Source of the DNA: a virus
Taxonomy: Duplodnaviria > Heunggongvirae > Uroviricota > Caudoviricetes
Direction: 5' to 3' (one strand)
Length of the DNA stretch: 39,037 nucleotides
IMG/VR virus record: IMGVR_UViG_2529293063_000017
Part shown: one piece after another, positions 1 through 39,037 of the stretch
Position numbering within the stretch: position 1 is the first letter of the stretch
How the letters are laid out: every line of letters begins with the position of its first letter
Notes under the pieces: model-generated
What the model was told of the DNA's origin: nothing
The model's input: the letters and a program-made list of their open reading frames with translations, nothing else
Databases searched by the model: none
Translations under genes and position numbers: made by a program

Positions 1-1005
1 TTAATCCCCCGTGGACACTGCGTGGACACTTACGCCACCTTTCAGCGGATTAAGGGCCACCGCATCCTGCAGGTAATCCGGTGCAAAATGCGCATATGCC
101 ATTGTTTGCTGAATGGTTGCGTGACCAAGAATCTTCTGAAGCGCAATAATGTTTCCTCCGTTCATCACAAAATGGCTGGCGAACGTATGCCGCAGCACAT
201 GTGCAGCCTGGCCTTTTGGTAAATCGGGCTTAACTCTTTTCAGCGCCAGGCAGAATTCCCGGTACTTCACCTCAAACAAGCTGCCTGTTTCTCTGGTTTT
301 GATCGCCTCACAAACTGCCTGCGAAATTGGCACTGTTCTCTTCCGGCCATTTTTGGTTTCAAGAAACGTTACACGGTTATGAACTATCTGTTCACCACGA
401 AGCTTACAAGCTTCACTCCAGCGCGCCCCTGTGCTTAAACACAAAAGCGCAACACGCCAGTAGTCGCCCTCCAGTGTATCGAGCAATAGCGCCACTTCCT
501 TCTGTGACAGGAACGCCATTTCTCGTGGAGATACATAAAGAATAGAAATTCCCCTTACTGGATGTTCTGCATCCCAAAGACCTATTTTTTTCAGCACGGT
601 AAACATTCCGGATAACCGATTCATGTACCTGTTAGCAGATGACGGTTTCAATCCTTCAGCTATCTTTTGAGAACGCCACGCGATAATTTTCAGCTTATCA
701 AGATCCACAGCCTGCATATCAGCGCCAAGCTCATTAATTATGTTGCGCAGTTGTTTTCGGTCTTCTTCCGCCTTACGCCTGTGCTGGCCGTGATACATCC
801 ACCACAACTCAAGCAAATCATTTAGCGTTCGACGATCACGGTAGCCCTGTATATATTCCCGCTTTTCAGCGTTCGCCATGATGTAGCGTTCAGTGGCCAC
901 CGCTACCGATTTTTTGTCAAATACCTTACGCACGCGCTTTCCCTTGCGTCCGTTCGGCCTGATGTCCAGCAAATAACGACCATCTTCGAGCTTCTTAATC
1001 GACAT
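1..1005 (-). CDS. int: Tyrosine-type phage integrase (P2 Int-like)
   Basis: 339-aa ORF track entry; ATG at 1005 gives MSIKKLEDGRY...; the C-terminal region has the tyrosine recombinase pattern (...HVLRHTFASHF...LGHATIQQTMAYAHF); position next to the C repressor as in P2. Confidence 0.9.
   Translation of the reverse strand: MSIKKLEDGRYLLDIRPNGRKGKRVRKVFDKKSVAVATERYIMANAEKREYIQGYRDRRTLNDLLELWWMYHGQHRRKAEEDRKQLRNIINELGADMQAVDLDKLKIIAWRSQKIAEGLKPSSANRYMNRLSGMFTVLKKIGLWDAEHPVRGISILYVSPREMAFLSQKEVALLLDTLEGDYWRVALLCLSTGARWSEACKLRGEQIVHNRVTFLETKNGRKRTVPISQAVCEAIKTRETGSLFEVKYREFCLALKRVKPDLPKGQAAHVLRHTFASHFVMNGGNIIALQKILGHATIQQTMAYAHFAPDYLQDAVALNPLKGGVSVHAVSTGD
11..35. repeat. Candidate attL core (direct repeat of 37857-37880)
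   Basis: gtggacactgcgtggacacttacgc; shares the 13-bp core cactgcgtggaca and flanking bases with 37857-37880; overlaps the int 3' end as expected for P2-type attP. Confidence 0.4.
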
Positions 1006-1101
1006 TACGAAGCCCTCCAATGAACCGCTCTACAATTTCTCCAGCCTCTTTCCAGCAATAATCAGACCAGACAAAAAGCAGGTCTAACCAGTTTTCTGGC
1101 C

Positions 1102-1422
1102 TCAGCGGGATAATTTTTGGATTGTTTCGGTTGAAACGCGATCTCCCTCCGAATTGCAGGAACCATCAAGAGAGAGAGCCGGAGAAATTTGCCCGACCTC
1201 CGGCATCGTTTCATCTGTTGATAACCAATAAGCATACTTCTTAAATTTAGGGTGTTTCGTAACCTTAAGTAAGGCACCCTCTGTTACTTGCTTCCCCCTC
1301 ACCTCATAGTTAGTTACCGTCCCATAAGGCAGCCCAACACAATCCGCAAACTCCTGGCGGGTCATACCTTCTGCTTCACGAATCAGGCGAAATTTTTCCC
1401 CCATGCTTGACAAAGATGCCAT
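1102..1422 (-). CDS. Immunity repressor, P2 C-like (HTH)
   Basis: Translation ...RQEFADCVGLPYGTVTNYE...KHPKFKKYAYWLSTDETMPEVGQISPALS resembles P2 C; divergent from cox. Start is ambiguous between ATGs at 1422, 1431 and 1440. Confidence 0.8.
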   Translation of the reverse strand: MASLSSMGEKFRLIREAEGMTRQEFADCVGLPYGTVTNYEVRGKQVTEGALLKVTKHPKFKKYAYWLSTDETMPEVGQISPALSLDGSCNSEGDRVSTETIQKLSR

Positions 1423-1535
1423 ATCGGGCATATCCTCCATCGCAACATGCCACATCGGGCACAAACATAAAAACACTCAAATAAGCCGATATAAGCCATT
1501 TTGAGCCATTCGAACGAATTAGGGAGATTACCACA
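1423..1535. promoter_or_regulatory. Divergent early promoter/operator region (Pc/Pe-type lysis-lysogeny switch)
   Basis: Intergenic region between divergently oriented C and cox, the arrangement that carries the face-to-face promoters in P2; individual -10/-35 boxes not resolved. Confidence 0.5.
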
Positions 1536-1823
1536 ATGAGCGAATCAGAGCTTGGGGGGTTCATTCAGGTAGCACCATATCCACTTGAAGCGGTGCCATA
1601 TCAACTATTCGCCAAGATGATCGGCCGCAAGGAATCCACAGTCAGAACCATGATTGACGCAGCAAAGCTACCGACAATTGACTTTGTGAAACCAGGTTCA
1701 GTAAAGACGCGTGCATCAGAAAACTGGGTATATCTGCCAGCATTTAACGAAGGCATGCGCAAAGCGTTTTTTGAGCAACCGAAAGAACGCCGCGACGCAT
1801 GGTTGTTGTGGCTGGGACTTTAG
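1536..1823 (+). CDS. cox: Cox-like excisionase / transcriptional regulator
   Basis: 95 aa; ...PYQLFAKMIGRKESTVRTMIDAAKLPTIDF...NWVYLPAFNEG...RRDAWLLWLGL resembles P2 Cox (...WVYLPAWNNG...WLMWLGL). Confidence 0.85.
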   Translation: MSESELGGFIQVAPYPLEAVPYQLFAKMIGRKESTVRTMIDAAKLPTIDFVKPGSVKTRASENWVYLPAFNEGMRKAFFEQPKERRDAWLLWLGL

Positions 1824-1829
1824 TCATAA

Positions 1830-2036
1830 ATGACCAGCCATATCATCAGCGCCATTCTGACCCTTGTTTTTATTGAGATAGGCGTAATAGAGATCTATTT
1901 GTTTCGCAAGTTAACGGGACATGAAGAACGCTTTATTGAACTCAGCATTGAATATATCGCCGCTTATACCAAAGGACTTTTCCCGGCAGCTATTGGGGCG
2001 ATGTTTATAGCGTTTGTTATCTGGTTTATCGGGTGA
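1830..2036 (+). CDS. Small hydrophobic early protein (two predicted TM segments), unknown function
   Basis: 68-aa ORF directly after cox; hydrophobic N- and C-terminal stretches. Confidence 0.5.
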   Translation: MTSHIISAILTLVFIEIGVIEIYLFRKLTGHEERFIELSIEYIAAYTKGLFPAAIGAMFIAFVIWFIG

Positions 2037-2288
2037 GAAACCTGACAACCCACAACTACTGCAATGAGGGTAATTATGTGTGGCATGGACAAATTGGACC
2101 TTATGTTAATTGTAATACTATCAATTAACTTCGGTTACCTCTTAAGCGGCGCAATTCTCATGTGCGGAGGCAAACGAAAATGAACCAGCAGTCCGCAAAA
2201 CGTGAAAACAATGCGATGCGATTTAATCGCAAATATTTTGAGTTCGGCCTCTATGCCGGAATAATTAAATCTGTACAGAGTCTTTAAC

Positions 2289-2630
2289 ATGAAACAGCAA
2301 CGTAATTCACGCTTTCGCAATGGTGCAGAACGCCACGCTAACCGTTTTGCTACCAGTGCATCACGCAGCAACATCCGCTACAGCCTGAGTGATACACACG
2401 CAACGCCGGATGGCTACCCAGTAAAACAAATCGGCGAGCATGCCTGGCTGATTGAGAAAGCTGGAATCGTGATCCACAAATGCCCACACAATCCGTTTAC
2501 CGGAAACCGCATTTTTGCTCTAAGCAGTGGCGACAATCAGTTCGGGCAGGATTTCACATTATACGAAGCACTTCGCACGGTTGATCGTCTGCTTCGCGGG
2601 CAAAGTTTTATTAAACAGGCTGATTTATAA
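2289..2630 (+). CDS. Hypothetical early-operon protein
   Basis: 113-aa ORF in the co-oriented early block; no family recognised. Confidence 0.55.
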   Translation: MKQQRNSRFRNGAERHANRFATSASRSNIRYSLSDTHATPDGYPVKQIGEHAWLIEKAGIVIHKCPHNPFTGNRIFALSSGDNQFGQDFTLYEALRTVDRLLRGQSFIKQADL

Positions 2631-2640
2631 CAGGTGCTTT

Positions 2641-2928
2641 ATGACCAAAGACCATGCACAAGGTGTATTTATCCGTTTTATTGATTTTCGCGGTGAACTG
2701 TTATTACGTGCATCCGCTATTGACGGAGTGACTCCGGCGGGTAAAAACGGAGCCGACGAAGCCACTTACGTTTATCTGAACGGCACGCGACTGCTTCTGG
2801 AACTTCCGTACCAGACCGTACGAGAAATCATTAGCGAAGCTGAAAAGGCACGCCAGGCTAATGGCGATGAACCCTATATCGAAATTATTTGTATGGATTC
2901 AGAAGCTGAAATACAGAAAGCAGATTAA
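2641..2928 (+). CDS. Hypothetical early-operon protein
   Basis: ATG at 2641 (MTKDHAQGVF...); about 95 aa; tightly packed with neighbours. Confidence 0.55.
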   Translation: MTKDHAQGVFIRFIDFRGELLLRASAIDGVTPAGKNGADEATYVYLNGTRLLLELPYQTVREIISEAEKARQANGDEPYIEIICMDSEAEIQKAD

Positions 2929-2936
2929 AGGGCGTT

Positions 2937-3182
2937 GTGATGGGCAAAGAATATAAAACTCTCATTAACAAAGCACTTGAGCGTTTTTATTTTCGCTTAA
3001 GTGCATCAGGCGCTCATGCTGAACGTGCGGCCCGTGACTCATTGACCAGAGCAATCCGAAGTCTGTATGACGTGGCTTTTTACGCTGATGATCTGGATGC
3101 ACTTAACGAACTTTCCGAGCTGATCTGTGCCGCAGAATGCGGGGAACATATTGAACCGTATAAGCTGGGGAATATCGCATGA
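2937..3182 (+). CDS. Hypothetical early-operon protein
   Basis: 81-aa ORF; its stop overlaps a downstream small ORF (ATGA). Confidence 0.55.
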   Translation: MMGKEYKTLINKALERFYFRLSASGAHAERAARDSLTRAIRSLYDVAFYADDLDALNELSELICAAECGEHIEPYKLGNIA

Positions 3183-3378
3183 GTATATTTATCTCATGGC
3201 TTGTTCTGATTATTTCGGTGGCCTGCGCTATTGGGATTATGCGAATTATTCATTCAATAAAAAAGATTGAACGTTTTTTCACTGGCGAATAACAGAGCAA
3301 ATAAAACCACAGATAAAATAAGAAAATGTAAAAACAATCCGCATTAGCGGAGGTATTCGCACACGCCAAGGAGGCGTA

Positions 3379-3582
3379 ATGGCAATTAAGCATTTTCCTG
3401 TCGTTCGTTTTACCTCCAGAGGGCGTGAATACGAAGTCGACGAACGCCTGATTACCACAATCGACAAACACCGTTCGGAAAAGGATGCACACCACATCTA
3501 CCTCACTGACGGCACTTACTTCTGCGCCACCAACGTGGCGCGGGTGAATCTTATCCGACAGGTACAGGAGCCACGCAGATGA
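3379..3582 (+). CDS. Hypothetical early-operon protein
   Basis: 67-aa ORF preceded by a strong RBS (aaggaggcgtaATG). Confidence 0.6.
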   Translation: MAIKHFPVVRFTSRGREYEVDERLITTIDKHRSEKDAHHIYLTDGTYFCATNVARVNLIRQVQEPRR

Positions 3583-3845
3583 CCATTCTGGACTACATCG
3601 CTACCCATCCGGGTTGTAGCGGCGGAGAAATCGCCGCAGCATTGAATACCCCAACCACAGCCATCAATGCTGAGTTACGCCGACTCTGGCGCGGCGGCTT
3701 AGTCATCAGAACAAACCGCAGCACAGGTGGTCGCGCTCGCAAAGCAGGAGGCCAAGCTTCTTACCACGTAAACCCGATGCCGTTCGGGTGTAGCAATCCA
3801 CTTACTCACATGTTTAACCAGCTACTGAAGGAAACCAGAGCATGA
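3579..3845 (+). CDS. Hypothetical protein, possibly winged-helix DNA-binding
   Basis: 88-aa ORF; start overlaps the previous stop (ATGA), i.e. translational coupling. Confidence 0.55.
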   Translation: MTILDYIATHPGCSGGEIAAALNTPTTAINAELRRLWRGGLVIRTNRSTGGRARKAGGQASYHVNPMPFGCSNPLTHMFNQLLKETRA

Positions 3846-4141
3846 GCACCATCAATCACCAGAAGCTACGCGAACTGGCATTTGCCCTGCAACGAATGGC
3901 AACGCCTCAAAAATTACTGGTATTTCGCGCAATGCTCTCGCCGTCTGCTGTGCTGGCACTGCTGGATGAGCTGGAGCACGCCAGAACCACGGCTCCTGCC
4001 ATTCGCCTGACGCTCCATCATGAAATCGCTGATTTCTGCGCGACGTTGAAGGCGCCAGGCGAACCGGAAACACCGGAAGCAATACAGCAAGAGCTGCTGC
4101 AACGCATTGACAAGGTTTTTGATTTTTTTCTGAACCAGTAA
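3842..4141 (+). CDS. Hypothetical early-operon protein
   Basis: 99-aa ORF; start overlaps the previous stop. Confidence 0.55.
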   Translation: MSTINHQKLRELAFALQRMATPQKLLVFRAMLSPSAVLALLDELEHARTTAPAIRLTLHHEIADFCATLKAPGEPETPEAIQQELLQRIDKVFDFFLNQ

Positions 4142-4766
4142 GAAACCAGAACATGCACACACAAAAAAACCGCTTGCCATGCCGCAATCAGTCAGGTTAC
4201 ATTTCCGCTGCACCTCACAAAACGGGTGTCGGGTTTCGCAGCCTGCTGACTACACAAGCGCACAACCGCGCCAGCGGTTTTTTTGTGCGTACTGTATTGC
4301 CACGTTTTTTTCGCGTCAGAATTATGGCGGGGCGTACGGGGCCGACTTCGGTCGGGCCGGGTTCTTGTGTAGCCGGTACTGCGAACCTCGTACGTCTCGC
4401 CACCCACAGTTTCGCAGCTCTGGATGGTGAGTTTTCACAACTTACTACACAAGGGGCCACACCATGGCAAACCGCAAACCACACCGCGCTATCGCGGAGC
4501 GTCGTCACATCCAGACTGAAATCAACCGCAGACTTTCCCGCGCATCACGCGTCGCGCAAATCATGCACATCAATATGCTGCATGAGCGCAGCCACGCACT
4601 ATCAAACATTTATTCCGCCTCTGTTTTCAGCTATCTGGCGGATGATCTGCACTAGCTTCAACAGCTCATCCAGCAGCAAAACAAACTCCATTAATTCCTG
4701 TTCCGGGCCTTTCCTGCACCTTGCGGCGGGAGGCCTTCGCACATCTGTAACAAGAGGATTGCCGCA

Positions 4767-5132
4767 ATGATTCTCGCCAACGACTTTCTTGAATACCTGC
4801 TCAACACAGAACGTGATCTTGCCGCTCGCGTGCGTGATCGTTATGACATGTACCTGAAATCCCTGCCTGTACCGCAGCTCGCTGACGGAAAGATTGTTAT
4901 TGATGGTCGCTACATGATTGACAGCCACGAGGGAAATTACAGGCTTTACCGCATTGAAGGTGGCACCCCGTCCGTTATTGGCATTTACCAGCGCCCATCC
5001 TCTGCAATCGTCGATGTGATTGCCGACAGCATCCGCATCACACATCGCCATGCCGACACAGAAGACACCGTGCTGGAAATTCAGCGGCTGGCTACAGTCT
5101 GCCGCGACACCCTGAATGGCATGTCGAAGTAA
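4767..5132 (+). CDS. Hypothetical protein immediately upstream of replication gene A
   Basis: 121-aa ORF with RBS (aagaggattgccgcaATG); ends 6 bp before the A start. Confidence 0.6.
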   Translation: MILANDFLEYLLNTERDLAARVRDRYDMYLKSLPVPQLADGKIVIDGRYMIDSHEGNYRLYRIEGGTPSVIGIYQRPSSAIVDVIADSIRITHRHADTEDTVLEIQRLATVCRDTLNGMSK

Positions 5133-5138
5133 ATCACT

Positions 5139-7946
5139 ATGACGGCAGAGTACATCAGGGACTGGCAACAACCGCGCCACGCAGTGGGGCGTGAAGGAAC
5201 GGGGATCCCCGCTCCTGAATCCGCGCTTTCCTCCTGGCTGGATGCCTACCGGGTAGAGAACGAGCGCTGCCAGGAAATGGCTGATGCGGCGTTCTCCGCA
5301 ACGCCGCTGGGCAACCTGATTAATAAAAGCCTGGACGCACAGGAAAAACAGGACAAAACCATCACACTGGCAGGAGACGCCAGAAAACAGGCACGCGGCG
5401 CGGTGGATGAAGCCATGGCTTCGCTGCGCCTGCTGCCGTCCTATCTGCGCGATCCGCTTATTCGCCACCTCTCCTTCCTGCGCAAAAAACAGGAAGCCGA
5501 TCGTCAGAAAGGCAAAAAGAGCTGGCAGGCTGAACGCTACGCGCGCGGAAACCTGCGCAAAATATTCGAACGTCTGGAGCGCACCGATCACCGCTGGCTG
5601 ACACAGGGTTATCGCTCCCTTGCCGGACGCGAACGCCTGGATGATTTGCTTTACCTGCCGCAGCTCAACCAGCACCAGATACAGACGCTGGCCACCATGA
5701 CGGCGGCGATGTTCAGCAGCACCTTCGAAAAACTCTGCGATGGCTTTGGCGCGACCGATGGCGAACTGACCATGGATGTAACGCTGAAGGCGTATCAGAT
5801 GCTGGCCCGCATGGCGTTACACCTGCACGCCATGCCGCCACATTACGAAGCTCTGAACAAGAGCGATCCGGATACGGAACTGTTACCGGGCGCAATCCTT
5901 CGCCTGACCTGTGCGGAATGGTGGAAACGCAAACTGTGGCTGTTACGTTGCGAGTGGCGGGAAGAACAACTCCGCGCCGCCTGTCTGGTTTCCAGAAAAA
6001 CATCGCCCTATCTGAGCCAGGACGCGTTAAGCGAGTTTCGCGCACAGCGCGAGAAAACACGCGATTTCCTGAAAAGTTTCATGCTGGAAAACGAAGACGG
6101 GTTCACGATTGATCTCGAGACAGTGTATTACGCGGGAGTAAGTAACCCGGTTCACCGTAAGGCAGAAATGATGGCCACCATGAAGGGGCTGGAACTTCTG
6201 GCCGAAGCCCGTGGCGACAAAGCGGTGTTTCTGACCATCACCTGCCCGTCAAAATACCACGCCACAACAGAGAACGGTCATCCGAATCCCAAATGGAACG
6301 GGGCCACCATGCGCGACTCCAGCGATTACCTGGTTAACACGTTTTTTGCGGCGGTCCGCAAGAAACTGAACCGCGACGGCCTGCGCTGGTATGGCATCCG
6401 CACGGTGGAGCCTCACCATGACGGCACCGTGCACTGGCATATGATGGTCTTTGCTCATCCGGAAGAAATCGACACCATTGTGTCCCACACCCGCGATATT
6501 GCCATTCAGGAAGATCGTCACGAGCTGGGTGATGATATTACCCCACGCTTTAAGGCGGAGTACGTCGACGGCTCAAAAGGCACGCCAACCAGCTACATCG
6601 CCACCTACATCGGAAAGAACCTGGACAGCCGCGCCGTAGATGGCATCGACCCGAAAACGGGCAAGCCACGCGTTGACCACGAAACCGGAAAATCAATGGC
6701 CGAGAGCGTGGAACGCGCCATCGGCTGGGCGCGCCTTCACCGTGTCCGCCAGTTCCAGTTCTTTGGTATCCCCTCCCGTCAGGTGTGGCGTGAACTCCGC
6801 CGCCTTGCCAGCCAGATGGCACGCAACCCGGAAGGCCCGCAACGGCTGAAGGATGACGCAATGGATGCGGTACTCGCTGCCGCTGATGCCGGATGTTTTG
6901 CCACCTACATAGAGAAACAGGGCGGCGTACTTGTTCCACGCCAAGACTACCTGATTCGCACCGCCTACGACCTCGCAGATGAGCTGAACGATTACGGCGA
7001 ACAGAGCGTACAGATTTACGGGATCTGGTCGCCGCTCATCGGGGAGTCTTCCCGCGTATGCACGCATCCGGATAACTGGAAGCTGGTAAGACGCAAACCG
7101 GAAGCGGAAGACAGCTCCCACGAAAATGGTTTTGACCTTCAGGGCGGCCCTGCCGCCCCTTGGACTCGTGGCAATAACTGTCCCCGTGTACAGGAAACGG
7201 ACAACAACGGGACAGAACAGCCGGAAGAACGGCCAGCACCGTGGCCGCAGCTTCCTGACGGCGTTGACGTGAATGAATGGATGCGCTCACTGAAACGGCA
7301 CGAACGCCGGGCGCTGATGCGTTCGCTGCGTGACAAACAGGCAAAAAACAGCAGTGATGAAATGCAGAACTGGACACAGAGCCGCAAACAGCCACAGCCT
7401 TTGCCTGATAACCACGAGTTACTCGCTAAAGAATGGCGGGAGTCTGCTGAATCTCTCGGCCTGCATATCGGTGAACAGCAGATGCAGCACCTGTTACGGG
7501 GCGGCAGTCTGTACGTTGACGGCAGCATCATTGCACCGCAGGGATTTGAAATTGTACGCAAACCGGATACCCGCCCGGACAGCCGAATCACGCAGCTCTG
7601 GCAACGCCTGAGTCGTAATCACGGCGTAAGCAGCACGGAGATCCGCCATAACCCGGTCGCCAGCTATCTGGAACAACTAGAGGCATCAGACCCTGAAGCC
7701 GCCGCACGCCTGGCATCCACACTTCAGCAAGACCAGAACACCATGAAAACACCAGTTACCGTACTTTCTGACATGCTGCGCGCCATCCGCGACGCAGAGC
7801 ACGCACAGAGAATCAGTGAAACCACTGAACGCGCCCGCCGCAAAGCAGACCTGCTGCGGGGTGGCCTGAGCAGTGGAAACAAAAAACAGACAAAAACGGG
7901 ATTCACAAATCCCGTAAATGAGCAAAAAACGCGCCGCGATATATGA
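5139..7946 (+). CDS. A: Replication initiation endonuclease (P2 gpA-like, rolling-circle)
   Basis: 935 aa; contains a ...VHWHMMVFAH... histidine motif and ...SYIATYIGKN... paired-tyrosine motif typical of gpA-family initiators; the C-terminal part is longer than I recall for P2 gpA. Confidence 0.9.
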   Translation: MTAEYIRDWQQPRHAVGREGTGIPAPESALSSWLDAYRVENERCQEMADAAFSATPLGNLINKSLDAQEKQDKTITLAGDARKQARGAVDEAMASLRLLPSYLRDPLIRHLSFLRKKQEADRQKGKKSWQAERYARGNLRKIFERLERTDHRWLTQGYRSLAGRERLDDLLYLPQLNQHQIQTLATMTAAMFSSTFEKLCDGFGATDGELTMDVTLKAYQMLARMALHLHAMPPHYEALNKSDPDTELLPGAILRLTCAEWWKRKLWLLRCEWREEQLRAACLVSRKTSPYLSQDALSEFRAQREKTRDFLKSFMLENEDGFTIDLETVYYAGVSNPVHRKAEMMATMKGLELLAEARGDKAVFLTITCPSKYHATTENGHPNPKWNGATMRDSSDYLVNTFFAAVRKKLNRDGLRWYGIRTVEPHHDGTVHWHMMVFAHPEEIDTIVSHTRDIAIQEDRHELGDDITPRFKAEYVDGSKGTPTSYIATYIGKNLDSRAVDGIDPKTGKPRVDHETGKSMAESVERAIGWARLHRVRQFQFFGIPSRQVWRELRRLASQMARNPEGPQRLKDDAMDAVLAAADAGCFATYIEKQGGVLVPRQDYLIRTAYDLADELNDYGEQSVQIYGIWSPLIGESSRVCTHPDNWKLVRRKPEAEDSSHENGFDLQGGPAAPWTRGNNCPRVQETDNNGTEQPEERPAPWPQLPDGVDVNEWMRSLKRHERRALMRSLRDKQAKNSSDEMQNWTQSRKQPQPLPDNHELLAKEWRESAESLGLHIGEQQMQHLLRGGSLYVDGSIIAPQGFEIVRKPDTRPDSRITQLWQRLSRNHGVSSTEIRHNPVASYLEQLEASDPEAAARLASTLQQDQNTMKTPVTVLSDMLRAIRDAEHAQRISETTERARRKADLLRGGLSSGNKKQTKTGFTNPVNEQKTRRDI

Positions 7947-7992
7947 AGCGCGCACAAAACAGGCGAAAACGGGATTTAAAAATCCCGTAAAC
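7893..7992. repeat. Two 26-bp direct repeats, each an 8-bp perfect palindrome with 4-bp spacer; candidate operator/centromere (parC-like)
   Basis: 7893-7918 aaaacgggattcacaaatcccgtaaa and 7967-7992 aaaacgggatttaaaaatcccgtaaa (24/26 identical); the first lies in the last codons of A, the second in the intergenic region just upstream of the parM-like gene. Confidence 0.5.
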
Positions 7993-8022
7993 GATTAATT
8001 AATCAACATAAGGAAAAGCTAC

Positions 8023-8982
8023 ATGAAAATTTGTATCGACGACGGCTCCACCAACATCAAGCTGGCATGGACTGAGAACGGCGAATGCCGCAACGCCATC
8101 AGCCCGAACAGCTTCAAGTCGGAATGGTCTGCGCCGTTCGGTGTCACGCAGCCCGCGAACTACATGCTTGATGGCGTGCGCTATGGTTTTGATCCGGTCA
8201 GCGATCGCTTTGTCCAGACGACCGACACGCAATACCAGTACAGCGATGTGAATGTCATTGCCATTCATCACGCGCTGGTCAAATCAGGCATCACGCCACA
8301 GGAAGTGGATGTGGTTGTCACCCTGCCACTGAGCGAGTATTTCGACACAAACGCACAGCCGGATATGACCAACATCAACCGCAAAAAAGCGAACGTCATG
8401 CGCCCGGTGGAGTACCAGAACGGTGAGGCATTCACTATCCGTAACGTGCGGGTTATGCCTGAATCCATTCCGGCTGGCTTTAAGGCACTGGCTAACATGA
8501 GTCCGTTTGAATCCCTGCTGATTGTGGATTTAGGCGGAACCACGCTGGATGTGGCAAAGGTTCAGGGGCAACTGGCAGGTATCAGCCAGGTGTTTTGCGA
8601 TCCACACGTAGGCGTTTCTCTGATGGCCGATGCCGTACTGTCGGTGATGGCCACTAACGGTATGCGCACCAGTCACCACATCGCCAATACCATTATCGAA
8701 CATCGCCATGATGAAGCCTGGCTGCGCCAGCACATCCACAATGACGCGCATTACGCCAGCCTGATGGCGGTTATTCGTGAAAAGGAAGAAACACTGAAAC
8801 AACGCGTGATCCGCGCGCTGGCGGTTTTTTCGGGTTACGGGCGGGTGATGGTTGTCGGTGGCGGGGCGGAGATTGTGGCACCCGCTATCCGCGAAGCCTG
8901 CGGAGTTAATGCGACTTTCATCGCGGACGGGGTGCCACAGTTTGCTCTGGTTAATGGGCTGTACGCAATGGACAAGGAGTAA
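8023..8982 (+). CDS. parM: ParM/StbA-like actin-type segregation ATPase
   Basis: 319 aa; N-terminus MKICIDDGSTNIKLAW...ISPNSFKSEW...QYSDVNVIAIHHAL closely matches the plasmid R1 ParM N-terminal region as I recall it. Confidence 0.8.
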   Translation: MKICIDDGSTNIKLAWTENGECRNAISPNSFKSEWSAPFGVTQPANYMLDGVRYGFDPVSDRFVQTTDTQYQYSDVNVIAIHHALVKSGITPQEVDVVVTLPLSEYFDTNAQPDMTNINRKKANVMRPVEYQNGEAFTIRNVRVMPESIPAGFKALANMSPFESLLIVDLGGTTLDVAKVQGQLAGISQVFCDPHVGVSLMADAVLSVMATNGMRTSHHIANTIIEHRHDEAWLRQHIHNDAHYASLMAVIREKEETLKQRVIRALAVFSGYGRVMVVGGGAEIVAPAIREACGVNATFIADGVPQFALVNGLYAMDKE

Positions 8983-8987
8983 ACCAA

Positions 8988-9301
8988 TGACGACATCAAC
9001 CAGACGGATAAGTTTCTATCTGAAGCCAGACGCCGTCAAGAGTGAACAAGAGGCGTGCAATTACCTCGATAGCCTGCCAGCCTCCGAACGCAGCCGCGCG
9101 CAACGCGCGGCCTTTCTGGCCGGACTGGCACTCATAAAACGCAACCCAGCATTTGCCTACTGGATGGCCGAATGGCCAGAGGATAACCTCCCCTTCAATA
9201 CCATTAGCACCAAGGAAACATACCAAGATAATCCGCCTAGCGGAATTGAATGCAATTTTTATAAAATAAAAAAGAATATTCAGACCTTATTCCCTGAATA
9301 A
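8988..9301 (+). CDS. parR: ParR/StbB-like centromere-binding adaptor
   Basis: ATG at 8988 with RBS aaggag; MTTSTRRISFYLKPD...LDSLPASERSRAQRAAFLAGLAL resembles R1 ParR (...RRTIAFKLNPD...LDSIPQGERSRLNRAALTAGLAL); sits downstream of parM as in parMRC loci. Confidence 0.75.
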
Positions 9302-9350
9302 TCTGATAATTGAATTTGAACTAATAAAACACATACCAACACATCATTCT

Positions 9351-9372
9351 GGCACCCTTGCTAACAGGGTGC
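9351..9372. terminator. Hairpin between convergent genes (possible bidirectional terminator)
   Basis: ggcaccct-tgctaac-agggtgcc, 8-bp stem; lies between the parR-like stop (9301) and the stop of the minus-strand membrane gene (9386); no clear U-tract. Confidence 0.35.
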
Positions 9373-9385
9373 CAATGATTTCAAA

Positions 9386-10228
9386 TCATGATGAAATTGC
9401 CGAAGTTTTTTTATCGTGCTGAAGTACCGCAAATGCCATCAAAACCTCAAGAGAATAGCGGCGATAATACTTAACAAAACCATAATAAAATACTCGAGAT
9501 GCAGCAAGAAAAAACAAGAAAAGAGGACCAAAAGGTAACAATCTGATATTTATATCTATTAAGTAAGATAGAGGGGCTAGACACATAATCAACCAGACTG
9601 AGGCGAGAAAAACGAATGTAATGTTTCTACAAAAACCATATAGAGCAACATAGTTTTGTATTTTCAACTGATGATTTTTCGAATGTTCATACACATAATG
9701 ATAAGCAAGACGAAAAAGATCTCCCCTCAACCCTTTGCGTCGATACAACGTAGAAACAGAAAAATTATTTATATAGCCATTTCGTATTTGCGGCCAAAAG
9801 GCCTTAATAAGTATAGGATGTAGTGTGGTTTTATGACACTCAGCTTTATCAAGAATTGATACAGGAAACAAAAAAACTCTACGAATAAAATTAAATATCT
9901 GGAATCCTGTACCACGGCGTTTTATTTTCAGGGGGTTTTTCGGGGAAAACAGATAAGTCGAAGGATATCCAAGCTTACTGTTCATGTATTTTTCAATTAA
10001 ACAGGATGATAGAATAGATATGAAGTGACCTAAAATATATGATAGAACGATCAATGTCACATACATAAACACACTTATTATTTCTTTATATTTCAAGATG
10101 TGGTTTAGAATACTCTCGACATAACCAGGGTTAATTTCAATAGAAAACAAAAAAAGGATAAACAGGAATAATCCACCTGGAATTAGATACCCCAAAAAGT
10201 CATAAAATGAAAACGGATTCTGTGTCAC
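9386..10228 (-). CDS. Polytopic membrane protein (about 4 TM segments), unknown family; accessory cargo
   Basis: 280 aa; hydrophobic helices near the N-terminus and C-terminus flanking a basic soluble segment; markedly AT-rich DNA compared with the phage backbone. Confidence 0.7.
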   Translation of the reverse strand: MTQNPFSFYDFLGYLIPGGLFLFILFLFSIEINPGYVESILNHILKYKEIISVFMYVTLIVLSYILGHFISILSSCLIEKYMNSKLGYPSTYLFSPKNPLKIKRRGTGFQIFNFIRRVFLFPVSILDKAECHKTTLHPILIKAFWPQIRNGYINNFSVSTLYRRKGLRGDLFRLAYHYVYEHSKNHQLKIQNYVALYGFCRNITFVFLASVWLIMCLAPLSYLIDINIRLLPFGPLFLFFLAASRVFYYGFVKYYRRYSLEVLMAFAVLQHDKKTSAISS

Positions 10229-10267
10229 ACTTCCCCCTGTGCTACTTGTAAATTAAAGAGTCAAACA

Positions 10268-10765
10268 TTATTTGTTTTTCCGTAAAGGATTAGCTTTCCA
10301 TCTTCTTACTAACCATTCGAATTCTTGATATGTAGTATCCGAATTAATGCTTTCTCTGATTGCTTTAATTAATGGCTCGGCAATATCATATGTCTCTACA
10401 ACTGTTGTGTAAGATGTTCTTTTTATCATTTTTTCATCATAAATACCTTCACGAATACTTACAGCAACTCGCTCGTAAAAATTTAAAATATATTGAAATT
10501 TTCGACGCTCGGCCATTTCCTCATCTGTTATTGTACAACCATCACAAGGAAAAACATAAGAACGAAATGATTTGCCTGAACGATGCACTTGTTTCAGGGT
10601 ATGCAATGACTCTATATATTGCATATCTTGCCGACTCTCAAAAAGAAAGTTAGCCGTTTGAGTTTTCTTTGCGGTACGCACATTGTAGATAATGGTTCCA
10701 ATGGCAACCAAAACGCCAAGCAGAACAATAGCATTGCTGATGATTTGTAGTGTTATTGGGTTCAT
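10268..10765 (-). CDS. Single-pass membrane-anchored protein (N-terminal TM plus about 130-aa cytoplasmic domain), unknown family; accessory cargo
   Basis: 165 aa; N-terminal ITLQIISNAIVLLGVLVAIGTIIY helix; AT-rich; co-oriented immediately upstream of 9386-10228, so a likely two-gene operon. Confidence 0.7.
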   Translation of the reverse strand: MNPITLQIISNAIVLLGVLVAIGTIIYNVRTAKKTQTANFLFESRQDMQYIESLHTLKQVHRSGKSFRSYVFPCDGCTITDEEMAERRKFQYILNFYERVAVSIREGIYDEKMIKRTSYTTVVETYDIAEPLIKAIRESINSDTTYQEFEWLVRRWKANPLRKNK

Positions 10766-10786
10766 CCTATTTCATCCATAAAAAAG

Positions 10787-10812
10787 GCGGGGAGCAAATC
10801 CCCGCCTCATTA
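10787..10812. other. GC-rich palindrome; terminator or cos-proximal element
   Basis: aaaaaaggcgggga-gcaaa-tccccgcctc; partial resemblance to the G-rich P2/186 cohesive-end sequence as I recall it; lies in the about 650-bp non-coding stretch next to Q where P2 carries cos. Confidence 0.3.
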
Positions 10813-10961
10813 GAGGTCAACGTAGCTTAGAAACCATCAAATTCATCATACATTTTTTTCATATCAACCCCCTCATAGAAATCATAACCACGTTTTGTGG
10901 TTTTTGTGACGCATAAACTACATCAAAGGCAAGCCACGGTCAAATATATAGGCATGCTTAC

Positions 10962-10988
10962 CTGCACAAAAGTGCACAAATTTGCACA
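10962..10988. repeat. Three tgcacaa direct repeats at exact 10-bp spacing (helically phased)
   Basis: tgcacaa at 10962, 10972 and 10982; upstream of the membrane-protein cassette promoter region and within the presumed cos-proximal non-coding DNA. Confidence 0.4.
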
Positions 10989-11413
10989 ATTTTTTTGAAC
11001 GACTTTTTGCCCTTCCGGCCCGCGTGGCGGCTGGAGCCGTCAAGGATCCGTGCATGCACAAAAAAACGCGCTTTTTCTGCGCGCAGGTGACGGGGGAACA
11101 GCCCGCGTTTCAGGGGGTAAATAGCATCCCCTGAACGATGTCGCAGCGACACAACAGAATGGCTGTATTTCTCACGCTGAGCGTGAAGAATACGTGAGGG
11201 ATTCTGATTTGATGGGGTGAAAGGTAAGGCCGTCAAAATCGCACTGAGGCGGCGAGAACATGCAGTCAACGCGGTGGGATTGCGTAAGAGTCTGACCGTC
11301 GATGGTGGCGATAAACTGGAAGGCGTCGTGAAATTATCTGACTGATACAGGAGCTGGAGAGTCGGGGCATAAATTTTTTATGCCCCGGCGAAGCAGCAGA
11401 CAAGCGAAGCGCG

Positions 11414-12460
11414 TCAGGATGTGGGCAGGGTGTCTAACAGTGCGTAAGGGTTAAAGCGGATCACCTCTTCGCCAAGCCAGTCATTGATGTGCTTCATGGC
11501 CTCCATGACGGGCATCAGCTCGTTAATTGCGTAAACCCGCGCGGCCTTCTCCACATCACCAAACGCACTTTTTTCACCCGGCATCGCCCCCATCAGTTGC
11601 GGCGGAACGCGGTGCGCAGCCAGCACATCATCACGGGATGCCGCCTTAACATTCATGAACTCATCCTTTGCGGTGATCTGCTGGAACGGCAAAATTTGCA
11701 CCCCCTCTTTGCCCCCGTTGGGCGCATGAATGAGCACGTTTTTAAACGCACCACCACCACGCGCACCCTGTAGCGTTTCTTTCAGGGAGTCCATGCTTTC
11801 GCGGTTTACCTGCGCTGCACCGATGTAGATGATGCACCCGGCGTGGGATCCGTTGTCGTAATACAGTTTTCTGAACATGTCCGCCGAATGAGACAGGCTG
11901 GCCGAGAGTAATGCGCCGAGATATTCCGGCATGCCGTAGATTTCCTGGTTAATGTCCGGATTCATCAGGTGGCACACTTTGCCTGGGCGAAACTGAAACG
12001 CATCCTTGCCATCCTGCACATACCACCATGATTCAAGATCGCTTCCGCGTCGCATGTATTTCGCCAGGGCGTGCCGTAATTTAAGCGGTTCGCCGAGCAT
12101 ATTGCTTCGAAGCTCAAGGAATGCGTTACCGAACACAAACCAGTCCAGCGCCAGCGCCGAGAAATCCTGCCGGGAAAGCAGCGGGTGCGGGATGTAGCAA
12201 CCGAGCAATACATTGCGCTTAAAGTAAAGCGCAGACTGATGCCAGGACGTTTGCCGGGCGGCTCTTGCCAGACCGTACCAGTCCACCGGGGTTTCATACC
12301 ACCGCCCGTTATCAGCACAGTACATATTGTCCAGCAGGTCATGCCCGGTCAGGCGATAAGGACCATCAAATGTGAATGCACTGAGCGATGATTCTTTCCT
12401 GAGCGCATCAGCGAGATCAATGCGTGAACTCATGCGCACTTTTTTATTTTTTCTGCTCAT
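11414..12460 (-). CDS. Q: Portal (capsid vertex) protein, gpQ-like
   Basis: 348 aa; size and position (leftward operon with the terminase, divergent from O) match P2 Q. Confidence 0.8.
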   Translation of the reverse strand: MSRKNKKVRMSSRIDLADALRKESSLSAFTFDGPYRLTGHDLLDNMYCADNGRWYETPVDWYGLARAARQTSWHQSALYFKRNVLLGCYIPHPLLSRQDFSALALDWFVFGNAFLELRSNMLGEPLKLRHALAKYMRRGSDLESWWYVQDGKDAFQFRPGKVCHLMNPDINQEIYGMPEYLGALLSASLSHSADMFRKLYYDNGSHAGCIIYIGAAQVNRESMDSLKETLQGARGGGAFKNVLIHAPNGGKEGVQILPFQQITAKDEFMNVKAASRDDVLAAHRVPPQLMGAMPGEKSAFGDVEKAARVYAINELMPVMEAMKHINDWLGEEVIRFNPYALLDTLPTS

Positions 12461-14211
12461 CAGAACTCCATAACCGTGAAACGCTCGTTTTCTCCTTCGC
12501 CGCCAATTGGTTCGTTAATGACAGCAAGCATGGTTGCCCACGCAAGGTCGCCGTGGCTGATCCCCCTCGCGCGGTCCGTTTCGTAAGTGATAAAGCCGCC
12601 CGGTGTTTTCACCTTACGCACGGCGTTAAAGGCCGCGACCAGCTCGCGTTCGGCGCGATCGTATTCCCACCGCCCGGCACGCATTATTTGCAGCATTTTC
12701 AGTACCAGCGACCGTTTTGATGACAGCGTGAAGGTGTACGGAATAGCGGCAGGGAAAAACCGTTTCACTATCTGATAAACAGCCTCCCCGTTCCCGCCCG
12801 TCACATCAATGCCGATGTGTTCCACGTTGTAGCGACACGTGAACTCTTCAATGACTCTGGCCTGTTCTTCAAACTCCAGCCCCTGAACGCGTCGCGTCTC
12901 CACCGTTCGAAAACGGCCACCAGGAACAGACGGAGGAACCACCACGGACACAGCGCCGCTGTCGCCGTTGCCACTGCTGCCGTTTGCGTCATACCCAATC
13001 CATACCGGACGATTCCCCATCGGGCGGGGAGCAAAAGGTTTCCAGTCTTTCCAGTCGTCGTATCCGTCAACGCCACAGCCAATCAGGATATTCAGGTTAA
13101 ATGCCGATTCCCCTTCGCGGACAAACTCACACATATAGAGATTGAGGAACTCGTCTTCGGTGTTTTCATCACGAATTTCATCAATATCGGTGTGTTTCCA
13201 GCCGTGATTAACCACATCTTCCAGCGTGACAATTTGCCGCCACGTCCGGTCAGGGCAGATAAGCCCGTTATGCAGCGTTTTCCAGTCCACAGAAAAACGC
13301 TGGCGTTTATGCGAGGCCTTTTTCTCGTTCCAGCGGTCGCCGTTCCAGTAGGCGTATGCCTCGTGCGTTTCGGTGGATGGCGTGGAGAAGTAGGTGCGCC
13401 GCAGTCCGCTGAGGGTTGCCATAGCGCCAGCCACCTTGCGCAGTTCAGCAAAGCGACTGACCCAGAAAAATTCATCAAAATAAAAATTGCCCGTATAGGA
13501 CTGTGCCGACGCAGCAGAAGTGCCGAGAAAATGCAGCTCTGCGCCGTTGGAGAGGATGATTTTATCGCCCCCTTTCAGCTCCACATCAACTTCAGCCGCG
13601 GCCTTCTGAATAATGCTTTTAAACTGGAACGCCTGACGACGCGACGCAGACAAAAAAATCTGGTTACGCTGGTAAGGTTGCGCCACATCGTCACGCAGCG
13701 CCATCAGCAGTGCTTCCTGTGCAAAATACCAGGTCGCCCCAATCTGTCGGGATTTCAGGATCATCCTGTTACGTATCCCGGCTTCCCTGCAAAGGGTCAG
13801 GGAGTCAAACCAGCCCCGCTGATGCCACTCCAGCCTGCTGATGATTTTTTCCCGCAGTGCGGCAATCTGTTCCGGCGTGAAATGATTTTTGAGTTTTTTC
13901 GCCCGGCCTTTCTTTCCTGTGGCCGTCGCATCCGGCTGGCCATCATGCAGTTTTTTAAGCTGCCGGGTCAGCAGGTCTATTTCCTTGAAGTCACCACCTG
14001 TTTTATTCTGTTTTTCAGTGAGCTGGATGAGGCGCGCATCGATGGACTGCGTGACACGCTGCACGGGTGGCGTTTCATCCCACTGGTCGCGTTTTTTCCA
14101 CGCATAAATCGTGTTCGGGTTTATTCCCATCAGACGTGATATTTCTGCGGGCGGATAACCCTGCCAGTAAAGTTGCCGCGCACGCTGGCGCACAAAAGCG
14201 TCCTGAATCAT
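12460..14211 (-). CDS. P: Terminase large (ATPase) subunit, gpP-like
   Basis: 583 aa; N-terminal HTH-like segment then a large ATPase/nuclease body; size and position match P2 P. Confidence 0.85.
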   Translation of the reverse strand: MIQDAFVRQRARQLYWQGYPPAEISRLMGINPNTIYAWKKRDQWDETPPVQRVTQSIDARLIQLTEKQNKTGGDFKEIDLLTRQLKKLHDGQPDATATGKKGRAKKLKNHFTPEQIAALREKIISRLEWHQRGWFDSLTLCREAGIRNRMILKSRQIGATWYFAQEALLMALRDDVAQPYQRNQIFLSASRRQAFQFKSIIQKAAAEVDVELKGGDKIILSNGAELHFLGTSAASAQSYTGNFYFDEFFWVSRFAELRKVAGAMATLSGLRRTYFSTPSTETHEAYAYWNGDRWNEKKASHKRQRFSVDWKTLHNGLICPDRTWRQIVTLEDVVNHGWKHTDIDEIRDENTEDEFLNLYMCEFVREGESAFNLNILIGCGVDGYDDWKDWKPFAPRPMGNRPVWIGYDANGSSGNGDSGAVSVVVPPSVPGGRFRTVETRRVQGLEFEEQARVIEEFTCRYNVEHIGIDVTGGNGEAVYQIVKRFFPAAIPYTFTLSSKRSLVLKMLQIMRAGRWEYDRAERELVAAFNAVRKVKTPGGFITYETDRARGISHGDLAWATMLAVINEPIGGEGENERFTVMEF

Positions 14212-14365
14212 TGCTCCCCCTGAGTAATTACAGGAAGATTACCCGCGCGCGAAACCGTTCTCCTTAACCCCCTGTTCTGGCCGTTTTCTTACAACAAAAG
14301 CCCTTTGTATCAGCCTGTTACGCTTTGCCATCATGACTGAAGAACCAGTCAGAGGGGCAAAAACT

Positions 14366-15202
14366 ATGGCTAATGAAAAAAAGACATCCCGCAAAAAGTT
14401 TCGCGTGGCTGTCTCCGGATCAACTGTTGATGGCCGCGAAATCAGCCCGGTACATCTGCGTGAAGCCGCCGAGAACTTCAACCCGGATGTTTACGCTGCC
14501 CGCGTGAACGTTGAGCACTATCTCTCGCCATGCCCGTCAAGCGAATTTTCCGCAATGGGCGATGTCACCGCGCTGAGTACGGAAGATATTACGGAAGGCC
14601 CGCTGGCCGGACGTACTGCGCTGTATGCAGAAATCGAACCGACCGAGCGCATGAAGCAGCTTGTCGCTGACGGCAAGAAAATCTATTCCAGTATCGAACT
14701 GCACCCGCAGTTCTCCGTTAACGGGCGTGCCTATCTGGTCGGACTGGCGATGACCGACACCCCGGCAAGCCTGGGCACTGAGCGCCTGAAATTCACGGCA
14801 CAGCAGCGTCAGGCGGTGATGACGTTCAACAGTATCCAGGGTGAAGCACCGCTTATCTCCGAAGCCATCGAGTCTGAAATCATCGAAATGGCAGAACAAC
14901 GCCAGGAAGAAGGCACCCAGTGGTTTAACCGCGTAATGGGGATTATTGGTCGTGGCCGCAAAGCGGATGACGCCAGTTTCTCCCGTATTCAGGAAGCGGT
15001 GGAAGGCGTTGCAACGTCACAGGCCGACATTATCGACCGTTTTAATGTGCTGGAAACCCGCCATCAGCAGGACCGCCAGAAAATCACGTCACTGACCACA
15101 GAGCTGACAGCACTGAAGGAAAAACTGCGCACGCAGGACGGCGATCCGCAGAACCGCTTCACCGCAACGGGCGCAGCCTCCGACCAGCTGGCTGACTTCT
15201 GA
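14366..15202 (+). CDS. O: Capsid scaffolding protein, gpO-like
   Basis: ...KKFRVAVSGSTVDGREISPVHLREAAENFNPDVYAARVNVEH... resembles P2 gpO; ATG at 14366 is preferred over the upstream alternative start at 14333. Confidence 0.85.
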   Translation: MANEKKTSRKKFRVAVSGSTVDGREISPVHLREAAENFNPDVYAARVNVEHYLSPCPSSEFSAMGDVTALSTEDITEGPLAGRTALYAEIEPTERMKQLVADGKKIYSSIELHPQFSVNGRAYLVGLAMTDTPASLGTERLKFTAQQRQAVMTFNSIQGEAPLISEAIESEIIEMAEQRQEEGTQWFNRVMGIIGRGRKADDASFSRIQEAVEGVATSQADIIDRFNVLETRHQQDRQKITSLTTELTALKEKLRTQDGDPQNRFTATGAASDQLADF

Positions 15203-15225
15203 TAAGACAAAGGAGCAAATTTTTT

Positions 15226-16278
15226 ATGAATCTGGTGATGTCAGATATTACCCGCAACAAGCTGGGTTGCTATATGGCGCAGCAGGCGTCGCTTAATAAT
15301 ATCCCGGTTTCCGCACTGGTATCGCGATTTACCGTAGAACCCTCGGTGCAGCAGCGTTTTGAAAACGCCTCAAAGGAAAGTACCGAATTTACGAAAAGAA
15401 TTAACGTGATCGGCGTGACCGACCAGAAAGGCGAAAAAATCCTCCTGGATACCACAGGACCGATTGCGCGCACGAATACCAGTTATGACGGCACAAAACG
15501 CCGTAACCCGAATAACGTGGTTGATCTGAAAAACCGCAAATACCAGTGCGAACAGGTGAACTACGACACGTTTATTTCGTATCCGCAGCTTGATGCCTGG
15601 TCGGCACACCCTGATTTTCAGTCCCGCATCAGCGCACAGATTGCCCGACAGGTGGCACTTGACCGCATCATGATCGGTTTCAACGGCACGTCTCACGAGG
15701 ATGAGTCCAACTTCAGCACCAACAAGCTGCTTCAGGACGTTAACGTGGGGTGGCTGGAGCACATCAGAACCGACGCCAGCGAACGCGTTATGAATGACGT
15801 GACGCTGACCTCCCGTAACATGGACAACACCGTGGCGCACGCGGGTAAGTATGCGAACGCTGATGCACTGGTACAGGACGCGCGCTCATCCCTGCTGGAT
15901 GAATGGCACAAGGAAGCTGACGACCTCGTGGTGATTATGGGGCGCAACCTGTTTAACTCGCTGCGTCTGCCCGTGCTGAACAGCATCAGCGGCCAGAATC
16001 CCAATGCGGAATTACTTGCCGGGCAGCTCATCCTGTCATCGCGCACCATTGGCGGGCTGGGCGTGTTCCTTGCGCCGTTCTTCCCGGATGCGACGATGCT
16101 GATCACCTCGTTCAACAACCTGTCGATTTACTGGCAGAAAGGTTCAATGCGTCGTCTGATGAAAGACGAACCGGAATACAACCGCATCGCCACCTACCAG
16201 TCCATCAATGACGCTTATGTCGTTGAAGACTATGGCAAGTGCGCGATGGTCACAGGCCTGAAGTTCGCCGACAGCTAA
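15226..16278 (+). CDS. N: Major capsid protein, gpN-like
   Basis: 350 aa; ...RFTVEPSVQQRF...INVIGVTDQKGEKILLDTTG...KYQCEQVNYD... matches P2 gpN motifs; RBS aaggagc upstream. Confidence 0.9.
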   Translation: MNLVMSDITRNKLGCYMAQQASLNNIPVSALVSRFTVEPSVQQRFENASKESTEFTKRINVIGVTDQKGEKILLDTTGPIARTNTSYDGTKRRNPNNVVDLKNRKYQCEQVNYDTFISYPQLDAWSAHPDFQSRISAQIARQVALDRIMIGFNGTSHEDESNFSTNKLLQDVNVGWLEHIRTDASERVMNDVTLTSRNMDNTVAHAGKYANADALVQDARSSLLDEWHKEADDLVVIMGRNLFNSLRLPVLNSISGQNPNAELLAGQLILSSRTIGGLGVFLAPFFPDATMLITSFNNLSIYWQKGSMRRLMKDEPEYNRIATYQSINDAYVVEDYGKCAMVTGLKFADS

Positions 16279-16323
16279 TCAACTCACGGCGGGCATCATG
16301 CCCGCCTGTAACGGAGAGAAAAA

Positions 16324-17124
16324 ATGATTACTCCTGCACAGCAACACTGGCAGAACGTGATGGCACAGCGCGCAGGCCGGGCGAATGAAGGCGTGGACCA
16401 CGCCGCGCGTACCGCGCATGAAGAGGTGCTGTATCGTCTGCGTCTGGCACAGGCCCGGCTTAAGGGCGTACAGGCCAGAAGCGCGAAAGCCGCCATCAAA
16501 AAAGAGTTGTTGCCGGACTTTTCCGGCTGGATTGAGGGAACGCTGGAGGCTGACGGTGGGCAGCAGGATGAAGTGATTGCCACGCTGATGGTGTGGGCGA
16601 TTGACTGCGGCGATCTTCCGCTGGCGCTGCGTATTGGTGCATATGTGGTCCGTCACAACCTCATCATGCCGGATAACTTTGGCCGTACTGCTGCCACAGT
16701 GCTGACCGAAGAAATCTGCAATCCGGTACTGACGCAGGCCGGGACGGATGCCGACGCGGATTTGTCCGCCTTTATCGAACCACTGGACACCCTCCGGGAG
16801 ATTGTCACCGACCAGGACATGCCGGACGAAGTGCGCGCCAAATTATGCAAGGCGTGTGCCTTTGCCCGTCGTGGCCTGACCGATGCAGACAGCATGGCCC
16901 TGTCACTGAAGCTGCTGCGCGAAGCGATGCACCTGAACCCGAACGCAGGTGTGAAACGCGAGATTGCAACCCTTTCCCGCGCCCTGAAGAAAGCCGATTC
17001 CGCAGCCGCACCAGAAGACGCCAGCGCACAGCAGGCGCAGGACGAAAGCAGCAAAAGTAAAAAGACAACGCGGAAGCCTGCAACACGAAAAACCACCGCG
17101 ACGCAGAAGGCGAAGCGCGGTTAA
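16324..17124 (+). CDS. M: Terminase small/endonuclease subunit, gpM-like
   Basis: 266 aa; ...KKELLPDFSGWIEGTLEADGGQQDEVIATLMVWAIDCGDLPLALRIGAYVVRHNLIMP... resembles P2 gpM. Confidence 0.85.
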   Translation: MITPAQQHWQNVMAQRAGRANEGVDHAARTAHEEVLYRLRLAQARLKGVQARSAKAAIKKELLPDFSGWIEGTLEADGGQQDEVIATLMVWAIDCGDLPLALRIGAYVVRHNLIMPDNFGRTAATVLTEEICNPVLTQAGTDADADLSAFIEPLDTLREIVTDQDMPDEVRAKLCKACAFARRGLTDADSMALSLKLLREAMHLNPNAGVKREIATLSRALKKADSAAAPEDASAQQAQDESSKSKKTTRKPATRKTTATQKAKRG

Positions 17125-17225
17125 CGACTGACCCCGTCAGCGGGCGGCGTGCGCGGTGTTCCGGTTTGACTCCGTGACCGTTTACACCGCGCACCCACCG
17201 CCCGATTTTTTCAGGAGTGAACCCC

Positions 17226-17720
17226 ATGAGTATGGTTGCCAGAACCAACCCCGGACCCGCAGAGGACGACATCACCGATACCGATGATGGTGATACCCGT
17301 ATTTCAGCGGGCGCATTCTGGCCGGATATTGTGCTGCGTGAGCTGCGTCTGGCGGTACGACTGCCGGGCCGTGTGACCACCTCCCGCCTGCTGCATACCG
17401 CCACCGGGGCCGTGGCACACGTTACCCGCGAGCTGGAAGCGTGGCAGCAGGAACAGCAGGCGGCTGGCCATCAGACGCTGGCCGATGTTCCGGCACCCGT
17501 AATTAACGGAGAAAGCGTCAATCTCTGGCACTGGCGCAATGCTGTTTATACCGCCACACGCGCCCTGATTCTGGAGCGTTACCGCGATGCGGACACAACG
17601 GACAAGGGCGACCGCCGGGCGGACGCACTGGATATACAGACATCGGATTTGTGGCGCGATGTGAGCTGGGCCATCTCTGACATTCTGTGCCGCCCGCGAA
17701 TCTTTGCGGAGTTGTGCTGA
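17226..17720 (+). CDS. L: Head completion/stabilisation protein, gpL-like
   Basis: Position after M; ATG at 17226 with RBS aggag; stop overlaps the X start (ctgATGa). Confidence 0.8.
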   Translation: MSMVARTNPGPAEDDITDTDDGDTRISAGAFWPDIVLRELRLAVRLPGRVTTSRLLHTATGAVAHVTRELEAWQQEQQAAGHQTLADVPAPVINGESVNLWHWRNAVYTATRALILERYRDADTTDKGDRRADALDIQTSDLWRDVSWAISDILCRPRIFAELC

Positions 17721-17920
17721 TGAAAGTGAAGGCACTGGAAGGCGACACCGTGGATTCGCTCTGTTTCCGGTACTACGGCACGACGCAGGGCGTCACCGAA
17801 AAGGTGCTGGATGCCAACCCCGGACTCTGTCAGCAGGTAGTTCTGGACGCCGGGCAGGACGTGGAGATGCCGGAGCCGGAGAAGAAGAAACGAGAAATGA
17901 TTCAGTTGTGGGGGGAGTAG
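17720..17920 (+). CDS. X: Tail protein X-like (LysM-like fold)
   Basis: MKVKALEGDTVDSLCFRYYGTTQGVTEKVLDANPGL... resembles P2 gpX (MKTFALQGDTLDAICVRYYGRTEGVVETVLAANPGL...). Confidence 0.85.
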   Translation: MKVKALEGDTVDSLCFRYYGTTQGVTEKVLDANPGLCQQVVLDAGQDVEMPEPEKKKREMIQLWGE

Positions 17921-17922
17921 TA

Positions 17923-18246
17923 GTGAGCACCATTCAAACAGGGATCACAGAGCAGGTTATTGTGTGGCTCTTTGACCACCTGCCAACGGTGTATGCAGCA
18001 GGCGCGGCGGTCAGCATTTCCGCGCTGATGAGTCTTTATGACGGACGAACGCTGGTTCAGACCGTAACGGGATCGCTGGCGTGCGGCGTTCTTGCCATGG
18101 CCGTGGCCGGGTCGTTGCGCTTCTTCGGAGTTCCTGAAGATGCCGTGACGTTTTTCGGCGCATCTATCGGTTTTATGGGCGCAGAAAAAGCACGCGACAA
18201 GATCATTGCCGCCTTTAACCGCATAACCCAAAAGGGAGATGAATAA
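17923..18246 (+). CDS. Holin (gpY-like), two to three TM segments
   Basis: GTG start at 17923 after RBS ggggggag; hydrophobic helices; sits between X and the endolysin. Start codon uncertain. Confidence 0.55.
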   Translation: MSTIQTGITEQVIVWLFDHLPTVYAAGAAVSISALMSLYDGRTLVQTVTGSLACGVLAMAVAGSLRFFGVPEDAVTFFGASIGFMGAEKARDKIIAAFNRITQKGDE

Positions 18247-18300
18247 ATCGCAGGCTTAAAGCCGGTAATCACCATAAAAATCATTCACAGAGATGACGAA

Positions 18301-18846
18301 ATGAAATCGAAAGACGAAATTTTTGATGCCGTTCTTGGCAAAGAAGGCGGCTACGTCAATCACCCGGATGACAGAGGCGGTCCGACAAAATGGGGCATCA
18401 CTGAAAAGGTGGCACGGGCGCACGGATACCGTGGCGATATGCGTGATTTAACGCGCGGACAGGCACTGGAAATCCTTGAAGCTGATTACTGGTACGGACC
18501 GCGTTTTGATCAGATAGCGAAGCTGTCCCCGGATATTGCCGCAGAACTGTGTGACACCGGAGTAAATATGGGACCGTCTGTGGCAACCAGAATGCTTCAG
18601 CGCTGGCTGAACGCATTCAATCAGGGCGGGAAACTGTATCCCGATATGGACACAGACGGACGCACTGGCCCACGCACGATTAACGCATTACGTGCATATC
18701 TGGAAAAACGCGGTCGGGGCGGCGAGATGGTGATGTTAACAGCACTGAACTGTACACAGGGTGAACGCTATCTGGAGCTGGCGGAAAAACGCGAAGCCAA
18801 CGAGTCGTTTGTCTACGGCTGGATAAAGGAACGCGTGGCAGCATGA
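18301..18846 (+). CDS. Endolysin, GH108-type N-terminal domain with C-terminal peptidoglycan-binding domain
   Basis: 181 aa; ...GGYVNHPDDRGGPTKWGIT... motif characteristic of GH108 muramidases; in lysis-cassette position. Confidence 0.8.
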   Translation: MKSKDEIFDAVLGKEGGYVNHPDDRGGPTKWGITEKVARAHGYRGDMRDLTRGQALEILEADYWYGPRFDQIAKLSPDIAAELCDTGVNMGPSVATRMLQRWLNAFNQGGKLYPDMDTDGRTGPRTINALRAYLEKRGRGGEMVMLTALNCTQGERYLELAEKREANESFVYGWIKERVAA

Positions 18847-19250
18847 GGTTATGGACTTCTCTGGGCGTCGCTTTTCTTCTGATTGCCGCATGGGGAACAT
18901 CCATGCGTCTGTCGTGGTCGCTGGGCCGGGAGAACGCCAGAAACGAAGCGCAGGCCAGCACCCTGAAAAGTACCGTCGACACCCTGAATATCATCAGCGC
19001 CGGGGTACAGGATATGCAGCAGGTGCTGGCACAACTCCGCACGGAAAATCAGCAACGCAATCAGGACGGAGAGGCCAGACGTGAACAGCTACGCAACGAT
19101 ATTGCAAAAGATGAATGCGCCCACGCTTTGCCTGACGCTCGTTTTACTGACAGGTTGCGCAGGCACGCAGAACGCGCCACGGCCAGCGCCGTCAGTCCGG
19201 CTTATACCGCAGACGCTGACCATACCGGTAACGCCTCCCCCCTTCCCTGA
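18843..19250 (+). CDS. i-spanin (Rz/LysB-like): N-terminal TM plus coiled coil
   Basis: MRLWTSLGVAFLLIAAW... TM then Q/E/R-rich coiled-coil; start overlaps the endolysin stop; C-terminal end uncertain because of the embedded o-spanin frame. Confidence 0.6.
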   Translation: MRLWTSLGVAFLLIAAWGTSMRLSWSLGRENARNEAQASTLKSTVDTLNIISAGVQDMQQVLAQLRTENQQRNQDGEARREQLRNDIAKDECAHALPDARFTDRLRRHAERATASAVSPAYTADADHTGNASPLP

Positions 19251-19401
19251 CACTCCCACATGGGGAAATCTCGGTATATGGGGCGACCGCCTTCTGGATG
19301 CACTGGAAACCTGTAACGCGGATAAACGGGCCATTGAATTACTGGAACAGCGCAGGCTGCAACGACTGAACAACGAGGACAACAACCATGCTGAAAACTG
19401 A
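19111..19401 (+). CDS. o-spanin (Rz1/LysC-like) outer-membrane lipoprotein, overlapping the i-spanin in another frame
   Basis: MNAPTLCLTLVLLTGC lipobox signal; proline-rich mature part; overlaps 18843-19250 out of frame. Confidence 0.6.
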   Translation: MNAPTLCLTLVLLTGCAGTQNAPRPAPSVRLIPQTLTIPVTPPPFPDTPTWGNLGIWGDRLLDALETCNADKRAIELLEQRRLQRLNNEDNNHAEN

Positions 19402-19855
19402 TTCCCTGCGTGAAGCCATGACCCGTTCATGCCGATGGTGTCAGGCCAACCCGGAAAAATTCACCATTTTCGTGGAGAGCGGCAACATTGAAACGACCGG
19501 AGAAACCCCATCGTTTGTTTACCGCTATCAGATGGTGATGTTTGTTATGGATTACGCCGGGGAGCTGGACGACCTCACGCTGCCGCTGCTGGCGTGGTTA
19601 TCCGAAAATCAGCCACAGTTGTTGCTCAACCCTGAGCGTAATCAGGACATCAAATTCTCCGCCGTTATCAATGACGATGACAGCGCCGATCTCCTGTTTA
19701 CGCTCCCCCTGCGGGAACGCGTTCGCATCACGCGCAGCAGTCAGGACACACCGCAGGCAGAACACCTGCCGGAGCCAAAACCCCGCCTGCCATCTTCCGA
19801 AGGCGACTGGTCGCATGTATTCCAGGATGTGACGTGGGGTGAAAGCGATGGATAA
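19388..19855 (+). CDS. R: Tail completion protein, gpR-like
   Basis: MLKTDSLREAMT... and ...LPLLAWLSENQP... resemble P2 gpR. Confidence 0.85.
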   Translation: MLKTDSLREAMTRSCRWCQANPEKFTIFVESGNIETTGETPSFVYRYQMVMFVMDYAGELDDLTLPLLAWLSENQPQLLLNPERNQDIKFSAVINDDDSADLLFTLPLRERVRITRSSQDTPQAEHLPEPKPRLPSSEGDWSHVFQDVTWGESDG

Positions 19856-20483
19856 GGCATTCCCCCGCGTGGATGAAACCTTTGAGGCCATCCGCGACAG
19901 CCTGAATCAGCAGGCCATCAATAACATCGCCAGAAAGCTGGCACAGGATTTACGCCGCGCCCAGCAGGCGCGTATCCGGTCACAGAAAGCGCCGGACGGG
20001 ACCGCGTGGACACCACGCAGACGCCGCGTAACCCGGATACAGGAGCGCATTCGCTTTATCTGGAATAACGAAGCACGCACGCTGAAAAACTGGCATCACG
20101 ACACGGGGAAATACGGGCAAACCATTACCGGGTGGGATGAGGATAAAAACAATATCCGCACGTTTTACCGGGATGACATCGACCGTTTTCTGGAAATACG
20201 CACCCGGCGCATCAACCAGGACAGCACAAAGCGCGTCCCCATGTTCGTAAAACTGCGCACCGCCCGCTACCTGAAAGCCCGTGCAGATGCTTCCGGTGTG
20301 ACGGTGGGTTACAGCGGCGTGGCCGCACGTATTGCACGCGTTCATCAGTTCGGTGAGCGCGATCAAGTTGCGCCGGGCATTTTCACCGATTACCCGGTAC
20401 GTGAGCTGCTGGGTATCAGCCAGGCAGATGAGCGCCTGATTTATAACACGGTGCTGGGCCGGATTGCGGAGGCTGTACGGTGA
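19848..20483 (+). CDS. S: Tail completion / virion morphogenesis protein, gpS-like
   Basis: Position between R and V; start overlaps the R stop; longer than I recall for P2 S. Confidence 0.7.
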   Translation: MDKAFPRVDETFEAIRDSLNQQAINNIARKLAQDLRRAQQARIRSQKAPDGTAWTPRRRRVTRIQERIRFIWNNEARTLKNWHHDTGKYGQTITGWDEDKNNIRTFYRDDIDRFLEIRTRRINQDSTKRVPMFVKLRTARYLKARADASGVTVGYSGVAARIARVHQFGERDQVAPGIFTDYPVRELLGISQADERLIYNTVLGRIAEAVR

Positions 20484-21061
20484 GCGCAGAACTCATGCGA
20501 CTGCTGAGCAACATCATTCGCACCGGGATCATCTCTGAAGTTGATGAGAAGTCCTGGCGCGTGCGCGTTCGCAGCGGCGAACTGGAAACAGGCTGGCTGC
20601 GCTGGAACACCACGCGCGCGGGAGCCTTCAATGTGTGGCTGCCGCCATCACCAGGCGAACAGGTGGTAATTGCCTGCATTGGCGGCAACCCGGAAACCGC
20701 CATGATAATTGGCAGCCTGTGGAGTGATGCCAGTCCGGCCCCCGGCAAAAGCCTGAAAGAAATCGTGGTCAGCGCGCCGGATGGCGCGGTGTTCCGCTAC
20801 GACGCAGACGCTGGCGCACTGAGCGCCAGCGGCATGAAAACAGCCACCCTGCAGGCATCCGTCAGCGTGACACTGGATACGCCCGTCGTGGAATGCACAG
20901 ACCTTCTGAGAACAGCGACGCTTGACGTCACAAAAGGGGGAAAGATGAGCGGCAATATCACGCACAGCGGCGGCGATTTCACCTCAAACGGCATCACAGT
21001 GCATACGCATAAGCACGGTGGCGTTAAAGGTGGCAGCGATTCGACAGGAGGCCCGCAGTGA
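20480..21061 (+). CDS. V: Baseplate spike protein, gpV-like
   Basis: ...NIIRTGIISEVDEKSWRVRVRSG...GNITHSGGDFTSNGITVHTHKHGG... matches P2 gpV; GTG start overlapping the S stop. Confidence 0.9.
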   Translation: MSAELMRLLSNIIRTGIISEVDEKSWRVRVRSGELETGWLRWNTTRAGAFNVWLPPSPGEQVVIACIGGNPETAMIIGSLWSDASPAPGKSLKEIVVSAPDGAVFRYDADAGALSASGMKTATLQASVSVTLDTPVVECTDLLRTATLDVTKGGKMSGNITHSGGDFTSNGITVHTHKHGGVKGGSDSTGGPQ

Positions 21062-21408
21062 CAACCCGCTACACAGGAATGAATCCGGACGGGACGGGAA
21101 ACCTGAACGATACGGAGCACCTGAAACAGTCAGTCAGGGACATCCTGACCACCCCGCTGGCAAGCCGGGTTATGCGACGGGAATATGGCAGCCTTGTGCC
21201 TGATTTAATTGACGAACCCATGAATAACACCACGCGTCTGCAATGCATGAGTGCTGCCGTGATTGCGCTGACACGATGGGAACCCCGCATTGCCCTGGAC
21301 GCCATCGACGTTGTCTGGAAGGCAGGAGGCCGCGCCGGGGTGACGCTGTCGGGCACTGTCATGCAGACCATGCAGAATGTTGAATTAACCATCACGCTAA
21401 GGGAGTAA
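21058..21408 (+). CDS. W: Baseplate wedge protein, gpW-like (gp25/lysozyme-like family)
   Basis: MTTRYTGMNPDG...RVMRREYGSL... resembles P2 gpW (MTARYLGMNRSDG...RVMRRDYGSL...). Confidence 0.9.
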   Translation: MTTRYTGMNPDGTGNLNDTEHLKQSVRDILTTPLASRVMRREYGSLVPDLIDEPMNNTTRLQCMSAAVIALTRWEPRIALDAIDVVWKAGGRAGVTLSGTVMQTMQNVELTITLRE

Positions 21409-21411
21409 ATC

Positions 21412-22308
21412 ATGCCTGCTGTTGACCTTTCCCAGTTACCGGAACCCGCCATCATCGCGGAGCCTGATTTTGAGGCAATTCTGGCTGACACAAAGGCCAT
21501 GATGATTGCGTCCTATCCTGCCGAACAGCGTGAAGCCGTCTCCGCCGCGCTGGAGCTGGAATCGGAACCCCTGAACGTTATCGCTCAAACCATGTCTTTT
21601 CGTGAAATGCTGTTACGCCAGCGGGTCAATGAGGGTGCACGCGCCTGCATGCTAAGCCACAGCGCTGGGACAGACCTGGACAACCTCGCGGGCAATATGA
21701 ACACAAAGCGCCTGGTTATCACTCCGGCAACGGATACCACCGACGCAGTGATGGAAAGTGACACCTCGCTGAGACTACGGGCGCAACGGGCATATGACGG
21801 TCTGAGTGTTGCTGGCCCGTCAGGTGCATACGAGTATTTTGCACGCAGCGCCAGCGGTCTGGTACGCGATGCGCGGGCCATCAGCCCGTCTCCGGCCAAC
21901 GTGACGGTTTCCATCCTGTCCACTGAGGGCGACGGCACAGCAACGGGGGCGTTGCTTAATACCGTTCGCGCCGTTCTGAATGCAGAGGATACCCGCCCGG
22001 TGGCCGACCGCCTGACCGTACAGAGTGCCAGAATCGTGACATGGCGGCTGAATGCAAAACTGTACTTTTACCCCGGCCCGGAATCCGAACCTATTCTGGC
22101 CGCGGCAGAATCGTCGTTCAGGAAGTGGCTGTCTGAGCAGGGGCTTATCGGTCAGGACGTGGCGTTGTCAGCCATTGCTGCCGCACTGCATGTGCACGGT
22201 GTGCAACGCGTGGAGATAATCGAACCCACACAAAATATGGCCATCAGCGACATACAGGCGGCGCGCTGTGAGTCATTCACCATCAGCGAAGGTGGGCGTA
22301 ATGAGTAA
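21412..22308 (+). CDS. J: Baseplate protein, gpJ-like
   Basis: 298 aa; position and size match P2 J. Confidence 0.85.
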   Translation: MPAVDLSQLPEPAIIAEPDFEAILADTKAMMIASYPAEQREAVSAALELESEPLNVIAQTMSFREMLLRQRVNEGARACMLSHSAGTDLDNLAGNMNTKRLVITPATDTTDAVMESDTSLRLRAQRAYDGLSVAGPSGAYEYFARSASGLVRDARAISPSPANVTVSILSTEGDGTATGALLNTVRAVLNAEDTRPVADRLTVQSARIVTWRLNAKLYFYPGPESEPILAAAESSFRKWLSEQGLIGQDVALSAIAAALHVHGVQRVEIIEPTQNMAISDIQAARCESFTISEGGRNE

Positions 22309-22831
22309 TTCACTGTTACCGCCATCAGCCAGCAATTTCATGCGTTGTGCCGAAGCTGTCGGAACGCGCATTACAGACATTCCGGTAGACCTCAACACAC
22401 TGTGGTCGCCGGACACCTGCCCGGTGCATCTGCTGCCTTATCTCGCCTGGGCATTTTCCGTTGACCGCTGGGATCGCAACTGGCCGGAAGAGACAAAGCG
22501 ACAGGTGATTCGTGATGCATGGCTGATACACCGACACAAAGGGACCATCAGCGCACTGCGCCGGGCCATTGAGCCGCTGGGATACCTCATTCGTGTGTCT
22601 GAGTGGTGGGAGTTCGGCGGAGAACCGGGAACATTTACCGTTGAAGTCGGCACGCTGGAGAGTGGCGTGACGGAGGAAATGTATCTGGAAATGGAGCGGT
22701 TGATTGCTGATGCCCGCCCGGTCAGCCGCCACATGACAGGGCTGAATATCATTCAGGAGATCCCGGGGGATATTTTCGCGGCGGCAGCAACTTACGACGG
22801 TGAAGTCATTACCATTTATCCGGACGATTAA
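22301..22831 (+). CDS. I: Baseplate protein, gpI-like
   Basis: ...NTLWSPDTCPVHLLPYLAWAFSVDRWD...EMERLIADARPVSRH... is near-identical in motif content to P2 gpI; ATG at 22301. Confidence 0.9.
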   Translation: MSNSLLPPSASNFMRCAEAVGTRITDIPVDLNTLWSPDTCPVHLLPYLAWAFSVDRWDRNWPEETKRQVIRDAWLIHRHKGTISALRRAIEPLGYLIRVSEWWEFGGEPGTFTVEVGTLESGVTEEMYLEMERLIADARPVSRHMTGLNIIQEIPGDIFAAAATYDGEVITIYPDD

Positions 22832-22833
22832 GC

Positions 22834-24999
22834 ATGAGTACCACAACACGAAAATTTAAAACCATTATCACTGATACTGGTGCCAAAAAATTAGCTCAGG
22901 CAGCCGCGCCAGGTGGTAATCCTGTCCGCCTGACTCACATGGCCGTGGGCGACGGTGGCGGCACGTTGCCCACACCAGACAGTAAGCAGACCCGTCTGGT
23001 GCATGAGGTGTGGCGACATACTGTTAATCGCGTCATCCTGGACGCAACACATCAGAACCGCATTATTGCGGAGCTGGTTATTCCTCCTGAAACGGGCGGA
23101 TTCTGGATCCGGGAAATTGGTGTATTTGATGAGCACGGCGATTTAATCGCGGTGGGCAATACTGCCGAAAGTTACAAACCAACCGTTGCCGAAGGGTCCG
23201 GACGTGCACAAACATTTCGCACCATTCTGACCGTATCCAGCACTGCCACCGTGGCGCTTACCGTGGATAACACCATGGTGATGGCCACAGTGGATTACGT
23301 GGATGACAAACTGAAAGAGCATGAACAGTCACGACGTCACCCGGATGCCTCGCTGACCGCAAAAGGCTTTGTTCAACTCAGTAGCGCCACTAACAGCGAT
23401 TCTGAAACGCTGGCTGCAACGCCGAAAGCGGTTAAGGCCGCGTATGACCTGGCTAACGGAAAATATACCGCTCAGGACGCCACGACGGCACGAAAAGGGA
23501 TAGTCCAGCTCAGCAGTGCAACCAACAGCACGTCTGAAACGCTGGCAGCGACACCAAAAGCGGTTAAGGCGGTAATGGATGAAACGAACAAGAAAGCCCC
23601 ATTAAACAGCCCGGCACTGACCGGAACGCCAACAACACCAACTGCACAACAGGGAACGAATAATACCCAAATCGCAAGCACGGCTTTCGTTATGGCCGCG
23701 ATTGCCGCACTTGTAGACTCTTCACCTGACGCACTGAACACGCTGAACGAACTGGCGGCGGCGCTGGGCAACGACCCGAATTTTGCGACCACCATGACTA
23801 ACGCGCTTGCGGGTAAGCAACCGAAAGATGCCACCCTGACGGCGCTGGCCGGGCTTGCTACTGCGGCAGACAGGTTTCCGTATTTTACGGGGAATGATGT
23901 TGCCAGTCTGGCAACCCTGACAGAAGTCGGGCGGGATATTCTTGCGAAATCGACCGTTGCCGCTGTTATCGAATACCTCGGTTTACAGGAAACGGTAAAC
24001 AGGGCTGGTAACGCCGTGCAAAAAAATGGCGATACCTTGTCCGGTGGGCTTACTTTTGAAAATGACTCAATCCTTGCCTGGATTCGAAATACTGACTGGG
24101 CGAAGATTGGATTTAAAAATGATGCTGATGGTGACACTGATTCATACATGTGGTTTGAAACAGGCGACAACGGCAATGAATATTTCAAATGGAGAAGCAA
24201 AAAAAGCACCACAACAAAAGACCTGATGAATCTTAAATGGGATGCTTTGTTTGTCCTTGTTAAAGCCCTTTTCAGCAGTGAAGTAAAAATATCGACAGTC
24301 AATGCACTAAGGATATTTAATTCATCTTTTGGTGCCATTTTTCGCCGTTCTGAAGAATGCCTGCATATCATCCCGACACGAGAGAATGAGGGAGAAAATG
24401 GTGATATAGGGCCACTACGCCCCTTTACGCTTAATCTTAGAACTGGTCGGATAAGCATGGGGCATGGTCTTGATGTTACAGGGGATATATTTGCAAACCG
24501 TTTTGCAATTAACAGTAGTACCGGCATGTGGATTCATATGCGTGACCAGAATGTTATTTTGGGACGCAATGCGGTATCCACCGATGGTGCACAGGCATTA
24601 CTTCGTCAGGACCATGCTGATCGCAAATTTATGATTGGTGGGCTGGGAAATAAGCAATTTGGCATCTACATGATTAATAACTCAAGGACAGCTAATGGCA
24701 CCGATGGTCAGGCGTACATGGATAATAACGGGAACTGGCTTTGCGGCTCGCAAGTTATTCCCGGCAACTATGGCAATTTTGATTCCAGATATGTGAAAGA
24801 TGTTCGACTTGGTTCACAGCAATATTATGGAGTGAACAACTGGCAAACATGGAATTTCCAGTGCCCGTCAGGTCATGTATTGTCTGGTATTAATGTTCAG
24901 GATACAGGGTCCAACTCTGCCGATAATATAGCGGGCGTTTATTACAGACCCGTTCAAAAGTATATAAATGGCACCTGGTATAATATAGCGAGCGTTTAA
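22834..24999 (+). CDS. H: Tail fibre protein, gpH-like; C-terminal part lies inside the invertible segment (currently expressed variant)
   Basis: 721 aa; Ala/Thr-rich repeats; C-terminus ...[12 protein letters not shown]; a gix-like crossover site at 23966-23999 lies in-frame inside the gene. Confidence 0.9.
23966..23999. other. gix/hix-like inversion crossover site (left inverted repeat, about 34 bp)
   Basis: ttatcgaatacctcggtttacaggaaacggtaaa; reverse-complement match to 27030-27063; resembles the Mu gix site as I recall it (TTCCTGTAAACCGAGGTTTTGGATAA). Confidence 0.75.
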
Positions 25000-25000
25000 T

Positions 25001-25528
25001 ATGATGCACTTAAAGAACATAAAAGCGGGTAATGCTAAAACACTGGAACAGTATGAGTTAACAAAGAAGCACGGAGTCATCTGGCTTTACTCTGAGGACG
25101 AAAAAAACTGGTATGAGGAAGTGAAAAACTTTCAGCCAGACACCATAAAGATTGTTTACGATAAAAATCAGATTATAGTCGCTATCACCAGAGATGCTTC
25201 AACGCTTAATCCTGAAGGTTTTAGCGTTGTTGAGGTTCCTGATATTACCTCCAACCGACGTGCTGACGACTCAGGTAAATGGATGTTTAAGGATGGTGCT
25301 GTGGTTAAACGGATTTATACGACAGATGAGCAGCAACAACAGGCAGAATCACAAAAGGCCGCGTTACTTTCCGAAGCAGAAAGCGTTATTCAGCCACTGG
25401 AACGCGCCGTCAGGCTGAATATGGCGACGGATGAGGAACGCGCACGACTGGAGTCATGGGAACGCTACAGTGTTCTGGTCAGCCGTGTGGATACGGCAAA
25501 TCCTGAATGGCCACAAAAGCCTGAATAA
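25001..25528 (+). CDS. G: Tail fibre assembly protein (gpG / Mu U-like)
   Basis: 175 aa; immediately after H; paralogous to the minus-strand ORF 25557-26090. Confidence 0.85.
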
Positions 25529-25534
25529 AAATTA

Positions 25535-25554
25535 AGGCCCGCTATAGGGCCTTG
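25535..25554. terminator. Hairpin between convergent G and G' (bidirectional terminator candidate)
   Basis: aaggccc-gctata-gggcctt, 7-bp stem, at the centre of the invertible segment. Confidence 0.45.
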
Positions 25555-25556
25555 TC

Positions 25557-26090
25557 TCATTCAGGTTGTTCGGGAAACGTTACTGGCAGGCTGGAAGTGT
25601 CTGTAGATTCGACTTTCTGCGCAAAGAGCATCCACTCTGTTAATTTTTGTTTATTCTCGTCGGAAATGATGCCCAGCCGTAGCTGTGAGTCCCATAGCTG
25701 GGTTTTATCCCTGACGAGCTGTAGCAGGCTTTGCTTTTCATTTTCCGCCTGCTGCCTCTGCTCTTCCTCGGTATAAGTTCGCTTTACCACTACGCCATCT
25801 TTGAACATCCATTTACCCGAAATGTCAGCACGGCGATTTGCTGTAATATCAGGTAATTCAACGACGCTTGCGCCTTCCGGATTAATTGCTGAAACATCCT
25901 TTTCAATACAAATAATAACGCCGTTATGGCCATAGACCATTTTCAAAGTGTCTGGCTGGAAATTCTTTTGTTCCTCATACCAGTTTTTTCCATCATCTGA
26001 ATAAAGCCATTTGATGTTAAATTGCTTTGTTAGCTGGTATTGCTCTTTTGTTTTAGGGTTGCCAGCAGTAATGTTTTTTAAGTGCATCAT
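25557..26090 (-). CDS. Alternative tail fibre assembly protein (G'/U'-like)
   Basis: 177 aa; MMHLKNITAGNPKT... paralogous to G ([14 protein letters not shown]...). Confidence 0.85.
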   Translation of the reverse strand: MMHLKNITAGNPKTKEQYQLTKQFNIKWLYSDDGKNWYEEQKNFQPDTLKMVYGHNGVIICIEKDVSAINPEGASVVELPDITANRRADISGKWMFKDGVVVKRTYTEEEQRQQAENEKQSLLQLVRDKTQLWDSQLRLGIISDENKQKLTEWMLFAQKVESTDTSSLPVTFPEQPE

Positions 26091-26092
26091 CG

Positions 26093-27037
26093 TTAAATAC
26101 TCCCCGCGTTATACCACGTCCCATTAATGCAATACTGAATTGGCCTTGCCTGAGTTGTATCAATTAATGCATCACGGTTTCCGTTGACTGAACCCGTAAC
26201 GACATAACCTGACCTGTCAGACCAGCCGGGGCCATTCCATGTCTGAACAGATGACAGACCGCCAAGGCGAATACCTGTAATAAACCTTGAGTTACATTCT
26301 GCCTGCGTGTATGCACCAACATCTCCCGCAGAGGGTTTGCGGGTCGTGGTGTAAAACTCTGACCAGTCAACCTCAAATCCATAACCATCACGCGCTGAAC
26401 GATAAAAAATACCGCCGTTCCTGTAATTCACGCGGAACTGTACAGCAGGGCAGCTCCCCGTATTCATATTGAAGTGGAGGATTAATGTCGATGCGCCACC
26501 AATGTTTGCGTTATAGACCCCGCTATTCCAGTTCCAGCCAACAGCTTTATCATTTCCGACAGTGCTTCCTGTTTGCCCTAAAGCAAATGCAGGTTGTTGA
26601 TTTTTCGTGTTGTAGTCTCGTCGCCAGCCAGGAGCATAAGCATCACCATGATTAATATAAGTGAATTGAGCGTTAGTAATTCCGCCACCGCTGGACGTGC
26701 TCGGCGTGGTAACGCGTATGGTCATTGCGCCGCGAGTGCCAATAACTTCCACCACAGCACCTGCAAGACAAATATTTCCGCAACCTGTATCTGTAATGAC
26801 CTTATTATTTGCATAAGCCCATGAGCCTTTGCACATCCAGTAAGGATGGTTAAATGCTCCCTGACTCTCCAGCCACGAAATAAATTGCGCGGTTGTCCAG
26901 ACCTGACTATCGCCACCAATATCCAGCCATGCGCTATATGCGCGGCAGGCCCCAATATTTTTGGTGAAGGTATCTTTTCCCGGAATATCTGCGCCGTTCT
27001 GGTTTTTCTGTAATGCGCCAGAAGCCTGATTTACCGT
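26093..27037 (-). CDS. Alternative tail-fibre C-terminal variable segment (H'-variable), start-less; fuses to H constant part after inversion
   Basis: Reading frame is open on the minus strand from the gix-like site down to the stop at 26093 and in phase with H across the shared crossover sequence; ends ...INGTWYNAGSI, parallel to the H C-terminus. Confidence 0.75.
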   Translation of the reverse strand, partial: TVNQASGALQKNQNGADIPGKDTFTKNIGACRAYSAWLDIGGDSQVWTTAQFISWLESQGAFNHPYWMCKGSWAYANNKVITDTGCGNICLAGAVVEVIGTRGAMTIRVTTPSTSSGGGITNAQFTYINHGDAYAPGWRRDYNTKNQQPAFALGQTGSTVGNDKAVGWNWNSGVYNANIGGASTLILHFNMNTGSCPAVQFRVNYRNGGIFYRSARDGYGFEVDWSEFYTTTRKPSAGDVGAYTQAECNSRFITGIRLGGLSSVQTWNGPGWSDRSGYVVTGSVNGNRDALIDTTQARPIQYCINGTWYNAGSI

Positions 27038-27063
27038 TTCCTGTAAACCGAGGTTTTAGATAA
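27030..27063. other. gix/hix-like inversion crossover site (right inverted repeat)
   Basis: ttcctgtaaaccgaggttttagataa at 27038-27063, 25/26 to the Mu gix sequence as I recall it; inverted copy of 23966-23999. Confidence 0.8.
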
Positions 27064-27117
27064 TGGCCGTTTCCGGCCTGCATGGCATGATTTGCGCTTT
27101 TGGACGGGAGATTCAGC

Positions 27118-27705
27118 GTGCTGATTGGCTATGTAAGGGTATCAACAAATGACCAGAATACAGACCTGCAACGAAACGCTCTTGTTTGTGCAGGATGTGA
27201 ACAAATATTTGAAGATAAATTAAGCGGGACAAAGACAGACCGACCGGGATTAAAACGCGCTTTAAAGCGCCTTCAAAAAGGTGACACGCTGGTTGTCTGG
27301 AAACTGGATCGCCTCGGGCGAAGCATGAAACATCTGATTTCTCTCGTCGGGGAACTACGGGAGCGAGGAATTAATTTTCGCAGTCTGACCGACAGCATAG
27401 ATACATCTTCTCCAATGGGGCGTTTTTTCTTCCACGTGATGGGTGCCCTGGCTGAAATGGAACGTGAATTAATTGTTGAACGTACACTGGCCGGACTGGC
27501 GGCAGCACGCGCACGGGGGCGCACAGGCGGACGTCGACCGAAGCTGACAAAAGAACAGCATGAGCAAATAGCAAGGCTGATCAAAAACGGGCACGACAGA
27601 AAACAACTGGCAATAATTTACGGCATTGGTATATCGACGATTTATCGTTACCACCCCGCAGGAGAATCAATCGGAACAATAGAGAAGAGTCAGGAAACAA
27701 AATAA
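27118..27705 (+). CDS. Serine DNA invertase, Gin/Pin/Cin/Hin family
   Basis: MLIGYVRVSTNDQNTDLQRNALVCAGCEQIFEDKLSG...LVVWKLDRLGRSMKHLISLVGELRERGINFRSLTDSIDTSSPMGRFFFHVMGALAEMERELI... is close to Gin-family invertases; GTG start at 27118 (the ORF track extends to a TTG at 27100). Confidence 0.9.
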   Translation: MLIGYVRVSTNDQNTDLQRNALVCAGCEQIFEDKLSGTKTDRPGLKRALKRLQKGDTLVVWKLDRLGRSMKHLISLVGELRERGINFRSLTDSIDTSSPMGRFFFHVMGALAEMERELIVERTLAGLAAARARGRTGGRRPKLTKEQHEQIARLIKNGHDRKQLAIIYGIGISTIYRYHPAGESIGTIEKSQETK

Positions 27706-27737
27706 CCGCTAATCTGACCATTAGCGGTTTTTGTGTT
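27706..27737 (+). terminator. Rho-independent terminator after the invertase gene
   Basis: ccgctaat-ctgacc-attagcgg hairpin followed by tttttgtg. Confidence 0.5.
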
Positions 27738-27740
27738 AAA

Positions 27741-28235
27741 TCAGAACAGCCCTTTAACTGAACTGGCCGCGCTGTTAAGAGATGATGTCACCTTATCTTT
27801 GAAGCCGGACAGCATATCGCTGAATGATGAGGATTGCAGGCGCTCCCGCAAATCCTCATCACAGCGTTCAAGGGTCAGTGAAAATTCTATCTTTTTCGCC
27901 TTACCGTAGCGATCAAACTCGGAACGGGTCGTATTAGTTTCAGTCAACACATACATGCCGTAAATCTGCCCGACACCATCAATCAGAGGCCAGGGGCGTC
28001 CTGTATATGCCTGCGTGGTCAGCAACGAAAGCGACACTTCGCCACCTGTAATTTCAGGATAAAGCACGCCAGAAAGCACAATGCGATCATCACCTGCACC
28101 GATATACTGCCAGCTTGCTGAGCGGTTAACGCGTTCATTTTTCACATGCCGCCAGCTTTTGTTTTGCTGTAACTGCTGATGCGGCAATGTGCGCAGCTCA
28201 AAAACAAACATGCCGTAGATCATCATCATGACCAT
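27741..28235 (-). CDS. U: Tail protein, gpU-like
   Basis: ...FVFELRTLPHQQLQQNKSWRH...WPLIDGVGQIYGMYVLTE... resembles P2 gpU. Confidence 0.85.
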   Translation of the reverse strand: MVMMMIYGMFVFELRTLPHQQLQQNKSWRHVKNERVNRSASWQYIGAGDDRIVLSGVLYPEITGGEVSLSLLTTQAYTGRPWPLIDGVGQIYGMYVLTETNTTRSEFDRYGKAKKIEFSLTLERCDEDLRERLQSSSFSDMLSGFKDKVTSSLNSAASSVKGLF

Positions 28236-28241
28236 GACTCC

Positions 28242-31085
28242 TCAATCTTTATCGTAAAAACTGCCACGTCCGGCACGGGCGCGCCGTTCCATCTCTGCCC
28301 TGACCATTTCACCGACCAGTTTCGCCAGTTCGCGGGGATTCTGCGTAACAACGTTATGCAGATGAACATGAATTTCACCACCAAATCCGGAGGCAACAGG
28401 CTCCCGGTTACGGGAAGTTACAGGAACTGATGCCACTGGAGATCGTATGGCCTCCGCCACCGGGCGGGAGCTGGCCGCAACAACAGGGACCAGCGCCGGA
28501 GGCAGCGGAGCCGGAACCACGGGTGTGATATTAATTGCGGGGGCAGGCTTACTGACCTGCGCAATCTTCCGCTCCTGCCACTCCCCACGAACAGCAAGTG
28601 CTCGGGGCAGGTTTTTAAAGACAATATCGCCGGGGCCAATACGTTTTTTCGTCTCCTCAACCAGCTTACCTGTGTTATCAGCAATTTTGCTGAGTCTGCG
28701 CAGCGTACCGGTATTGCTGTCTGTGAGCGGTTTATTGTCTTTGGGGTTATCACCTCCGGTGCCATTGCCATTTTCCACAGGCTTCGGCGGATTGATTTTC
28801 GCCAGGTCCCCCTGAAGCAAGGCAACCTTGTCCTGAAGAATGGCCGCACGCTGTGCGTCTTCGATTTTCTTTCTCGCCCTTTCCGCTTCATCCGGAAGAA
28901 CACCGAGTTTTTCAAGTATCCACGCCAGCGTATCCAGCAACATTTTTGCAGGCGTCAGAACAAGCTGTAACGCGCCACCAAGAACGTTACCGAATATCTC
29001 GCCAGCACTGGTACATTTATCCAGCGTTTCCTTGCTGGACTCCATCGGTGACAGCAGCGATTTAAACCAGTTAAACACCTGGCTGATCCCGCTTCCGATT
29101 GCGTCAAAAACAGGGCCAAACCGTTCAAAGGTTTCACGCAACGGGTTCAGCCTTTCCATAATCCCGCTGAACACCCCGGCAAAAAATGCCCTGATGGGAT
29201 CCCAGTATTTCCAGATAAGAACGGCAGCTCCGGCAAGCGCAGCCACGATAAGACCAACCGGACTGAACAGCGCCCCGATAGCTCCTCCCAGCAAAGAAAC
29301 GGAACCCGTCACCATTCCCCACAGCGCAGGCAACACCCTGACGACATTCATTGACCGGGTAAGAATGTCAAAACCAAGACGCAGGGTGGCCAGCTTCCCG
29401 TAAAGCACCCCAATAACCAGCGACAACGAGCCAATCGTTGCAGTCATTGCCAGCAACGCACCGCCTGCTATCAGTAGCTGGCGCGTCAGTACCGGATGGG
29501 CCTGCGCCAGCGAGGTGATTGTTTCAAGCACCCGCGTGAGCCACTGCGTGACAGAACGCAGCGGACCGTCAACCAGATCACTGATGCGAATACGAAGACC
29601 TTCCCATGCGCTGTCGAGATTTTTCAGGTCCCCATCAAGATTATCGGCCATTACTTTTGCAACGCGATCGGCCTCTCCCCTTGCCCCCTGCAATTCTCTG
29701 GTCAGTTTTTGCAGCTCTCCTGAACCAGCCGCCGCAACAAGCGTCTGCAAACCAACGAACGCCTCTTCTCCGGCGATGTCCTTGAAGAAGGAGACCTGGT
29801 CCACCTGTCCGTATTTTTGTGTCGCCTTATAGAGATCAAGCAGCACATCCTCCATCGGGCGCATTTTGCCTCTGGCGTCAGCAACTGACACCCCCAGCTC
29901 TTTCAGTGCATCAGCCGCAGCTTTTGGCGGTGATGCAAGGCGGGACAGACTTGCGCGCATGGCCGTGCCAGCATCGCTTCCGCGAAGACCATTATTGGCA
30001 AGCATCCCGGCCATGGCCGCCGCTTCTTCAAGACTGATACCAAGTTTTGCGGCAACCGGACCGGTATACTTCATGGTTTCGCCCAGCGCGCGTAAATCAG
30101 TATTGGTCCGGGTAAATGCTGCTGTCAGCGTATCGCCCCCCCGGTCCATTTGATCGGCTGTCAGGTTGAACTGTGTGAGGATATTGGAGCCTATATCAGC
30201 CGTCTCGCCGAGTTCGACGCCCCCTGCCAGCGCCATATTAAGAACACCGGGCAATGCGGCCTGAATGGCCTGCGGAGTAAAACCAGCCATTGCCAGAAAG
30301 CTCTGCCCACTGGCGGCATCACTCGCAGTAAACTGTGTTTCAGAGCCAAGTTTTAACGCCTGCTCACGCAGCGCCTTAAACTGCGGGCTGTTTTTGTCGA
30401 TTCGCGTCAGTGCCTGAACGCGGGACATCTCTTTGCCGAACCCGATCGCAGGCTGCAAAAAACGCCCGGCAGCATAGCCGCCCGCTGCTGCCGCACCAAT
30501 TGCCAGCGCACCACCTGTTTTCAGTTTTCCCGCGGTTTCCTGCGCGCGCGAATACCGCTCACGCGCCTGCGTTACACGCGCAAGCGCCTGCCGTTCGCGT
30601 TCAAGCTGGTTGTTGTATTGTTCGGTGCGTCTGATGGCCTGCTGAATGGTGTTATCGCTGCCTGTCAGGGAAATGCCGTGGCGTTTCAGTTCTCCGCCAA
30701 GCTCCCGCATTTTCTGAATTTCCCGTGTGCGCGATTCATTCAGGCGTTCAAGCCGGGTGCTTAACTGCTGCATTAGCTTTTGTTGTTTTTCGCTGAGCAC
30801 TGTACCCGTGCGTTGTAACTGATTAAGGGCGTTAAGCTGGCGTCGTGCTTTCACGATACCCGCATCCGCTTTACTGACAGCGTCGCGGGCGCGCTCAAAT
30901 GATCGCGCCTGACGCTCGAGATTTTTGATCGCCCCCTGCGTTCGCTGGATGGAGTCACCAAACTGCCCCATCAGGCGGCGGGCGTTTTCGGCAGGCCGGG
31001 TCAGCCTGTCAACGGCGCTGAAAGCGACCCGGATATCAAGAGTCTTCATTGTCTGCATTCCCGCTGCGAAGTGCCGCCCGCTCAC
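28242..31085 (-). CDS. T: Tail tape measure protein, gpT-like
   Basis: 947 aa; coiled-coil-rich N-terminal part, hydrophobic central segments, Ala/Gly-rich; position after E/E'. Confidence 0.9.
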   Translation of the reverse strand: MSGRHFAAGMQTMKTLDIRVAFSAVDRLTRPAENARRLMGQFGDSIQRTQGAIKNLERQARSFERARDAVSKADAGIVKARRQLNALNQLQRTGTVLSEKQQKLMQQLSTRLERLNESRTREIQKMRELGGELKRHGISLTGSDNTIQQAIRRTEQYNNQLERERQALARVTQARERYSRAQETAGKLKTGGALAIGAAAAGGYAAGRFLQPAIGFGKEMSRVQALTRIDKNSPQFKALREQALKLGSETQFTASDAASGQSFLAMAGFTPQAIQAALPGVLNMALAGGVELGETADIGSNILTQFNLTADQMDRGGDTLTAAFTRTNTDLRALGETMKYTGPVAAKLGISLEEAAAMAGMLANNGLRGSDAGTAMRASLSRLASPPKAAADALKELGVSVADARGKMRPMEDVLLDLYKATQKYGQVDQVSFFKDIAGEEAFVGLQTLVAAAGSGELQKLTRELQGARGEADRVAKVMADNLDGDLKNLDSAWEGLRIRISDLVDGPLRSVTQWLTRVLETITSLAQAHPVLTRQLLIAGGALLAMTATIGSLSLVIGVLYGKLATLRLGFDILTRSMNVVRVLPALWGMVTGSVSLLGGAIGALFSPVGLIVAALAGAAVLIWKYWDPIRAFFAGVFSGIMERLNPLRETFERFGPVFDAIGSGISQVFNWFKSLLSPMESSKETLDKCTSAGEIFGNVLGGALQLVLTPAKMLLDTLAWILEKLGVLPDEAERARKKIEDAQRAAILQDKVALLQGDLAKINPPKPVENGNGTGGDNPKDNKPLTDSNTGTLRRLSKIADNTGKLVEETKKRIGPGDIVFKNLPRALAVRGEWQERKIAQVSKPAPAINITPVVPAPLPPALVPVVAASSRPVAEAIRSPVASVPVTSRNREPVASGFGGEIHVHLHNVVTQNPRELAKLVGEMVRAEMERRARAGRGSFYDKD

Positions 31086-31565
31086 GCCAGCTAACCACTT
31101 CGCCGGGCGTCATCATGAAGATTTCGGCGGGCGACCAGTTAAAAATGGCGGCAATATCCGCCACAAAGTCTTCTATATGCTCAAAGCACACAACCGTGAT
31201 CAGGCTTCCGTCGCCTGTTCGTTCTTCCCGCCAGAGTCCGCACCGCTCAAAAAATTTACGGCAACCACACATAACTGAATAAAGTCACGGGATGCCATTT
31301 TTTTGATCGTCACTTCATCCAGTCGCGGTGATGTCACGCGTGACAGCAGCGTAAACATGGATTCCGCTTTCAGATTCAGCACATCAGACAGCGACAAATC
31401 TCGCAGAGATCCAGCCTGCTCAATAGCCCCGGTGATCTCCACATACGTGATTTTTTCGCCGCCTCGCTCAATTGGTTGGGTAAGTTTTCCCCCACGCTCA
31501 CTGGTTTCTTTCACAGTGTCAGTAACTACCGTGTTTTCGGTATCGATGTTTTTCGTCTCTTTCAT
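31036..31565 (-). CDS. Tail assembly chaperone frameshift product, gpE+E'-like (-1 programmed frameshift)
   Basis: The -1 frame opened at ttttttg (minus strand, 31256..31250) continues as FFERCGLWREERTGDGSLITVV... to the stop at 31036, overlapping the T start, as in P2 E/E'. Confidence 0.75.
31200..31565 (-). CDS. E: Tail assembly chaperone, gpE-like
   Basis: 121 aa; ends just downstream of a T6G slippery heptamer; position between FII and T. Confidence 0.85.
   Translation of the reverse strand: MKETKNIDTENTVVTDTVKETSERGGKLTQPIERGGEKITYVEITGAIEQAGSLRDLSLSDVLNLKAESMFTLLSRVTSPRLDEVTIKKMASRDFIQLCVVAVNFLSGADSGGKNEQATEA
31250..31256 (-). other. Slippery heptamer TTTTTTG for the E/E' -1 frameshift
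   Basis: Plus-strand caaaaaa at 31250-31256 is ttttttg on the coding (minus) strand; located 16 codons before the E stop. Confidence 0.7.
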
Positions 31566-31619
31566 CAGGAAACTCCTTTCAGTCAGAGGCGACGCACTGC
31601 GCCGCCTGCATATTACTTA

Positions 31620-32132
31620 TCAGCCAAGCCCGAGCGCGGAACGGATGCGATCGGGCACAATGTCCTTGCCGTCCTTCCGGTAAATGAAGTTCAGCAGGTC
31701 AATCTCCCACAACGGGCGATCGTTAACACTCAGCTTGTAGTAGGTGTTTTTAATGGCGTAAGTGTGTGATGTGGCTTCGCCCTGTTTGGCTTCCCCCATA
31801 TCAATTTCCGTCACACGTCCGCGCATTTCGACTTCATACAGGTCGCTTTCTGCATCGGTGTAGTATTCACCCGCAAAACGCAGCAGCGTGCCGTCAATCG
31901 TGCCGCCATACTTAAGGAACAGCTCACGAACTGCGCCCCCCATGACAAAGCTCGCATCAAGCGCGGAGTCGTCCAGACCGAGATCAATACTTACCGCACC
32001 CATCATGCCGCCCCCCCGGTAGCTGTCGGTTTTGCGCGTCAGTTTGGGCAGAGTGACGGACGTCACCTTACCCACTTCGTTTTCACCATCCACAAACAGC
32101 GTAAAAAAGCGAAGATGTTTTGGCACAGCCAT
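31620..32132 (-). CDS. FII: Tail tube protein, gpFII-like
   Basis: ...VTLPKLTRKTDSYRGGGMMGAVSIDLGLDD... matches P2 FII (...VTLPKLTRKLENYRGAGMNGAAPIDLGLDD...). Confidence 0.9.
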   Translation of the reverse strand: MAVPKHLRFFTLFVDGENEVGKVTSVTLPKLTRKTDSYRGGGMMGAVSIDLGLDDSALDASFVMGGAVRELFLKYGGTIDGTLLRFAGEYYTDAESDLYEVEMRGRVTEIDMGEAKQGEATSHTYAIKNTYYKLSVNDRPLWEIDLLNFIYRKDGKDIVPDRIRSALGLG

Positions 32133-33316
32133 CAGGCACCTCCCAGCACCGCAAATGCGGGTTCAAAGTATTCATCAGTAAACGTCTGGTAAAGCTCCAT
32201 GTCTTCCAGTGGCGGAACGGGCGTATATTTGTAGCGAATACGCACACGCCCCTGACGTAAATCCGTGGTGCTGTTATCCACCACGTCATACCAGCACTCC
32301 GCGCCAATCAGTTTCCCGGCAGTAACCAGTGAATCCAGTTTTGCCCTGATGGCACTGATAACATCCTTCACGTTCGCAGGCGTCAGTGGACTGTCGATGG
32401 TTTCAAACTGCGCTTCCGCAATTGAATCAGCCAGCACCTGTGCGGTTCGGGTATACACCTCAAAGATGTAGGCGTTCGTTTCCGGTGTGCGGTTGCCCCA
32501 GAAGCGGAACCCGTTGCGACGAATAATGGTCGTGATTTCTTTGTTGTTGAGGCTGTTGGCATCGCTGTCTTCGGCCTGCAACGACCAGAACACATGCCTC
32601 GACATCCCCAGCACATTTTTAACCGGAACGTTGGACAGTGATTTGTGCCACCCCTGCTCATGGTCAATGTACGCACGAAGGCCGCACGCATAGGCAGGCG
32701 CGGGGAACGTTTCGTTTTTGCCACTTTTCGGGTTGTAGGCGATGAAGTCCGGCCATAAGAGCATCATCTCACGTTCGTTGAATTTCTGGCGGTAGGTAAT
32801 CGCCTCAGCCATCGTGTTACAGCCGTGACATGAGGCATACACAAACGCGCGCAGTTTACCTGCAATCACGCACAGGGATTTTGTTACCGCCTCCGTGTCC
32901 AGCTCCGGCGCGGCCAGAATACGCGGACGGTATCCGATGCTTTCATCCTGCTCTGCAACAAGCAGCGCATACATCCCCGTATAGCTGCCGTCAGATTCAG
33001 AACCACCGATAACCAGTTGATCCTGCGTTTTTCCGTCTTCTTCTTTGTGTTCAGCCACGCGAACGACGATCACCTTTGTGCTCACCTGGTCTGCGATGGC
33101 CTTAAGCGCACGATAAAGCGTCCCCGTTGTTCCGCATTTTCCCAGCACGTCATTGACGCGGGTCAGCAGTGTGGGCTTGTTCAGCGGGAACAGCTCCGCG
33201 TCCGCATCATCCGCCGTTGCCACGATACCGATAACACTGGAATCAACATCATTAATCGCTGTTACCAGGTCGGTACTTTCCGTAACACGGGCACCATGAA
33301 AACGAGTTTCACTCAT
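32132..33316 (-). CDS. FI: Contractile tail sheath protein, gpFI-like
   Basis: 394 aa; size and position upstream of FII. Confidence 0.9.
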   Translation of the reverse strand: MSETRFHGARVTESTDLVTAINDVDSSVIGIVATADDADAELFPLNKPTLLTRVNDVLGKCGTTGTLYRALKAIADQVSTKVIVVRVAEHKEEDGKTQDQLVIGGSESDGSYTGMYALLVAEQDESIGYRPRILAAPELDTEAVTKSLCVIAGKLRAFVYASCHGCNTMAEAITYRQKFNEREMMLLWPDFIAYNPKSGKNETFPAPAYACGLRAYIDHEQGWHKSLSNVPVKNVLGMSRHVFWSLQAEDSDANSLNNKEITTIIRRNGFRFWGNRTPETNAYIFEVYTRTAQVLADSIAEAQFETIDSPLTPANVKDVISAIRAKLDSLVTAGKLIGAECWYDVVDNSTTDLRQGRVRIRYKYTPVPPLEDMELYQTFTDEYFEPAFAVLGGA

Positions 33317-33482
33317 AGCTTCAGCCCCTTGTATCCGTTAAATGATTCGGCAACAATCATCACCCACCACGCGCGTAATCTCACCCCTGCGACGTTCTCC
33401 CGCCACGGCGACAACAAAAAGCAGTAACCCCCTCCGCACGCACATGCGACCATGCCGCACAGGGAGGGAACAGATGACCGAC

Positions 33483-34583
33483 ACCACCATGCAATTGATC
33501 AGTCAGGGCACAGACCCCGTGAAAATGCCGGATTTTGATATTCTCGCGGAGGGTAAAACGCTGTCAGGCGTGGCAGAGCGCCTGATGAGCCTGTCACTGA
33601 CCGACAACCGGGGATTTGAAGCAGACCAGCTCACCATCACGCTGGATGATGCAGATGGTCAGTTGCATCTACCGCCACGGGGCGCGCGCCTGACGGTTCT
33701 CATTGGCTGGAAAGGGGAACCGCTGACAGAAAAAGGCACTTACATTGTTGATGAAATCGCTCACGAAGGACCGCCGGACAGGCTGACTGTTTCAGCCAGA
33801 AGCGCAGATTTTCGGGATGAATTTAACGTTAAACGAGAGGTGTCCTGGCATGATGTGACCGTTGAGCGTGTGGTATCCGCCATCGCTCATCGGTATGGTC
33901 TGAAACCGCAAATCAGCGAAATGCTGATGGATATCGAAATCGACCACGCCGACCAGACCGAAGAAAGCGACATGTCCTTCCTTACGCGCATGGCGGAAAT
34001 GCTGGGCGCAATCACCACGGTAAAAAGCGGCAATCTGTTATTCATCATGCCAGGTGGTGGCGTGAACGCACAGGGCCAGCCGTTGCCCTCGTTCGCCATT
34101 ACACGCAGCAGCGGCGATCGCCATCAGTTCCGTATTGCTGATCGCGAGGCGTATACGGGGGTACGCGCCTACTGGCTTGATCTTAATTACGGGAAAAAGA
34201 AAAAAGTCAGCGTGAAACGCCGTAAACCGCCAAAACCCAAAAAGGAGAAAAGCAGCAGCCGTGAAGGTGATTATATGGAAGGCGCGGAAGGCAATGTGTT
34301 TGTGTTACGCAAGACTTATCAGAACGAGCAGGCAGCAAGACGCGCAGCGGCGGCAAAGTGGCAGCAGCTACAACGCGGAGCCGCATCATTTTCCATCACG
34401 CTGGCACGTGGACGCGCAGAACTCTACCCCGAAATGCATGGCACGGTAACAGGATTTAAAAGCGAGATTGATAATCAGGACTGGATTATTGCAAAAGTCG
34501 AGCACACCGTTGATAACAGCGGCTTTACCACGCAGCTTGAGCTTGAAGCAAAAATCCCGGAATGGATAGCGGAAACAGAATGA
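33483..34583 (+). CDS. D: Tail protein gpD-like (late gene D)
   Basis: ...SWHDVTVERVVSAIAHRYGLKP...HADQTEESDMSFLTRMAEMLGAITTVKSGNLLF...GGVNAQGQPLP...FVLRKTY...RGAASFSITLARGR... matches P2 gpD; ATG at 33483 after RBS gggaggg. Confidence 0.85.
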   Translation, partial: TTMQLISQGTDPVKMPDFDILAEGKTLSGVAERLMSLSLTDNRGFEADQLTITLDDADGQLHLPPRGARLTVLIGWKGEPLTEKGTYIVDEIAHEGPPDRLTVSARSADFRDEFNVKREVSWHDVTVERVVSAIAHRYGLKPQISEMLMDIEIDHADQTEESDMSFLTRMAEMLGAITTVKSGNLLFIMPGGGVNAQGQPLPSFAITRSSGDRHQFRIADREAYTGVRAYWLDLNYGKKKKVSVKRRKPPKPKKEKSSSREGDYMEGAEGNVFVLRKTYQNEQAARRAAAAKWQQLQRGAASFSITLARGRAELYPEMHGTVTGFKSEIDNQDWIIAKVEHTVDNSGFTTQLELEAKIPEWIAETE

Positions 34584-34694
34584 GCGATTTGGAGATATTA
34601 AATCAAACATGAGTAAATATTACCAATAACAGAGTGTACTTATTGGATGTATAGTTCTTTCATTTTTTAGGAGAAATTAAGAAAATTAACTCAA

Positions 34695-34727
34695 TGTGCA
34701 CCTTATAAAGGCGCACACTTTGTTTTG
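34695..34727 (+). terminator. Rho-independent terminator candidate after D
   Basis: Imperfect hairpin tgtgcacc-ttataaa-ggcgcaca followed by tttgttttg. Confidence 0.45.
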
Positions 34728-34731
34728 CATG

Positions 34732-35790
34732 TTAAAAATTATTTATTATGTGTTCAGCTAAATGATCATACTCACCAGCCATCTCATTCATTAGTTCTAC
34801 CTGATTAACTGCCCATTGCCCCCGCCCACGAAGAGCATTCGTTGGCCTAACTCGAGACAAATAGCGAATAGGTATATTTTGAATAATACTATCAGGAGCC
34901 ATAACGTTGAGGTCCTCAATCTTTCCAACTGGTTCATAATCAGTAAAATCAGGAACCGCGTTGTAAGATGAAATCTGTGAAAGCTGAGGAAGCATTTTTT
35001 CCTCTATCGCTTTTCTTATTGAACGGTGATGAACTGCATCTGCACCAACCTCTTGTTTAACATCATTTTGCTTTCTCGTATCAAAACCATTGAATATCCA
35101 ACCGCCAAATTTAGGCATCCCTTTCTGAGATATAATATTATCTCGTGGGTTACCTGATAGATATCTTTCCTTGCCCTGCTCCCAATCACGTATAAATGAT
35201 GGCAACATCTCACCAATCAGCCCTACACAATATGAAGAGAATAAATCAGGTGTGCATGGAACTAAAAAATAGTCCGAGCAGTACAATGACGATCTAACAA
35301 GCGTATTGAATGAGGGAGGTAAATCTATTAGGACATAATCATAAATAACATCATTTTTCTCTGATGCTTTTTTTGTTATCAAATCTGGCAAAATAAAACG
35401 ATATAACCCTGCGCCACTTATAACATCAGTGCCGACATTTAAAATATCTGAAAATGTATTAAGCCAAAAGTCTCCAGGAACAATATGCAAAACGCCTGCA
35501 TCTGTCTTAGTCTTAGGTTCTGTTGTATAAACTTCACCTATAGTATTTTGTTGTATGTAAGGCAATGCAAATGCTTTAACCGTTTTTCCAAAAGGGAAAT
35601 CATCTGAAGGTTCCAATAACTCTGAAAATTCCTCATCACCAATACATGCAATTGAGAGATTACACTGGGGATCAAAGTCTATTAATAAAACACTTTTTCC
35701 TTTATCTGCTAGCGATACTGCAAGATTCCAAATTATAGTTGTTTTACCAACACCACCTTTGTTATTAAAAATCGATATAGTTTTTGTCAT
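34732..35790 (-). CDS. ParA/MinD-family Walker-type ATPase with about 100-aa C-terminal extension; solo accessory gene
   Basis: 352 aa; N-terminal deviant Walker A (MTKTISIFNNKGGVGKTT); AT-rich; no ParB-like partner gene nearby. Confidence 0.8.
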   Translation of the reverse strand: MTKTISIFNNKGGVGKTTIIWNLAVSLADKGKSVLLIDFDPQCNLSIACIGDEEFSELLEPSDDFPFGKTVKAFALPYIQQNTIGEVYTTEPKTKTDAGVLHIVPGDFWLNTFSDILNVGTDVISGAGLYRFILPDLITKKASEKNDVIYDYVLIDLPPSFNTLVRSSLYCSDYFLVPCTPDLFSSYCVGLIGEMLPSFIRDWEQGKERYLSGNPRDNIISQKGMPKFGGWIFNGFDTRKQNDVKQEVGADAVHHRSIRKAIEEKMLPQLSQISSYNAVPDFTDYEPVGKIEDLNVMAPDSIIQNIPIRYLSRVRPTNALRGRGQWAVNQVELMNEMAGEYDHLAEHIINNF

Positions 35791-36050
35791 TTACAACCCT
35801 TATTTCAGTGAAATTTTCGTTGAGAATCAGCATTTGTTTTTTTTGCATAAACCACAATTCAACTTTGAGATTAACACAAGCCTTATTGTTATACATTAAA
35901 ATCCTACTCAAATGACATCATTGAGATACTCATGTAATTTATTCGCCACGACAAAGCCTTCTTCAGTGACTTGCTCAAAGCGGAGTTGCTGTTGGAATCT
36001 GAGTTGGGGCAACTTAGAATGGTGGCAGCACCACGTTAAGGGAGGTCGCT

Positions 36051-36311
36051 ATGTTTCGTTGTCCGCTTTGTGGCGCATCTGCCCGTATCCGCACCAGTCG
36101 TCCTGAAAATGATTCAAACACCGTGCGGCAAAAGTATTACCAGTGTAACAATCTGGAATGCGGCGTATGCTTCTCAACACTGGAAGCTTTCCATAAATTC
36201 ACATCAAAACACGCCTCCGGCGCTCTCTCTTCAGAAGGTATCCCGTGGCATAAGCTGCCAGCTTCACACAGGGGAAACAATCAGATGAGTTTGCCTTTAC
36301 CTCAGAATTAA
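36051..36311 (+). CDS. ogr: Ogr/Delta-family zinc-finger late-gene transcription activator
   Basis: MFRCPLCGASARIRTSR...YYQCNNLECGVCFSTLEAF... resembles P2 Ogr (MFHCPLCQHAAHARTSR...YHQCQNVNCSATF...). Confidence 0.85.
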   Translation: MFRCPLCGASARIRTSRPENDSNTVRQKYYQCNNLECGVCFSTLEAFHKFTSKHASGALSSEGIPWHKLPASHRGNNQMSLPLPQN

Positions 36312-36502
36312 TGGGCAGAATTGCCGGAGCAACAAAAAAGCGATAGATTACGCGCGGGTGCCTTTCGGCTGATGGTCGGAGGGAATACCCGAAGGCCAGA
36401 TGTGGAAAGACCCCGGAAAACATTTCTGTTTAACCGAGGCCCTAACATATCTACCTTAAGCAAGTGATAGGTTAGCGCCTCTCCAACAAAGGAGCAAGCG
36501 CT

Positions 36503-36643
36503 ATGTCGCAAAAATCGCTTACGGCCATCACGTTCTGCGTGACGGTAATCCTCATCATCTGGATGCTGCACGGTTCGCTGTGTGAAATACGGATGAGCTT
36601 CTGGGGAGCGGAGTTTGCGGCGTTCTTACAGTGTAAGCAGTAA
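36503..36643 (+). CDS. hok: Hok/Gef-family type I toxin (small membrane peptide)
   Basis: 46 aa, below the ORF-track length cut-off; MSQKSLTAITFCVTVILIIWMLHGSLCEIRMSFWGAEFAAFLQCKQ has the N-terminal TM helix and the SLCEIR...E.AAF... signature of Hok/Gef peptides; RBS ggagcaagcgctATG. Confidence 0.7.
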   Translation: MSQKSLTAITFCVTVILIIWMLHGSLCEIRMSFWGAEFAAFLQCKQ

Positions 36644-36878
36644 GGAAACCGCGACGGGGGAGTAATCCCCCGTCAATCGGTTGCCAGGGTAAGGTCGATA
36701 AGGCACCCTATATCACAGACATGAACAACAAGCCCGCAGCGTAAAAACTGCGGGTTTTCTTTTTGGTATCCCCATCCATAAGCAATAGGCATAACAGATC
36801 GATGCAATAAATCCGATCGATAAAAACGATCGATTTGTTATCATATCGGCAGCAGTAACCACACAAGAGGTGCCGCAA

Positions 36879-37076
36879 ATGACGCAAAATGTACGATGCA
36901 AAAATTGCAACAAACTACTTGCCCGCGCCTCATTTCACTACATTGAAATAAAATGTCCGCGCTGCAAAACACTTAACCAGATAACGAGAGCCATTGAGCA
37001 CCCCACACACATGAGGAGTTATGACCGTGGGGATCGCAATCCAGCACCAACCAGCACATACACCGGAACACACTAA
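36879..37076 (+). CDS. com: Com-like zinc-finger protein (Mu Com family translational activator)
   Basis: MTQNVRCKNCNKLLARASFHYIEIKCPRCKTLNQITRAIEHPT... resembles Mu Com (MKSIRCKNCNKLLFKADSFDHIEIRCPRCKRHIIMLNACEHPT...); its 3' end overlaps the start of the methyltransferase gene. Confidence 0.8.
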   Translation: MTQNVRCKNCNKLLARASFHYIEIKCPRCKTLNQITRAIEHPTHMRSYDRGDRNPAPTSTYTGTH

Positions 37077-37812
37077 GGTTTATCAGACTGACAATGCCAC
37101 GCTCTGTCGTGGGAATGCGCTGGAAATATTGCCGCTGATTGAGCCAGAAAGTATTGATGCCTTAATCACTGACCCGCCTTACAGTTCGGGCGCGACACAC
37201 AAGGCCGGACGCACCAACCAGGGCAGCCACGCAAAATATCTGAACGGCGAGAACCTTCATCGCTTTGATGGGTTTGCGGGTGAAAACATGGATGCCCGTT
37301 CGTGGGCTTACTGGACACAATTATGGATGGCACAGGCACACCGCGCAGTCAGGCCGGGCGGTTATGCCCTGGTATTTACTGACTGGCGACAACTGCCAGC
37401 TTTAACCGATGCGTTTCAGGCCAGCGGTTTTACATGGCGTGGAATCATTGCGTGGAACAAAGGAAGGGGGTCACGAACACCCCATACGGGGTATTTCCGG
37501 CATCAGTGCGAATACATCGTCTGGGGCAGTAAAGGCCATTTAGGTAAATCGCCTTCGGGACCGTTCGACGGCTGCATGACGTTCCCGGTTATCCCATCAA
37601 AGAAAATGCACCCGACCGGAAAACCAGAAGAACTTATGGCAGAACTGGTCAGGACTGCGAATAGTGGTGGAACAGTCCTTGATCCTTTTATGGGATCGGG
37701 AACAACGGGTGTTGCAGCACTGAAAGCAGGACGCAAATTTATTGGTATAGAAACCAGTGATCATTATTTTGATGTAGCAACACAACGGCTCAAAACGGCG
37801 ATCGAACCATAA
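37021..37812 (+). CDS. DNA methyltransferase (N6-adenine or N4-cytosine class, DPPY motif), orphan
   Basis: 263 aa; motif IV ...LITDPPYSSG... precedes motif I ...LDPFMGSGTTGVAA... (beta-class order); RBS gaggag before the ATG; no adjacent restriction endonuclease gene. Confidence 0.85.
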   Translation: MTVGIAIQHQPAHTPEHTKVYQTDNATLCRGNALEILPLIEPESIDALITDPPYSSGATHKAGRTNQGSHAKYLNGENLHRFDGFAGENMDARSWAYWTQLWMAQAHRAVRPGGYALVFTDWRQLPALTDAFQASGFTWRGIIAWNKGRGSRTPHTGYFRHQCEYIVWGSKGHLGKSPSGPFDGCMTFPVIPSKKMHPTGKPEELMAELVRTANSGGTVLDPFMGSGTTGVAALKAGRKFIGIETSDHYFDVATQRLKTAIEP

Positions 37813-37856
37813 GACAAAGCCCGCAATGTTGCGGGCTTACTCTACCTCTCGAAAAT

Positions 37857-37880
37857 GTGGTCACTGCGTGGACATACGCT
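37857..37880. repeat. Candidate attR core (direct repeat of 11-35)
   Basis: gtggtcactgcgtggacatacgct; shares cactgcgtggaca with the left end; lies about 45 bp after the last phage gene. Confidence 0.4.
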
Positions 37881-38041
37881 GATACAAATCCTTTTATATC
37901 AAGAAATTAAATCTTTGTTTTTTTCATCAACAAGGATTTTCACGTTTGTGTTACCTGTATGAGACGAGAGTTAACCGGACAAGTGTGCCATAATCTCGCG
38001 GCCAGGCATACTTGCGAAGATTTCAGGTATAAGGATACGTA

Positions 38042-39037
38042 ATGATACAACCTATTTCCGGCCCTCCTCCTGGGCAACCACCAGGTCAGGGAGATAACCT
38101 GCCGTCTGGCGCGGGCAATCAGCCTTTATCCAGTCAGCAACGTACTTCGCTGGAAAGCTTAATGACGAAAGTGACCTCACTGACGCAACAGCAAAGAGCA
38201 GAACTGTGGGCGGGTATCAGGCACGATATTGGTCTGTCGGGAGATTCCCCGCTGCTTTCGCGTCACTTCCCTGCCGCTGAGCATAATCTGGCGCAACGTC
38301 TGCTGGCCGCGCAAAAAAGCCATTCTGCCCGCCAGCTTTTAGCGCAATTAGGGGAGTATTTACGTCTGGGGAATAATCGTCAGGCGGTCACGGATTATAT
38401 CCGTCATAACTTTGGTCAGACGCCGCTGAATCAGCTCTCACCGGAGCAATTAAAAACCATTCTCACCCTGTTGCAGGAAGGGAAGATGGTTATTCCGCAA
38501 CCACAGCAGCGCGAGGCGACCGACCGTCCTTTATTACCGGCGGAGCACAATGCGCTAAAACAGCTGGTGACCAAACTTGCGGCGGCAACGGGGGAACCCA
38601 GCAAACAGATCTGGCAATCGATGCTGGAACTTTCCGGGGTGAAAGATGGCGAGTTAATTCCAGCGAAACTGTTTAACCATCTGGTGACCTGGTTGCAGGC
38701 GCGCCAGACGTTAAGCCAGCAAAATACGCCGACGCTGGAATCACTACAGATGGCGCTAAAACAACCTTTAGATGCCAGTGAACTGGCGGCGTTATCGGCA
38801 TATATCCAGCAAAAATATGGCCTTTCTGCGCAATCATCGCTTTCTTCTGCCCAGGCCGAGGATATTCTTAATCAGCTTTATCAACGGCGGGTTAAAGGGA
38901 TTGATCCGCGTGATATGCAACCGCTGCTTAATCCTTTTCCACCGATGATGGACACGTTGCAAAATATGGCAACGCGTCCCGCGCTGTGGATACTGTTAGT
39001 CGCGATTATCCTGATGCTGGTCTGGCTGGTTCGTTAG
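38042..39037 (+). CDS. Probable host-side gene: Pro/Gln-rich protein with internal repeats and a C-terminal TM anchor; function unknown
   Basis: 331-aa ORF beyond the candidate attR; N-terminal PPGQPPGQ segment; C-terminal ...ALWILLVAIILMLVWLVR hydrophobic tail. Confidence 0.5.
   Translation: MIQPISGPPPGQPPGQGDNLPSGAGNQPLSSQQRTSLESLMTKVTSLTQQQRAELWAGIRHDIGLSGDSPLLSRHFPAAEHNLAQRLLAAQKSHSARQLLAQLGEYLRLGNNRQAVTDYIRHNFGQTPLNQLSPEQLKTILTLLQEGKMVIPQPQQREATDRPLLPAEHNALKQLVTKLAAATGEPSKQIWQSMLELSGVKDGELIPAKLFNHLVTWLQARQTLSQQNTPTLESLQMALKQPLDASELAALSAYIQQKYGLSAQSSLSSAQAEDILNQLYQRRVKGIDPRDMQPLLNPFPPMMDTLQNMATRPALWILLVAIILMLVWLVR

Follow-up and report, generated by a model that had tools for sequence, protein, structure and literature searches.

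A probable P4/P1-type antisense-RNA immunity cassette in the early operon of a P88-like (P2-like) prophage

The interval at positions 4142-4766 of the viral DNA analysed here (39,037 nucleotides, referred to in its entirety as the window) most probably is an antisense-RNA immunity cassette of the P4/P1 type that a P88-like (P2-like) prophage carries within its early operon, a reading to which we assign a probability of about 0.8. A first-pass annotation, made from the letters alone, had guessed at a non-coding RNA or a cis-acting element in this interval, which has been borne out by matches to two Rfam families above their gathering scores and by pairing elements that covary. Systems of this kind are well known (P4 CI/seqA, P1 c4 and Gifsy-1 IsrK) and are detectable with standard Rfam models. 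What is new is limited to the P88-like helper-type setting, the compact overlap between an epsilon-like gene and an Eta-like ORF, and the diversity of alleles.

The element that carries the cassette is a complete phage of the P2-like type, equipped with a C/Cox switch and gpA, and not a satellite with an alpha primase. It shows 99% identity to complete P88-like phage genomes of 34-40 kb. Around the interval, identity is 99-99.4% to P88-like phages (genus Xuanwuvirus, family Peduoviridae, P2-like) and 92.7% to P88; over 4142-4766, and likewise over 4150-4770, the sequence is 100% identical to E. coli IHE3034. The neighbourhood is that of a P2-type early region, with a C-type repressor (encoded at 1102-1476 on the minus strand; a P2 C homologue, 37% identity, E 4e-23), Cox (a Pfam Phage_Cox match), small early genes and a replication endonuclease. 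Directly downstream of the cassette, and on the same plus strand, lie orf121 (4767-5132) and the P2-type replication endonuclease gene gpA (5139-7946, Phage_GPA 436 bits), both of which would be gated by it; PHROG evidence for these downstream genes (4767-7946) comes from phrog_3237. The idea that orf121 might be a homologue of P4 ORF151 was rejected (BLASTP E 0.17).

An Rfam search, which had been proposed as a check, returned two families above their cut-offs, isrK and C4. The first corresponds to an IsrK/P4 seqA-like leader RNA at 4210-4284 (plus strand), which matches RF01394 over its full length with 61.9 bits against a gathering score of 50, the model starting at G4210. This leader consists of hairpin 1 (4210-4229), hairpin 2 (4230-4245) with the a1 element in its loop, the b1 element and an intrinsic terminator, and its helices are 99-100% paired. 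The terminator is the hairpin plus T-run already recognised at 4264-4284 (plus strand; AACCGC-GCCA-GCGGTT followed by T7), a Rho-independent terminator-like structure that forms the 3' end of the IsrK-like RNA, has an invariant stem and was also detected independently of the isrK model. Over the same leader, the c4-a1b1 family (RF03163) reaches 19.9 bits, below its cut-off of 46.7, isrK being the better match.

Upstream of the leader, a promoter scan detected an A-tract and a sigma-70 promoter-like site at 4163-4203 (plus strand), made of a UP-element-like A-tract (4163-4169), TTGCCA (4174-4179), an 18-nt spacer and TACATT (4198-4203). The candidate promoter at 4174-4203 agrees with the consensus at 9 of 12 positions, its transcription start is predicted near 4210, and 4162-4210 is almost invariant among 47 distinct sequences. 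By analogy with PLE in P4 (PMC10111431), we infer that 4174-4203 functions as a promoter. A second promoter-like site at 4297-4325 is probably not functional: its -10 lies inside the C4 5' flank, transcription would start within the closing stem, and its -35 reads TCGCCA in many relatives.

The segment 4157-4173 is complementary at 16 of 17 positions to 4274-4290, that is, to the 3' half of the terminator and the U-tract. Part of this had been noticed as an 'inversely related aaaaaaaccgc', which does exist and belongs to the longer complementarity, but which sits at 4163-4173 rather than at about 4174. When 4142-4290 is folded as a transcript begun upstream, a long-range helix is predicted (-53.6 kcal/mol, z = -3.8). 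Both arms of this candidate helix are invariant, and the A-tract may be simply a promoter UP element. Only transcripts begun before the internal promoter would include the upstream arm (4157-4173).

The second family match identifies a C4/P4 CI-like antisense RNA at 4320-4407 (plus strand), with 83.2 bits on RF01695 against a gathering score of 45, the match being full-length (model positions 1-87 of 87). A 17-bp stem (4325-4341 with 4386-4402) closes it around two inner hairpins, and pairing in its stems (27 pairs) is 100% across 32 distinct sequences, with compensatory changes at four pairs. In the minimum-energy fold of 4210-4470 (z = -3.7), a1/b1 pair with a'/b' in cis, an arrangement reminiscent of 'structure A', the inactive fold described for the Gifsy-1 IsrK transcript (PMC4825925). 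Rfam matches to STnc410 and Ms_IGR-4 were far below the gathering score and were taken as chance, and a hairpin at 4705-4737 was not significant (fold z-score -0.89).

The targets of this antisense RNA lie on both of its sides. Three exact copies of CTACACAAG are present in the 39-kb window, at 4250-4258 and 4445-4453 on the plus strand and at 4364-4372 on the minus strand, within a span of 204 bp; the three 9-mers had been spotted previously, and all of them are real, with coordinates that were one base off. When one mismatch is allowed, the count of this motif in the 39-kb window is at chance level. Taken together with the P4 parallel, the Rfam matches identify the 9-mers as b1, b' and b2. 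On the plus strand, b1 (CTACACAAG, 4250-4258) is complementary to b' (CUUGUGUAG, 4364-4372), which occupies the loop of the second inner C4 hairpin, and b2 (CTACACAAG, 4445-4453) overlaps at its 3' end the Shine-Dalgarno sequence AAGGGG (4451-4456). There is also a second set of repeats, absent from the first-pass annotation, in which TTCGCAG at 4235-4241 (a1, in the loop of leader hairpin 2) and at 4411-4417 (a2) are both complementary to CTGCGAA at 4379-4385 (a', CUGCGAA in the RNA, in the single-stranded C4 junction), all three being read on the plus strand.

All six a/b elements co-vary so that pairing is kept. In a sample of 32 distinct related sequences with 12 a'/b' alleles (the counts being of sequences, not of independent events), a1-a' (7 pairs, four of them with compensatory changes), b1-b' (9 pairs, six with compensatory changes) and a'-a2 (7 pairs, four with compensatory changes) are each 100% paired, and b'-b2 is 96.9% paired, with compensatory changes at five pairs. 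Sliding the partners by 1-3 columns lowers pairing to 33-49%. The covariation that had been suggested as something to look for across related prophages is thus there, pairing being kept at 97-100% as opposed to about 40% in the slid controls. The same 12 a'/b' alleles are found among 70 P88-like sequences (the window and 69 loci, mostly from viral contigs), in which a and b types reassort. The window, P88 and Citrobacter phage Shae_phiSM illustrate the point, with near-identical flanks and three a/b sets, each mutually complementary. Predicted C4-target duplexes average about -34.5 kcal/mol for cognate and about -24.5 kcal/mol for non-cognate combinations. Per-column variability is limited to the six elements (the A-tract, the -35/-10, the terminator and the RNA scaffold are invariant), and at the Shine-Dalgarno position the other alleles keep (A/C/G)AGAGG.

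The interval had been thought to lack sense ORFs, which is incorrect, as a plus-strand ORF of 205 codons (4153-4770) spans the whole cassette. It opens with an ATG at 4153, ahead of the -35 at 4174, and closes with a TGA that shares bases with the start codon of orf121 (ATGA, 4767-4770). This ORF, which we call Eta-like, is the probable counterpart of P4 eta. In P4 itself, such an ORF and the RNAs occur side by side, and full-length eta is translated only from an upstream promoter, with this translation preventing termination (PMC10111431). It could be argued that the Eta-like ORF encodes a genuine 205-aa regulatory protein of the Ash/Eta family, and that the RNA-model matches are mere by-products of protein conservation. 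The frame is indeed open in 42 of 47 distinct relatives, compared with 5 of 20,000 composition-matched shuffles. It scores 25.0 bits on Pfam Phage_ASH (PF10554), just under the cut-off of 26 (P4 Eta itself scores 82.4 bits), PHROG 'transcriptional regulator/repressor' families match the translation of the RNA region (E 1e-9 to 4e-15), and RefSeq NC_049391 lists the 205-aa ORF as a CDS, 'transcriptional regulator'. This explanation nevertheless seems very unlikely. Substitutions in the RNA region between the window and either P88 or Shae_phiSM have no third-codon-position bias, the variable patches co-vary by base-pairing and not by codon, and the Phage_ASH match is limited to residues 16-109, which is exactly the isrK-C4-target region. 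Where the Eta-like frame overlaps the epsilon-like gene, its dN/dS is about 0.8-3.5, denoting no amino-acid-level constraint, against 0.11-0.44 for the epsilon-like frame. In PGAP-style annotation the CDS is either left out or labelled 'similar to ash family protein', and the immunity factor of P4 is an RNA (PMC10111431, PMC3632133). Ribosomes need not traverse the cassette in every case, since 4-5 of 47 natural variants have an interrupted Eta-like frame. A conserved protein-coding gene across the interval is what the first-pass annotation had named as speaking against an RNA element; an ORF does span it, but with no constraint at the amino-acid level.

No RNA is annotated at this locus in any of the records inspected (IHE3034, P88, PV468777 and NC_049391). 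The RefSeq entry for IHE3034 has only a 63-aa 'hypothetical protein', that for P88 has a hypothetical CDS on the minus strand and a 'derepression protein', and PV468777 marks the region as 'similar to ash family protein'. With Phage_ASH and PHROG matches falling on the conceptual translation of the cassette, protein-only pipelines misread an RNA cassette.

The 63-aa ORF at 4464-4655 (plus strand), which had been put forward as possibly real, is a real gene and a homologue of P4 epsilon, here called the epsilon-like 'derepression protein' gene. It matches Pfam Derepression (PF25738) with 30.7 bits for a cut-off of 27 (P4 epsilon itself scores 170 bits), aligns with P4 epsilon (32% identity over 50 aa, E 5e-9) and is under purifying selection, as seen from the dN/dS given above for its frame in informative comparisons. 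Nor is its start context weak, as had been supposed: AAGGGG (4451-4456) precedes the ATG at 4464 by 7 nt. At 4653-4655 the window and IHE3034 carry a TAG; relatives carry GAG there, and their ORF continues to 4694 (76 aa); 76 aa are encoded by 45 of 47 distinct sequences, and the amber-shortened version is found in 2 of 47. Because of this premature amber codon, epsilon-like output may be impaired in this strain. The 76-aa protein was found in only nine Xuanwuvirus records among 50,697 phage records, and has no relative in the PDB. NCBIfam gave no match for either the 63-aa ORF or orf121, and no Icd-like or Ant homologue; an Icd-like identity for the 63-aa ORF was thus set aside in favour of epsilon/Derepression (Pfam). 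The P2 C repressor is the known target of P4 epsilon. With a homologue of P2 C as the repressor of this phage, an anti-repressor role for the gated product is plausible.

P4 is the closest parallel. In the literature, isrK is equated with P4 seqA and C4 with the P4 CI immunity RNA, and the Eta logic is described too (PMC3632133, PMC10111431). P4 itself scores 60.8 bits on isrK and 74.9 bits on C4, in the same order and upstream of epsilon, its immunity region reading PLE, seqA, cI/CI RNA, seqC, kil/eta, epsilon, ..., alpha. In both systems, (i) the two Rfam families follow one another in like order, and on one strand, ahead of an epsilon homologue, (ii) the antisense RNA is complementary, in two parts, to one target before it and one after it, (iii) the downstream target runs into the ribosome-binding site of the gene that is translated first and (iv) there are multiple specificity alleles (11 among P4-like loci). 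A long ORF lies over the RNAs in each, Ash/Eta in P4 and probably its counterpart here, and begins before the internal promoter, which in the cassette is a predicted one. They differ in that P4 has kil nested in frame in eta whereas there is no in-frame kil here, and in that the epsilon-like gene starts 57 nt after C4, in another frame, fully overlapped by the Eta-like frame. The epsilon-like protein is also shorter (76 aa against 95 aa for P4 epsilon, at 32% identity), the 17-nt long-range complement to the terminator was seen here but not in P4, and downstream there is a P2-type gpA, unlike in P4 with its alpha primase-helicase and satellite lifestyle. No a/b allele is shared between the P88-like loci and 80 P4-like loci plus P4. 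The regular expression used in this comparison overlooked some P88-like alleles, yet the list derived from the alignment has none in common with the P4-like set either. Cross-immunity between helper and satellite is therefore unsupported in this sample.

The immI region of P1/P7 (P51, a1b1, c4, a2b2, icd, ant) resembles the cassette in its C4 family RNA, in its a'/b' logic with targets on both sides (RF01695, RF03163; Weinberg 2010, PMC2864571) and in that b2 lies over the ribosome-binding site of a small ORF preceding an anti-repressor function (PMC2864571). It differs in that the leader here has an intrinsic terminator, and Derepression stands in place of Icd/Ant. The third parallel is the lambdoid prophage Gifsy-1 (isrK, orf45/STnc1160, anrP), in which IsrK, a structural homologue of seqA, is followed by the processed RNA STnc1160 (PMC4825925). 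As here, an IsrK-type leader with a terminator and read-through is followed by a processed downstream RNA and then by a gene of anti-repressor type (PMC4825925), but the anti-repressor of Gifsy-1 belongs to a different protein family.

How such a cassette might work is modelled step by step on P4, P1 and Gifsy-1, the contribution of the present analysis being its anatomy, homology and covariation. In a lysogen, the internal promoter (4174-4203) would be constitutive and would yield the short leader RNA and some read-through. RNase P processes the stable C4-like RNA in P1 and P4, and here too the read-through transcript would be processed into a stable C4-like RNA. Binding of C4 to a1/b1 would enforce early termination, and its binding to a2/b2 would occlude the ribosome-binding site of the epsilon-like gene and block translation of the anti-repressor. 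The RNA of about 4400-4720 is C-rich, G-poor and rut-like (GC skew -0.2 to -0.35), and once untranslated it may be exposed to Rho, so that transcription from the internal promoter would yield no expression of the epsilon-like gene, orf121 or gpA. Transcripts from the lytic early promoter would carry the ATG at 4153, translation of the Eta-like ORF would make them insensitive to the RNA, and this translation could couple into orf121 via the ATGA overlap. The specificity of immunity would be set by the allelic a/b elements.

The same anatomy could serve a different physiology, namely an induction switch of the Gifsy-1 IsrK type in the main, rather than an immunity that maintains lysogeny. In such a switch, the leader would titrate or remodel the read-through and C4 RNAs, the epsilon-like gene would come on and the P2 C-type repressor would be inactivated, with an induction route independent of SOS as the outcome. 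The isrK match and the cis pairing, which resembles IsrK 'structure A' (PMC4825925), would suit such a role, as would the fact that the immediately gated gene is of anti-repressor type in a phage with a P2 C-type repressor, and that P88 and PhiSM are released after mitomycin C or spontaneously (PMC5285337, PMC6456863). In Gifsy-1, short IsrK trans-activates rather than represses (PMC4825925), and the sign of the trans effect of the leader RNA is therefore uncertain here. On balance, we consider a predominantly inductive role unlikely: P4 and P1 offer precedents for repression, and the window carries a truncated epsilon-like gene. The proposal differs from the immunity cassette in physiological emphasis only.

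The P4/P1-type cassette is widespread. Of 5426 complete E. coli genomes, 1279 (about 24%) carry it, 1145 of them at a coverage of at least 80%. It also occurs in Salmonella enterica and E. albertii, and the order isrK, C4, epsilon-like gene was kept at every P88-like locus tested, including those of Salmonella and E. albertii. The P2 early region gave no C4 or isrK match, and the cassette is thus not a general feature of P2-like phages. In the P88-like prophage L088 (E. coli AVS0530), in which isrK and C4 were both without a match, only the 3' 115 nt are left, under the label of a partial 'ash family protein', which makes the cassette a discrete and dispensable module. What persists as a remnant in cassette-less P88-like prophages is the highly conserved 3' segment at 4656-4766 (plus strand), which extends up to orf121. 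The left and right boundaries of the cassette look like mosaic junctions. Dispensability, mosaic-like boundaries and an amber-truncated epsilon-like gene in the window are what one would expect of an inert remnant of a P4-like satellite module, or of an intra-operon attenuator without a trans-acting RNA. Such an explanation is nonetheless scarcely credible for a cassette with this frequency in complete E. coli genomes, whose six elements co-vary strictly over 12 alleles, whose promoter and scaffold are invariant, and whose epsilon-like gene is under purifying selection.

A more speculative extension of the immunity cassette, which we put forward tentatively and regard as rather unlikely, is that an RNA immunity-plus-epsilon module of P4 satellites has been taken over by a helper-type P2-like lineage as a multi-allelic anti-repressor switch with escape by promoter of origin. 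The targets of the RNA-gated switch would then be P2 C-type repressors, whether the phage's own or encoded by rival prophages, and lytic transcripts would escape via Eta-like translation and/or the 4157-4173 segment. If true, this would amount to a previously undescribed second layer of immunity and induction in P2-like phages. P2-like phages are textbook examples of repressor/Cox switches and are not SOS-induced; an RNA-gated epsilon-like anti-repressor just before the replication gene would add a second layer of immunity or induction to this picture. The reassorting specificity alleles, at least 12 in number, represent a natural and ready-made set of orthogonal RNA-RNA regulators. The same isrK/C4 pair is also found in E. 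coli Stx phages, upstream of an annotated anti-repressor.

Within the cassette, the Pfam family Phage_ASH matches a stretch that is the translated isrK-C4-target RNA module, both in the window (4153-4770, the frame of the Eta-like ORF) and in the P4 locus (8171-8767, minus strand), and the same conceptual translation is also hit by PHROG families with a regulator or repressor of transcription as their label. Such matches to the translation of an RNA module are a likely source of systematic mis-annotation. In RefSeq record NC_049391, the counterpart of the 4153-4770 ORF is named 'transcriptional regulator'. In the lambdoid Stx phage 1720a-02, a CDS annotated as 'putative antirepressor' (2441-3304) starts upstream of the isrK and C4 matches (2501-2689) and its frame continues through both, which is the same ORF-over-RNA arrangement as in P4 eta.

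The segments 4157-4173 and 4274-4290 are complementary over a long range (16 of 17 positions), the upstream arm lying just 5' of the internal promoter-like site, and its partner comprising the 3' half of the terminator, the U-tract and GUGCGU. In RNA folding, this helix dominates the predicted fold of upstream-initiated transcripts, and the complementarity could be a coincidence due to an UP element, a promoter-specific mask of the terminator or an RNase III site. A second promoter-like site (4297-4325, TTGCCA-17-AATTAT) is found just before and inside the 5' flank of the C4-like RNA, and its -35 hexamer is not conserved among relatives.

The epsilon-like gene of the window carries an amber codon (TAG, 4653-4655) where relatives have GAG, which shortens its product from 76 to 63 aa. 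The identical amber state is found in E. coli IHE3034, and the truncation is restricted to 2 of 47 distinct related sequences. A P88-like prophage of E. coli AVS0530 (NZ_CP124345.1, region 3471-3616) is missing the Ead-like gene and the entire isrK-C4-epsilon cassette, only the final ~115 nt of the region (window 4655-4770) being left; an RNA family search of this locus gave no isrK match and no C4 match, and its gpA is frameshifted. A P88-like cassette is present at 3247-3728 in a genome labelled as Gram-positive (Vagococcus sp. WN89Y, NZ_JBQPOM010000071.1), with isrK and C4 matches and an epsilon-like protein that is 89% identical; this is likely enterobacterial sequence, through contamination or mislabelling. 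As for P4-like satellites (loci L089-L168), their a-type and b-type pairing elements reassort, three of the former and six of the latter giving 11 a/b combinations, none of which is identical to any P88-like allele.

Downstream of the cassette, the replication endonuclease (5139-7946) is 935 aa long, compared to 761 aa for P2 gpA, and its Phage_GPA domain is limited to residues 179-498, with a long C-terminal part beyond. Directly 3' of this gene is an ORF (8023-8982) whose counterpart in related records is annotated as 'plasmid segregation protein ParM', a kind of gene that P2-like phages do not usually carry.

Follow-up and report, generated by a model that had tools for sequence, protein, structure and literature searches.

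A ParMRC-type cassette next to replication gene A in P88-like, P2-family prophages of Escherichia coli

The 39,037-nucleotide stretch of DNA analyzed here (the 39-kb window) is an integrated P88-like (Xuanwuvirus), P2-family prophage of Escherichia coli that encodes, immediately 3' of its replication gene A, a new, uncharacterized member among the known ParMRC-type systems. The cassette comprises paired dyad repeats, parM, and parR, all located where a preliminary description of the sequence had placed them. It is probably, although far from certainly, a functional type II ParMRC module of the phage backbone, acting on the extrachromosomal circular phage genome and not in a plasmid prophage. 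The same cassette is present in 1303 of 5426 complete E. coli genomes (about a quarter), nearly always on the chromosome. PGAP already names the parMR genes in these genomes.

The parM gene (8023-8982, plus strand) encodes a 319-aa actin-fold ATPase of the R1 type. Profile searches matched both Pfam ParM domains, StbA_N (273 bits, residues 1 to 157) and the ParM C-terminal domain (231 bits, residues 159 to 316), and the protein aligned end to end with the R1 ParM structure 1mwk (313 bits, residues 2 to 316, ~52% identity), with the phosphate-1, catalytic Glu, phosphate-2, and adenosine motifs intact (DDGST, PES, DLGGTT, and GGGA). The parR gene (8987-9301, plus strand) begins 5 nt past the parM stop. 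Its product, a 104-aa ribbon-helix-helix adaptor, was matched by Pfam Plasmid_stab_B (101 bits) and over its whole length by phrog_2515, while the pB171 ParR structure 2jd3 gave a weak match (E = 0.006). These searches confirm the initial assignment of the two proteins as ParM and ParR and place both in the R1 type II family.

Within ParR, the N-terminal strand (TRRISFYLKP, 8999-9028, plus strand) precedes a linker that is constant in length and hypervariable in sequence. The C-terminal motif (KKNIQTLFPE, 9269-9298, plus strand) aligns with the C terminus of R1-type ParR, represented in this comparison by a sequence with 100% identical copies next to parM in >1000 plasmids. Both the strand and the C-terminal (K/R)xN(A/I)xxLFP motif are kept in every allele and in distant relatives. 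The C-terminal peptide is the ParM-binding element of ParR (bioRxiv 10.1101/2025.06.27.661541); a single-sequence AF2 model was of low confidence. Several divergent ParR alleles occur alongside a nearly invariant ParM.

The operon is preceded by a parC-like region (7880-7994, unstranded), formed by two 42-nt direct-repeat units (family D1, 7880-7921 and 7953-7994; 86% identity, spacing of 73 bp). The 26-bp repeats originally reported upstream of the operon are the core of these longer units. Each unit contains a perfect palindrome with 8-bp arms, ACGGGATT-N4-AATCCCGT. Dyad site 1 (7896-7915, unstranded) reads ACGGGATTcacaAATCCCGT, that is, ACGGGATT-CACA-AATCCCGT with the core GGG-N10-CCC, and is a presumed ParR site; dyad site 2 (7969-7988, unstranded) reads ACGGGATTtaaaAATCCCGT, that is, ACGGGATT-TAAA-AATCCCGT, and is presumed to be both a ParR site and an operator. 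Gene A (5139-7946, plus strand) is a P2-type replication gene encoding an HUH rolling-circle endonuclease (Pfam Phage_GPA, 436 bits; phrog_91), and because it stops at 7946, repeat 1 with its dyad lies within its final 17 codons, as had been noticed at the outset. Across the 39-kb window there are exactly two occurrences of the dyad pattern, compared to 0.09 expected, and TRF detected no tandem array in the repeat region. The A-tracts of the region are helically phased, with an AAA periodicity of 10.6 bp that was reached by none of 500 shuffles and is similar to that of R1-type parC (10.5 bp).

Comparison among genera supports the suggestion that these repeats are parC-like. In the window, Hafnia, and Plesiomonas, each locus contains just one pair of GGG-N10-CCC elements 70 to 75 bp apart, with an actual spacing of 72 to 73 bp. 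The distance to the parM ATG is 125 to 131 nt from dyad site 1 and 52 to 59 nt from dyad site 2 in the same three genera, and in Hafnia it is held although an extra open reading frame (ORF) separates gene A from parM. The paired dyads have thus been kept while the Hafnia and Plesiomonas ParMs are only 62 to 63% identical to that of the window, which is consistent with a putative centromere. The repeat layout of the Serratia and Enterobacter relatives differs from that of the window.

Palindromes of this kind could also be hairpins or terminators instead of protein sites, and the cassette could be a functionless relic of plasmid-phage recombination. The dyads do fold as hairpins of 8 bp at about -11 kcal/mol, a minus-strand reading of site 1 is scored as terminator-like, and truncated parM genes occur in some lineages. 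However, the plus strand of the dyads has no U-tract, no gene on the minus strand runs into the sites, and the Hafnia and Plesiomonas hairpins are weak (stems of 3 to 4 bp, z-scores of -0.1 to -2.1), yet the GGG-N10-CCC dyads and their spacing are kept. Furthermore, synteny persists across genera at 54 to 63% ParM identity, 75 of 80 IMG/VR loci have an intact parM ORF, and parM is under purifying selection (dN/dS of about 0.1, range 0 to 0.26, eight alleles). The cassette is not junk but is selectively maintained, and we regard a relic as very improbable.

ParM relatives with 54 to 63% identity were found in P2-like prophages of Hafnia, Plesiomonas, Serratia, and Enterobacter. In all four genera they sit between Phage_GPA and the portal gene, with ParR next, and the portals of these prophages are only 30 to 46% identical to that of the window. 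At a coverage of at least 80%, 1321 E. coli genomes contained gene A and 1272 contained parMR; the cassette is present in ~96% of genomes with this gene A and is thus near-core. The adjacent membrane cassette, for which a joint function with parMR had been proposed, is AT-rich cargo with convergent transcription, and HicAB, a KAP NTPase, or small ORFs take its place in relatives that have retained parMR, which speaks against such a partnership. Variable cargo begins within or after parR. The membrane cassette is unrelated, swappable cargo; parMR probably belongs to the phage backbone.

The location of parMR at the edge of this variable region, which extends from gene A to the portal gene, would also suit a function in the lysogen that serves the host or the prophage, such as incompatibility with or exclusion of relatives or plasmids, some other defense-like activity within the P2 A-Q hotspot, or an influence on the chromosomal locus itself. 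Divergent ParR alleles beside a nearly invariant ParM, as well as a possible ParR-autoregulated promoter of its own, could be read in the same way. However, ParR allele type was not correlated with dyad variants, and cross-binding with R1-type, IncI, and D6 partition loci is unlikely because their repeats are different sequences. Truncated parM is common among integrated copies, and the shortened variants form large clusters (229 aa, 649 members; 188 aa, 555 members); parM is therefore dispensable for keeping the integrated prophage. Likewise, PADLOC returned no match, and a near-core cassette is not the variable cargo by which defense genes of the A-Q hotspot are recognized, so that the defense or exclusion role considered earlier finds no backing. 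Overall, action in the lysogen appears distinctly unlikely.

The preliminary description had also raised a phage-plasmid lifestyle or a stable episomal lysogen. In that case, P88-like phages would be phage-plasmids or would persist stably as plasmid prophages, with parMRC maintaining them. The prophage encodes a Hok/Gef toxin, and Hok/Gef is the other stability function of R1. In addition, the ParM of the phage-plasmid D6 is 48% identical to the phage ParM, and one record labeled as a plasmid is an attP-joined circular copy of such a phage (34,461 bp, complete phage genome). However, a complete phage-sized circle was found in just one of the seven PLSDB matches, another small record being a 26.8-kb linear fragment, and this single circle may reflect no more than phage replication after spontaneous induction. 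In complete E. coli genomes, 1441 of 1443 cassette places (99.9%) are chromosomal, and this distribution argues against a phage-plasmid lifestyle.

The window itself bears out its first description as an integrative P2-like prophage, as it contains an integrase gene (1-1020, minus strand), ogr (36051-36311), and the flanking host gene flk (38042-39037). Its own integrase, Cox, gene A, and the host flanks are all present, and it is integrated at pdxB-flk, the insertion site of the same prophage type in NZ_CP147009.1. The phages phiSM and P88 have been described as integrating and inducible (PMC6456863, PMC5285337). Phage-plasmids of the P1, D6, N15, and SSU5 types are extrachromosomal, have a plasmid replicon, and usually lack an integrase; the window prophage is chromosomal and encodes the phage A/ori module but no plasmid replicon. 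The phage-plasmid reading is largely refuted by distribution, and we give it hardly any credence. The cassette would most plausibly act during a transient episomal phase that follows infection or excision.

Expression of the cassette during such a phase would fit its position. The parM gene starts 76 nt 3' of gene A on the same strand, and a terminator scan found no plus-strand terminator-like site between the gene A stop and parM; parMR is therefore expected to be expressed early, with the replication operon. As the promoter scan found no consensus sigma-70 promoter before parM, gene order is the only basis for this timing. Besides the dyads and the parM ribosome-binding site (AAGGA, 8010-8014, plus strand, 8 nt 5' of the ATG, read from the sequence), the sole upstream block conserved among E. 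coli, Hafnia, and Plesiomonas is a ATTAATCAA box (7998-8006, plus strand) between dyad site 2 and the ribosome-binding site. This box is possibly a -10 element, and TTTAAA (7975-7980) at the center of dyad site 2 is a possible -35 element.

For a partition module of this type, we infer that ParR dimers would bind the two dyads via the ribbon-helix-helix strand TRRISFYL. Since the dyads are 73 bp apart, or ~7 helical turns, they would face the same side of the DNA, and dyad site 2 would probably double as an operator. The ParR tail would capture the ends of ATP-ParM filaments, and the growing filaments would push sister phage circles apart. Expression would follow infection, or induction and excision, a stage at which monomeric circles would be made by A-dependent rolling-circle replication. 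In a lytic cycle ending in lysis, faithful delivery to daughter cells would serve no evident purpose, which counts against this reading. The benefit could be that circles are dispersed and retained in a still growing or dividing cell, whose descendants can be lysogenized; more efficient replication or packaging would be an alternative or additional benefit.

Replication might even be the principal function. As a re-purposed scaffold, ParM and ParR could localize A-dependent rolling-circle replication, or the packaging of monomeric circles, or could stimulate these steps, and the main role of the dyads would then be that of an autoregulatory operator; we consider this rather unlikely. There are only two dyads, one of which overlaps the possible -35 element, and the presumed centromere could be mainly an operator. 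Furthermore, across P2-like lineages that have diverged deeply, parMR always directly follows gene A or the gene A module. AlpAC is needed for efficient DNA replication of the Corynebacterium glutamicum phage CGP3 (PMC4446434), and the HUH relaxase TraI is bound and stimulated by R1 ParM and ParR (PMC4949242). However, the close kinship to the R1 segregation motor and the kept ParR tail are equally well explained by plain partition, and ParM divergence does not track that of gene A (74% versus 31% identity between Serratia and Enterobacter). A broader proposal, which we put forward as possible but doubtful, is that the rolling-circle replication module of a wide, deeply diverged range of P2-like phages includes ParMR as an integral accessory; filament and adaptor would then organize or stimulate GpA replication of monomeric circles and perhaps their delivery to packaging. 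If so, a phage cytoskeleton would operate in roughly one quarter of E. coli strains, and the hypervariable linker and alleles of ParR might set specificity between coresident relatives.

The favored assignment as a partition module is closest to ParMRC of plasmid R1 (the parA locus, StbA/StbB) and its IncF and IncI relatives, which have the same order of repeats, parM, and parR. In addition to the ParM identity and ATPase motifs, the ParR Pfam family and tail motif, and the phased A-tracts, the two share a two-lobed repeat region, and the phage half-site AAATCCC resembles the R1-type iteron AAAACAACCC. However, the R1 centromere has ten iterons (PMC2241845), arranged as 2 x 5 direct 11-bp repeats, whereas the phage has two inverted-repeat dyads. 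A reduced linker makes the phage ParR shorter than that of R1 (104 versus 117 aa), and unlike in R1, the first site falls within the end of a replication gene. Identity between phage and plasmid ParMs reaches at most 52%, with no intermediates. Finally, R1 ParMRC resides on a low-copy plasmid, whereas the phage cassette is carried by an integrating phage with its own integrase and not by a low-copy autonomous replicon.

Partition loci on integrating elements are not without precedent, and the earlier view that P2-type integrative phages have no need for partitioning was overstated. The type II actin-type locus srpMRC of the normally integrated SXT/R391 elements partitions the excised, transient circle, which replicates by the rolling-circle mechanism; it is expressed only with excision, together with mobility functions (PMC4489591). 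The relationship of SrpM and SrpR to R1 ParM and ParR is only distant, and SrpR has no recognizable domain; the phage proteins, by contrast, are true members of the R1 family. The function of srpMRC was demonstrated experimentally, on an integrative and conjugative element (ICE), whereas that of the phage cassette is proposed here. Likewise, in prophage CGP3, AlpAC connects the circular phage DNA with filaments of an actin-like protein (PMC4446434). As in the P88-like case, both the filament protein and its DNA-binding adaptor come from an integrated prophage. The adaptor sites (alpS) lie upstream in the adaptor's own operon, as is presumed for the ParR sites, and the alp genes are induced early, as is proposed for parMR (PMC4446434, PMC5539076). 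AlpAC differs in belonging to another actin-like family, in its Gram-positive host, and in having the adaptor gene first, and the need for AlpC in replication is experimental, whereas a role in P88-like phages is putative. The P88-like prophage shares with both systems a transient circular, replicating form of an integrating element, recorded as the attP-joined circle. The StbA locus of the P1-like phage-plasmid D6 also combines a phage-borne ParM with a ParR-like gene that follows it and with upstream repeats. Its role is a classical partition role because D6 is maintained as a plasmid, and its repeats, three copies of TCTCAAATTTATCTCA, are unrelated to the GGG-N10-CCC dyads. The D6 annotation mentions similarity to "phage P88 StbA protein."

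Profile searches identified the two genes as a plasmid-type partition pair, as the preliminary description had proposed for the 319-aa protein (ParM type) and the following protein of about 104 aa (ParR). The product of parM (8023-8982, + strand; 319-aa ORF) matched both Pfam ParM domains (StbA_N, 273 bits; ParM C-terminal domain, 231 bits), and among phage families it matched phrog_691 ("partition protein"). Its residues 2 to 316 align with the sequence of the R1 ParM crystal structure 1mwk (313 bits, ~52% identity), and the motifs IDDGSTNIK, MPESIPAG, DLGGTTLD, and GGGAE are present in this alignment. A gap of 5 nt separates the parM stop from the start of parR (8987-9301, + strand; 104 aa), the product of which matched Pfam Plasmid_stab_B (101 bits) and, over its full length, phrog_2515, while the solved ParR of pB171 was a weak match. 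An N-terminal domain and a C-terminal (K/R)xN(A/I)xxhF/LP motif were common to all ParRs aligned, which comprised those of phages, an IncI plasmid, the P1-like phage-plasmid D6, and the R1 type. Copies of the R1-type sequence at 100% identity are encoded beside parM on over 1000 plasmids. A reduced linker accounts for the shorter length of the P88-type ParR. The ParR peptide YKIKKNIQTLFPE is a candidate ParM partner. A single-sequence AF2 model of ParR (pLDDT 43.6) was set aside.

A 42-nt direct repeat precedes parM (7880-7921 and 7953-7994; 86% identical, 73 bp from start to start). Each copy holds a perfect dyad with 8-bp arms, ACGGGATT-N4-AATCCCGT (7896-7915 and 7969-7988), and the 39-kb window has just these two instances of the pattern, versus 0.09 expected. 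The palindromic repeats initially described ahead of the operon were thus recovered as dyads within longer direct repeats. Gene A, encoding the P2-type HUH endonuclease (5139-7946; Phage_GPA, 436 bits), extends to 7946, and the first dyad therefore lies within its last 17 codons, in agreement with its earlier placement inside the end of this gene. Close relatives are 96% identical over the whole A-parM junction and so carry little information on the sites. The window, Hafnia, and Plesiomonas loci each contain one GGG-N10-CCC pair within the 70- to 75-bp spacing range (actual spacing, 72 to 73 bp), located 125 to 131 and 52 to 59 nt upstream of the parM start codon. In Hafnia, a 167-aa ORF lies between gene A and parM and the dyads remain beside parM, indicating that the sites are part of the par module and not of gene A or its origin.

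The only conserved blocks in the three-genus alignment were the dyad cores, a ATTAATCAA box, and the ribosome-binding site. The idea that the palindromes act as hairpins or terminators was rejected, as the 8-bp hairpin is strong in Escherichia coli (-10.7 kcal/mol) but reduced to weak 3- to 4-bp stems in Hafnia and Plesiomonas, yet the spaced dyads persist. Judged from this alignment, conservation lies in a spaced dyad, the pattern expected of a dimeric DNA-binding protein, rather than in an RNA or DNA hairpin. An Rfam search (E ≤ 1) over 7000-11500 returned only a chance SorX match distant from the repeats. The predicted DNA-reading strand of ParR, TRRISFYL, is identical or nearly so in the window, Hafnia, and Plesiomonas lineages. 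In Serratia and Enterobacter, the strand differs (NRKISFYL), and the upstream regions there contain a different long inverted repeat.

Likeness to the R1 centromere extends to the A-tracts of the repeat region, which are phased at 10.6 bp (reached by 0 of 500 shuffles), compared with 10.5 bp in the R1-type parC examined, and to the half-site AAATCCC, which resembles the R1-type iteron AAAACAACCC. However, the R1 centromere consists of two sets of five direct 11-bp iterons flanking a 39-bp promoter spacer (PMC2241845), whereas the phage layout is two dyads 73 bp apart without a tandem array; TRF detected no tandem iterons of the R1 kind in 7800-8030. A sigma-70 promoter scan upstream of parM found no consensus site. 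By our own reading, TTTAAA-N17-ATTAAT, with the -35 element in the center of the second dyad site, is a weak promoter candidate.

The par module resides in an integrated P2-family prophage. A tyrosine integrase (1-1020, - strand) stands at its left end, and portal, terminase, capsid, and tail genes are followed by gpD, ogr (36051-36311), and the host gene flk (38042-39037). In E. coli NZ_CP147009.1, a prophage of the same type is located between pdxB and flk, where the P88-like Citrobacter phage phiSM is also reported to integrate (PMC6456863). A megablast search with 7850-9310 matched 14 phage records, every one P88-like (genus Xuanwuvirus), and 1303 of 5426 complete E. coli genomes (~24%), among them O157:H7 and ST131 lineages, in which PGAP labels the products "plasmid segregation protein ParM" and "plasmid partitioning/stability family protein." With 1441 of the 1443 places chromosomal (99.9%), an integrase present, and phiSM integration published, a prophage maintained as a stable plasmid is contradicted, and the phage-plasmid lifestyle originally suggested was not borne out. 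One circular record of 34,461 bp labeled a plasmid (NZ_CP148288.1, PLSDB) is a complete, attP-joined P88-like genome with integrase and may represent induced replicative DNA.

At ≥80% coverage, this type of gene A was found in 1321 E. coli genomes and parMR in 1272; the cassette is therefore near-core for the lineage. Of the 384 phage records that encode a P2-type A protein, those of Xuanwuvirus alone carried this ParM, and P2, 186, and the Klebsiella P2-like phages were without it. A genome-contig scan with the single protein returned near-identical copies only, and two IMG/VR scans added a population sample with few new lineages. An E. coli-type P88-like parM (97% identity) was also detected on a Firmicute-attributed contig titled Vagococcus sp. 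WN89Y (NZ_JBQPOM010000071.1), which is probably contamination or a mislabeled assembly.

The dN/dS ratio of parM across eight alleles was 0 to 0.26, mostly about 0.05 to 0.15, and the ORF was intact in 75 of 80 IMG/VR loci. Plasmid ParMs are at most ~52% identical to the phage protein, with an empty gap up to the prophage copies at 95 to 99%, which argues that the phage genes are an old lineage and not a recent capture. Intermediate relatives were found in Plesiomonas (63% identity), Hafnia (62%), Serratia (58%), and Enterobacter (54%), all residing in P2-like prophages in the interval from Phage_GPA to the portal gene; a Plasmid_stab_B gene comes after each parM, and beyond it the cargo varies, e.g., HicAB or a KAP NTPase. 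As the portals of these prophages are 30 to 46% and their GpA proteins 31 to 55% identical to those of the window, ParM is better conserved than the surrounding backbone. Such selection and deep synteny contradict the view of parMR as a functionless relic. Two large clusters of truncated ParMs (229 aa, 649 members; 188 aa, 555 members; P0010 and P0017) show that some E. coli lineages that have been widely sampled carry an inactivated parM, which speaks against essentiality in the integrated state. In two IMG/VR loci, P88-type parM genes (96 to 97% identical) have strongly diverged neighbors, namely a gene A fragment at 36% in L116 and a portal at 30% in L117, so the par module has been shuffled among P2-like backbones that are otherwise diverged.

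ParR is unexpectedly mosaic. The window and P88 are ~100% identical in nucleotide sequence as far as 9030, where the identity falls off abruptly. The remainder of parR (9031-9300) was compared with loci L001-L007 and L019-L098: ParRs were 52 to 61% identical between alleles with ParMs that were 97 to 100% identical. Across 81 loci, the ParR N-domains fell into two types and the linkers into at least six unrelated classes; ParR length was 102 to 104 aa in 80 of the 81, and both terminal motifs were invariant. On these comparisons, parR is a recombination junction, and the variable cargo region of the phage therefore has its left edge within this gene. The adjoining two-gene cassette (9386-10765, - strand) occupies the A-portal hotspot and encodes a 280-aa multi-pass membrane protein (phrog_12528; weak PADLOC Csx27 match) and a DUF4760 protein (phrog_2284), which could be an uncharacterized defense or exclusion pair. 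A joint function with parMR, raised in the preliminary description, found no backing, as the cassette is AT-rich (30 to 40% GC) and convergent and other genes take its place in relatives. A defense or exclusion role for parMR itself, the latter also proposed earlier, lacks support: neither ParM nor ParR had a PADLOC match, the cassette is near-core, and ParR allele type showed no link to dyad center variants.

A complete R1-family ParM/ParR pair with conserved, well-placed dyads is maintained under selection in an integrating phage. ParR would bind the dyads, and its tail would link them to ParM filaments. Since parM lies on the same strand as gene A after a 76-nt gap with no terminator between them, parMR is probably transcribed with gene A from the early operon. 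P2-type replication gives monomeric circles, which are plasmid-like substrates, and the system would act on the free replicating circle after infection or excision. Circles might be handed to descendants before integration, in the way srpMRC distributes excised SXT/R391 elements (PMC4489591), or replication or packaging might be improved, as AlpAC supports replication of prophage CGP3 (PMC4446434). Overall, we lean slightly toward a function of parMR in the episomal phase as the general explanation. That parMR instead aids phage replication is attractive because R1 ParM/ParR stimulate the HUH relaxase TraI (PMC4949242), but we consider this rather improbable.

Both genes are already annotated in RefSeq, phage records, and PHROGs, and the D6 record itself mentions "phage P88 StbA protein." ParMRC is the textbook machine for plasmid segregation. 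Partition-type modules are already known from integrative elements, and we rate phage parMRC an uncharacterized member of this kind. The searchable literature yielded no account, whether functional or comparative, of ParMRC in P2-like phages and no link of Peduoviridae or P2-like phages to ParM; the phiSM paper lists parM just as cargo, and a 2025 study of "genome-encoded ParMs" leaves phages unmentioned. Here, purifying selection acts on a close ParMRC relative in a P2-family phage that integrates, and at least four other genera have it at the same place in P2-like prophages that are diverged. If it partitions or organizes the extrachromosomal phage genome, it would be a second integrative-element class beside SXT/R391 and a Gram-negative counterpart to prophage CGP3, strengthening the case for plasmid-like functions in the short episomal phases of temperate elements. 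As P88 and phiSM can both be induced and also plate on E. coli K-12, standard genetics could address the question directly. Many "chromosome-encoded ParMs" may be prophage genes.

Between gpD and ogr, a second cargo position of the prophage, lies an orphan ParA/MinD-type P-loop ATPase gene (34732-35790, - strand; Pfam AAA_31; phrog_164, "ParA-like partition protein"), with no ParB-like partner seen adjoining it. At the right prophage end, where no Sok RNA was detected at Rfam thresholds, the gene for a Hok/Gef toxin (36503-36643; 46 aa; Pfam, 30 bits) precedes a pair encoding a Com zinc-ribbon regulator and a DNA methyltransferase (36870-37812). With Hok/Gef and parMRC, the phage has homologues of both R1 stability loci, parA (parMRC) and parB (hok/sok).

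Follow-up and report, generated by a model that had tools for sequence, protein, structure and literature searches.

The AT-rich segment between the replication and portal genes of a P2-like prophage raises the question of whether its two membrane-protein genes constitute a single undescribed defence or exclusion system, as an earlier note on this DNA had proposed, or separate cargoes that share one slot. The window referred to here is the whole 39,037-nucleotide stretch of IMG/VR record IMGVR_UViG_2529293063_000017. Both open reading frames were confirmed at the coordinates and on the strand given in that note:

10268-10765, minus strand: DUF4760 gene, open reading frame with an ATG start, 165 amino acids.
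9386-10228, minus strand: 280-aa gene, open reading frame with a GTG start, 280 amino acids.

The slot is bordered by the replication endonuclease gene (5139-7946) and parM/stbB (8023-9301) on one side and by the portal gene Q (11414-12460) on the other. The annotation of these flanks as replication endonuclease and portal places the genes in the A-to-Q hotspot next to cos, in the slot that carries old and tin in P2, as had been claimed. The GC content is 35.1% in the DUF4760 gene and 33.5% in the 280-aa gene, versus 54-57% in A, parM and Q alongside and 51.5% in the whole window. Homology to cassette-less P88-type phages begins exactly at base 10963, which marks the junction of cargo and backbone and leaves 10766-10962 as the cassette-specific DNA upstream of DUF4760; the AT-richness and the separate acquisition read from it thus hold. 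The same backbone carries other cargo in P88, P884B11 and Shae_phiSM, and the cassette was found in 289 of 5426 complete E. coli genomes (about 5%; query coverage at least 80% in each), one carrier being an ST131 prophage record. It is accordingly not universal in P2-like phages, and P88 itself has a different cargo in the slot. Both genes are under purifying selection, with dN/dS of 0.07 for DUF4760 and 0.27 for the 280-aa gene. Many defence systems occupy the P2 hotspot (PMC9122126; PMC13586616).

The pair is not undescribed, and its families are not unrecognised. It is listed as system #3, "DUF4760", in Table S5B of Rousset et al. 2022 (Cell Host Microbe; PMC9122126), with 1102 loci, the same genes and the same A-to-Q slot. 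The listed DUF4760 protein differs from that of the window by one residue, the listed 280-aa protein is the common allele at about 87%, and the entry bears the remark "1 TM in protein 1, 4 TM in protein 2". Rousset et al. only catalogue the pair, as one system, without the mini-ORF, terminator, fold and Csx27 link presented below; neither protein sequence is present in their table of tested systems (S2A and S2B; PMC9122126). A search of the published literature on the two proteins, PF15956 and the peptide motif returned nothing relevant. The 165-aa protein belongs to Pfam DUF4760 (PF15956; E 1.1e-34, 120.1 bits against a gathering threshold of 25, profile positions 2-141 of 141) and to phrog_2284 (E 3.9e-74), and the 280-aa protein to phrog_12528 (E 1.4e-68). 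With 1102 loci in that catalogue and a presence in about 5% of complete E. coli genomes, the cargo ranks with the most frequent ones in the P2 hotspot.

Comparison of loci shows that the two genes travel separately. Of 87 DUF4760 loci, nine have the 280-aa gene as a neighbour, all of them P88-like loci of E. coli (L040-L048), and about 78 others lack it. In two loci with this same backbone (L065 and L066; Q 100%, A 96%, ParM 99% identical) DUF4760 stands alone, and Shae_phiSM likewise has DUF4760 without the 280-aa gene on this backbone. Conversely, 9 of the 71 loci of the 280-aa family contain DUF4760 or its leader motif and 62 are solo; elsewhere the gene stands alone beside the integrase of lambdoid prophages, integrase being the downstream neighbour of the solo gene in 42 of 59 cases. 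Synonymous divergence differs sevenfold (dS 0.276 for the 280-aa gene, 0.039 for DUF4760). Co-occurrence is therefore a property of one E. coli lineage, and the two-gene system first proposed, in which the two membrane proteins would be obligate partners in defence or exclusion, is very unlikely, although the E. coli pair is very common and always intact in both the 289 genomes and the 1102 loci of Table S5B. A gap of 39 nt without a predicted terminator separates the DUF4760 stop from the start of the 280-aa gene; this also speaks for a single system, and the 280-aa gene is probably co-transcribed with DUF4760 for that reason. It is very probable, instead, that the A-to-Q/cos hotspot of this P88-like (Xuanwuvirus) prophage contains two prophage accessory modules side by side, each able to move independently of the other.

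The regulatory element that the earlier note had suggested for the cassette is a phased repeat just upstream:

10963-10989, plus strand: three copies of TGCACAA (at 10963, 10973 and 10983) with exact 10-bp spacing, in conserved cos-flanking backbone outside the cassette.

The three phased copies are real, with coordinates shifted by 1 nt, and the regulatory role is rejected: four phages that carry three different cargos between them (P88, P884B11 and Shae_phiSM included) have the block unchanged, and it forms the first bases of the backbone. The linear record of P884B11 ends 18 bp past the block, which therefore flanks cos. TGCACAA occurs eight times in the entire window, and a fourth copy of this block lies at 11055-11061.

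The leader that had been overlooked lies inside the cassette and consists of a promoter, a mini-ORF and a terminator, with the following features:

10915-10943, minus strand: probable promoter, predicted by alignment; TTGACC (10943-10938), 17-nt spacer, TAGTTT (10920-10915).
10886-10902, minus strand: dyad AACCAC-N5-GTGGTT between promoter and mini-ORF, a candidate 5' RNA hairpin or operator.
10868-10874, minus strand: Shine-Dalgarno (SD) sequence GAGGGGG of the mini-ORF; AGGGGG/GGAGG is kept in alignment A4.
10827-10862, minus strand: unannotated mini-ORF of 11 codons plus stop (MKKMYDEFDGF), a conserved peptide that may be a partner or a leader of DUF4760.
10813-10820, minus strand: conserved box TTGACCTC (alignment A4), anti-SD-like, base-paired in the predicted fold to the SD region of the mini-ORF.
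10784-10808, minus strand: intrinsic terminator made of a 10-pair hairpin (7 GC pairs) and a T-run behind it; about 20 nt separate its end from the DUF4760 ATG.

The layout TTGACT-N17-TAATTT is common to most DUF4760 loci and is the basis of the promoter call in the window; the dyads of other loci differ in sequence and keep the symmetry. Nearly every DUF4760 locus at 54% identity or more has the mini-ORF and hairpin, as do two loci at 39% (L092 and L093), and related mini-ORFs extend to homologs of down to 30% identity in Pseudomonas phage D14E, Pasteurellaceae, Rhodovulum and Rahnella. Every codon of the motif shows synonymous variation among 34 unique units. When the motif was back-translated and searched in IMG/VR, 32 of 48 occurrences lay at most 140 nt upstream of DUF4760. 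In RNA structure, the SD:anti-SD helix of the window minimum-free-energy (MFE) fold is 68% paired, with changes on both sides at 6 of 10 pairs; the terminator is found in most loci with differing stem sequences, its helix being 84% paired. Structure controls favour these two helices, which are mutually compatible. No Rfam family was found for the leader, the sole match being SorX at E 0.17, far under the gathering score.

The order of a short translated ORF, an intrinsic terminator and then the gene is that of trp/pheA-type attenuators and of ribosome-stalling resistance leaders, and the space between hairpin and DUF4760 ATG would not accommodate a second promoter. Conservation of the mini-ORF is concentrated in the last six residues and the stop codon; the latter sits in the loop of a small hairpin with some covariation, and the anti-SD-like box follows just past it. 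These features are consistent with a purely cis-acting leader in which passage through the terminator depends on how the ribosome behaves on DEFDGF-stop. If the peptide arrests translation or is hard to translate, DUF4760 and the 280-aa gene could be turned on under translation stress, as in antibiotic- or amino-acid-responsive attenuators. This explanation is rather unlikely. Unlike leader-peptide attenuators, the leader showed no antiterminator or mutually exclusive pairing in MFE folds, consensus folds or by inspection, and the terminator forms whether the box is masked or unmasked; the peptide, moreover, is conserved in sequence and not enriched in a single amino acid. It also occurs without terminator or without gene. 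In Pasteurellaceae homologs the mini-ORF is translationally coupled to DUF4760 and a terminator is absent; in L029 and L095 the mini-ORF stop overlaps the DUF4760 ATG, again with no terminator. The motif also appears in orphan ORFs and, in virulent phages, in an annotated 21-aa CDS, with no DUF4760 downstream.

DUF4760 itself is predicted to be a single-pass inner-membrane protein (N-out/C-in) with one transmembrane helix at residues 8-26 by hydropathy; together with four helices in the 280-aa protein this agrees with the remark in Table S5B, and the membrane nature ascribed to both products stands. Its cytoplasmic domain is all-helical (AF2 pLDDT 92.4), the C-terminal motif QEFEWL is invariant, and alignment A1 shows conserved basic residues and an SGKSFRS loop. 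The closest fold to the model is the EP domain of the plant EDS1 family, at a similarity that indicates a shared fold; the match is assigned to the EP and not to the lipase domain because DUF4760 is all-helical. In EDS1, PAD4 and SAG101 this domain is the receptor of TIR-made nucleotides, and the likeness of DUF4760 is one of fold without a profile match: identity to EP domains is 6-10%, and a PDB sequence search gave no match at E<=10. In contrast to the EDS1 family, DUF4760 is membrane-anchored, lacks a lipase-like domain and, in 165 aa, has only a transmembrane helix ahead of the bundle. The literature yielded no report of a relative of the EDS1-family EP domain in prokaryotes. The earlier note saw no likeness to tin, old or a defence family, and for DUF4760 this is upheld: PADLOC-DB 2.0.0, which includes tin/old-type entries, yielded 0 matches for the window protein, and only single-member matches at E>=0.004 for 17 homologs.

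Two candidate relatives were rejected. P22 SieA, a prophage inner-membrane superinfection exclusion protein of about 160 aa with three transmembrane helices and the cytoplasmic motif FxRYPxEAxxFNK (PMC10883804), resembles DUF4760 as a small prophage-encoded inner-membrane protein acting alone, and some DUF4760 homologs lie in a sieA-like neighbourhood near ejection-protein-sized genes, Bro-N/tailspike genes or the arc/ant region. Unlike SieA, however, DUF4760 has one transmembrane helix, lacks the motif in alignment A1, shows no sequence similarity and is preceded by a peptide and terminator leader. A tblastn search with DUF4760 in 50,697 phage records matched 15 records, none of them a P22-like Salmonella phage. 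The single-TM partner of the validated P4 "RT-nitrilase + 1TM" system (PADLOC RTasTM) gave an hhalign probability of 0.75%.

The surroundings of DUF4760 elsewhere are repeatedly the "moron" or immunity slots of prophages. The gene stands solo beside Q in the P2 hotspot of about 25 phages of other genera, in which DUF4760 is 84-90% conserved versus 50-78% for the portal; in Providencia it lies near arc, a repressor and ant, and in Klebsiella prophages it adjoins ejection-protein-sized genes. In lambda, rexAB is located downstream of cI. The module of Pseudomonas phage D14E takes that position, with DUF4760 immediately following cI in the same orientation, but without sequence similarity to RexA/B or to PADLOC entries. 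In Rahnella, a chromosomal DUF4760 is found between astE and GGDEF genes, and the called neighbours include no prophage genes.

In the window, module 1 adjoins the ParM and Plasmid_stab_B genes, and Rousset et al. propose possible plasmid maintenance for such P2-like phages (PMC9122126). Instead of being an anti-phage device, module 1 might accordingly work with parM/stbB in addiction (post-segregational killing), keeping the prophage or its possible plasmid state stable, all the more as a putatively labile small product precedes a membrane protein, as in toxin-antitoxin operons. This has a low probability: parM/stbB is absent from most DUF4760 loci, all 303 E. coli places of the cassette are chromosomal (303/303), and the module is also present in integrated lambdoid and other prophages.

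In module 2, the 280-aa protein has, by hydropathy, four transmembrane helices (12-30, 44-62, 199-217 and 223-241), the number typical of the Csx27 family, and a large basic cytoplasmic loop at 63-198. The PADLOC Csx27 HMM matches 18 of 18 family members (best E 5.6e-8) over profile positions 4-63 of 206 only, and the related tm_4 model matches 4 of 18; the protein is Csx27-like at its N-terminus and forms an independent module. As cited in PMC7642515 and PMC11662929, Makarova et al. 2019 describe Csx27 as four-TM accessory proteins of type VI-B1 CRISPR, predicted to be ssDNA channels. The four helices are shared, but the present family has a prophage, int-proximal context and a 135-aa basic cytoplasmic insert. 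It comprises 1186 clusters at 50% identity; the sampled neighbours were integrase, YfdQ-like, ParB-like and cI-like genes or DUF4760, and included no Cas13b, competence, ubiquitin-like or WYL genes.

The channel prediction for Csx27 (Makarova 2019, as cited in the same two articles) also lends weight to a non-defence role, in which the modules would serve lysogenic conversion of envelope physiology or the phage life cycle; the Csx27-like protein could be a DNA-conducting channel, and the peptide could work with lysis genes. Orphan mini-ORFs with the same motif precede holin- or endolysin-like genes by 350-490 nt and could indicate a life-cycle role for the peptide, and the chromosomal Rahnella copy points in the same direction. 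Such a role is nevertheless improbable, since this AT-rich cargo varies and is not universal, its hotspot is known for defence, and the recurrent immunity and moron slots fit lysogen expression.

The best overall explanation, held with about even confidence, is that the two stacked modules encode lysogen-expressed exclusion or abortive-infection factors, which would exclude phages or abort infection at the envelope. A role in defence or exclusion is itself a balanced proposition, supported only by position. Module 1 is self-contained: the probable promoter and the 5' dyad are followed by the well-translated mini-ORF of 11 codons, the strong intrinsic terminator and, last, DUF4760; the terminator would make the peptide far more abundant than DUF4760. 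The peptide may tentatively be regarded as a trans-acting inhibitor of DUF4760. A short-lived, acidic-aromatic peptide resembling QEFEWL, a likeness of 3-5 residues only, would keep DUF4760 inactive; a phage infection that stops host expression would cut off the supply of peptide, and DUF4760 would then act on the membrane. A small upstream product, likely in excess, followed by a membrane protein is the logic of type II toxin-antitoxin systems. Unlike in those systems, the candidate inhibitor has only 8-21 aa, its excess would arise from a transcription terminator, and PADLOC similarity is absent.

Virulent T4-like Enterobacter phages of the PG7 group have an annotated 21-aa CDS (PG7 gp053) ending in FDEFDGF, which was located by DNA search; tblastn with this short, low-complexity peptide gave no match. 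There is a hint that the PG7-group peptide is a counter-mimic. In its most specific form the proposal, rather improbable as a whole, is that a new abortive-infection or exclusion system, gated by a peptide, has DUF4760 as its membrane-anchored effector with an EP-like fold, that an 8-21-aa micro-peptide mimicking the C-terminal helix of DUF4760 keeps this effector off, and that PG7 gp053 is a counter-defence mimic.

The unit of interest would be the peptide, terminator and DUF4760 rather than the two large genes, with the 280-aa gene as a separable Csx27-like module. This modular anatomy, together with the look-alike peptide in a group of virulent phages, turns a vague "membrane cassette" into testable hypotheses. 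If the fold assignment is true, the signal-receptor domain of the plant EDS1 family would have in DUF4760 its first structural relative from a prokaryote or virus. Should the EP likeness stem from common ancestry or a common way of binding ligands, a domain of plant immune receptors would be connected with bacterial immunity carried by phages.

The window is a P88-like prophage of the P2 family, and a near-identical prophage in E. coli JNE120393 has its integration site adjoining btuC. Both open reading frames of the earlier note are present on the minus strand, and its remarks on composition and position hold. The cassette genes contain 33.5-35.1% GC against 54-57% in the flanking genes (51.5% in the whole window), and they follow A, parM and Plasmid_stab_B and precede Q, in the slot that is the site of old and tin in P2 (PMC9122126).

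Genes of the A-to-Q region
5139-7946, replication endonuclease A
8023-8982, plus strand, parM, ParM/StbA actin-like partition ATPase, 319 aa
ending at 9301, plus strand, Plasmid_stab_B gene
9386-10228, minus strand, 280-aa gene, GTG start, GC 33.5%
10268-10765, minus strand, DUF4760 gene, 165 aa, ATG start, GC 35.1%
between cassette and Q, non-coding DNA of about 650 bp
11414-12460, portal Q, with the terminase next in order

The spacing between the DUF4760 and 280-aa genes is 39 nt. The ParM/StbA and Plasmid_stab_B genes (8023-9301, plus strand) lie between A and the cassette in an integrated P2-family prophage; parM/stbB-type partition genes are present in about one quarter of P2-like phages (Rousset et al. 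2022, PMC9122126). Of 5426 complete E. coli genomes, 289 carry the cassette DNA, on the chromosome in every case; three phage records have it as well. Purifying selection acts on both genes, with dN/dS of 0.07 for DUF4760 and 0.27 for the 280-aa gene when the window allele is compared with the common one.

The system had been described as new and its families as unrecognised; neither description could be maintained. The 165-aa protein is a full-length member of Pfam DUF4760 (E 1e-34) and of phrog_2284, and the 280-aa protein belongs to phrog_12528. The exact pair is system 3, 'DUF4760', number 1102, in Table S5B of Rousset et al. (PMC9122126), with the comment '1 TM in protein 1, 4 TM in protein 2'; we read 1102 as a locus count. 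Table S2 of that study, which lists the cloned systems, contains neither protein sequence, and no functional study came up in literature searches on DUF4760, PF15956 and the RefSeq accessions. In 2026 follow-up work, the P4 unknowns alone were tested (PMC13586616).

The idea of a two-gene cassette also failed, because the genes are separable modules and no obligate pair. Among 87 loci encoding DUF4760 relatives, the 280-aa family adjoins DUF4760 only in nine E. coli P88-like loci and was not found within 8 kb in the other 78 or so. Loci L065/L066 and Citrobacter phage Shae_phiSM have the same backbone and DUF4760 without the 280-aa gene. Reciprocally, the 280-aa family was followed at 71 viral loci: DUF4760 is present at only 9, the 280-aa gene stands alone at the other 62, and an integrase is its downstream neighbor in 42 of 59. 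Between the two E. coli alleles, dS reaches 0.276 in the 280-aa gene but 0.039 in DUF4760, so the two genes differ in history.

Four TM helices, a basic cytoplasmic loop of 135 aa and strongly conserved polar motifs characterize the 280-aa protein, whose family numbers 1186 clusters at 50% identity. A fold search of the PDB gave no informative match. All 18 family members tested matched the PADLOC Csx27 model (best E 5.6e-8), over the first ~60 profile positions only. Type VI-B1 CRISPR systems have Csx27 as a 4-TM accessory protein; it down-regulates Cas13b, and formation of ssDNA channels has been predicted for it (PMC7642515, PMC11662929).

The phased TGCACAA repeat, once suspected of regulating the cassette, belongs to the backbone and is no cassette regulator. 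Three copies occur at exact 10-bp spacing (10963, 10973, 10983), a fourth lies at 11055, and the window holds 8. Homology of cassette-less P88-type phages to the window starts exactly at 10963, the block stays unchanged among P88, P884B11 and Shae_phiSM although their cargos differ, and the linear record of P884B11 stops 18 bp beyond it; the repeat is therefore cos-flanking DNA and plausibly belongs to the packaging site. The helically phased repeats do not vary across Xuanwuvirus phages with differing cargo, and some 20-60 bp at most separate them from the apparent cos end. The copies at 10963-10989 and 11055-11061 are possibly a terminase recognition site.

The partner conserved with DUF4760 is not the 280-aa gene but a micro-peptide gene followed by a terminator.

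Leader of DUF4760
10943-10915, minus strand, promoter-like TTGACC-N17-TAGTTT
10902-10886, minus strand, dyad AACCAC-N5-GTGGTT
10874-10868, minus strand, strong Shine-Dalgarno (SD) sequence
10862-10827, minus strand, 11-codon mini-ORF MKKMYDEFDGF
10820-10813, minus strand, conserved TTGACCTC box
10808-10784, minus strand, GC-rich 10-bp hairpin and T-run, ending ~20 nt before the DUF4760 ATG

This arrangement is kept in nearly all DUF4760 loci at 54% identity or more, and in L092/L093 at 39% (L-numbers denote fetched loci or contigs). The hairpin differs in sequence across loci with stem pairing preserved. In the leader alignment, the SD:anti-SD helix and terminator are 76.9% paired versus 43-59% in slid controls, and their covariation score was reached by 0 of 500 shuffles; no Rfam family was found for the leader. 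Across 34 unique units, every D-E-F-D-G-F codon varies synonymously (GAT 24/GAC 10, GAA 16/GAG 18, TTT 27/TTC 7, GGT 11/GGC 20/GGG 1), which indicates selection on the peptide, and all three stops are used. Divergent forms are MEAMFDEYDWF (Rahnella), MRINEEFDGF (L090), MRYSDEYEGL (L037), ...REEYEGI (Pseudomonas phage D14E) and MTLNEGWGG (Rhodovulum). A back-translated motif scan of IMG/VR gave 48 sites; at 32 of these a DUF4760 gene follows within 140 nt. A conserved palindrome, (A)TTACC-N5-GGTAA(T), absent from the window, overlaps the module promoter in many loci (L013, L015, L018, L025, L049-L064, L075, L092/L093, L099) and could be an operator.

The gap from hairpin to ATG is too short to hold a promoter; expression of DUF4760 and, in this window, of the 280-aa gene that follows must therefore rely on read-through, as expected if the mini-ORF were a classic leader-peptide attenuator acting in cis. 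However, no alternative antiterminator was found in the leader, and the SD:anti-SD helix and terminator are mutually compatible. In L029/L095 (Pasteurellaceae and a viral contig), the terminator is missing and the mini-ORF (...LNEGWDGF) is translationally coupled to DUF4760, its stop overlapping the in-frame ATG. Orphan mini-ORFs also exist, some with a doubled motif (MFDEFDGFDEFDGF, MLDEFEGFDEFDGF), and PG7-group virulent T4-like Enterobacter phages have an annotated 21-aa CDS, MFSLRKFD..FDEFDGF, between a-gt.2 and gene 47 (in PG7, CG98_gp053, L229 979-1044; also L116, L119, L120, L129). Because of this coupling, the orphans and the PG7-group CDS, we favor a trans-acting peptide made in excess over DUF4760; the classic attenuator is nevertheless a serious alternative. 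Orphans ending FDEFDGF with no DUF4760 gene downstream occur in L114, L127, L111, L115, L148 and L124/L134, several of them followed at 350-490 nt by holin- or endolysin-like genes. Judged by its motif, the PG7-group protein could be a mimic of the leader peptide.

The peptide motif resembles the invariant C-terminal Q-E-[FY]-E-[WF]-L of DUF4760 (DEYDWF, DEFEWV versus QEFEWL), a short match treated as a lead only. QEFEWL (residues 147-152) and DEFDGF of the mini-ORF (10827-10862) are also alike in DNA (GAATTYGA..TGGTT), which hints at partial duplication or molecular mimicry. That the peptide inhibits DUF4760 is a tentative suggestion, somewhat less likely than not.

In DUF4760 a single TM helix lies at the N-terminus (residues 8-26) and the C-terminal part carries positive charge, from which an N-out/C-in topology is predicted. 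Its AlphaFold model, a confident one (pLDDT 92.4), is all-helical, and the structural match therefore appears to fall on the EP domain, the helical domain of the plant EDS1 family, rather than the lipase-like domain. Since identity is 6-10% and a PDB sequence profile search gave no match, the likeness is one of fold, not demonstrated homology. The invariant or near-invariant loop S63-G-K-S-F-R-S69 (within residues 60-69) and conserved R45, K115 and R137 might form a phosphate-binding site within the EP-like helical domain, suited to a phosphate-bearing ligand.

Tail gene D (33342-34583) and ogr (36051-36311) flank a second AT-rich island (34732-35790, minus strand, GC 33-38%), which may be a further slot for variable cargo. 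Its product is a 352-aa ParA/MinD-type ATPase (AAA_31, E 9e-30) matching PADLOC candidate PDC-M28B at P-loop level only. GC is also below average (42-48%) at 24001-27500 and 1-3500.

Solo DUF4760 sites recur where lysogen-expressed accessory genes typically sit. P2-like phages of Xenorhabdus, Kluyvera, Dryocola and other genera, roughly 25 in number, have DUF4760 ~600 bp from the Q end, where its conservation (84-90%) exceeds that of the portal (50-78%). In phage D14E the DUF4760 gene directly follows cI and shares its strand. In a Providencia prophage its neighbors are arc, ant and a repressor gene, in Klebsiella prophages it adjoins ejection-protein-sized genes, and Rahnella has one chromosomal site. 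In P88-like contigs L141 and L146, DUF4760 is deleted and a degraded leader remains (GTG start, damaged hairpin), which shows that the hotspot turns over. Phage exclusion or abortive infection, in either case at the envelope, is a function for which the locus makes a good candidate, and a defence or exclusion role is given an even chance.

Follow-up and report, generated by a model that had tools for sequence, protein, structure and literature searches.

A probable divergent P2-family cos site adjoining the portal gene of a P88-like prophage

The window analyzed here is the complete 39,037-nucleotide stretch of IMG/VR record IMGVR_UViG_2529293063_000017, a virus of the Caudoviricetes. On the minus strand it encodes a gpQ-homologous portal protein (positions 11414 to 12460) and a homolog of the large terminase gpP (12460 to 14211), which is 44% identical to P2 gpP and presumed to act as cos nuclease and motor. 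The small terminase, a gpM homolog (16324 to 17124, plus strand; PF05944; 36% identical to P2 gpM), is the presumed reader of the repeats described below. Downstream of the portal stop codon lies an interval of about 650 bp (10766 to 11413), which the initial annotation had described as lacking a convincing ORF and as a probable cos or packaging region. The interval is indeed noncoding, its five ORFs of 42 to 103 amino acids matching no Pfam or PHROG family, and it is divided into three parts. The middle part, comprising about 160 bp (10963 to approximately 11120), is very probably the cos site of a P88-like prophage (Xuanwuvirus, Peduoviridae). It is a divergent, unannotated version of a well-known signal and, in kind, an ordinary cos site as expected for a P2-like phage. 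The left part (10766 to 10962) comprises predicted promoter, leader, and terminator sequences of a cargo DUF4760 operon read away from cos, and the right part (11121 to 11413) comprises a G-rich noncoding spacer and a hairpin at the predicted transcript end of the P-Q late operon; both are located outside cos. Thus, a divergent P2-family cos is present beside the portal gene as had been proposed, but of the 650 bp no more than about 160 belong to the conserved packaging element. The four features that had been named in the interval are all present, each a few bases from its reported position.

In the left part, a predicted intrinsic terminator (10784 to 10808, minus strand; -19.4 kcal/mol, z = -4.2) is located in the leader that precedes the cargo DUF4760 gene; it is built of a 10-bp stem and a 5-nt loop followed by the T run UUUUUUAU. 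Its arms AGGCGGGGA and TCCCCGCCT (10785 to 10793 and 10799 to 10807) make up the GC-rich palindrome that had been likened to the P2/186 cohesive end. The palindrome exists, but this likeness is not meaningful because the stretch is absent from most related prophages; the terminator stretch was found in 299 genomes versus 1140 for cos. An approximately 85% identical copy in E. coli no107 shows a compensatory G>A/C>T change in the stem (GGGGA/TCCCC to GAGA/TCTC). Judged from its sequence, the palindrome is a predicted minus-strand Rho-independent terminator in a variable cargo module and not a cohesive end. An 11-codon mini-ORF (MKKMYDEFDGF-stop; 10826 to 10861, minus strand), preceded by the strong Shine-Dalgarno sequence GAGGGGG, may encode a leader peptide for the cargo operon. 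E. coli no107 retains it as MKKVFDEFDGF-stop, with diverged upstream DNA that includes a 57-bp insertion. Promoter-like hexamers for a leftward cargo transcript are found at 10881 to 10940 on the minus strand (GTCACA-N18-TATGAT at 10910 to 10881 and a conserved TTGACC at 10940 to 10935); these are consensus matches only, and shuffled sequences contain no fewer of them.

The left edge of the conserved element is formed by three TGCACAA words, R1 to R3 (10963 to 10989, plus strand), which we propose to be cos recognition repeats. In agreement with the initial annotation, they are in exact 10-bp phase, starting at 10963, 10973, and 10983, and they are part of the cos element. None of 100 shuffles of the window matched this phased triple, even with two mismatches allowed, and four of the eight TGCACAA words in the window are situated within 100 bp. 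The fourth copy, R4 (TGCACAAAAAAA; 11055 to 11066, plus strand), lies near the predicted cut. R3 is followed by a T7 tract (10990 to 10996) and a spacer that is variable in sequence and fixed in length (10990 to 11054, plus strand): it shows an identity of just 0.50 across genera but spans 56 bp in 39 of the 40 sequences compared, and 39 of 41 TGCACAA-family sequences, as well as P2, 186, and P4, have a start-to-start distance of 72 bp from R3 to R4. Inspection by eye of the T tract and spacer revealed no clean match to the IHF consensus. Between R4 and the G-rich core, a short GC inverted repeat, ACGCGC/GCGCGC (11066 to 11084), ends in a conserved GCGCGC (identity 0.81), and the linker from R4 to the core is 12 bp long in all 40 sequences. 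A role of this repeat as a minus-strand terminator was considered and dropped, because its fold is no better than that of shuffled sequences (z = -0.49) and, by eye, it does not form a hairpin in most genera.

The G-rich core CAGGTGACGGGGGAACAGCCCGCG (11084 to 11107, plus strand) is the predicted site of staggered nicks. Neither this core nor the fourth TGCACAA copy at 11055 had been noticed in the initial annotation. The core sequence CAGGTGACGGGGGAACAGC (approximately 11084 to 11104) begins 29 bp after the start of R4. An alignment to the P2 and 186 cos regions had been suggested as a check; in a MAFFT alignment of the window with the circularized P2, 186, and P4 junctions, the words, the GC element, and the G-rich core all align, the core corresponding to GGCGAGGCGGGGAAAGCAC of P2, 186, and P4. 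It is identical to the 19-nt cohesive end of P2 at 11 of 19 positions in register, or at 13 of 19 if shifted by 2 nt, in line with the suspicion that the packaging site might be divergent. Judged from this alignment, homology to the P2 cohesive end is clear and identity is moderate. The cohesive end is predicted at approximately 11084 to 11102 in the P2 register or at 11086 to 11104 by best sequence match; with matches of only 11/19 or 13/19, the nick positions are therefore uncertain by a few bases. The G run is located 37 nt past R4 in both types of core, which in P2 is 8 nt past the cut, and intermediate cores such as GGCGAGGCGGGGGAGCAAG occur together with the same repeats in relatives from Morganella, Brenneria, and Klebsiella. 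Positions 11055 to 11110 show the element order and spacings of the approximately 55-bp P2-family core (word at -29, GC element, cohesive end, GCGC). The 55-bp core of the P2/P4 cos (Ziermann and Calendar 1990, via PMC3931495 and PMC5694545) would, as described in these citing papers, include R4 and exclude R1 to R3. No phage-collection record or IMG/VR contig was found to begin or end at the core, which served as a proxy for mapped ends, and a literature search for GGTGACGGGGG as a reported cohesive end matched only unrelated primer sequences. In phage P88_4B11, the linear record (LR595891) lacks 5 nt (window 11103 to 11107) directly to the right of the predicted overhang; this core allele was not found in IMG/VR, and the deletion may stem from misassembly.

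With the cut placed at 11084, the words of the window are at -121/-111/-101/-29. Relative to the annotated cuts, the corresponding words are at -123/-111/-101/-29 in P2 and at -124/-111/-101/-29 in 186 and P4. R1 to R3 thus correspond to the TGCAT words at about -123/-111/-101 in P2, 186, P4, and PSP3, and R4 takes the place of TGCATTAAAA at -29 in P2, 186, P4, PSP3, and RSA1. The word layout of PSP3 and RSA1 is the same as that of the window; the three-phased-word criterion was itself derived in this analysis from P2, 186, P4, PSP3, and RSA1. The cos sites of P2, 186, PSP3, and P4 also occupy the same place in the genome, between a variable accessory region and the portal stop codon, and their elements follow the same order of three phased words, a word at -29, the GC element, a G run at +8, and GCGC. 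They differ from the site described here in the word, which is TGCAT(T/G) rather than TGCACAA, and in the 19-nt 5' cohesive end, which is GGCGAGGCGGGGAAAGCAC or GGCGTGGCGGGGAAAGCAT, compared to the core CAGGTGACGGGGGAACAGC. Furthermore, about 310 bp separate the core from the portal stop codon in the window, compared with 186 bp measured from the cut in P2, and the cuts of P2, 186, and P4 have been mapped, whereas the cut proposed here is predicted from sequence register.

More distant relatives share parts of this organization. In the Pseudomonas phage phiCTX (Citexvirus, Peduoviridae), whose record annotates cosR and the repeat families R3 to R6 around cos, repeated words also flank a G-rich cohesive end, with the word TGCAGAAA about 28 bp to the left of the cut. 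However, the phiCTX word is of a GCAG type and its cohesive end is 21 nt long, and an exact-word scan of the last 300 bp of the record detected no phased triple. Lambda cos is made up of cosQ, cosN, and cosB and contains an IHF bend as well as R sites, to which the small terminase binds. The nicking site is flanked by small-terminase binding repeats with a bend between them, which is the same logic as proposed here. There is, however, no sequence homology, the terminase family differs, and the lambda R sites are on the terminase-gene side, whereas in the window the cut lies between the repeats and the genes for portal and terminase. P2 is also reported to package monomeric circles and not concatemers.

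Conservation delimits the element on both sides. Using nhmmer, it was found 3' of the portal stop codon in 39 of 52 loci fetched by portal protein, representing more than 15 genera, including Salmonella, Citrobacter, Edwardsiella, Serratia, Kosakonia, Pantoea, Erwinia, Brenneria, and Morganella, and the match nearly always spans window positions 10962 to approximately 11120. The identity profile rises from 0.30 in the left flank to 0.80 in R1 to R3 (mean pairwise identity, based on 40 distinct sequences that cover more than 15 genera), drops in the spacer, reaches its maximum of 0.88 in R4, and declines through the core (0.78) to the right flank (0.40). Among 120 exact core matches in IMG/VR, the portal gene is on the expected side in 104. 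The element is present in 1140 of 5426 complete E. coli genomes, about a fifth, and in these 1140 genomes homology among prophages with different cargo begins at 10962/10963. In the E. coli matches listed, the element carries no annotated feature or merely a hypothetical protein. P88 (PMC5285337) and P88_4B11 (PMC6969025), both obtained as infectious phages, carry the element at 94 to 95% identity.

To the right of the core, the inverted repeat TTCAGGGG/CCCCTGAA (11109 to 11135; fold z = -3.5) was recovered with its arms at 11109 to 11116 and 11128 to 11135. The left arm overlaps a conserved GGGG(G) block that closes the shared element, and the right arm occurs only in the P88 lineage. The adjacent spacer between cos and portal (11136 to 11362) is noncoding, without a coding signal, and G-rich on the plus strand, with a GC skew of +0.2 to +0.3 that the corresponding segment also shows in about 30 other genera. 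No cross-genus sequence conservation was detected in this spacer; over the whole of 11121 to 11413, only the G>C skew and the terminal hairpin recur. That hairpin, CGGGGCATAAA/TTTATGCCCCG (11363 to 11387, minus strand), is situated 26 nt past the portal stop codon; its stem, already reported to follow the Q stop, is a perfect 11 bp (-17.7 kcal/mol, z = -4.0), and it lacks a U tract. Its position is that of the annotated terminators tQ of P2 and tW of 186, and other genera carry GC hairpins there. The hairpin is outside the element common to the satellite described below. The inverted repeat and the post-Q hairpin had also been listed among the features of the probable packaging region; both exist, but both are lineage specific.

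A copy of the element occurs in an approximately 12.7-kb island in NZ_CP051609.1, which encodes an integrase, an Icd-like protein, a toprim primase, an Ogr/Delta protein, and a second integrase. The island is satellite-like, with no annotated portal or terminase gene. It carries an 81% identical copy of 10962 to 11122 including the core, and the match ends at about 11122. Within an 821-bp stretch of the island, the cos copy is the only part common to about 400 P88-like prophages; the full stretch from cos to delta was found in 52 of 5426 E. coli genomes. P4 and P2 have only cos in common (PMC9122126), and the island resembles this pair in that the P88-type cos is its sole phage homology in the stretch examined; as in P2, 186, and P4, the element is shared with a satellite otherwise devoid of phage homology. 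Unlike in P4, neither sid nor psu is annotated in the island, which instead carries the Icd-like protein, the second integrase, and a homolog of the P2-family major capsid protein (PF05125), which is 35% identical to gpN of the prophage and has a 120-amino-acid N-terminal extension. In this respect the island recalls SaPIbov5 with its capsid homolog Ccm (PMC6893505) more than it recalls P4.

One rival reading places the cos cut elsewhere in the interval, at 11007|11008 or within cGCGTGGCGGctggAGCcg (11021 to 11039). LR595891 ends in GAACGAATTTT and starts with TGCCCTTCC, which corresponds to window 11007|11008, and within cGCGTGGCGGctggAGCcg the sequence GCGTGGCGG (11022 to 11030) matches the 186 end GGCGTGGCGGGGAAAGCAT over nine contiguous bases. 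The boundary of the record is not a physical end, because the authors of P88_4B11 removed the repeats at the contig ends and set nucleotide 1 "relative to reference genomes" (PMC6969025). As a cohesive end, GCGTGGCGG was rejected: the satellite and most other genera have unrelated sequence in its place but keep the core at 11084 to 11107. Positions 11008 to 11054 moreover belong to the poorly conserved spacer, and the register with the mapped P2, 186, and P4 cuts points to about 11084, so that we consider a cut at either of these places very unlikely. The TGCACAA repeats could instead be operators or elements of the cargo promoter, or a ParM/ParR centromere. In P2, transcription of old-tin starts just to the left of the counterparts of these repeats, and in the window a conserved TTGAC(C/A) is found 23 bp to the left of R1. 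The prophage also encodes ParM (parM, 8023 to 8982), and partition centromeres are phased direct repeats. Nonetheless, the repeats persist with any cargo to their left and in both gene orientations, and in P2, 186, and PSP3 the corresponding words keep the same spacing relative to the cut and not to a promoter. The repeats are also present in P4 and in the satellite island, the latter having different neighbors and no annotated partition gene. ParMRC centromeres are normally located upstream of parM, whereas the repeats are 2 kb downstream of it. A function of the repeats outside packaging is therefore highly improbable in our assessment.

For the right part, a small protein or a small RNA that has escaped annotation was considered as a product of 11121 to 11413. 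Hypothetical proteins are annotated there, a 42-amino-acid ORF (corresponding to 11217 to 11345) in LR595891 and others in P88, and the segment is about 95% conserved inside the P88 lineage and has strong hairpins. This conservation does not extend across genera, and the ORFs lack Pfam and PHROG matches, as stated above. Among 65 distinct homologs, variable sites are spread evenly over the codon positions of the two longest ORFs in 11108 to 11416 (22/19/16 and 19/13/20), so there is no third-position excess, and the 42-amino-acid ORF is broken in 8 of the 65. An Rfam search of the interval at a permissive threshold found no family reaching its gathering score; the best match was gyrA RNA with 22.2 bits versus the 45 needed, and the others were weak matches to hairpins or terminators. 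A hidden gene in this segment thus appears unlikely, and we continue to regard the segment as the spacer and transcript end that separate cos from the portal gene.

Taking 10963 to about 11120 as the cos site, a mode of action can be proposed by analogy with P2. After induction, the terminase, composed of gpM and gpP, would recognize the element on replicated phage DNA, with the four TGCACAA words as proposed recognition sites. R1 to R3 would lie on one face of the helix and R4 seven helical turns away, 29 bp from the cut, and therefore protein bound to R1 to R3 and to R4 would bend or wrap the spacer of fixed length and variable sequence. We infer that the bent geometry would position the nuclease over the G-rich core, where staggered nicks approximately 19 nt apart, beginning near 11084, would generate 5' cohesive ends, after which the product of the adjoining portal gene would form the channel through which the DNA is pumped.

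With the cos element, the right edge of the P2-type defense-gene hotspot can be located precisely, and the element predicts which satellites can be mobilized by a P88-like helper. As a cassette of about 160 bp, it may serve in cosmid-like vectors or transducing particles in the P88-like phage group. Its fixed-spacing layout, common to P2, 186, and P4, offers a concrete and testable model of how P2-family terminases read cos. We tentatively suggest, while considering it somewhat less than an even chance, that the repeated word is a packaging specificity code read by the small terminase. The words of this code would be TGCACAA here, TGCAT in P2, 186, and P4, and a GCAG type in phiCTX, set at the fixed distances -121/-111/-101/-29. 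If this is true, the TGCACAA group would have a satellite family of its own, apparently undescribed, in which a diverged helper capsid gene takes the place of Sid/Psu, presumably to build or resize the satellite's own capsids, and the repeated word would assign Peduoviridae and their satellites to groups that are compatible in packaging.

The initial annotation had proposed 10766-11413, next to the portal gene, as a probable packaging region. Here, we show that this description fits 10963 to about 11120, which has the layout of P2, 186, and P4 and is very probably the cos site, but neither 10766-10962, a leader of the neighboring cargo, nor 11121-11413. These parts could be told apart because their homology extents differ. 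Among 5426 complete E. coli genomes, 10940-11130 was present in 1140, and the match to prophages with other cargo begins at 10962/10963, the first base of the first TGCACAA word. In the same set, 10720-10962 was found in only 299 genomes, nearly all at 99% identity or higher and always with the DUF4760 gene. Thus, 10766-10962 moves with the cargo, and the DNA from 10963 rightwards moves with the phage.

The window is a P88-type prophage (Xuanwuvirus, Peduoviridae) and thereby belongs to the P2 family. BLASTN matched 10700-11480 to vB_EcoM-569R5, P88, P88_4B11, and others at 94-97% identity, and the gene order is that of P2. Replication gene A (5139-7946) and ParM (8023-8982) are followed by an AT-rich cargo island (9386-10765; GC about 0.33) with a 280-aa ORF and the DUF4760 gene, and then, on the minus strand, by portal gene Q (11414-12460) and large terminase gene P (12460-14211; product 44% identical to P2 gpP); scaffold O and capsid N stand between P and small terminase gene M (16324-17124; PF05944, product 36% identical to P2 gpM). 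According to the phage records of P2 and 186, cos lies between accessory genes and the Q stop codon. A ParM/ParR-type plasmid partition module occupies 8023-9301, between gene A and the cargo (ParM: PF06406 and PF21523, E = 1e-82 and 6e-69), and is also found in P88-like relatives. Such a module is unusual in an integrating P2-like phage and may indicate an episomal phase. A P88-like prophage region with a portal 99% identical to that of the window occurs in NZ_JBQPOM010000071.1, labelled Vagococcus sp. WN89Y (Firmicutes), an assembly that is probably contaminated or mislabelled.

The features listed in the initial annotation were all present, a few bases from where it had placed them. Three TGCACAA words at exact 10-bp phase start at 10963, 10973, and 10983 (R1-R3), an arrangement that arose in none of 100 shuffles; a fourth word at 11055 (R4) had been overlooked, and half of the 8 copies in the window fall inside 100 bp. 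The inverted repeat TTCAGGGG/CCCCTGAA lies at 11109-11116/11128-11135. The records of P2, 186, and P4 begin at the mapped cohesive end; we joined their ends and aligned the resulting junctions with the window. All four have a common layout, in which three words in 10- to 12-bp phase are followed by a fourth, by a GC element, and by a G-rich core. The P2 word TGCAT stands at -123, -111, -101, and -29 from the cut, and the 186 and P4 words at -124/-111/-101/-29; the arrangement recurs in PSP3 and Ralstonia phage RSA1, and the phiCTX record has repeat families annotated around cos. The distance from R3 to R4 is 72 bp in the window, as in P2, 186, and P4. A count of 29 bp from R4 leads to 11084 as the counterpart of the P2 top-strand nick, with the window words at -121/-111/-101/-29, and the G run begins 8 nt past the cut in P2 and 8 nt past 11084 in the window. 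The R4 distance and G-run position therefore predict a cohesive end of about CAGGTGACGGGGGAACAGC (11084-11102). Registering by best sequence match instead would give GGTGACGGGGGAACAGCCC (11086-11104), with 13 of 19 positions identical to P2. The chances that the top-strand nick falls within 2 nt of 11084 are roughly even. In P88_4B11, a viable phage, the stretch corresponding to window 11097-11108 (LR595891 80-100) reads GGTGACGGGGGGACAG-GTTTCAGG. Compared with the window, it has an A>G change and lacks 5 nt (window 11103-11107) immediately to the right of the predicted cohesive end; this core allele had no exact match in IMG/VR. The deletion, if real, bounds the rightward extent of the essential core, but an assembly error at the G run could also account for it.

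Using the portal protein as query, we collected 52 loci from bacterial contigs, one genome per species. With window 10956-11125 as the nhmmer query, the element was found in 39 of them, invariably downstream of the portal stop, and the match nearly always spans 10962 to about 11120. The genera include Salmonella, Citrobacter, Edwardsiella, Trabulsiella, Serratia, Symbiopectobacterium, Kluyvera, Enterobacter, Kosakonia, Brenneria, Pantoea, Mixta, Pectobacterium, Klebsiella, Yokenella, Izhakiella, Erwinia, and Morganella, and portals as little as 54% identical are represented. When 40 distinct sequences were compared pairwise, mean identity was 0.30 in the left flank, 0.80 in R1-R3, 0.50 in the spacer between R3 and R4, 0.88 in R4, 0.47 in the linker from R4 to the core, 0.81 in GCGCGC, 0.78 in the core (about 11084-11107), and 0.40 beyond about 11118. 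Despite poor sequence conservation, the spacer is 56 bp long in 39 of the 40 sequences and the linker 12 bp in all 40. Fixed length with free sequence would be expected if word-bound proteins must keep their register relative to the cut. The same words occur with two types of core: that of the window, GGTGA-CGGGGGAAC-AGCCC, and the more P2-like GGCGAGGCGGGGGAGCAAG of Morganella, Brenneria, Klebsiella, and Kosakonia, which bridges the window core to the P2 sequence. The portal gene lies on the expected side in 104 of 120 exact core matches in IMG/VR; a further 14 are too near the locus end to tell.

One of the weaker E. coli matches, 81% identical across 10962-11122, is located outside any prophage, in an island of about 12.7 kb between gcd and hpt (E. 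coli ST131 2019_APHA, NZ_CP051609.1 3782594-3795098; cos copy at 5001-5167 of our locus L008). The island encodes an integrase, an HTH regulator, an Icd-like protein, an 889-aa toprim primase, a second integrase, an Ogr/Delta-like zinc finger, and MazEF, and carries a GGTTACA iteron field. Its 423-aa homolog of the P2-family major capsid protein (PF05125, E = 3e-73) is 35% identical to prophage gpN, with an N-terminal extension of about 120 aa, and recalls the Ccm capsid homolog of SaPIbov5; the adjacent 236-aa protein had no family match, and the island annotation lists no sid, psu, portal, or terminase gene. The four words, their spacings, and the core (GGTGACGGGGGAACAGCAC) are retained, whereas the middle 28 bp of the spacer and everything past about 11122 are unrelated to the window. 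A search of E. coli with 821 bp of the island found the whole cos-delta stretch in 52 of 5426 genomes, and about 400 more matched only the cos part of about 165 bp, these being P88-like prophages. Within this stretch, the island and P88-like prophages thus resemble P4 and P2, for which cos has been described as the sole homologous region (PMC9122126). We take this cos-only sharing as the strongest evidence of function short of experiment.

The left part, 10766-10962, is unrelated to cohesive ends. The GC-rich palindrome at 10785-10807 exists, but its proposed likeness to a cohesive end gives way to an intrinsic terminator on the minus strand (10808-10784; -19.4 kcal/mol, z = -4.2, then U6), which ends 18 nt before the DUF4760 start codon ATG at 10765. 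Upstream on the same strand lie hexamers that are promoter-like by consensus match only (10910-10881 and, conserved, TTGACC at 10940-10935) and an 11-codon mini-ORF, MKKMYDEFDGF* (10861-10826), with the Shine-Dalgarno sequence GAGGGGG. The copy in E. coli no107 (2930-3330 of locus L066; about 85% identical) retains the mini-ORF as MKKVFDEFDGF*. Its terminator stem has changed in a compensatory way, and two further changes preserve a helix in which the Shine-Dalgarno region pairs with the bases immediately preceding the terminator. The arrangement resembles a leader of the attenuator type, with a leader peptide, or could be a tiny stand-alone transcription unit of the cargo. The cargo itself (9386-10765, about 33% GC) encodes a 280-aa protein (PHROG 12528; no Pfam match) and a 165-aa membrane-anchored DUF4760 protein (PHROG 2284), both of unknown function. 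It is nearly clonal (at least 99% identity) in about 280 E. coli genomes; E. coli no107 has the DUF4760 gene alone, without its partner. The cos-Q neighborhood is a known defense-gene hotspot in P2-like phages (PMC9122126), and because of this location the cargo is a candidate anti-phage system.

To the right, 11121-11413 is about 95% conserved in the P88 lineage but not across genera, where only two of its properties recur: a plus-strand G-over-C skew (0.17-0.45 in roughly 30 loci without insertion) and a GC hairpin near the portal stop, the position of the annotated tQ in P2 and tW in 186. In the window, this hairpin is a perfect 11 bp (11363-11387; -17.7 kcal/mol, z = -4.0), and because it has no U tract, it may act either as a terminator or only as a message stabilizer. 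In vB_EcoM-569R5 (3700-4330 of locus L003; window about 11417), the DNA between the post-portal hairpin and the portal stop codon has gained a 174-aa gene (FIG00643476, hypothetical) that brings its own terminator and replaces the last portal codons. In several loci from other genera, the same place holds an additional 500-900 bp (segment lengths 793-1136 bp). The post-hairpin site therefore takes insertions too and is a second insertion spot, smaller than the first and on the side of cos that faces the portal. No support was found for a hidden gene or RNA in 11121-11413: neither Pfam nor PHROG families matched ORFs of the interval, third codon positions showed no excess of variable sites across 65 distinct homologs, and no Rfam family reached its threshold. 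The interval holds no convincing gene, in line with the initial view that it has no convincing ORF.

In P2, cos on replicated circular DNA is recognized by the gpM and gpP terminase, which nicks the G-rich core at staggered positions, and the DNA is fed into the procapsid via the gpQ portal. By analogy, gpM and gpP of the prophage would act on its cos. We infer that the small subunit would bind the three in-phase words and R4, seven turns off, and bend the intervening DNA, setting the nuclease 29 bp right of R4. A cut at 11007|11008, where the P88_4B11 record begins, is not supported by that record, in which contig-end repeats were trimmed and nucleotide 1 was set by other genomes (PMC6969025), so that this boundary is not a physical end; a cut at 11022-11030 would have a 9-base match to the 186 end in its favor, but this stretch falls within the non-conserved spacer. 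It is also unlikely that the words are operators of the cargo or a ParR centromere, because they persist whichever cargo adjoins and are present in the satellite-like island and in P4; moreover, equivalent words stand at the same distances from the cut in P2, 186, and PSP3.

The element is of a known kind, the sort of packaging site that a P2-like phage is expected to have. A 55-bp core is attributed to Ziermann and Calendar by papers that cite them (PMC3931495, PMC5694545); as cited there, it would take in R4 and leave out R1-R3. We found no description of a P88-type cos in the literature searched, and the annotated feature was 'none' in 59 of the 60 listed RefSeq E. coli matches and 'hypothetical protein' in the other. 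The change from TGCAT to TGCACAA accompanies a small terminase that shares only 36% identity with P2 gpM, which is consistent with, but no proof of, a changed specificity. What is new is modest: an unannotated P88-type cos with a different word and a different core, and a layout of four words at fixed distances that P2, 186, PSP3, RSA1, P4, and the P88 lineage have in common.

What the first reader, a model, noticed from the sequence alone, without database searches (positions are those of the whole stretch)
23966..27705. Mu G-segment-like invertible tail-fibre switch with Gin-family invertase in a P2-type tail gene cluster
About 34-bp inverted repeats (23966-23999 and 27030-27063) closely matching the gix crossover sequence flank a 3.1-kb segment carrying two alternative fibre C-termini and two assembly-protein genes in opposed orientation. 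Both frames are in phase with the constant part of H across the crossover site, so inversion would swap the receptor-binding tip and its assembly protein. The invertase protein is near-identical in motif content to Gin/Pin. The mechanism is known, but the element makes host range phase-variable here and provides a recombinase that could also act elsewhere in the prophage.
Basis: partly seen in the sequence, partly recalled or inferred. Interest (0 to 1): 0.5.

Follow-up and report, generated by a model that had tools for sequence, protein, structure and literature searches.

The report
Mu-type invertible tail-fibre switch, P88-like prophage
This is a textbook phage Mu "G-segment" DNA flip-switch, with its Gin-type invertase, sitting in a P2-family (phage P88-like) E. 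coli prophage, where it lets the phage alternate between two receptor-binding tail-fibre tips; it is real and intact but already well known.

Summary
Two 34-bp inverted repeats (23966-23999 and 27030-27063, 32/34 identical) contain 26-bp gix cores with the same central TC. They differ from phage Mu gix by 2 bases and 1 base. They flank a 3,098-bp segment that carries Sv+U on the + strand and U'+S'v on the - strand. Inverting the segment in silico at the core keeps the fibre gene in frame: 721 aa becomes 700 aa. The adjacent invertase (27118-27705) is 86% identical to Mu Gin, and 118 of its first 120 residues match. Its first 183 nt differ from Mu gin at 3 positions; Mu's Fis-dependent enhancer lies within the invertase gene. 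The window is a prophage collinear with Escherichia phage P88 (Peduoviridae, Xuanwuvirus), which carries the same module, annotated. Both orientations occur in nature. The flipped junction is contiguous in 126 complete E. coli genomes and the as-is junction in 356. One prophage has the same segment, 99.3% identical, inverted exactly between the repeats. No other gix-like site exists in the window, so action "elsewhere in the prophage" has no support. Verdict: a genuine, probably active host-range switch that is already known. Low interest.

The parts
22834..23978 (+). Constant N-terminal part of the tail-fibre gene (P2 gpH-type; tail-collar N-terminal domain plus fibre repeats). It is shared by both fibre isoforms.
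   Evidence: The ORF is 22834-24999. Pfam finds Phage_tail_fib and Phage_fiber_2. 314 of 382 aligned positions match P2 H.
23966..23999 (+). Left inverted repeat. It contains the 26-bp gix-like crossover core at 23966-23991 (TTATCGAATACC-TC-GGTTTACAGGAA), which lies inside the fibre reading frame.
   Evidence: The central TC is at 23978-23979.
23979..24999 (+). Sv, the variable fibre C-terminus expressed in the present orientation. It is a mosaic. It is 69% identical to Mu S over the variable part. Its last 129 aa are 97.7% identical to a Shigella phage SfMu fibre.
   Evidence: Pfam finds Gp34_trimer.
25001..25528 (+). U, the tail-fibre assembly chaperone paired with Sv.
   Evidence: Pfam Caudo_TAP, E = 1.5e-37. 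It is 90% identical to Mu U.
25557..26090 (-). U', the tail-fibre assembly chaperone paired with S'v. It is silent in the present orientation.
   Evidence: Pfam Caudo_TAP, E = 1.7e-35. It is 96% identical to Mu U'.
26093..27050 (-). S'v, the alternative fibre C-terminus. It has no start codon of its own at its 5' end and is open up to the crossover site. It is silent in the present orientation.
   Evidence: 306 of 311 residues match Mu S'. It is in frame after inversion in silico.
27030..27063 (-). Right inverted repeat. It contains the 26-bp gix-like core at 27038-27063 (TTATCTAAAACC-TC-GGTTTACAGGAA on the - strand).
27118..27705 (+). Gin-family serine DNA invertase, 195 aa, starting at GTG. 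It lies outside the invertible segment. Its 5' part (about 27118-27300) corresponds to the region of Mu gin that carries the Fis-dependent enhancer (sis).
   Evidence: Pfam finds Resolvase plus HTH_7. It is 86% identical to Mu Gin and matches PDB 4m6f and 3uj3. The first 183 nt differ from Mu at 3 positions.
27704..27729 (.). Hairpin with T-runs on both strands, likely a bidirectional terminator between the convergent invertase and gpU genes.
   Evidence: and (I9).

Best explanation
The region is a complete phage Mu G-segment-type host-range switch carried by a P88-like (Peduoviridae, Xuanwuvirus) prophage of E. coli. The tail-fibre gene is split by a 26-bp gix site into a constant P2-H-type N-terminal part, outside the segment, and a variable C-terminal part inside it. 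The 3.1-kb segment carries two variable parts, each followed by its own assembly chaperone, in opposite orientations. A Gin-family serine invertase is encoded just outside the right repeat. By inference from Gin and Hin, invertase dimers bind the two gix sites and synapse with the Fis-bound enhancer located in the 5' part of the invertase gene. They cleave at the central TC through Ser9, rotate by 180 degrees and religate, which flips the segment. In the present orientation the late operon makes H(const)-Sv plus U, with an SfMu-like tip. After inversion it makes H(const)-S'v plus U', a tip 98% identical to Mu S'. A lysogen population would therefore release particles with two different receptor specificities. 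What is shown: the anatomy, both reading frames, homology to Mu, and the existence of both orientations in related prophages. What is inferred: that inversion happens in this genome, that it depends on Fis, and which receptors are used.
For: The sites are specific: only two gix matches occur in 39 kb, with 0 expected by chance. The cores differ from Mu gix only at positions 6 and 9 of the outer half-site, and the central TC is identical. Inversion in silico keeps the frame, giving a 700-aa fibre followed by U'. The segment is 91-95% identical in DNA to the G segments of Mu and D108 and to the C segments of P1 and P7. Protein identities to Mu are S'v 98%, U' 96%, U 90% and Sv 69%. The invertase is 86% identical to Gin and retains R7, S9, D64, R65 and R68, plus wild-type M114. 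It also has the invertase-specific Fis-contact residues Q150, R153 and L154 and the basic helix-B residues K46, R47 and K50 (sequence read against PMC3798978). The first 183 nt of the gene differ from Mu gin at 3 positions. Mu's enhancer lies within the invertase gene (Kahmann et al. 1985, as cited in PMC3798978). Both orientations exist in nature: the flipped junction is contiguous in 126 complete E. coli genomes at up to 99.7% identity, and the as-is junction in 356. In E. coli strain 98234 the same segment (99.3% identical over 3,098 bp) is inverted exactly between the repeats while both flanks stay collinear. The two distinguishable outer half-sites stay with their flanks.
Against: There is no direct evidence of inversion in the genome this window comes from, because it is a single assembled orientation with no reads. 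No sigma-70-like promoter was found by the simple scan between the right repeat and the invertase start, so expression of the invertase is assumed from homology with Mu. The invertase DNA-binding domain (residues 121-195) has diverged from Gin, and the left outer half-site has two changes from Mu gix, so efficiency could differ. Related prophages can be locked: in strain WS1933D the invertase is annotated as frameshifted.
Confidence: 0.9

Rival explanations
1. The switch is structurally intact but effectively locked or fossil in this genome. The invertase may be too weakly expressed, or the prophage may be defective, so the second fibre cassette is silent cargo and host range is fixed.
For: Locked relatives exist: in strain WS1933D the invertase is annotated as frameshifted while the segment sits in the flipped state. 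No promoter-like site was found upstream of the invertase by the consensus scan. Only one orientation is present in the window.
Against: The invertase ORF is intact with all catalytic and Fis-contact residues. Both sites and the enhancer region are conserved. The silent S'v and U' show no decay, with 98% and 96% identity to Mu and open frames. Both orientations are frequent among close relatives. The whole prophage is collinear with the inducible phage P88 (PMC6456863).
Confidence: 0.07
2. The orientation differences among genomes arise from RecA-dependent homologous recombination between the short inverted repeats, not from the invertase.
For: The comparative data place the crossover only within the 25-bp stretch that is identical in both repeats (23975-23999). 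On their own they cannot separate site-specific from homologous exchange.
Against: Twenty-five bp of perfect identity is at or below the usual minimum for efficient RecA recombination (established knowledge). The repeats are bona fide gix sites next to an intact Gin homologue and its enhancer. The same architecture is experimentally invertase-dependent in Mu (PMC3575834).
Confidence: 0.02
3. This is the first reader's extension: the invertase also rearranges other parts of this prophage through secondary sites. An example would be the FI-to-U tail block, which is inverted relative to P2.
For: The FI-FII-E-T-U block (27741-33316) is on the opposite strand to its position in P2, and it begins right next to the invertase gene.
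Against: No third gix-like site exists. The best other 26-mers score 14-15, the same as the maxima in shuffled sequence (14-16), against 21-22 for the two real sites. The pattern search with 3 mismatches finds only two sites. No inverted repeat brackets the block. The block has the same orientation in P88 and in every relative examined.
Confidence: 0.02

Closest known systems
Phage Mu G segment with Gin (also D108)
   Same: The architecture is the same: Sc|gix|Sv-U / U'-S'v|gix|gin. The segment is 91-93% identical in DNA over about 3.5 kb. The inner gix half-site and central TC are identical. S'v, U' and U are 98%, 96% and 90% identical. The invertase is 86% identical, and the 5' part of its gene is about 98% identical in DNA.
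   Different: The constant part of the fibre is P2 gpH-type (about 380 aa), not Mu Sc (about 170 aa). The tip of Sv is SfMu-like, not Mu S-like. The invertase DNA-binding domain is diverged, with a Hin-like recognition helix. The host element is a P2-family integrative prophage, not a transposable phage. Downstream of the invertase lies a convergent gpU gene rather than com-mom.
Escherichia phage P88 and other Xuanwuvirus (Peduoviridae) phages and prophages, e.g. Citrobacter phage phiSM
   Same: The window is collinear with P88 over most of its length at 90-97% identity. P88 has the same module at the same place, annotated as two tail-fibre proteins, two assembly proteins and a DNA invertase. 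Both gix cores are identical. The invertase C-terminal part is 97% identical in DNA.
   Different: The tip of Sv differs: 66% identity to P88 over the last 129 aa. Cargo segments and the endolysin also differ. I found no paper in the searched library that describes the P88 switch experimentally.
Phage P2 gene H
   Same: The constant part is homologous. The protein sequence across the crossover site ([12 protein letters not shown]...) is identical, and a gix-like sequence lies at the same place in H: TTATCGAATATCTCGGTTTACAGGAA at P2 13857-13882.
   Different: P2 has only this one site. It has no second fibre cassette and no invertase, and fun(Z) lies downstream of G. It therefore cannot switch.
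P1/P7 C segment with Cin, and the Salmonella H segment with Hin. The e14 P segment with Pin and the Shigella boydii B segment with pinB also belong here, but the window was not compared with either; pinB appears only in the P1 record's notes.
   Same: They belong to the same class of Fis/enhancer-dependent serine invertases with 26-bp sites. The P1 and P7 C segments are 88-91% identical in DNA to the window's segment.
   Different: The carrier replicons differ (plasmid prophage, chromosome). In P1 the invertase sits on the other side. Hin flips a promoter rather than a coding C-terminus (PMC3798978).

Membership tests
Fis/enhancer-dependent serine DNA invertases (Gin/Hin/Cin/Pin) | A small serine recombinase with an N-terminal resolvase catalytic domain, including the nucleophile serine, and a C-terminal HTH domain | tested here: met
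   Pfam finds Resolvase (1.3e-50) and HTH_7 (1.6e-13). S9 and R7, D64, R65, R68 are present. The protein is 86% identical to Gin and matches the PDB Gin entries at E = 4e-101.
Fis/enhancer-dependent serine DNA invertases (Gin/Hin/Cin/Pin) | Two 26-bp crossover sites in inverted orientation with identical central dinucleotides | tested here: met
   The cores lie at 23966-23991 (+) and 27038-27063 (-), and both read NNN..ACC-TC-GGTTTACAGGAA.
Fis/enhancer-dependent serine DNA invertases (Gin/Hin/Cin/Pin) | A recombinational enhancer with Fis sites in cis (inside the invertase gene in Mu) | tested here: met
   This is met by homology only. The first 183 nt of the invertase gene differ from Mu gin at 3 positions. 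The location of the Mu enhancer within gin comes from Kahmann et al. 1985, as cited in PMC3798978. The exact enhancer coordinates and Fis binding were not tested.
Fis/enhancer-dependent serine DNA invertases (Gin/Hin/Cin/Pin) | Invertase-specific residues that contact Fis and the enhancer (Hin Q151, R154, L155; basic residues at 47, 48, 51) | tested here: met
   The window protein has Q150, R153, L154 and K46, R47, K50; its numbering is one lower than Hin's. The criterion comes from PMC3798978.
Fis/enhancer-dependent serine DNA invertases (Gin/Hin/Cin/Pin) | Inversion actually occurs and depends on the invertase and Fis | not testable with these tools
   Indirect support only. Both orientations occur among related prophages, with breakpoints inside the repeats. 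No reads or experiments exist for this genome.
Mu G-segment-type tail-fibre switch | The crossover site lies inside the fibre ORF, with the constant N-terminal part outside and two variable C-terminal parts inside, both in frame | tested here: met
   Inversion in silico gives a 721-aa fibre as is and a 700-aa fibre when flipped, both open.
Mu G-segment-type tail-fibre switch | Each variable part is followed by its own assembly chaperone, and the two cassettes are in opposed orientation | tested here: met
   U and U' are both Caudo_TAP. They are 90% and 96% identical to Mu U and U'.
Mu G-segment-type tail-fibre switch | The two orientations give different receptor specificity | not testable with these tools
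   The tips are unrelated in sequence: Sv is SfMu-like and S'v is Mu S'-like. Receptor use is inferred from the Mu literature, not tested.
P2-family (Peduoviridae) tail gene cluster | Homologues of gpV, W, J, I, H and gpU, T, E, FII, FI, D | tested here: met
   The window is collinear with P88, which is classified in Peduoviridae. Pfam finds Phage_P2_GpU and Phage_GPD. H is 65% identical to P2 H overall. The FI-U block is on the opposite strand compared with P2.

The most novel reading that the evidence does not exclude
The invertase is a natural hybrid. Its catalytic domain and enhancer are nearly identical to Gin, and its DNA-binding domain is diverged, with a Hin-like recognition helix. It is paired with gix sites that carry lineage-specific outer half-sites (TTATCGAATACC and TTATCTAAAACC, against TTATCCAAAACC in Mu). 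If this pairing shifts site preference, P88-like prophages could flip their own fibre switch partly independently of co-resident Pin, Gin or Cin systems. Among the complete E. coli genomes with any match to this region, the median is two matching places per genome. Nothing tested here supports altered specificity. The classical invertases are known to cross-complement, which argues against it.
Probability: 0.08. Interest if true: 0.35.

Novelty: already known. Interest (0 to 1): 0.12.

Why it matters
The finding matters little beyond annotation. It shows that this prophage can probably release virions with two receptor specificities, one with an SfMu-like tip and one with a Mu S'-like tip. That is relevant when predicting host range or horizontal transfer from such lysogens. 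It also warns that assemblies of this region represent one of two states. The comparison illustrates how the whole G-gin module moves as a cassette between Mu-like, P1-like and P2-like phages, with the exchange boundary at the gix site that P2 H itself still carries.

Tried and rejected
(1) I looked for secondary gix-like sites anywhere in the 39-kb window, using a pattern search with 3 mismatches and a half-site scoring scan against shuffles. Nothing rose above background.

(2) I looked for inverted repeats bracketing the FI-U block, which is inverted relative to P2, as a possible trace of invertase action. None was found.

(3) I tried to find isogenic prophages at the same chromosomal site (next to flk) to compare orientation. 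Four genomes whose right-end DNA is 99.8% identical to the window were examined. All carry different fibre modules or deletions between gpI and gpU, so they were uninformative about orientation. Prophages elsewhere (L004, L005) served instead.

(4) A promoter scan upstream of the invertase found no consensus sigma-70 site. This is uninformative rather than negative.

(5) Literature searches for a description of the P88 switch found only a passing mention of a predicted invertase in the related phage phiSM.

(6) A PADLOC scan of the cargo genes gave only weak, sub-threshold matches.
Full report
**What is in the sequence**

The ORF map of 20-30 kb shows a 721-aa tail-fibre gene at 22834-24999 (+) and a 175-aa gene at 25001-25528 (+). 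On the opposite strand are a 177-aa gene (25557-26090) and an ORF ending at 26093 that stays open upstream to about 27050. A recombinase ORF ending at 27705 (+) follows.

The repeat finder reports an inverted repeat with arms at 23966-24026 and 27003-27063, 61 nt at 79%. Aligning the two arms shows a core of 34 nt with 32 matches:
- Left arm: TTATCGAATACCTCGGTTTACAGGAAACGGTAAA
- Right arm, reverse complement: TTATCTAAAACCTCGGTTTACAGGAAACGGTAAA

A search with the gix pattern TTATCNAAAACCTCGGTTTACAGGAA, allowing 3 mismatches, finds exactly these two sites in the 39-kb window, against none in 100 dinucleotide-preserving shuffles. The only adjustment concerns the invertase start. It most likely begins at the GTG at 27118 (MLIGYVRVSTNDQ..., 195 aa), as in Mu and P88, and not at the TTG at 27100.

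**Frame test**

I inverted 23979-27050 in silico, that is, between the central TC dinucleotides of the two 26-bp cores. The fibre gene stays open and encodes a 700-aa protein. Its sequence switches after ...[12 protein letters not shown] from [12 protein letters not shown]... to QASGALQKNQNG... It ends in ...INGTWYNAGSI, and the second chaperone gene starts 2 nt after its stop.

**Identity of the parts**

Pfam assignments:
- Constant part of the fibre: Phage_tail_fib and Phage_fiber_2.
- Both small genes: Caudo_TAP (tail-fibre assembly protein).
- Recombinase: Resolvase plus HTH_7.
- The gene just downstream on the minus strand: Phage_P2_GpU.

Identities to phage Mu (locus L002):
- S'v: 306 of 311 residues.
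- U': 96%.
- U: 90%.
- Sv: 69%, in a mosaic pattern.
- Invertase: 86% to Gin over 181 residues, with 118 of the first 120 identical.

The invertase keeps R7, S9, D64, R65 and R68, and the wild-type M114, whose M114V change makes Gin independent of Fis (PMC3575834). It also has the residues that PMC3798978 describes as uniquely conserved in Fis/enhancer-dependent invertases. These are Hin Q151, R154 and L155 and the basic helix-B positions 47, 48 and 51. In the window protein they are Q150, R153, L154 and K46, R47, K50.

The first 183 nt of the gene differ from Mu gin at only 3 positions. Mu's Fis-dependent enhancer lies within the invertase gene (Kahmann et al. 1985, cited in PMC3798978). I did not obtain its exact coordinates, so the cis-acting enhancer is judged conserved by homology only. 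I could not test Fis binding.

DNA identity to Mu gin collapses after about nt 360-390 of the gene. Accordingly, the DNA-binding domain is diverged. Its recognition helix GIGISTIYRY resembles Hin (GIGVSTLYRY) more than Gin. This domain is shared with P88-like phages.

A hairpin at 27704-27729, with T-runs on both strands, separates the convergent invertase and gpU genes.

**Where the window comes from**

The 5-kb region matches Escherichia phage P88 (Peduoviridae, Xuanwuvirus) at 94.5% over 97% of its length. It also matches the G and C segments of D108, Mu, SfMu, P7 and P1 at 88-95%.

The whole window is collinear with P88 from about 2.3 to 36.8 kb, with a few replaced segments. P88 is annotated with the same arrangement: fibre, assembly protein, reversed assembly protein, reversed fibre fragment, DNA invertase, then gpU, T, E', E, FII and FI on the minus strand. 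Sixty-two complete E. coli genomes carry at least 80% of the 5-kb region in one piece, at up to 98.4% identity, and 2,896 genomes have some match. The right end of the window reaches the host gene flk.

The constant part of the fibre matches P2 H at 314 of 382 aligned positions. P2 H is identical in protein sequence across the crossover site. P2 DNA holds a single gix-like sequence at that spot, TTATCGAATATCTCGGTTTACAGGAA. It has no partner and no invertase.

Homology of the window to Mu starts at 23959, 7 bp before the left repeat, and runs to about 27497 inside the invertase gene. The Mu-type cassette therefore joins the P2-type fibre at the crossover site.

**Does it flip?**

I built the junction expected after inversion: 300 nt of the constant part plus 300 nt of S'v. 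I searched the complete E. coli genomes with it. It is present as one contiguous piece in 126 genomes, at up to 99.7% identity. The junction as found in the window is present in 356 genomes.

Two flipped examples were fetched. In strain 98234 (L004), the window's 23966-27063 aligns at 99.3% identity to the locus in reverse orientation, while both flanks are collinear. In every locus examined, flipped or not, the outer half-site TTATCGAATACC stays with the fibre constant part and TTATCTAAAACC stays with the invertase side. This confines the exchange to the 25 bp that are identical in both repeats and that include the TC core.

This is what Gin-type site-specific recombination predicts. It does not formally exclude homologous exchange, and it says nothing directly about the genome sampled here. 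One relative (WS1933D, L003) has a frameshifted invertase and is presumably locked.

**Mechanism**

The evidence supports a complete Gin-type switch. By homology with Gin and Hin (PMC3575834, PMC3798978), invertase dimers on the two gix sites assemble with the Fis-bound enhancer into an invertasome. They cut at the central dinucleotide through Ser9, rotate and religate.

In the present state the late tail operon yields H(const)-Sv and U. The Sv tip (last 129 aa) is 97.7% identical to a fibre of Shigella phage SfMu and only 66-69% identical to Mu, P88 or P1 S. The flipped state yields H(const)-S'v and U', essentially the Mu G(-) fibre.

The receptor consequences are inferred from the Mu literature. 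From my own knowledge, Mu G(+) and G(-) particles adsorb to different LPS cores and so to different enterobacterial hosts.

**What is not supported**

A half-site scoring scan gives 21-22 for the two real sites. The next best 26-mers score 14-15, indistinguishable from the maxima of shuffled sequence, which are 14-16. The FI-U block next to the invertase is inverted relative to P2. However, it has no flanking inverted repeat or gix-like site, and it has the same orientation in P88 and in all relatives examined.

**Comparison and novelty**

The element meets every sequence-testable criterion of the Gin/Hin/Cin/Pin invertase systems and of the Mu G-segment fibre switch. It differs from Mu in four ways: the replicon that carries it, the P2-type constant part of the fibre, an SfMu-like Sv tip, and a diverged invertase DNA-binding domain.

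The same module is already present and annotated in phage P88 and is widespread in E. coli prophages. I therefore rate it as already known, with low interest (0.12). The most novel reading still open is that the hybrid invertase and its variant outer half-sites give some specificity shift. Nothing here supports it, and the known cross-complementation among these invertases argues against it.

Noticed in passing
L006 (phage P2, NC_001895) 13857-13882; corresponds to window 23966-23991: P2 gene H carries a single gix-like sequence (TTATCGAATATCTCGGTTTACAGGAA) at the position where the window has its left crossover site. It has no partner site and no invertase. The Mu-type cassette of the window joins the P2-type fibre exactly there, since homology to Mu starts at 23959.
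   Followed up: partly
window 27741-33316 (- strand) versus 33342-34583 (+): The FI-FII-E-E'-T-U tail block is on the opposite strand to V-W-J-I-H and to gpD, whereas in P2 all of these are co-directional. P88 and all relatives examined have the same arrangement. No inverted repeat or gix-like site marks the ends of the block.
   Followed up: partly
L007, L008, L009, L010 (E. coli AST81, 2003-3014, NIID080884, F2_407_2_2), between gpI and gpU: These are P88-like prophages whose right-end DNA next to flk is 99.8% identical to the window, yet they carry different modules between gpI and gpU. One has a shorter invertible cassette with another recombinase. Two have a single fibre plus assembly protein plus a serine O-acetyltransferase and no invertase. 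One has an IS26-associated deletion. This position, which holds fun(Z) in P2, is a swap hotspot.
   Followed up: partly
L003 (E. coli WS1933D) 9436-10022: The segment is in the flipped orientation, and the adjacent invertase is annotated as frameshifted. This is a naturally locked version of the switch.
   Followed up: no
window 27478-27705 (invertase residues 121-195): The invertase is a mosaic. The catalytic domain is 118/120 identical to Mu Gin, but the DNA-binding domain is diverged, with a Hin-like recognition helix (GIGISTIYRY). DNA identity to Mu gin drops after about nt 360-390 of the gene. The diverged part is shared with P88-like phages.
   Followed up: partly
window 9386-10765 (- strand): Two cargo genes replace the corresponding P88 segment between the partition genes and the portal gene, which is the position of tin/old in P2. 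One is a 280-aa protein with no Pfam match. The other is a 165-aa DUF4760 protein. They may be a defence or lysogenic-conversion cargo.
   Followed up: partly
window 34732-35790 (- strand): A 352-aa ParA-like P-loop ATPase (AAA_31/CbiA) is inserted between gpD and ogr relative to P88. It has only weak PADLOC matches (PDC-M28B).
   Followed up: partly
window about 36800-37812: A DNA methyltransferase (N6_N4_Mtase, 37021-37812) lies at the right end of the prophage, next to the host gene flk. RefSeq annotation of 99.8%-identical DNA lists a Com-family regulator in the same matched region. This recalls the Mu com-mom arrangement, but with a methylase.
   Followed up: no
window 18301-18846: The endolysin is a GH108 plus PG_binding_3 type. 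P88 and the relatives examined have an M15 peptidase here, so the lysis gene has been swapped.
   Followed up: no

Follow-up and report, generated by a model that had tools for sequence, protein, structure and literature searches.

In P88-like phages and three sister genera of the P2 family, an inverted FI–U tail block is the normal gene order

The tail genes FI to U lie inverted, relative to P2, in P88-like phages and in three sister genera, where this is the normal gene order. We met it in the window, the 39,037-nucleotide stretch of virus record IMGVR_UViG_2529293063_000017 that was analysed, which by its sequence is a P88-like (Xuanwuvirus) prophage of the P2 family. Very probably the FI–U orientation was fixed once, anciently, in the ancestor of a large branch of enterobacterial Peduoviridae, with one Ogr-type site shared at the FI–D junction. 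This judgement covers the explanation as a whole, including the parts that we infer: promoter positions, Ogr dependence, bidirectionality from one site and evolutionary polarity. Gene identities and orientations, their distribution, the absence of the flipped state and of gix sites at the block boundaries, and the conservation of the dyad were read directly from the genomes.

Results

The FI–U block is inverted in place relative to P2

ORF layout and Pfam matches put FI, FII, E/E', T and U on the minus strand (27741-33316), and H, G, an invertase gene, D and ogr on the plus strand (Table 1). In the annotated P2 record, H, G, FI, FII, E, T, U, D and ogr share one strand, hence the FI–U block is inverted in place compared to P2. 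The first-pass annotation had described the same strands and the co-orientation of the P2 genes, and this description is correct. Homologues of FI, FII, E/E', T, U and D were all found, at 33-49% identity to P2, i.e. the contractile-tail module of the P2 family (Peduoviridae). The P2 synteny, in which FI to U, D and ogr are co-oriented with V to G, is absent from the window. This difference is no ground for exclusion from the Peduoviridae, because four ICTV genera of that family share the inverted FI–U block.

Gene limits were refined as follows. The start of T is likely the ATG at 31049, which matches the P88 annotation. A programmed −1 frameshift between E and E', upstream of T, is predicted from the slippery heptamer in their overlap, and the same frameshift is annotated in P2. 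D starts at the ATG at 33474, which is preceded by a GGAGGG Shine-Dalgarno sequence and agrees with the P88 annotation, so the FI–D spacer is 157 bp long and not 166 bp (33317-33482) as first described; position 33483 reads ACC, which is no start codon. Nor is ogr next to D: a low-GC stretch of about 1.5 kb (34584-36050) separates them and carries a ParA-like gene, of which a PADLOC scan matched the P-loop only.

Table 1. Features of the tail region and of the divergent late spacers (positions in the window).
Feature	Position	Strand	Remarks
Dyad identical to that of the FI–D spacer	14274-14295		in the divergent P–O spacer; P starts at 14211, O at 14366
H	22834-24999	+	
Left gix crossover site	23966-23991	-	inside H; 24/26 match to right site
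G	25001-25528	+	
Right gix crossover site	27038-27063	+	55 nt upstream of the invertase gene
Gin-like serine DNA invertase	27118-27705	+	Resolvase E=1.5e-50, HTH_7; GTG start 27118 as in P88 annotation
Hairpin	27704-27729	both	10-bp stem and U-runs on both strands
Tail protein U	27741-28235	-	PF06995 E=5.5e-39; 46% identity to P2 U
Tape-measure protein T	28242-31085	-	PF10145; ORF from GTG 31085
E+E' −1 frameshift product (predicted)	31036-31565	-	slippery heptamer TTTTTTG 31248-31254, in E/E' overlap
E	31200-31565	-	E' frame to 31036; PF06528 on E' frame
Tail tube protein FII	31620-32132	-	PF04985 E=7.5e-47
Tail sheath protein FI	32132-33316	-	sheath domains (Pfam); 46% identity to P2 FI
Divergent FI–D control region	33317-33473		157 bp
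Putative −10 of the leftward FI promoter	33356-33361	-	GATGAT; 46 nt from dyad centre
Ogr-type dyad	33394-33415		GTTCT-N12-ACAAC; core TCT-N12-ACA 33396-33413; centre 33404.5
Putative extended −10 of the rightward D promoter	33445-33453	+	TGcGACCAT; ~45 nt from dyad centre
Tail/baseplate hub protein D	33474-34583	+	PF05954; 49% identity to P2 D
ParA-like gene	34732-35790	-	in low-GC DNA between D and ogr
Ogr/Delta-family zinc-finger late activator ogr	36051-36311	+	PF04606 E=5e-14; CX2CX24CX4C

The layout can be described as the P2 'F operon' turned round in place without its last gene, D, a simple event that would have produced two junctions: a divergent one between FI and D, and a convergent one between the cargo (here the invertase gene) and U. 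The hairpin found at the latter (−15.7 and −16.1 kcal/mol on the two strands, z = −3.8 and −4.0) looks like a putative bidirectional intrinsic terminator, which would close the convergent junction.

The inverted order is shared by a whole branch

P88 is 95.3% identical in nucleotides over 96% of window positions 25000-35000, and its annotated gene order is the same. Among 5426 complete E. coli genomes, the divergent FI–D junction was found contiguous in 1109, and the invertase–U junction in 621. About one fifth of these genomes have the arrangement, so it ought not to be marked as anomalous or misassembled. An assembly artefact of this sequence, one of two explanations put forward in the first-pass annotation, has only its a priori possibility in its favour and virtually no chance of being right: both junctions occur in independent complete phage genomes (P88, P884B11, Shae_phiSM, 500465-2 and others) as well as in the E. 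coli genomes just counted, and both recur in diverged relatives of many genera. We consider it already refuted by this concordance across genomes.

Beyond P88, the inverted block was found in four ICTV genera, Xuanwuvirus, Novemvirus, Reginaelenavirus and Senquatrovirus, the latter three without invertase, as well as in Serratia phage KSP20 and in prophages from some 13 genera of enterobacteria. It is also present in E. coli relatives where a glycosyltransferase or an acetyltransferase replaces the invertase. For GTDB species representatives, tblastn confirmed 165 candidates, all retrieved via two peptide patterns only, and the best 80 of them formed the sample. In this sample, the 23 loci with an FI at least 58% identical to that of the window were all inverted, and the 52 loci with an FI at most 51% identical and a locatable D were all canonical. 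Inverted loci were monophyletic in an FI tree and in a D tree, both built by neighbour-joining and midpoint-rooted. Related P2-like genomes thus commonly share the orientation, the very observation for which the first-pass annotation was ready to give up its view of the order as anomalous, and we therefore regard it as a clade trait. An ancestral inversion of the block relative to P2, which it had also envisaged, is supported.

The neighbouring invertase is part of a tail-fibre cassette

The ends of the invertase gene and of U lie 35 bp apart, Gin-family enzymes flip DNA that lies between inverted gix sites, and natural genomes with the adjacent 3.1-kb segment flipped do exist. It could thus be proposed, as the first-pass annotation did, that the invertase acted on the block, either flipping it as a second invertible segment or having flipped it once at pseudo-gix sites. 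We hold this to be very improbable. Only two gix sites were found in the window (23966 and 27038, with 0 expected by chance), and both bound the Mu-like tail-fibre segment (23966-27063), not the FI–U block. That segment, used as a positive control, was present in both orientations, in 164 versus 125 genomes, whereas the flipped state of the block, a canonical U-to-D junction, was found in 0 of the 1421 matching complete E. coli genomes.

Degenerate hix/gix-like half-sites, suggested earlier as a possible trace at both boundaries, were scanned for, and scores were at chance level: the best full sites reached 14 and 15 of 24 positions, equalled or exceeded at ~0.2-0.5% of window positions, and the best half-site 9 of 12, with ~0.5 expected by chance. 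Flanking inverted repeats searched across 27600-33600 did not go beyond chance-like pairs. One pair, with arms at 27818 and 33237, was considered and rejected (22 nt, 77% complementary, within coding sequence, 1 of 275 pairs). Finally, Novemvirus, Reginaelenavirus, Senquatrovirus and the E. coli relatives devoid of invertase have their block in the same orientation. Judged as a segment of the Gin/Hin/Cin type, the 5.6-kb block therefore lacks crossover sites, a second orientation and a dependence on the invertase.

Between 25000 and 27497, the window is 92-95% identical to the G segment and gin of Mu and D108. Such closeness implies that this mosaic cassette was acquired after the clade had diverged. 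The Gin-like invertase would be part of a horizontally acquired Mu-type tail-fibre cassette, sitting in a variable cargo slot between G and U. We conclude that the invertase is a component of the tail-fibre cassette, with no bearing on how the block is oriented. A frozen 5.6-kb block lies here beside a freely flipping segment, so that an adjacent invertase gene is by itself no evidence of invertase action.

A probable single inversion in place rather than a module swap

P2-like phages are mosaic, and H, G and the invertase cassette have clearly been exchanged, being 64-90% identical to P2 for the former and 92-95% identical to Mu for the cassette. A foreign sheath-tube-tape-measure module might likewise have been inserted in the opposite orientation. 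Divergence from P2 makes this horizontal swap improbable: block proteins (FI, FII, E, T and U) are 33-46% identical to those of P2, compared to 49% for D and 42-47% for Q, P, N, V and W. Block and flanking proteins have diverged similarly, which argues for an inversion in place rather than a swap. Moreover, the FI tree, from within the block, and the D tree, from outside it, give the same split between inverted and canonical loci, and the block keeps its internal gene order and the predicted E/E' frameshift. The inverted branch that would descend from such an in-place inversion comprises the four genera named above and many unnamed prophages. As to polarity, the midpoint-rooted neighbour-joining trees and the broader range of hosts with the canonical order suggest that this order is ancestral and the inverted one derived.

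One Ogr-type dyad lies between FI and D

As FI and D are divergent across the spacer, D needs a promoter apart from that of FI–U; the first-pass annotation was right on this point, and the promoters proposed below are putative. A scan for sigma-70 consensus promoters gave no match inside 33317-33473. The P2 late-promoter consensus is TGT-N12-ACA (PMC3931495); in this exact form it had 8 matches in the window, for 9.6 expected, and 0 in the late spacers. Promoters of the P2 Ogr-dependent type have their dyad centred near −55 and lack a −35 element. The TCT-N12-ACA form, specific to the clade, came to light only when the P–O spacer was set against the FI–D spacer. Exact GTTCT-N12-ACAAC occurs in the window in these two spacers only. 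In the FI–D spacer, the dyad centre is 88.5 nt away from the start of FI and 69.5 nt from that of D. Its core has one mismatch to the P2 consensus (TCT for TGT), and the homologous spacers of 3LV2017 and SEN4 carry a perfect TGT-N12-ACA. Of 21 clade members, 20 keep the dyad, at 78.5-88.5 nt from the start of FI, and in all four genera each P–O and each FI–D spacer has exactly one T[GC]T-N12-ACA dyad, at similar distances to the flanking genes. The window also encodes a cognate Ogr homologue, with the zinc-finger spacing given in Table 1.

In the P2 record, pP and pO have one annotated activator site in common, flanked by transcription starts at a distance of 55-56 nt, and in Smp131 one dyad was assigned to both the P and O promoters (PMC3931495). 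Since the identical motif stands in the P–O spacer, for which P2 has one shared site annotated, D most likely has its own late promoter and shares the activator site with the FI promoter. Ogr bound at this dyad would activate FI–U leftward and D rightward through weak −10 elements about 45 nt on each side; in P88, where ogr directly follows D, the rightward transcript would also include ogr. Putative −10 elements are consistent with this: in relatives, a conserved GATAATC/GATTATC block aligns with that of FI, and a conserved TGn-(G/A)AnCnT block with that of D.

The −10 proposed for D (GACCAT) is weak and implies a short 5' UTR of about 14 nt, and a conserved GC-rich CGCGCGCG-type block lies between the dyad and D. 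Both points would suit a D promoter that is Ogr-independent, or served by a second, unrecognised activator site, with the central dyad serving the FI operon only. We see some chance of this, but think it unlikely, for the spacer holds a single dyad in nearly all relatives and has no sigma-70 consensus match, the distance from dyad to −10 is symmetric (~45 nt on both sides), the D-side TGn/−10-like block is conserved across genera, and pP/pO of P2 offers a precedent for one site with two divergent promoters. The shared-site reading can be carried one step further: the inversion may have placed the symmetric pF activator site beside D, so that one Ogr dyad drives FI–U and D (with ogr, where it follows) divergently, a proposal to which we give even chances. 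In the papers searched, no description of such a second bidirectional late promoter was found.

A 12-mer common to the P–O and FI–D spacers, GCCCYTTGTATC, was considered as a trace of recombination and discarded: the match is 11/12, with ~0.1 expected by our own estimate, its positions do not correspond in the two spacers, and it is not conserved in relatives.

Discussion

No explicit description of the inversion was found in the papers checked on P88, Citrobacter prophages, P2 hotspots and Peduoviridae comparison. The inverted order itself matters little beyond annotation, where it means that the synteny of P2 cannot serve as a template for all Peduoviridae. The FI–D spacer, for its part, may be a second bidirectional promoter that depends on Ogr, and as a candidate it is compact and readily testable. 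If it is one, D and ogr would be under direct Ogr-dependent control, apart from sheath and tube, and the branch would offer a natural case of an inversion that splits an operon and yet stays viable thanks to the dyad symmetry of an activator site.

Comparison with known systems

The closest relatives are P88 and the other Xuanwuvirus phages (P884B11, Citrobacter phage Shae_phiSM, Escherichia phages 500465-2, 520873, PhiR44_2 and Chuche), which are 92-97% identical to the window in nucleotides over the region and have an identical order and orientation: J, I, H and G, the invertible tail-fibre segment, the invertase, then U, T, E', E, FII and FI on the opposite strand, followed by D. Differences are local. 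In P88, ogr comes directly after D, whereas the window has the ParA-like gene in between, and some Xuanwuvirus members contain IS elements or miss the invertase cassette.

With the F operon of P2 (FI, FII, E, E', T, U, D), the window shares the gene set, the internal order, the E/E' heptamer and an activator of the Ogr family, at 33-49% protein identity. The P2 operon, however, is co-oriented with H and G, includes D, has U and D abutting, and is read from the single unidirectional promoter pF, whereas in the window FI–U is inverted and D is split off. At pP/pO of P2, one dyad-symmetric site lies midway between divergent late genes, and the P–O and FI–D spacers of the window likewise have one dyad each. 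P2 has no second bidirectional late region, and FI–D of the window is a candidate for one. Lastly, positions 23966-27063 form a cassette of the kind known from the Mu G segment and Gin (and from the C segment and Cin of P1 and P7), with inverted 26-bp gix sites and both orientations in nature; from the Mu G segment the 5.6-kb tail block differs in all three respects, gix sites, second orientation and invertase dependence.

Orientation of the FI-U block

ORFs and Pfam matches show a late region of the standard P2-family type. P2 itself, according to its annotated record, has H, G, FI, FII, E, T, U, D and ogr on a single strand, with U directly adjoining D; here the genes from FI to U are inverted in place, as the first-pass annotation had read them. 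The 166-bp gap that it placed between FI and D has to be corrected: D starts at ATG 33474, with a GGAGGG Shine-Dalgarno sequence and in agreement with the P88 annotation, so the FI|D spacer is 157 bp long (33317-33473). The longest D ORF (from ATG 33342) crosses this control region (33342-33473), as does a small P88 CDS, SF19_gp50 (12297-12428 of the P88 locus); in both cases promoter DNA has probably been miscalled as coding sequence.

Features of the late region and of the FI|D spacer (window coordinates)
Feature	Coordinates	Strand	Basis or remark
J, I, H	H: 22834-24999	+	ORF listing, Pfam
G	25001-25528	+	ORF listing, Pfam
Tail-fibre segment	23966-27063		3.1 kb
gix sites	23966-23991; 27038-27063		inverted relative to each other
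Cargo slot	25529-27740		between G and U end
Serine invertase	27118-27705	+	ORF listing, Pfam
U	27741-28235	-	ORF listing, Pfam
T	28242-31085 (likely start 31049)	-	ORF listing, Pfam
E/E'	31036-31565	-	P2-type TTTTTTG slippery heptamer at 31248-31254
FII	31620-32132	-	ORF listing, Pfam
FI	32132-33316	-	ORF listing, Pfam
-10-like block, FI side			GATGAT in window, GATTAT-type in relatives; conserved
GTTCT-N12-ACAAC	33394-33415; 14274-14295		FI|D spacer; P|O spacer
Alternating GC block	33436-33447; 14244-14251		FI|D, D side; P|O, P side
-10-like block, D side			TGn-(G/A)AnCnT; conserved
D	33474-34583	+	ORF listing, Pfam
D-ogr interval	34584-36050		about 1.5 kb, 35-42% GC
ParA-like gene	34732-35790	-	352 aa
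ogr	36051-36311	+	ORF listing, Pfam; zinc finger CX2CX24CX4C

Occurrence and age of the inverted order

Identity to Escherichia phage P88 is 95% across 96% of a 10-kb query from this region, and the layout is common to P88, P884B11, Shae_phiSM, 500465-2, 520873, PhiR44_2 and Chuche. Of 5426 complete E. coli genomes, 1109 matched a 1.2-kb probe across the FI|D junction as one contiguous stretch. A probe spanning the invertase|U junction was contiguous in 621; in many other genomes homology to it sets in just beyond the U stop codon (5-7 nt beyond it in relatives), next to a different cargo gene. Two relatives lacking the invertase cassette have in this slot, which is equivalent to the P2 Z/fun slot, either a family-9 glycosyltransferase (E. 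coli 779, 7733-8911 of the locus) or a serine O-acetyltransferase (O157:H7 prophage, 8278-8850), and U-T-E-FII-FI are still inverted and divergent from D. The same order, again with no invertase, is present in three further ICTV genera (Novemvirus phiT5282H, Reginaelenavirus 3LV2017 and Senquatrovirus SEN4). Recurrence in seven named phages and in so many complete genomes disposes of an assembly artefact. Nor is the orientation an anomaly: it is the normal gene order of P88-like phages and sister genera, already deposited in public annotations.

One genome per GTDB species was scanned with an FI profile, the best 80 of 165 candidate loci were kept, and FI, FII, E, T, U, D, ogr, H, I and J were located on them by tblastn. 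These 80 loci divided cleanly by FI identity to the window. With FI at least 58% identical, the order was inverted in all 23 loci (from Salmonella, Citrobacter, Edwardsiella, Enterobacter, Kosakonia, Symbiopectobacterium, Mixta, Pantoea, Erwinia, Trabulsiella, Izhakiella, Klebsiella and Pectobacterium), whereas with FI at most 51% identical and D locatable it was the canonical P2 order in 52 of 52, Burkholderia P2-like elements included. Whether the tree is built from FI, a gene of the block, or from D, a gene beyond it, the inverted loci form one clade (neighbour joining, midpoint-rooted). Identity to P2 is 33-46% for the block proteins and 42-49% for the flanking D, V, W, Q, P and N. The block being as diverged as its flanks, these comparisons argue for an ancestral inversion in place in an old lineage, as first suggested, and against a recent module swap.

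In the Trabulsiella odontotermitis member of the clade (8733-17529 of its locus), I and H are opposite to those of all other members, beside an invertase gene; with a truncated D gene, this locus is probably a rearranged remnant. Contigs L007 and L051, labelled Vagococcus sp. WN89Y (Gram-positive), carry P88-like and P2-like prophage DNA, and FI in L007 matches its counterpart in the window's enterobacterial element at 97% identity; this assembly is probably contaminated.

The invertase and its segment

The first-pass annotation had offered the adjacent invertase as a possible cause of the inversion. Exactly two gix sites are present in the window, bounding a Mu-like tail-fibre segment (92-95% identical to Mu and D108) with alternative H C-termini and G/G' chaperones. 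Full gix sites or half-sites scored at chance level in 27650-27800 and 33280-33520, and a search for an inverted repeat flanking the block found none. A flipped block would join the U end to the D start; this constructed junction was absent from all 1421 E. coli genomes that gave a match. Tested in this way, the tail-fibre segment was in the window state in 164 complete E. coli genomes and flipped in 125, so the method detects real invertase switching. As relatives devoid of invertase have the same order too, inversion of the block by its neighbour was rejected. The invertase inverts its own cassette, and its position beside U is a chance occupancy of the variable cargo slot.

Other features of the window

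D and ogr are both on the plus strand, as previously described, but are not contiguous. The low-GC interval between them holds a ParA/AAA_31-like ATPase gene, whose PADLOC match covers the P-loop only. Since ogr is within about 45 bp of D in P88 and Shae_phiSM, this DNA is a cargo insertion. A ParM/StbA actin-like segregation protein and a StbB-like plasmid-stability protein are encoded at 8023-9301, just after replication gene A; this pair is also annotated in the O157:H7 relative. The segment 9386-10765, of very low GC (33-39%), has two minus-strand genes, for a 280-aa protein with no Pfam match and a DUF4760 protein; this A-to-Q (cos-proximal) position has been described as a P2 anti-phage hotspot (Rousset et al. 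2022, PMC9122126). The DNA downstream of ogr, at 37021-39037, codes for an N6/N4 DNA methyltransferase (PADLOC type II MTase, E=2.5e-63) and has a 331-aa ORF, weakly similar to GemA, that stops precisely at the window's end; at its other end, the window opens precisely at the integrase stop codon.

The S and V genes share 4 nt (19839-21061), hence the P2-style intergenic pV region is absent, whereas P2 has orf30 and an activator site at this position. A copy of the GTTCT-N12-ACAAC dyad with one mismatch lies inside the lysis genes (18914-18935). Given these two observations, the late-operon structure upstream of V may differ from that of P2.

A candidate bidirectional late promoter between FI and D

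D is essential in P2. The convergent invertase/U junction is made up almost wholly of a hairpin with a 10-bp stem and a U-run on each strand (folding energies of -15.7 and -16.1 kcal/mol, z about -4), and resembles a bidirectional intrinsic terminator. Such a hairpin would preclude plus-strand read-through into D, whose transcription would then have to start within the 157-bp spacer. Together with the divergent layout, it bears out the prediction of separate promoters for FI-U and D, as far as sequence can tell.

No sigma-70 consensus match was found inside the spacer. It contains GTTCT-N12-ACAAC, of which just one other exact copy exists in the 39-kb window, in the divergent P|O spacer. The core, TCT-N12-ACA, is one base off TGT-N12-ACA, the published P2 late-promoter consensus (PMC3931495). 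Exactly one dyad per P|O and per FI|D spacer, at similar distances to the flanking genes, was found in the window, phiT5282H, 3LV2017 and SEN4, those of the last two being perfect TGT-N12-ACA. The FI|D dyad is kept in 20 of 21 diverged clade members, 78.5-88.5 nt from the FI start, and conserved -10-like blocks lie ~45 nt from it on each side. The longest O ORF begins at 14333 (14333-14368); that O really starts at ATG 14366 is supported by an AGGGG Shine-Dalgarno sequence and by alignment with P2 gpO. With this start, the distances of the P|O dyad are 73.5 nt to P and 81.5 nt to O, like those in P2. Located 32-37 nt from the dyad centre is an alternating GC block (CGCGCGCG type), conserved on the same sides in four of four genera examined (homologous spacers of relatives L088, L089 and L090); it could serve as promoter spacer, as discriminator or as an additional binding site.

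On the most economical reading, the FI|D spacer is a second pP/pO-type bidirectional late promoter, where Ogr bound at the single dyad would turn on both FI-U, to the left, and D, to the right. If the inversion had its breakpoints at the U/D boundary and immediately upstream of the pF activator site, this symmetric site would have come to lie beside D, and the rearrangement may have been tolerated for that reason. A literature search found no paper commenting on the block inversion, nor does the accessible text of the P88 and phiSM papers remark on it; novelty is slight and confined to the inferred sharing of the activator site. The P2 record likewise assigns one activator-binding site to pP and pO together, their transcription starts being 55-56 nt to either side of it, and rearranged late operons are reported in other P2-like phages too, such as Smp131 (PMC3931495).

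What the first reader, a model, noticed from the sequence alone, without database searches (positions are those of the whole stretch)
34584..36050. Solo ParA/MinD-like ATPase with long C-terminal extension inserted between D and ogr
A 352-aa Walker-type ATPase (KGGVGKTT) on the opposite strand from its neighbours, in AT-rich DNA flanked by AT-rich intergenic regions, with no ParB or centromere partner. Canonical ParA proteins are about 100 aa shorter; the extra C-terminal domain is unassigned. Its location in a cargo slot at the late-operon end suggests a moron with a non-partition role (for example defence, exclusion or host manipulation).
Basis: partly seen in the sequence, partly recalled or inferred. 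Interest (0 to 1): 0.65.

Follow-up and report, generated by a model that had tools for sequence, protein, structure and literature searches.

The report
Solo ParA-like ATPase as prophage cargo
A P2-like E. coli prophage carries a swappable one-gene cassette encoding a stand-alone ParA-type ATPase with no partition partner; it belongs to a compact, cross-phylum, uncharacterised family found in prophage and plasmid cargo slots and is most likely an anti-phage or anti-mobile-element protein.

Summary
The ORF is real: 34732..35790 (minus strand), 352 aa, KGGVGKTT. It is intact and under strong purifying selection (dN/dS 0.06-0.09). It lies in a 1409-bp, 35% GC cassette inserted exactly between the D stop codon and the ogr ribosome-binding site of a P88-like prophage.

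No ParB or centromere is present, and no partner gene recurs across 29 loci. The D-ogr site is polymorphic: mostly empty, otherwise PIN, DUF3800, a weak HEPN-like gene, unknowns or IS600.

Family members occupy the canonical P2 portal-gpA defence hotspot, a Mu-like gemA-mor slot, a Clostridium prophage, restriction/Abi islands, a 4.9-kb plasmid, and IncX1 plasmids that already have their own ParA-ParG.

One distant analogue, GiPD474 (26% identity), is an experimentally shown single-gene phage-defence protein. This family is untested, unnamed and absent from PADLOC.

Verdict: a non-partition cargo gene, probably defence or exclusion. The mechanism is inferred only.

The parts
34585..35993 (.). 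Inserted cargo cassette (1409 bp, 35.3% GC) between the D stop codon and the ogr ribosome-binding site
   Evidence: Boundaries from alignment to the empty site of phage P88 and to the PIN-occupied site; GC
34732..35790 (-). Orphan ParA/MinD-class ATPase gene, 352 aa, deviant Walker A KGGVGKT (K11, K16), Walker A' D38/D40, Walker B D156
   Evidence: (these residues are invariant in 45 homologs); dN/dS 0.06-0.09
34693..34719 (-). Hairpin (12-bp stem) 13 nt after the ParA stop codon: terminator-like on the minus strand; on the plus strand it is followed by TTTGTTTTG, so it may also end D transcripts
   Evidence: scan; sequence; function inferred
35797..35801 (-). Shine-Dalgarno-like AAGGG, 6 nt before the ATG; AAATAAGG is conserved in the closest homologs
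35863..35879 (-). Conserved 5' block TTGTGTTAATCTCAAAG, about 89 nt upstream of the ATG, containing an extended -10-like TGnTAATCT; candidate promoter element that travels with the gene
   Evidence: Present in 5 of 5 closest homologs in different genomic contexts (1.9% chance per shuffled sequence); only a weak promoter match
34585..34604 (.). Left border sequence shared with the PIN cassette and absent from the empty P88 site
35991..36022 (+). Right border shared with the PIN cassette (GTTGGAATCTGAGTTGGGGCAACTTAGAATGG); overlaps the promoter-like site TTGGAA-17-TAGAAT just upstream of ogr
33342..34583 (+). Flanking gene D (late control / tail protein), context only
36051..36311 (+). Flanking gene ogr (late transcription activator), context only

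Best explanation
The cassette is an autonomous, horizontally mobile one-gene module carried as prophage cargo. Its product is an orphan ParA/MinD-class ATPase that does not segregate DNA for its carrier. It most likely protects the lysogen, and hence the prophage, against other phages or competing mobile elements. Proposed mechanism: ATP binding drives formation of the sandwich dimer typical of deviant-Walker-A ATPases, with signature lysine K11 reaching across to the partner's nucleotide. The dimer presents a family-specific surface built from the insertions: the long conserved helix 183-226 carrying DWEQGKxRY, and the Arg-rich loop 312-327. That surface binds a target, either invading DNA or a nucleoprotein or phage protein complex. 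Because the protein has no nuclease, protease, NADase or membrane domain, the block would be non-enzymatic: sequestration, mis-positioning or occlusion at a post-adsorption step such as replication or packaging. ATP hydrolysis would reset the switch. Shown here: the fold, intact catalytic motifs, solo status, mobility, purifying selection and cargo-slot location. Inferred: expression in the lysogen, dimerisation, the role of the insertions, the anti-phage phenotype and the mode of action.
For: Single ParA/MinD fold with all ATPase and dimer motifs invariant. Strong purifying selection, dN/dS 0.06-0.09. Precise presence/absence polymorphism with alternative single-gene cargo at the same nucleotide position, including PIN_12 and a weak HEPN-like protein. 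No conserved neighbour in 29 loci except integrases. An 88%-identical homolog in a Providencia P2-like prophage lies between the portal gene and gpA, and a 43% member lies next to the portal gene of another P2-like element; PMC13586616 and 10.1101/2024.10.15.618418 name this the main P2 defence hotspot. Other contexts: the gemA-mor slot of Mu-like prophages, a Clostridium prophage, beside type I restriction genes, beside HigB/ImmA-like genes, among AbiE/RT/SNF2/hok on an Aeromonas plasmid, and as sole cargo on a 4.9-kb plasmid. Precedent: GiPD474, a solo ParA-fold, AAA_31 protein of 361 aa in the Gifsy-1 immunity region, gives about 5-log protection against T4, Alf5 and FO1 (PMC12724215); its sequence was recovered here and aligns collinearly over 290 columns, hhalign probability 98.6%. 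A third lineage, ST160 Orf23 (29% identity), occupies the cI-to-N slot that holds bstA and rexAB. The gene keeps 36-38% GC in Erwinia, Providencia, Desulfocicer and Vibrio, as mobile accessory genes often do.
Against: No experiment exists on this family. GiPD474 is only 26% identical and scores 60 bits on the family profile, lower than an ordinary short ParA at 108 bits, so function cannot be transferred by homology. There is no effector domain, so the mechanism is conjecture. PADLOC matches only 38 P-loop residues, although PADLOC also misses GiPD474. No consensus-quality sigma-70 promoter was found upstream. The family is unusually conserved, 61-93% identity across phyla and about 6 clusters at 50% identity; this is atypical for fast-evolving phage sensors and could instead point to a conserved MGE-maintenance role. 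On IncX1 plasmids it lies in the maintenance region next to parA-parG, the resolvase gene and ddp3. The protein is acidic, pI 4.95, which does not by itself favour DNA coating.
Confidence: 0.5

Rival explanations
1. An MGE maintenance or inter-element competition factor rather than anti-phage immunity. The orphan ParA would interfere with, or supplement, DNA positioning of mobile elements, for example by destabilising or excluding competing plasmids, phage-plasmids or the plasmid state of P4-type satellites through partition-type incompatibility, or by stabilising its own carrier by a partner-independent route.
For: 182 full-length plasmid copies at 57-59% identity. In IncX1 plasmids the gene lies in the maintenance region directly after resolvase-parA-parG and before ddp3/pir. 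The same prophage carries plasmid-type ParM/StbB genes, showing gene traffic with plasmids. High conservation across phyla fits a universal target such as DNA or a ParABS-type machine.
Against: Integrated prophages, a 4.9-kb multicopy-type plasmid and chromosomal islands do not need partition. No adaptor or centromere accompanies the gene anywhere. No experiment links any member to plasmid stability; pECTm80 lists it as a conserved hypothetical.
Confidence: 0.2
2. Host manipulation or lysogenic conversion. A MinD/FlhG/MipZ-like switch would re-position or inhibit a host machine (division, flagella, pili, chemoreceptors, cellulose synthase) to benefit the lysogen or the phage's own cycle.
Against: No C-terminal amphipathic membrane helix: the last helix is the canonical core helix and is acidic. 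MinD, BcsQ and FlhG family models score far below their cutoffs. The gene occurs at more than 60% identity in hosts as different as Clostridium, cyanobacteria and E. coli, which share few such machines. The surrounding genes are defence/MGE genes rather than division or motility genes.
Confidence: 0.1
3. An ordinary type I partition ATPase whose ParB and centromere lie elsewhere in the prophage, serving an episomal stage.
For: Deviant Walker A and ParA fold. The best NCBIfam hit is ParA_partition. The prophage also has ParM/StbB, hinting at an extrachromosomal life.
Against: ParA_partition scores 72.7 bits against a cutoff of 180. There is no downstream gene, only 147 bp with a hairpin, and no repeats. 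RefSeq annotation of the whole prophage lists no ParB. ParM/StbB is a self-contained type II system. No partner recurs in 29 loci. IncX1 plasmids carry a separate complete ParA-ParG. Most P88-like prophages lack the gene.
Confidence: 0.03
4. A decaying or functionless hitch-hiker.
For: Rare in E. coli, 15 of 5426 genomes; no strong promoter.
Against: dN/dS 0.06-0.09; intact in all copies; 108 invariant columns in 45 homologs from several phyla.
Confidence: 0.02

Closest known systems
GiPD474 (WP_000368620.1), Gifsy-1 prophage defence protein of Salmonella Typhimurium 4/74 (PMC12724215)
   Same: Single gene; about 355-360 aa; ParA/MinD fold with Pfam AAA_31 and a KGGVGKT P-loop; extra residues beyond a 255-aa ParA; no effector domain; carried in a prophage cargo slot; collinear alignment over 290 columns.
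   Different: Only 26% identity and 60 bits on the family profile, no closer than generic ParAs. It has a 20-residue N-terminal extension, lacks the DWEQGKxRY motif, and sits beside the repressor in a lambdoid immunity region rather than in a P2 slot. It was described within Enterobacteriaceae, whereas this family spans phyla. Its phenotype is shown; this family's is not.
IncX1 plasmid gene WP_012291478 (pOLA52) / orf15 of pECTm80
   Same: Same family: 57% identity, full length, about 354 aa.
   Different: Plasmid-borne, downstream of a canonical parA-parG pair; lacks the 5' block of the prophage subgroup. It is also uncharacterised ('conserved hypothetical').
DIP2308 of Corynebacterium diphtheriae (PDB 3pg5), a structural-genomics protein of unknown function
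   Different: 22% identity; no known function or context.
Orf23 of P22-like phages ST160 and SE1
   Same: Solo ParA-like protein of 357 aa in a prophage cargo slot; 29% identity, E 6e-29, 120 bits on the family profile.
   Different: KGGVSKT P-loop; lies between c2 and gene 24 (the bstA/rexAB slot) together with a DUF3024 gene; untested.
Type Ib partition ParA (Soj, ParF, PDB 8ray) with ParB/ParG and a centromere
   Different: About 100 residues longer through internal insertions; no adaptor protein, no centromere, no operon partner; below every partition family cutoff.

Membership tests
Type I (ParABS) partition ATPase | Deviant Walker A KGGxGK[ST] and the ParA/MinD fold | tested here: met
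Type I (ParABS) partition ATPase | Cognate ParB/ParG adaptor gene in the same operon | tested here: not met
   Only 147 bp and a hairpin downstream; no ParB annotated in the whole prophage; no recurring neighbour in 29 loci
Type I (ParABS) partition ATPase | Centromere-like iterated repeats nearby | tested here: not met
   Only two-copy, chance-level repeats in 34500-36100
Type I (ParABS) partition ATPase | Score above the curated family cutoff (NF041546 ParA_partition, 180 bits) | tested here: not met
   72.7 bits
MinD / FlhG / BcsQ positioning ATPases | Family model above cutoff and a C-terminal amphipathic membrane-targeting helix | tested here: not met
   minD_bact 37 bits against a cutoff of 212.9, BcsQ 46.9 against 157.85; the terminal helix 328-351 is the canonical core helix with net charge -5
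GiPD474 family (as delimited in PMC12724215: at least 70% identity and 70% coverage) | Sequence membership | tested here: not met
   26% identity over 255 residues; 60 bits on the family HMM
GiPD474 family (as delimited in PMC12724215: at least 70% identity and 70% coverage) | Solo ParA-fold / AAA_31 gene of about 360 aa carried by a prophage | tested here: met
GiPD474 family (as delimited in PMC12724215: at least 70% identity and 70% coverage) | Location in the immunity region next to the repressor/cro/cII module | tested here: not met
   It lies between D and ogr; GiPD474 lies just after a CI-like repressor
GiPD474 family (as delimited in PMC12724215: at least 70% identity and 70% coverage) | Reduces plating of phages when expressed alone | not testable with these tools
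   Needs plaque assays
Long orphan ParA clade typified by DIP2308 (3pg5) | 330-360 aa ParA-like protein with 3pg5 as nearest solved relative and alignment extending beyond the 255-aa core | tested here: met
PADLOC candidate PDC-M28B | Full-length match to the model | tested here: not met
   Only residues 3-40 (the P-loop) match, 30 bits
Prophage cargo cassette ('moron') | Presence/absence polymorphism at a fixed site, deviant composition, own transcription signals, opposite orientation to neighbours | tested here: met
   site and GC; hairpin; conserved 5' block; the promoter itself is only weakly supported

The most novel reading that the evidence does not exclude
A partition-type (ParA) ATPase family has been repurposed as an effector-less, single-protein immunity or exclusion factor. 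It would stop invading DNA (phage, plasmid or satellite) by ATP-dependent sequestration or mis-positioning rather than by destroying nucleic acids or killing the cell. This compact family, spread across Proteobacteria, Firmicutes, cyanobacteria and Desulfobacterota on prophages and plasmids, is missing from current defence catalogues. Together with GiPD474 and ST160 Orf23 it would mark at least three independent recruitments of orphan ParAs as prophage cargo.
Probability: 0.3. Interest if true: 0.8.

Novelty: new variant of a known kind. Interest (0 to 1): 0.55.

Why it matters
If this family is protective, it adds a widespread, very compact (1.4 kb with its own signals) and cross-phylum defence or exclusion module that PADLOC-type annotation misses. 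It would also give a second, independent entry point to an open mechanistic question raised by GiPD474: how can a ParA-type switch with no effector domain stop a phage?

It also flags the D-ogr junction of P88-like prophages as a cassette-swapping slot with defined borders, a place to mine further single-gene candidates (PIN_12, DUF3800, a weak HEPN-like gene and two unknowns seen here).

Finally, the same family sits uncharacterised in the backbone region of common IncX1 resistance plasmids, so its function bears on plasmid biology as well.

Tried and rejected
- **AFDB50 fold search:** the library was unavailable.
- **BFVD viral fold search:** only weak, short ParA-like hits (TM 0.4 or less), uninformative.
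- **PADLOC:** only a 38-residue P-loop match to PDC-M28B. This is not evidence either way, because the validated GiPD474 is also missed.
- **Literature search for WP_000167856:** nothing. WP_012291478 gave only a GO-prediction case study.
- **Centromere search:** no iterated repeats.
- **Promoter search:** no consensus sigma-70 site on the minus strand at the tool's threshold. A relaxed scan gave only 7/12-level candidates.
- **N-terminal extension of the 414-466 aa variants as an HTH:** only sub-threshold hits (HTH_17 E 0.012, P22_Cro 0.0097), so inconclusive.
- **Looking for GiPD474 among Salmonella phage tblastn hits:** ST160 and SW-70 carry a different ParA-like gene (Orf23; frameshifted in SW-70). 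This was solved by using the lambda-Red primer arm as an exact DNA pattern.
- **Hypothesis that GiPD474, Orf23 and this protein form one close family:** rejected. They are mutually 24-29% identical, and GiPD474 is no closer than generic ParAs, although all three have 3pg5 as their top PDB relative.
- **Conserved 5' block as a family-wide regulatory element:** rejected. It is confined to the closest subgroup.
- **ParM/StbB as the missing partner:** rejected, because type II systems are self-contained and the module lies in a different slot.

Full report
**1. The observation.** The ORF is present exactly as described: 34732..35790 on the minus strand, 352 aa, beginning MTKTISIFNNKGGVGKTT. It lies between D (plus strand, ends 34583) and ogr (plus strand, 36051..36311). 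GC falls to 32-41% across 34500-36000 against 51-56% on either side. The window is a complete P88-like (Xuanwuvirus, P2-like) prophage lying next to the host gene flk. RefSeq annotates the gene as 'ParA family protein' WP_000167856.1 in 15 of 5426 complete E. coli genomes.

**2. Boundaries and the slot.** I aligned the window to the empty site of phage P88 and to a PIN-occupied site. This defines the insert as 34585..35993 (1409 bp, 35.3% GC), placed precisely between the D stop codon and the ogr ribosome-binding site. A 1246-bp PIN cassette (34% GC) sits at the identical point and shares about 20 bp of border sequence on each side that the empty site lacks. In a spread sample of 45 E. coli records with both flanks, about three quarters of the sites are empty. 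The rest hold single genes: ParA, PIN_12, DUF3800, a weak HEPN_RiboL-PSP-like protein, two unknowns, or IS600. D-ogr is therefore a low-occupancy cassette-swapping slot. The P2 hotspot surveys name portal-gpA, Z/fun and a tail-protein-to-CI region. They do not name D-ogr specifically.

**3. The protein is not a ParA plus a C-terminal domain.**
- PHROG 164 (ParA-like) aligns residues 1-350 onto 249 profile positions.
- An AlphaFold model built on 45 homologs is confident (pLDDT 90.1, pTM 0.91) and shows one continuous alpha/beta fold ending in helix 328-351.

The extra ~100 residues are insertions within the fold. Read from the secondary-structure string, so approximate, they are 60-99, 183-226 (a 31-residue helix), 238-249, 271-288 and 312-327. 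Insertion 183-226, with the motif DWEQGKxRY, is nearly as conserved as the core (0.77 against 0.79 mean majority frequency; 16 of 44 columns invariant). The other insertions are more variable. The signature lysine K11, Walker A K16/T17, Walker A' D38/D40 and Walker B D156 are invariant, so an ATP-dependent dimerising switch is expected. The protein is acidic (pI 4.95), with one conserved Arg-rich loop at 312-327.

**4. It is functional and solo.** dN/dS against the Erwinia and Providencia homologs is 0.06 and 0.09. No partition equivalog reaches its cutoff; ParA_partition scores 72.7 bits against 180. There are no iterated repeats. Downstream of the stop codon there are only 147 bp, holding a 12-bp-stem hairpin. 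I collected 29 loci with genuine family members, called ORFs within 3 kb on each side and clustered them. No neighbour family recurs across independent contexts except tyrosine integrases. The prophage does contain a ParM/StbA plus StbB(ParR) pair at 8023..9301. That is a self-contained type II module in a different slot, not a partner for a ParA.

**5. The family.** Word-indexed search gives full-length homologs at 61-93% identity in Erwinia, Providencia, Hahella, Pseudomonas, Vibrio, Aeromonas, Desulfocicer, Desulfofundulus, Clostridium, Nostoc and Xenococcus. The exhaustive search of 1.84 billion representatives shows a compact family of about 6 clusters at 50% identity scoring above 330 bits. 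Scores then drop to a large cloud of 330-360 aa orphan ParA-like proteins at 100-130 bits; 6989 proteins reach E of 1e-10 or better. The gene stays at 36-38% GC in Erwinia, Providencia, Desulfocicer and Vibrio. No deposited phage genome carries a close relative, the best being below 36% identity, but 13 IMG/VR viral contigs do.

**6. Contexts.**

| Host or element | Identity to window protein | Position of the gene |
|---|---|---|
| Providencia, P2-like prophage | 88% | Between portal gene and gpA, the classical old/tin hotspot |
| Second P2-like element (L126) | 43% | Next to the portal gene |
| Vibrio cholerae and one further Mu-like prophage | 64% (V. cholerae) | At gemA/mor |
| Clostridium pasteurianum prophage | 63% | Beside the integrase, on the opposite strand |
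| Erwinia | 93% | Beside type I restriction genes |
| Desulfocicer | 79% | Beside HigB and an HTH-M78 protein |
| Desulfofundulus | 62% | Beside IS110 |
| Pseudomonas | 73% | In an integrase-bounded island |

Plasmids add 182 full-length copies at 57-59% identity.
- On a 4.9-kb mobilisable plasmid the gene is the sole cargo.
- On an Aeromonas conjugative plasmid it sits among AbiE, a reverse transcriptase, an SNF2 protein and hok.
- On IncX1 plasmids it lies directly after a complete canonical ParA(206 aa)-ParG pair. The literature lists it there only as a conserved hypothetical.

**7. Precedent.** The held literature contains one experimentally characterised solo ParA-fold defence gene, GiPD474 of Gifsy-1: AAA_31, GGVGKT at residues 29-34, about 5-log protection against T4, Alf5 and FO1, mechanism unknown (PMC12724215). 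I recovered its sequence by using a knockout-primer arm as an exact pattern on viral contigs; it is L022 5723..6808, 361 aa, lying just after a CI-like repressor. It aligns collinearly with my protein over 290 columns (hhalign probability 98.6%) but at only 26% identity. On the family profile it scores 60 bits, below ST160 Orf23 (120 bits) and below an ordinary short ParA (108 bits). It is therefore an analogue in fold, size, solo status and prophage carriage. It is not a family member. ST160/SE1 Orf23 (357 aa, 29% identity) is a third lineage. It lies between c2 and gene 24, the slot that holds bstA in BTP1 and rexAB in lambda. All three have the uncharacterised DIP2308 (3pg5) as their nearest solved relative.

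**8. Interpretation.** The evidence establishes a mobile, selected, partner-less ParA-class gene that behaves as cargo of prophages, plasmids and islands and keeps company with defence genes. I judge an anti-phage or exclusion role the most likely (about 0.5). The proposed mechanism is an ATP-driven dimer whose insertion-built surface binds invading DNA or a phage complex and blocks it non-enzymatically. That mechanism is inference. The main rival (about 0.2) is an MGE maintenance or competition role, suggested by the IncX1 maintenance-region context and by the family's unusual conservation. Host manipulation (about 0.1) is less likely. Canonical partition and pseudogene status are essentially excluded.

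**9. Novelty and score.** The gene family is unnamed and untested, and it is distinct from GiPD474. However, the kind (an orphan ParA-like single gene as prophage cargo with a defence phenotype) now has one published example. I rate it a new variant of a known kind, interest 0.55. A specialist would not be astonished by a defence candidate in a P2-like cargo slot. Still, an effector-less ParA-type module with cross-phylum spread and IncX1 carriage is a good and readily testable lead.

Noticed in passing
window 8023..9301 (+): A complete type II partition-like pair, ParM/StbA (StbA_N 8.6e-82, ParM_N 6.3e-69) and StbB/ParR-like (Plasmid_stab_B 2.7e-29), sits in the gpA-portal hotspot of this integrated P2-like prophage. 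It is also present in strain 2003-3014. It is unclear why an integrating phage carries it.
   Followed up: partly
window ~9300..10900 (ORFs 9386..10228 and 10268..10765, minus strand): A second AT-rich cassette (33% GC) in the canonical hotspot: a 280-aa multi-TM protein with a weak Csx27-like N-terminus (PADLOC E 4e-5) plus a DUF4760 protein (1.1e-34). It is absent from the otherwise 96-97% identical prophage of strain 2003-3014. It is a candidate two-gene defence module.
   Followed up: partly
window 35991..36022 (+): The right border shared by the ParA and PIN cassettes carries the TTGGAA part of a promoter-like site (TTGGAA-17-TAGAAT) directly upstream of ogr. The empty P88 site has the TAGAAT but not the TTGGAA, so occupied sites may alter ogr expression.
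   Followed up: no
window 36503..37812 (+): Between ogr and the host gene flk lie a hok/gef toxin gene, a Com-family zinc-finger regulator and an overlapping DNA methyltransferase (MTase_II 2.5e-63), a mom-like com-MTase arrangement at the prophage end.
   Followed up: no
window 23558..27735: The tail-fibre / Z-fun-type region differs from strain 2003-3014 and includes a segment in inverted orientation (26609..26977). That strain carries a serine acetyltransferase there.
   Followed up: no
L017 2021..3574 (Salmonella phage ST160) and L016 (phage SW-70): P22-like phages carry DUF3024 plus an orphan ParA-like Orf23 (KGGVSKT) between c2 and gene 24, the bstA/rexAB slot. In SW-70 the ParA-like gene is split into two ORFs, apparently by a frameshift.
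   Followed up: partly
P0089, P0098 and about 15 other hits (414-466 aa): A mainly cyanobacterial subgroup of the family has a 60-residue N-terminal extension that looks like an HTH (HTH_17 full-length match but E 0.012), reminiscent of type Ia ParA autoregulatory domains.
   Followed up: partly
L002, L110-L113 (E. coli D-ogr sites): The alternative single-gene cargo at the same slot comprises PIN_12 (356 aa), DUF3800 (389 aa), a weak HEPN_RiboL-PSP-like protein (340 aa) and two proteins with no Pfam hit (384 and 221 aa). None is recognised by PADLOC.
   Followed up: partly
window 3850..4655 versus L194: There is another short non-homologous stretch between the cox-side early genes of this prophage and its close relative, a further small variable spot.
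   Followed up: no
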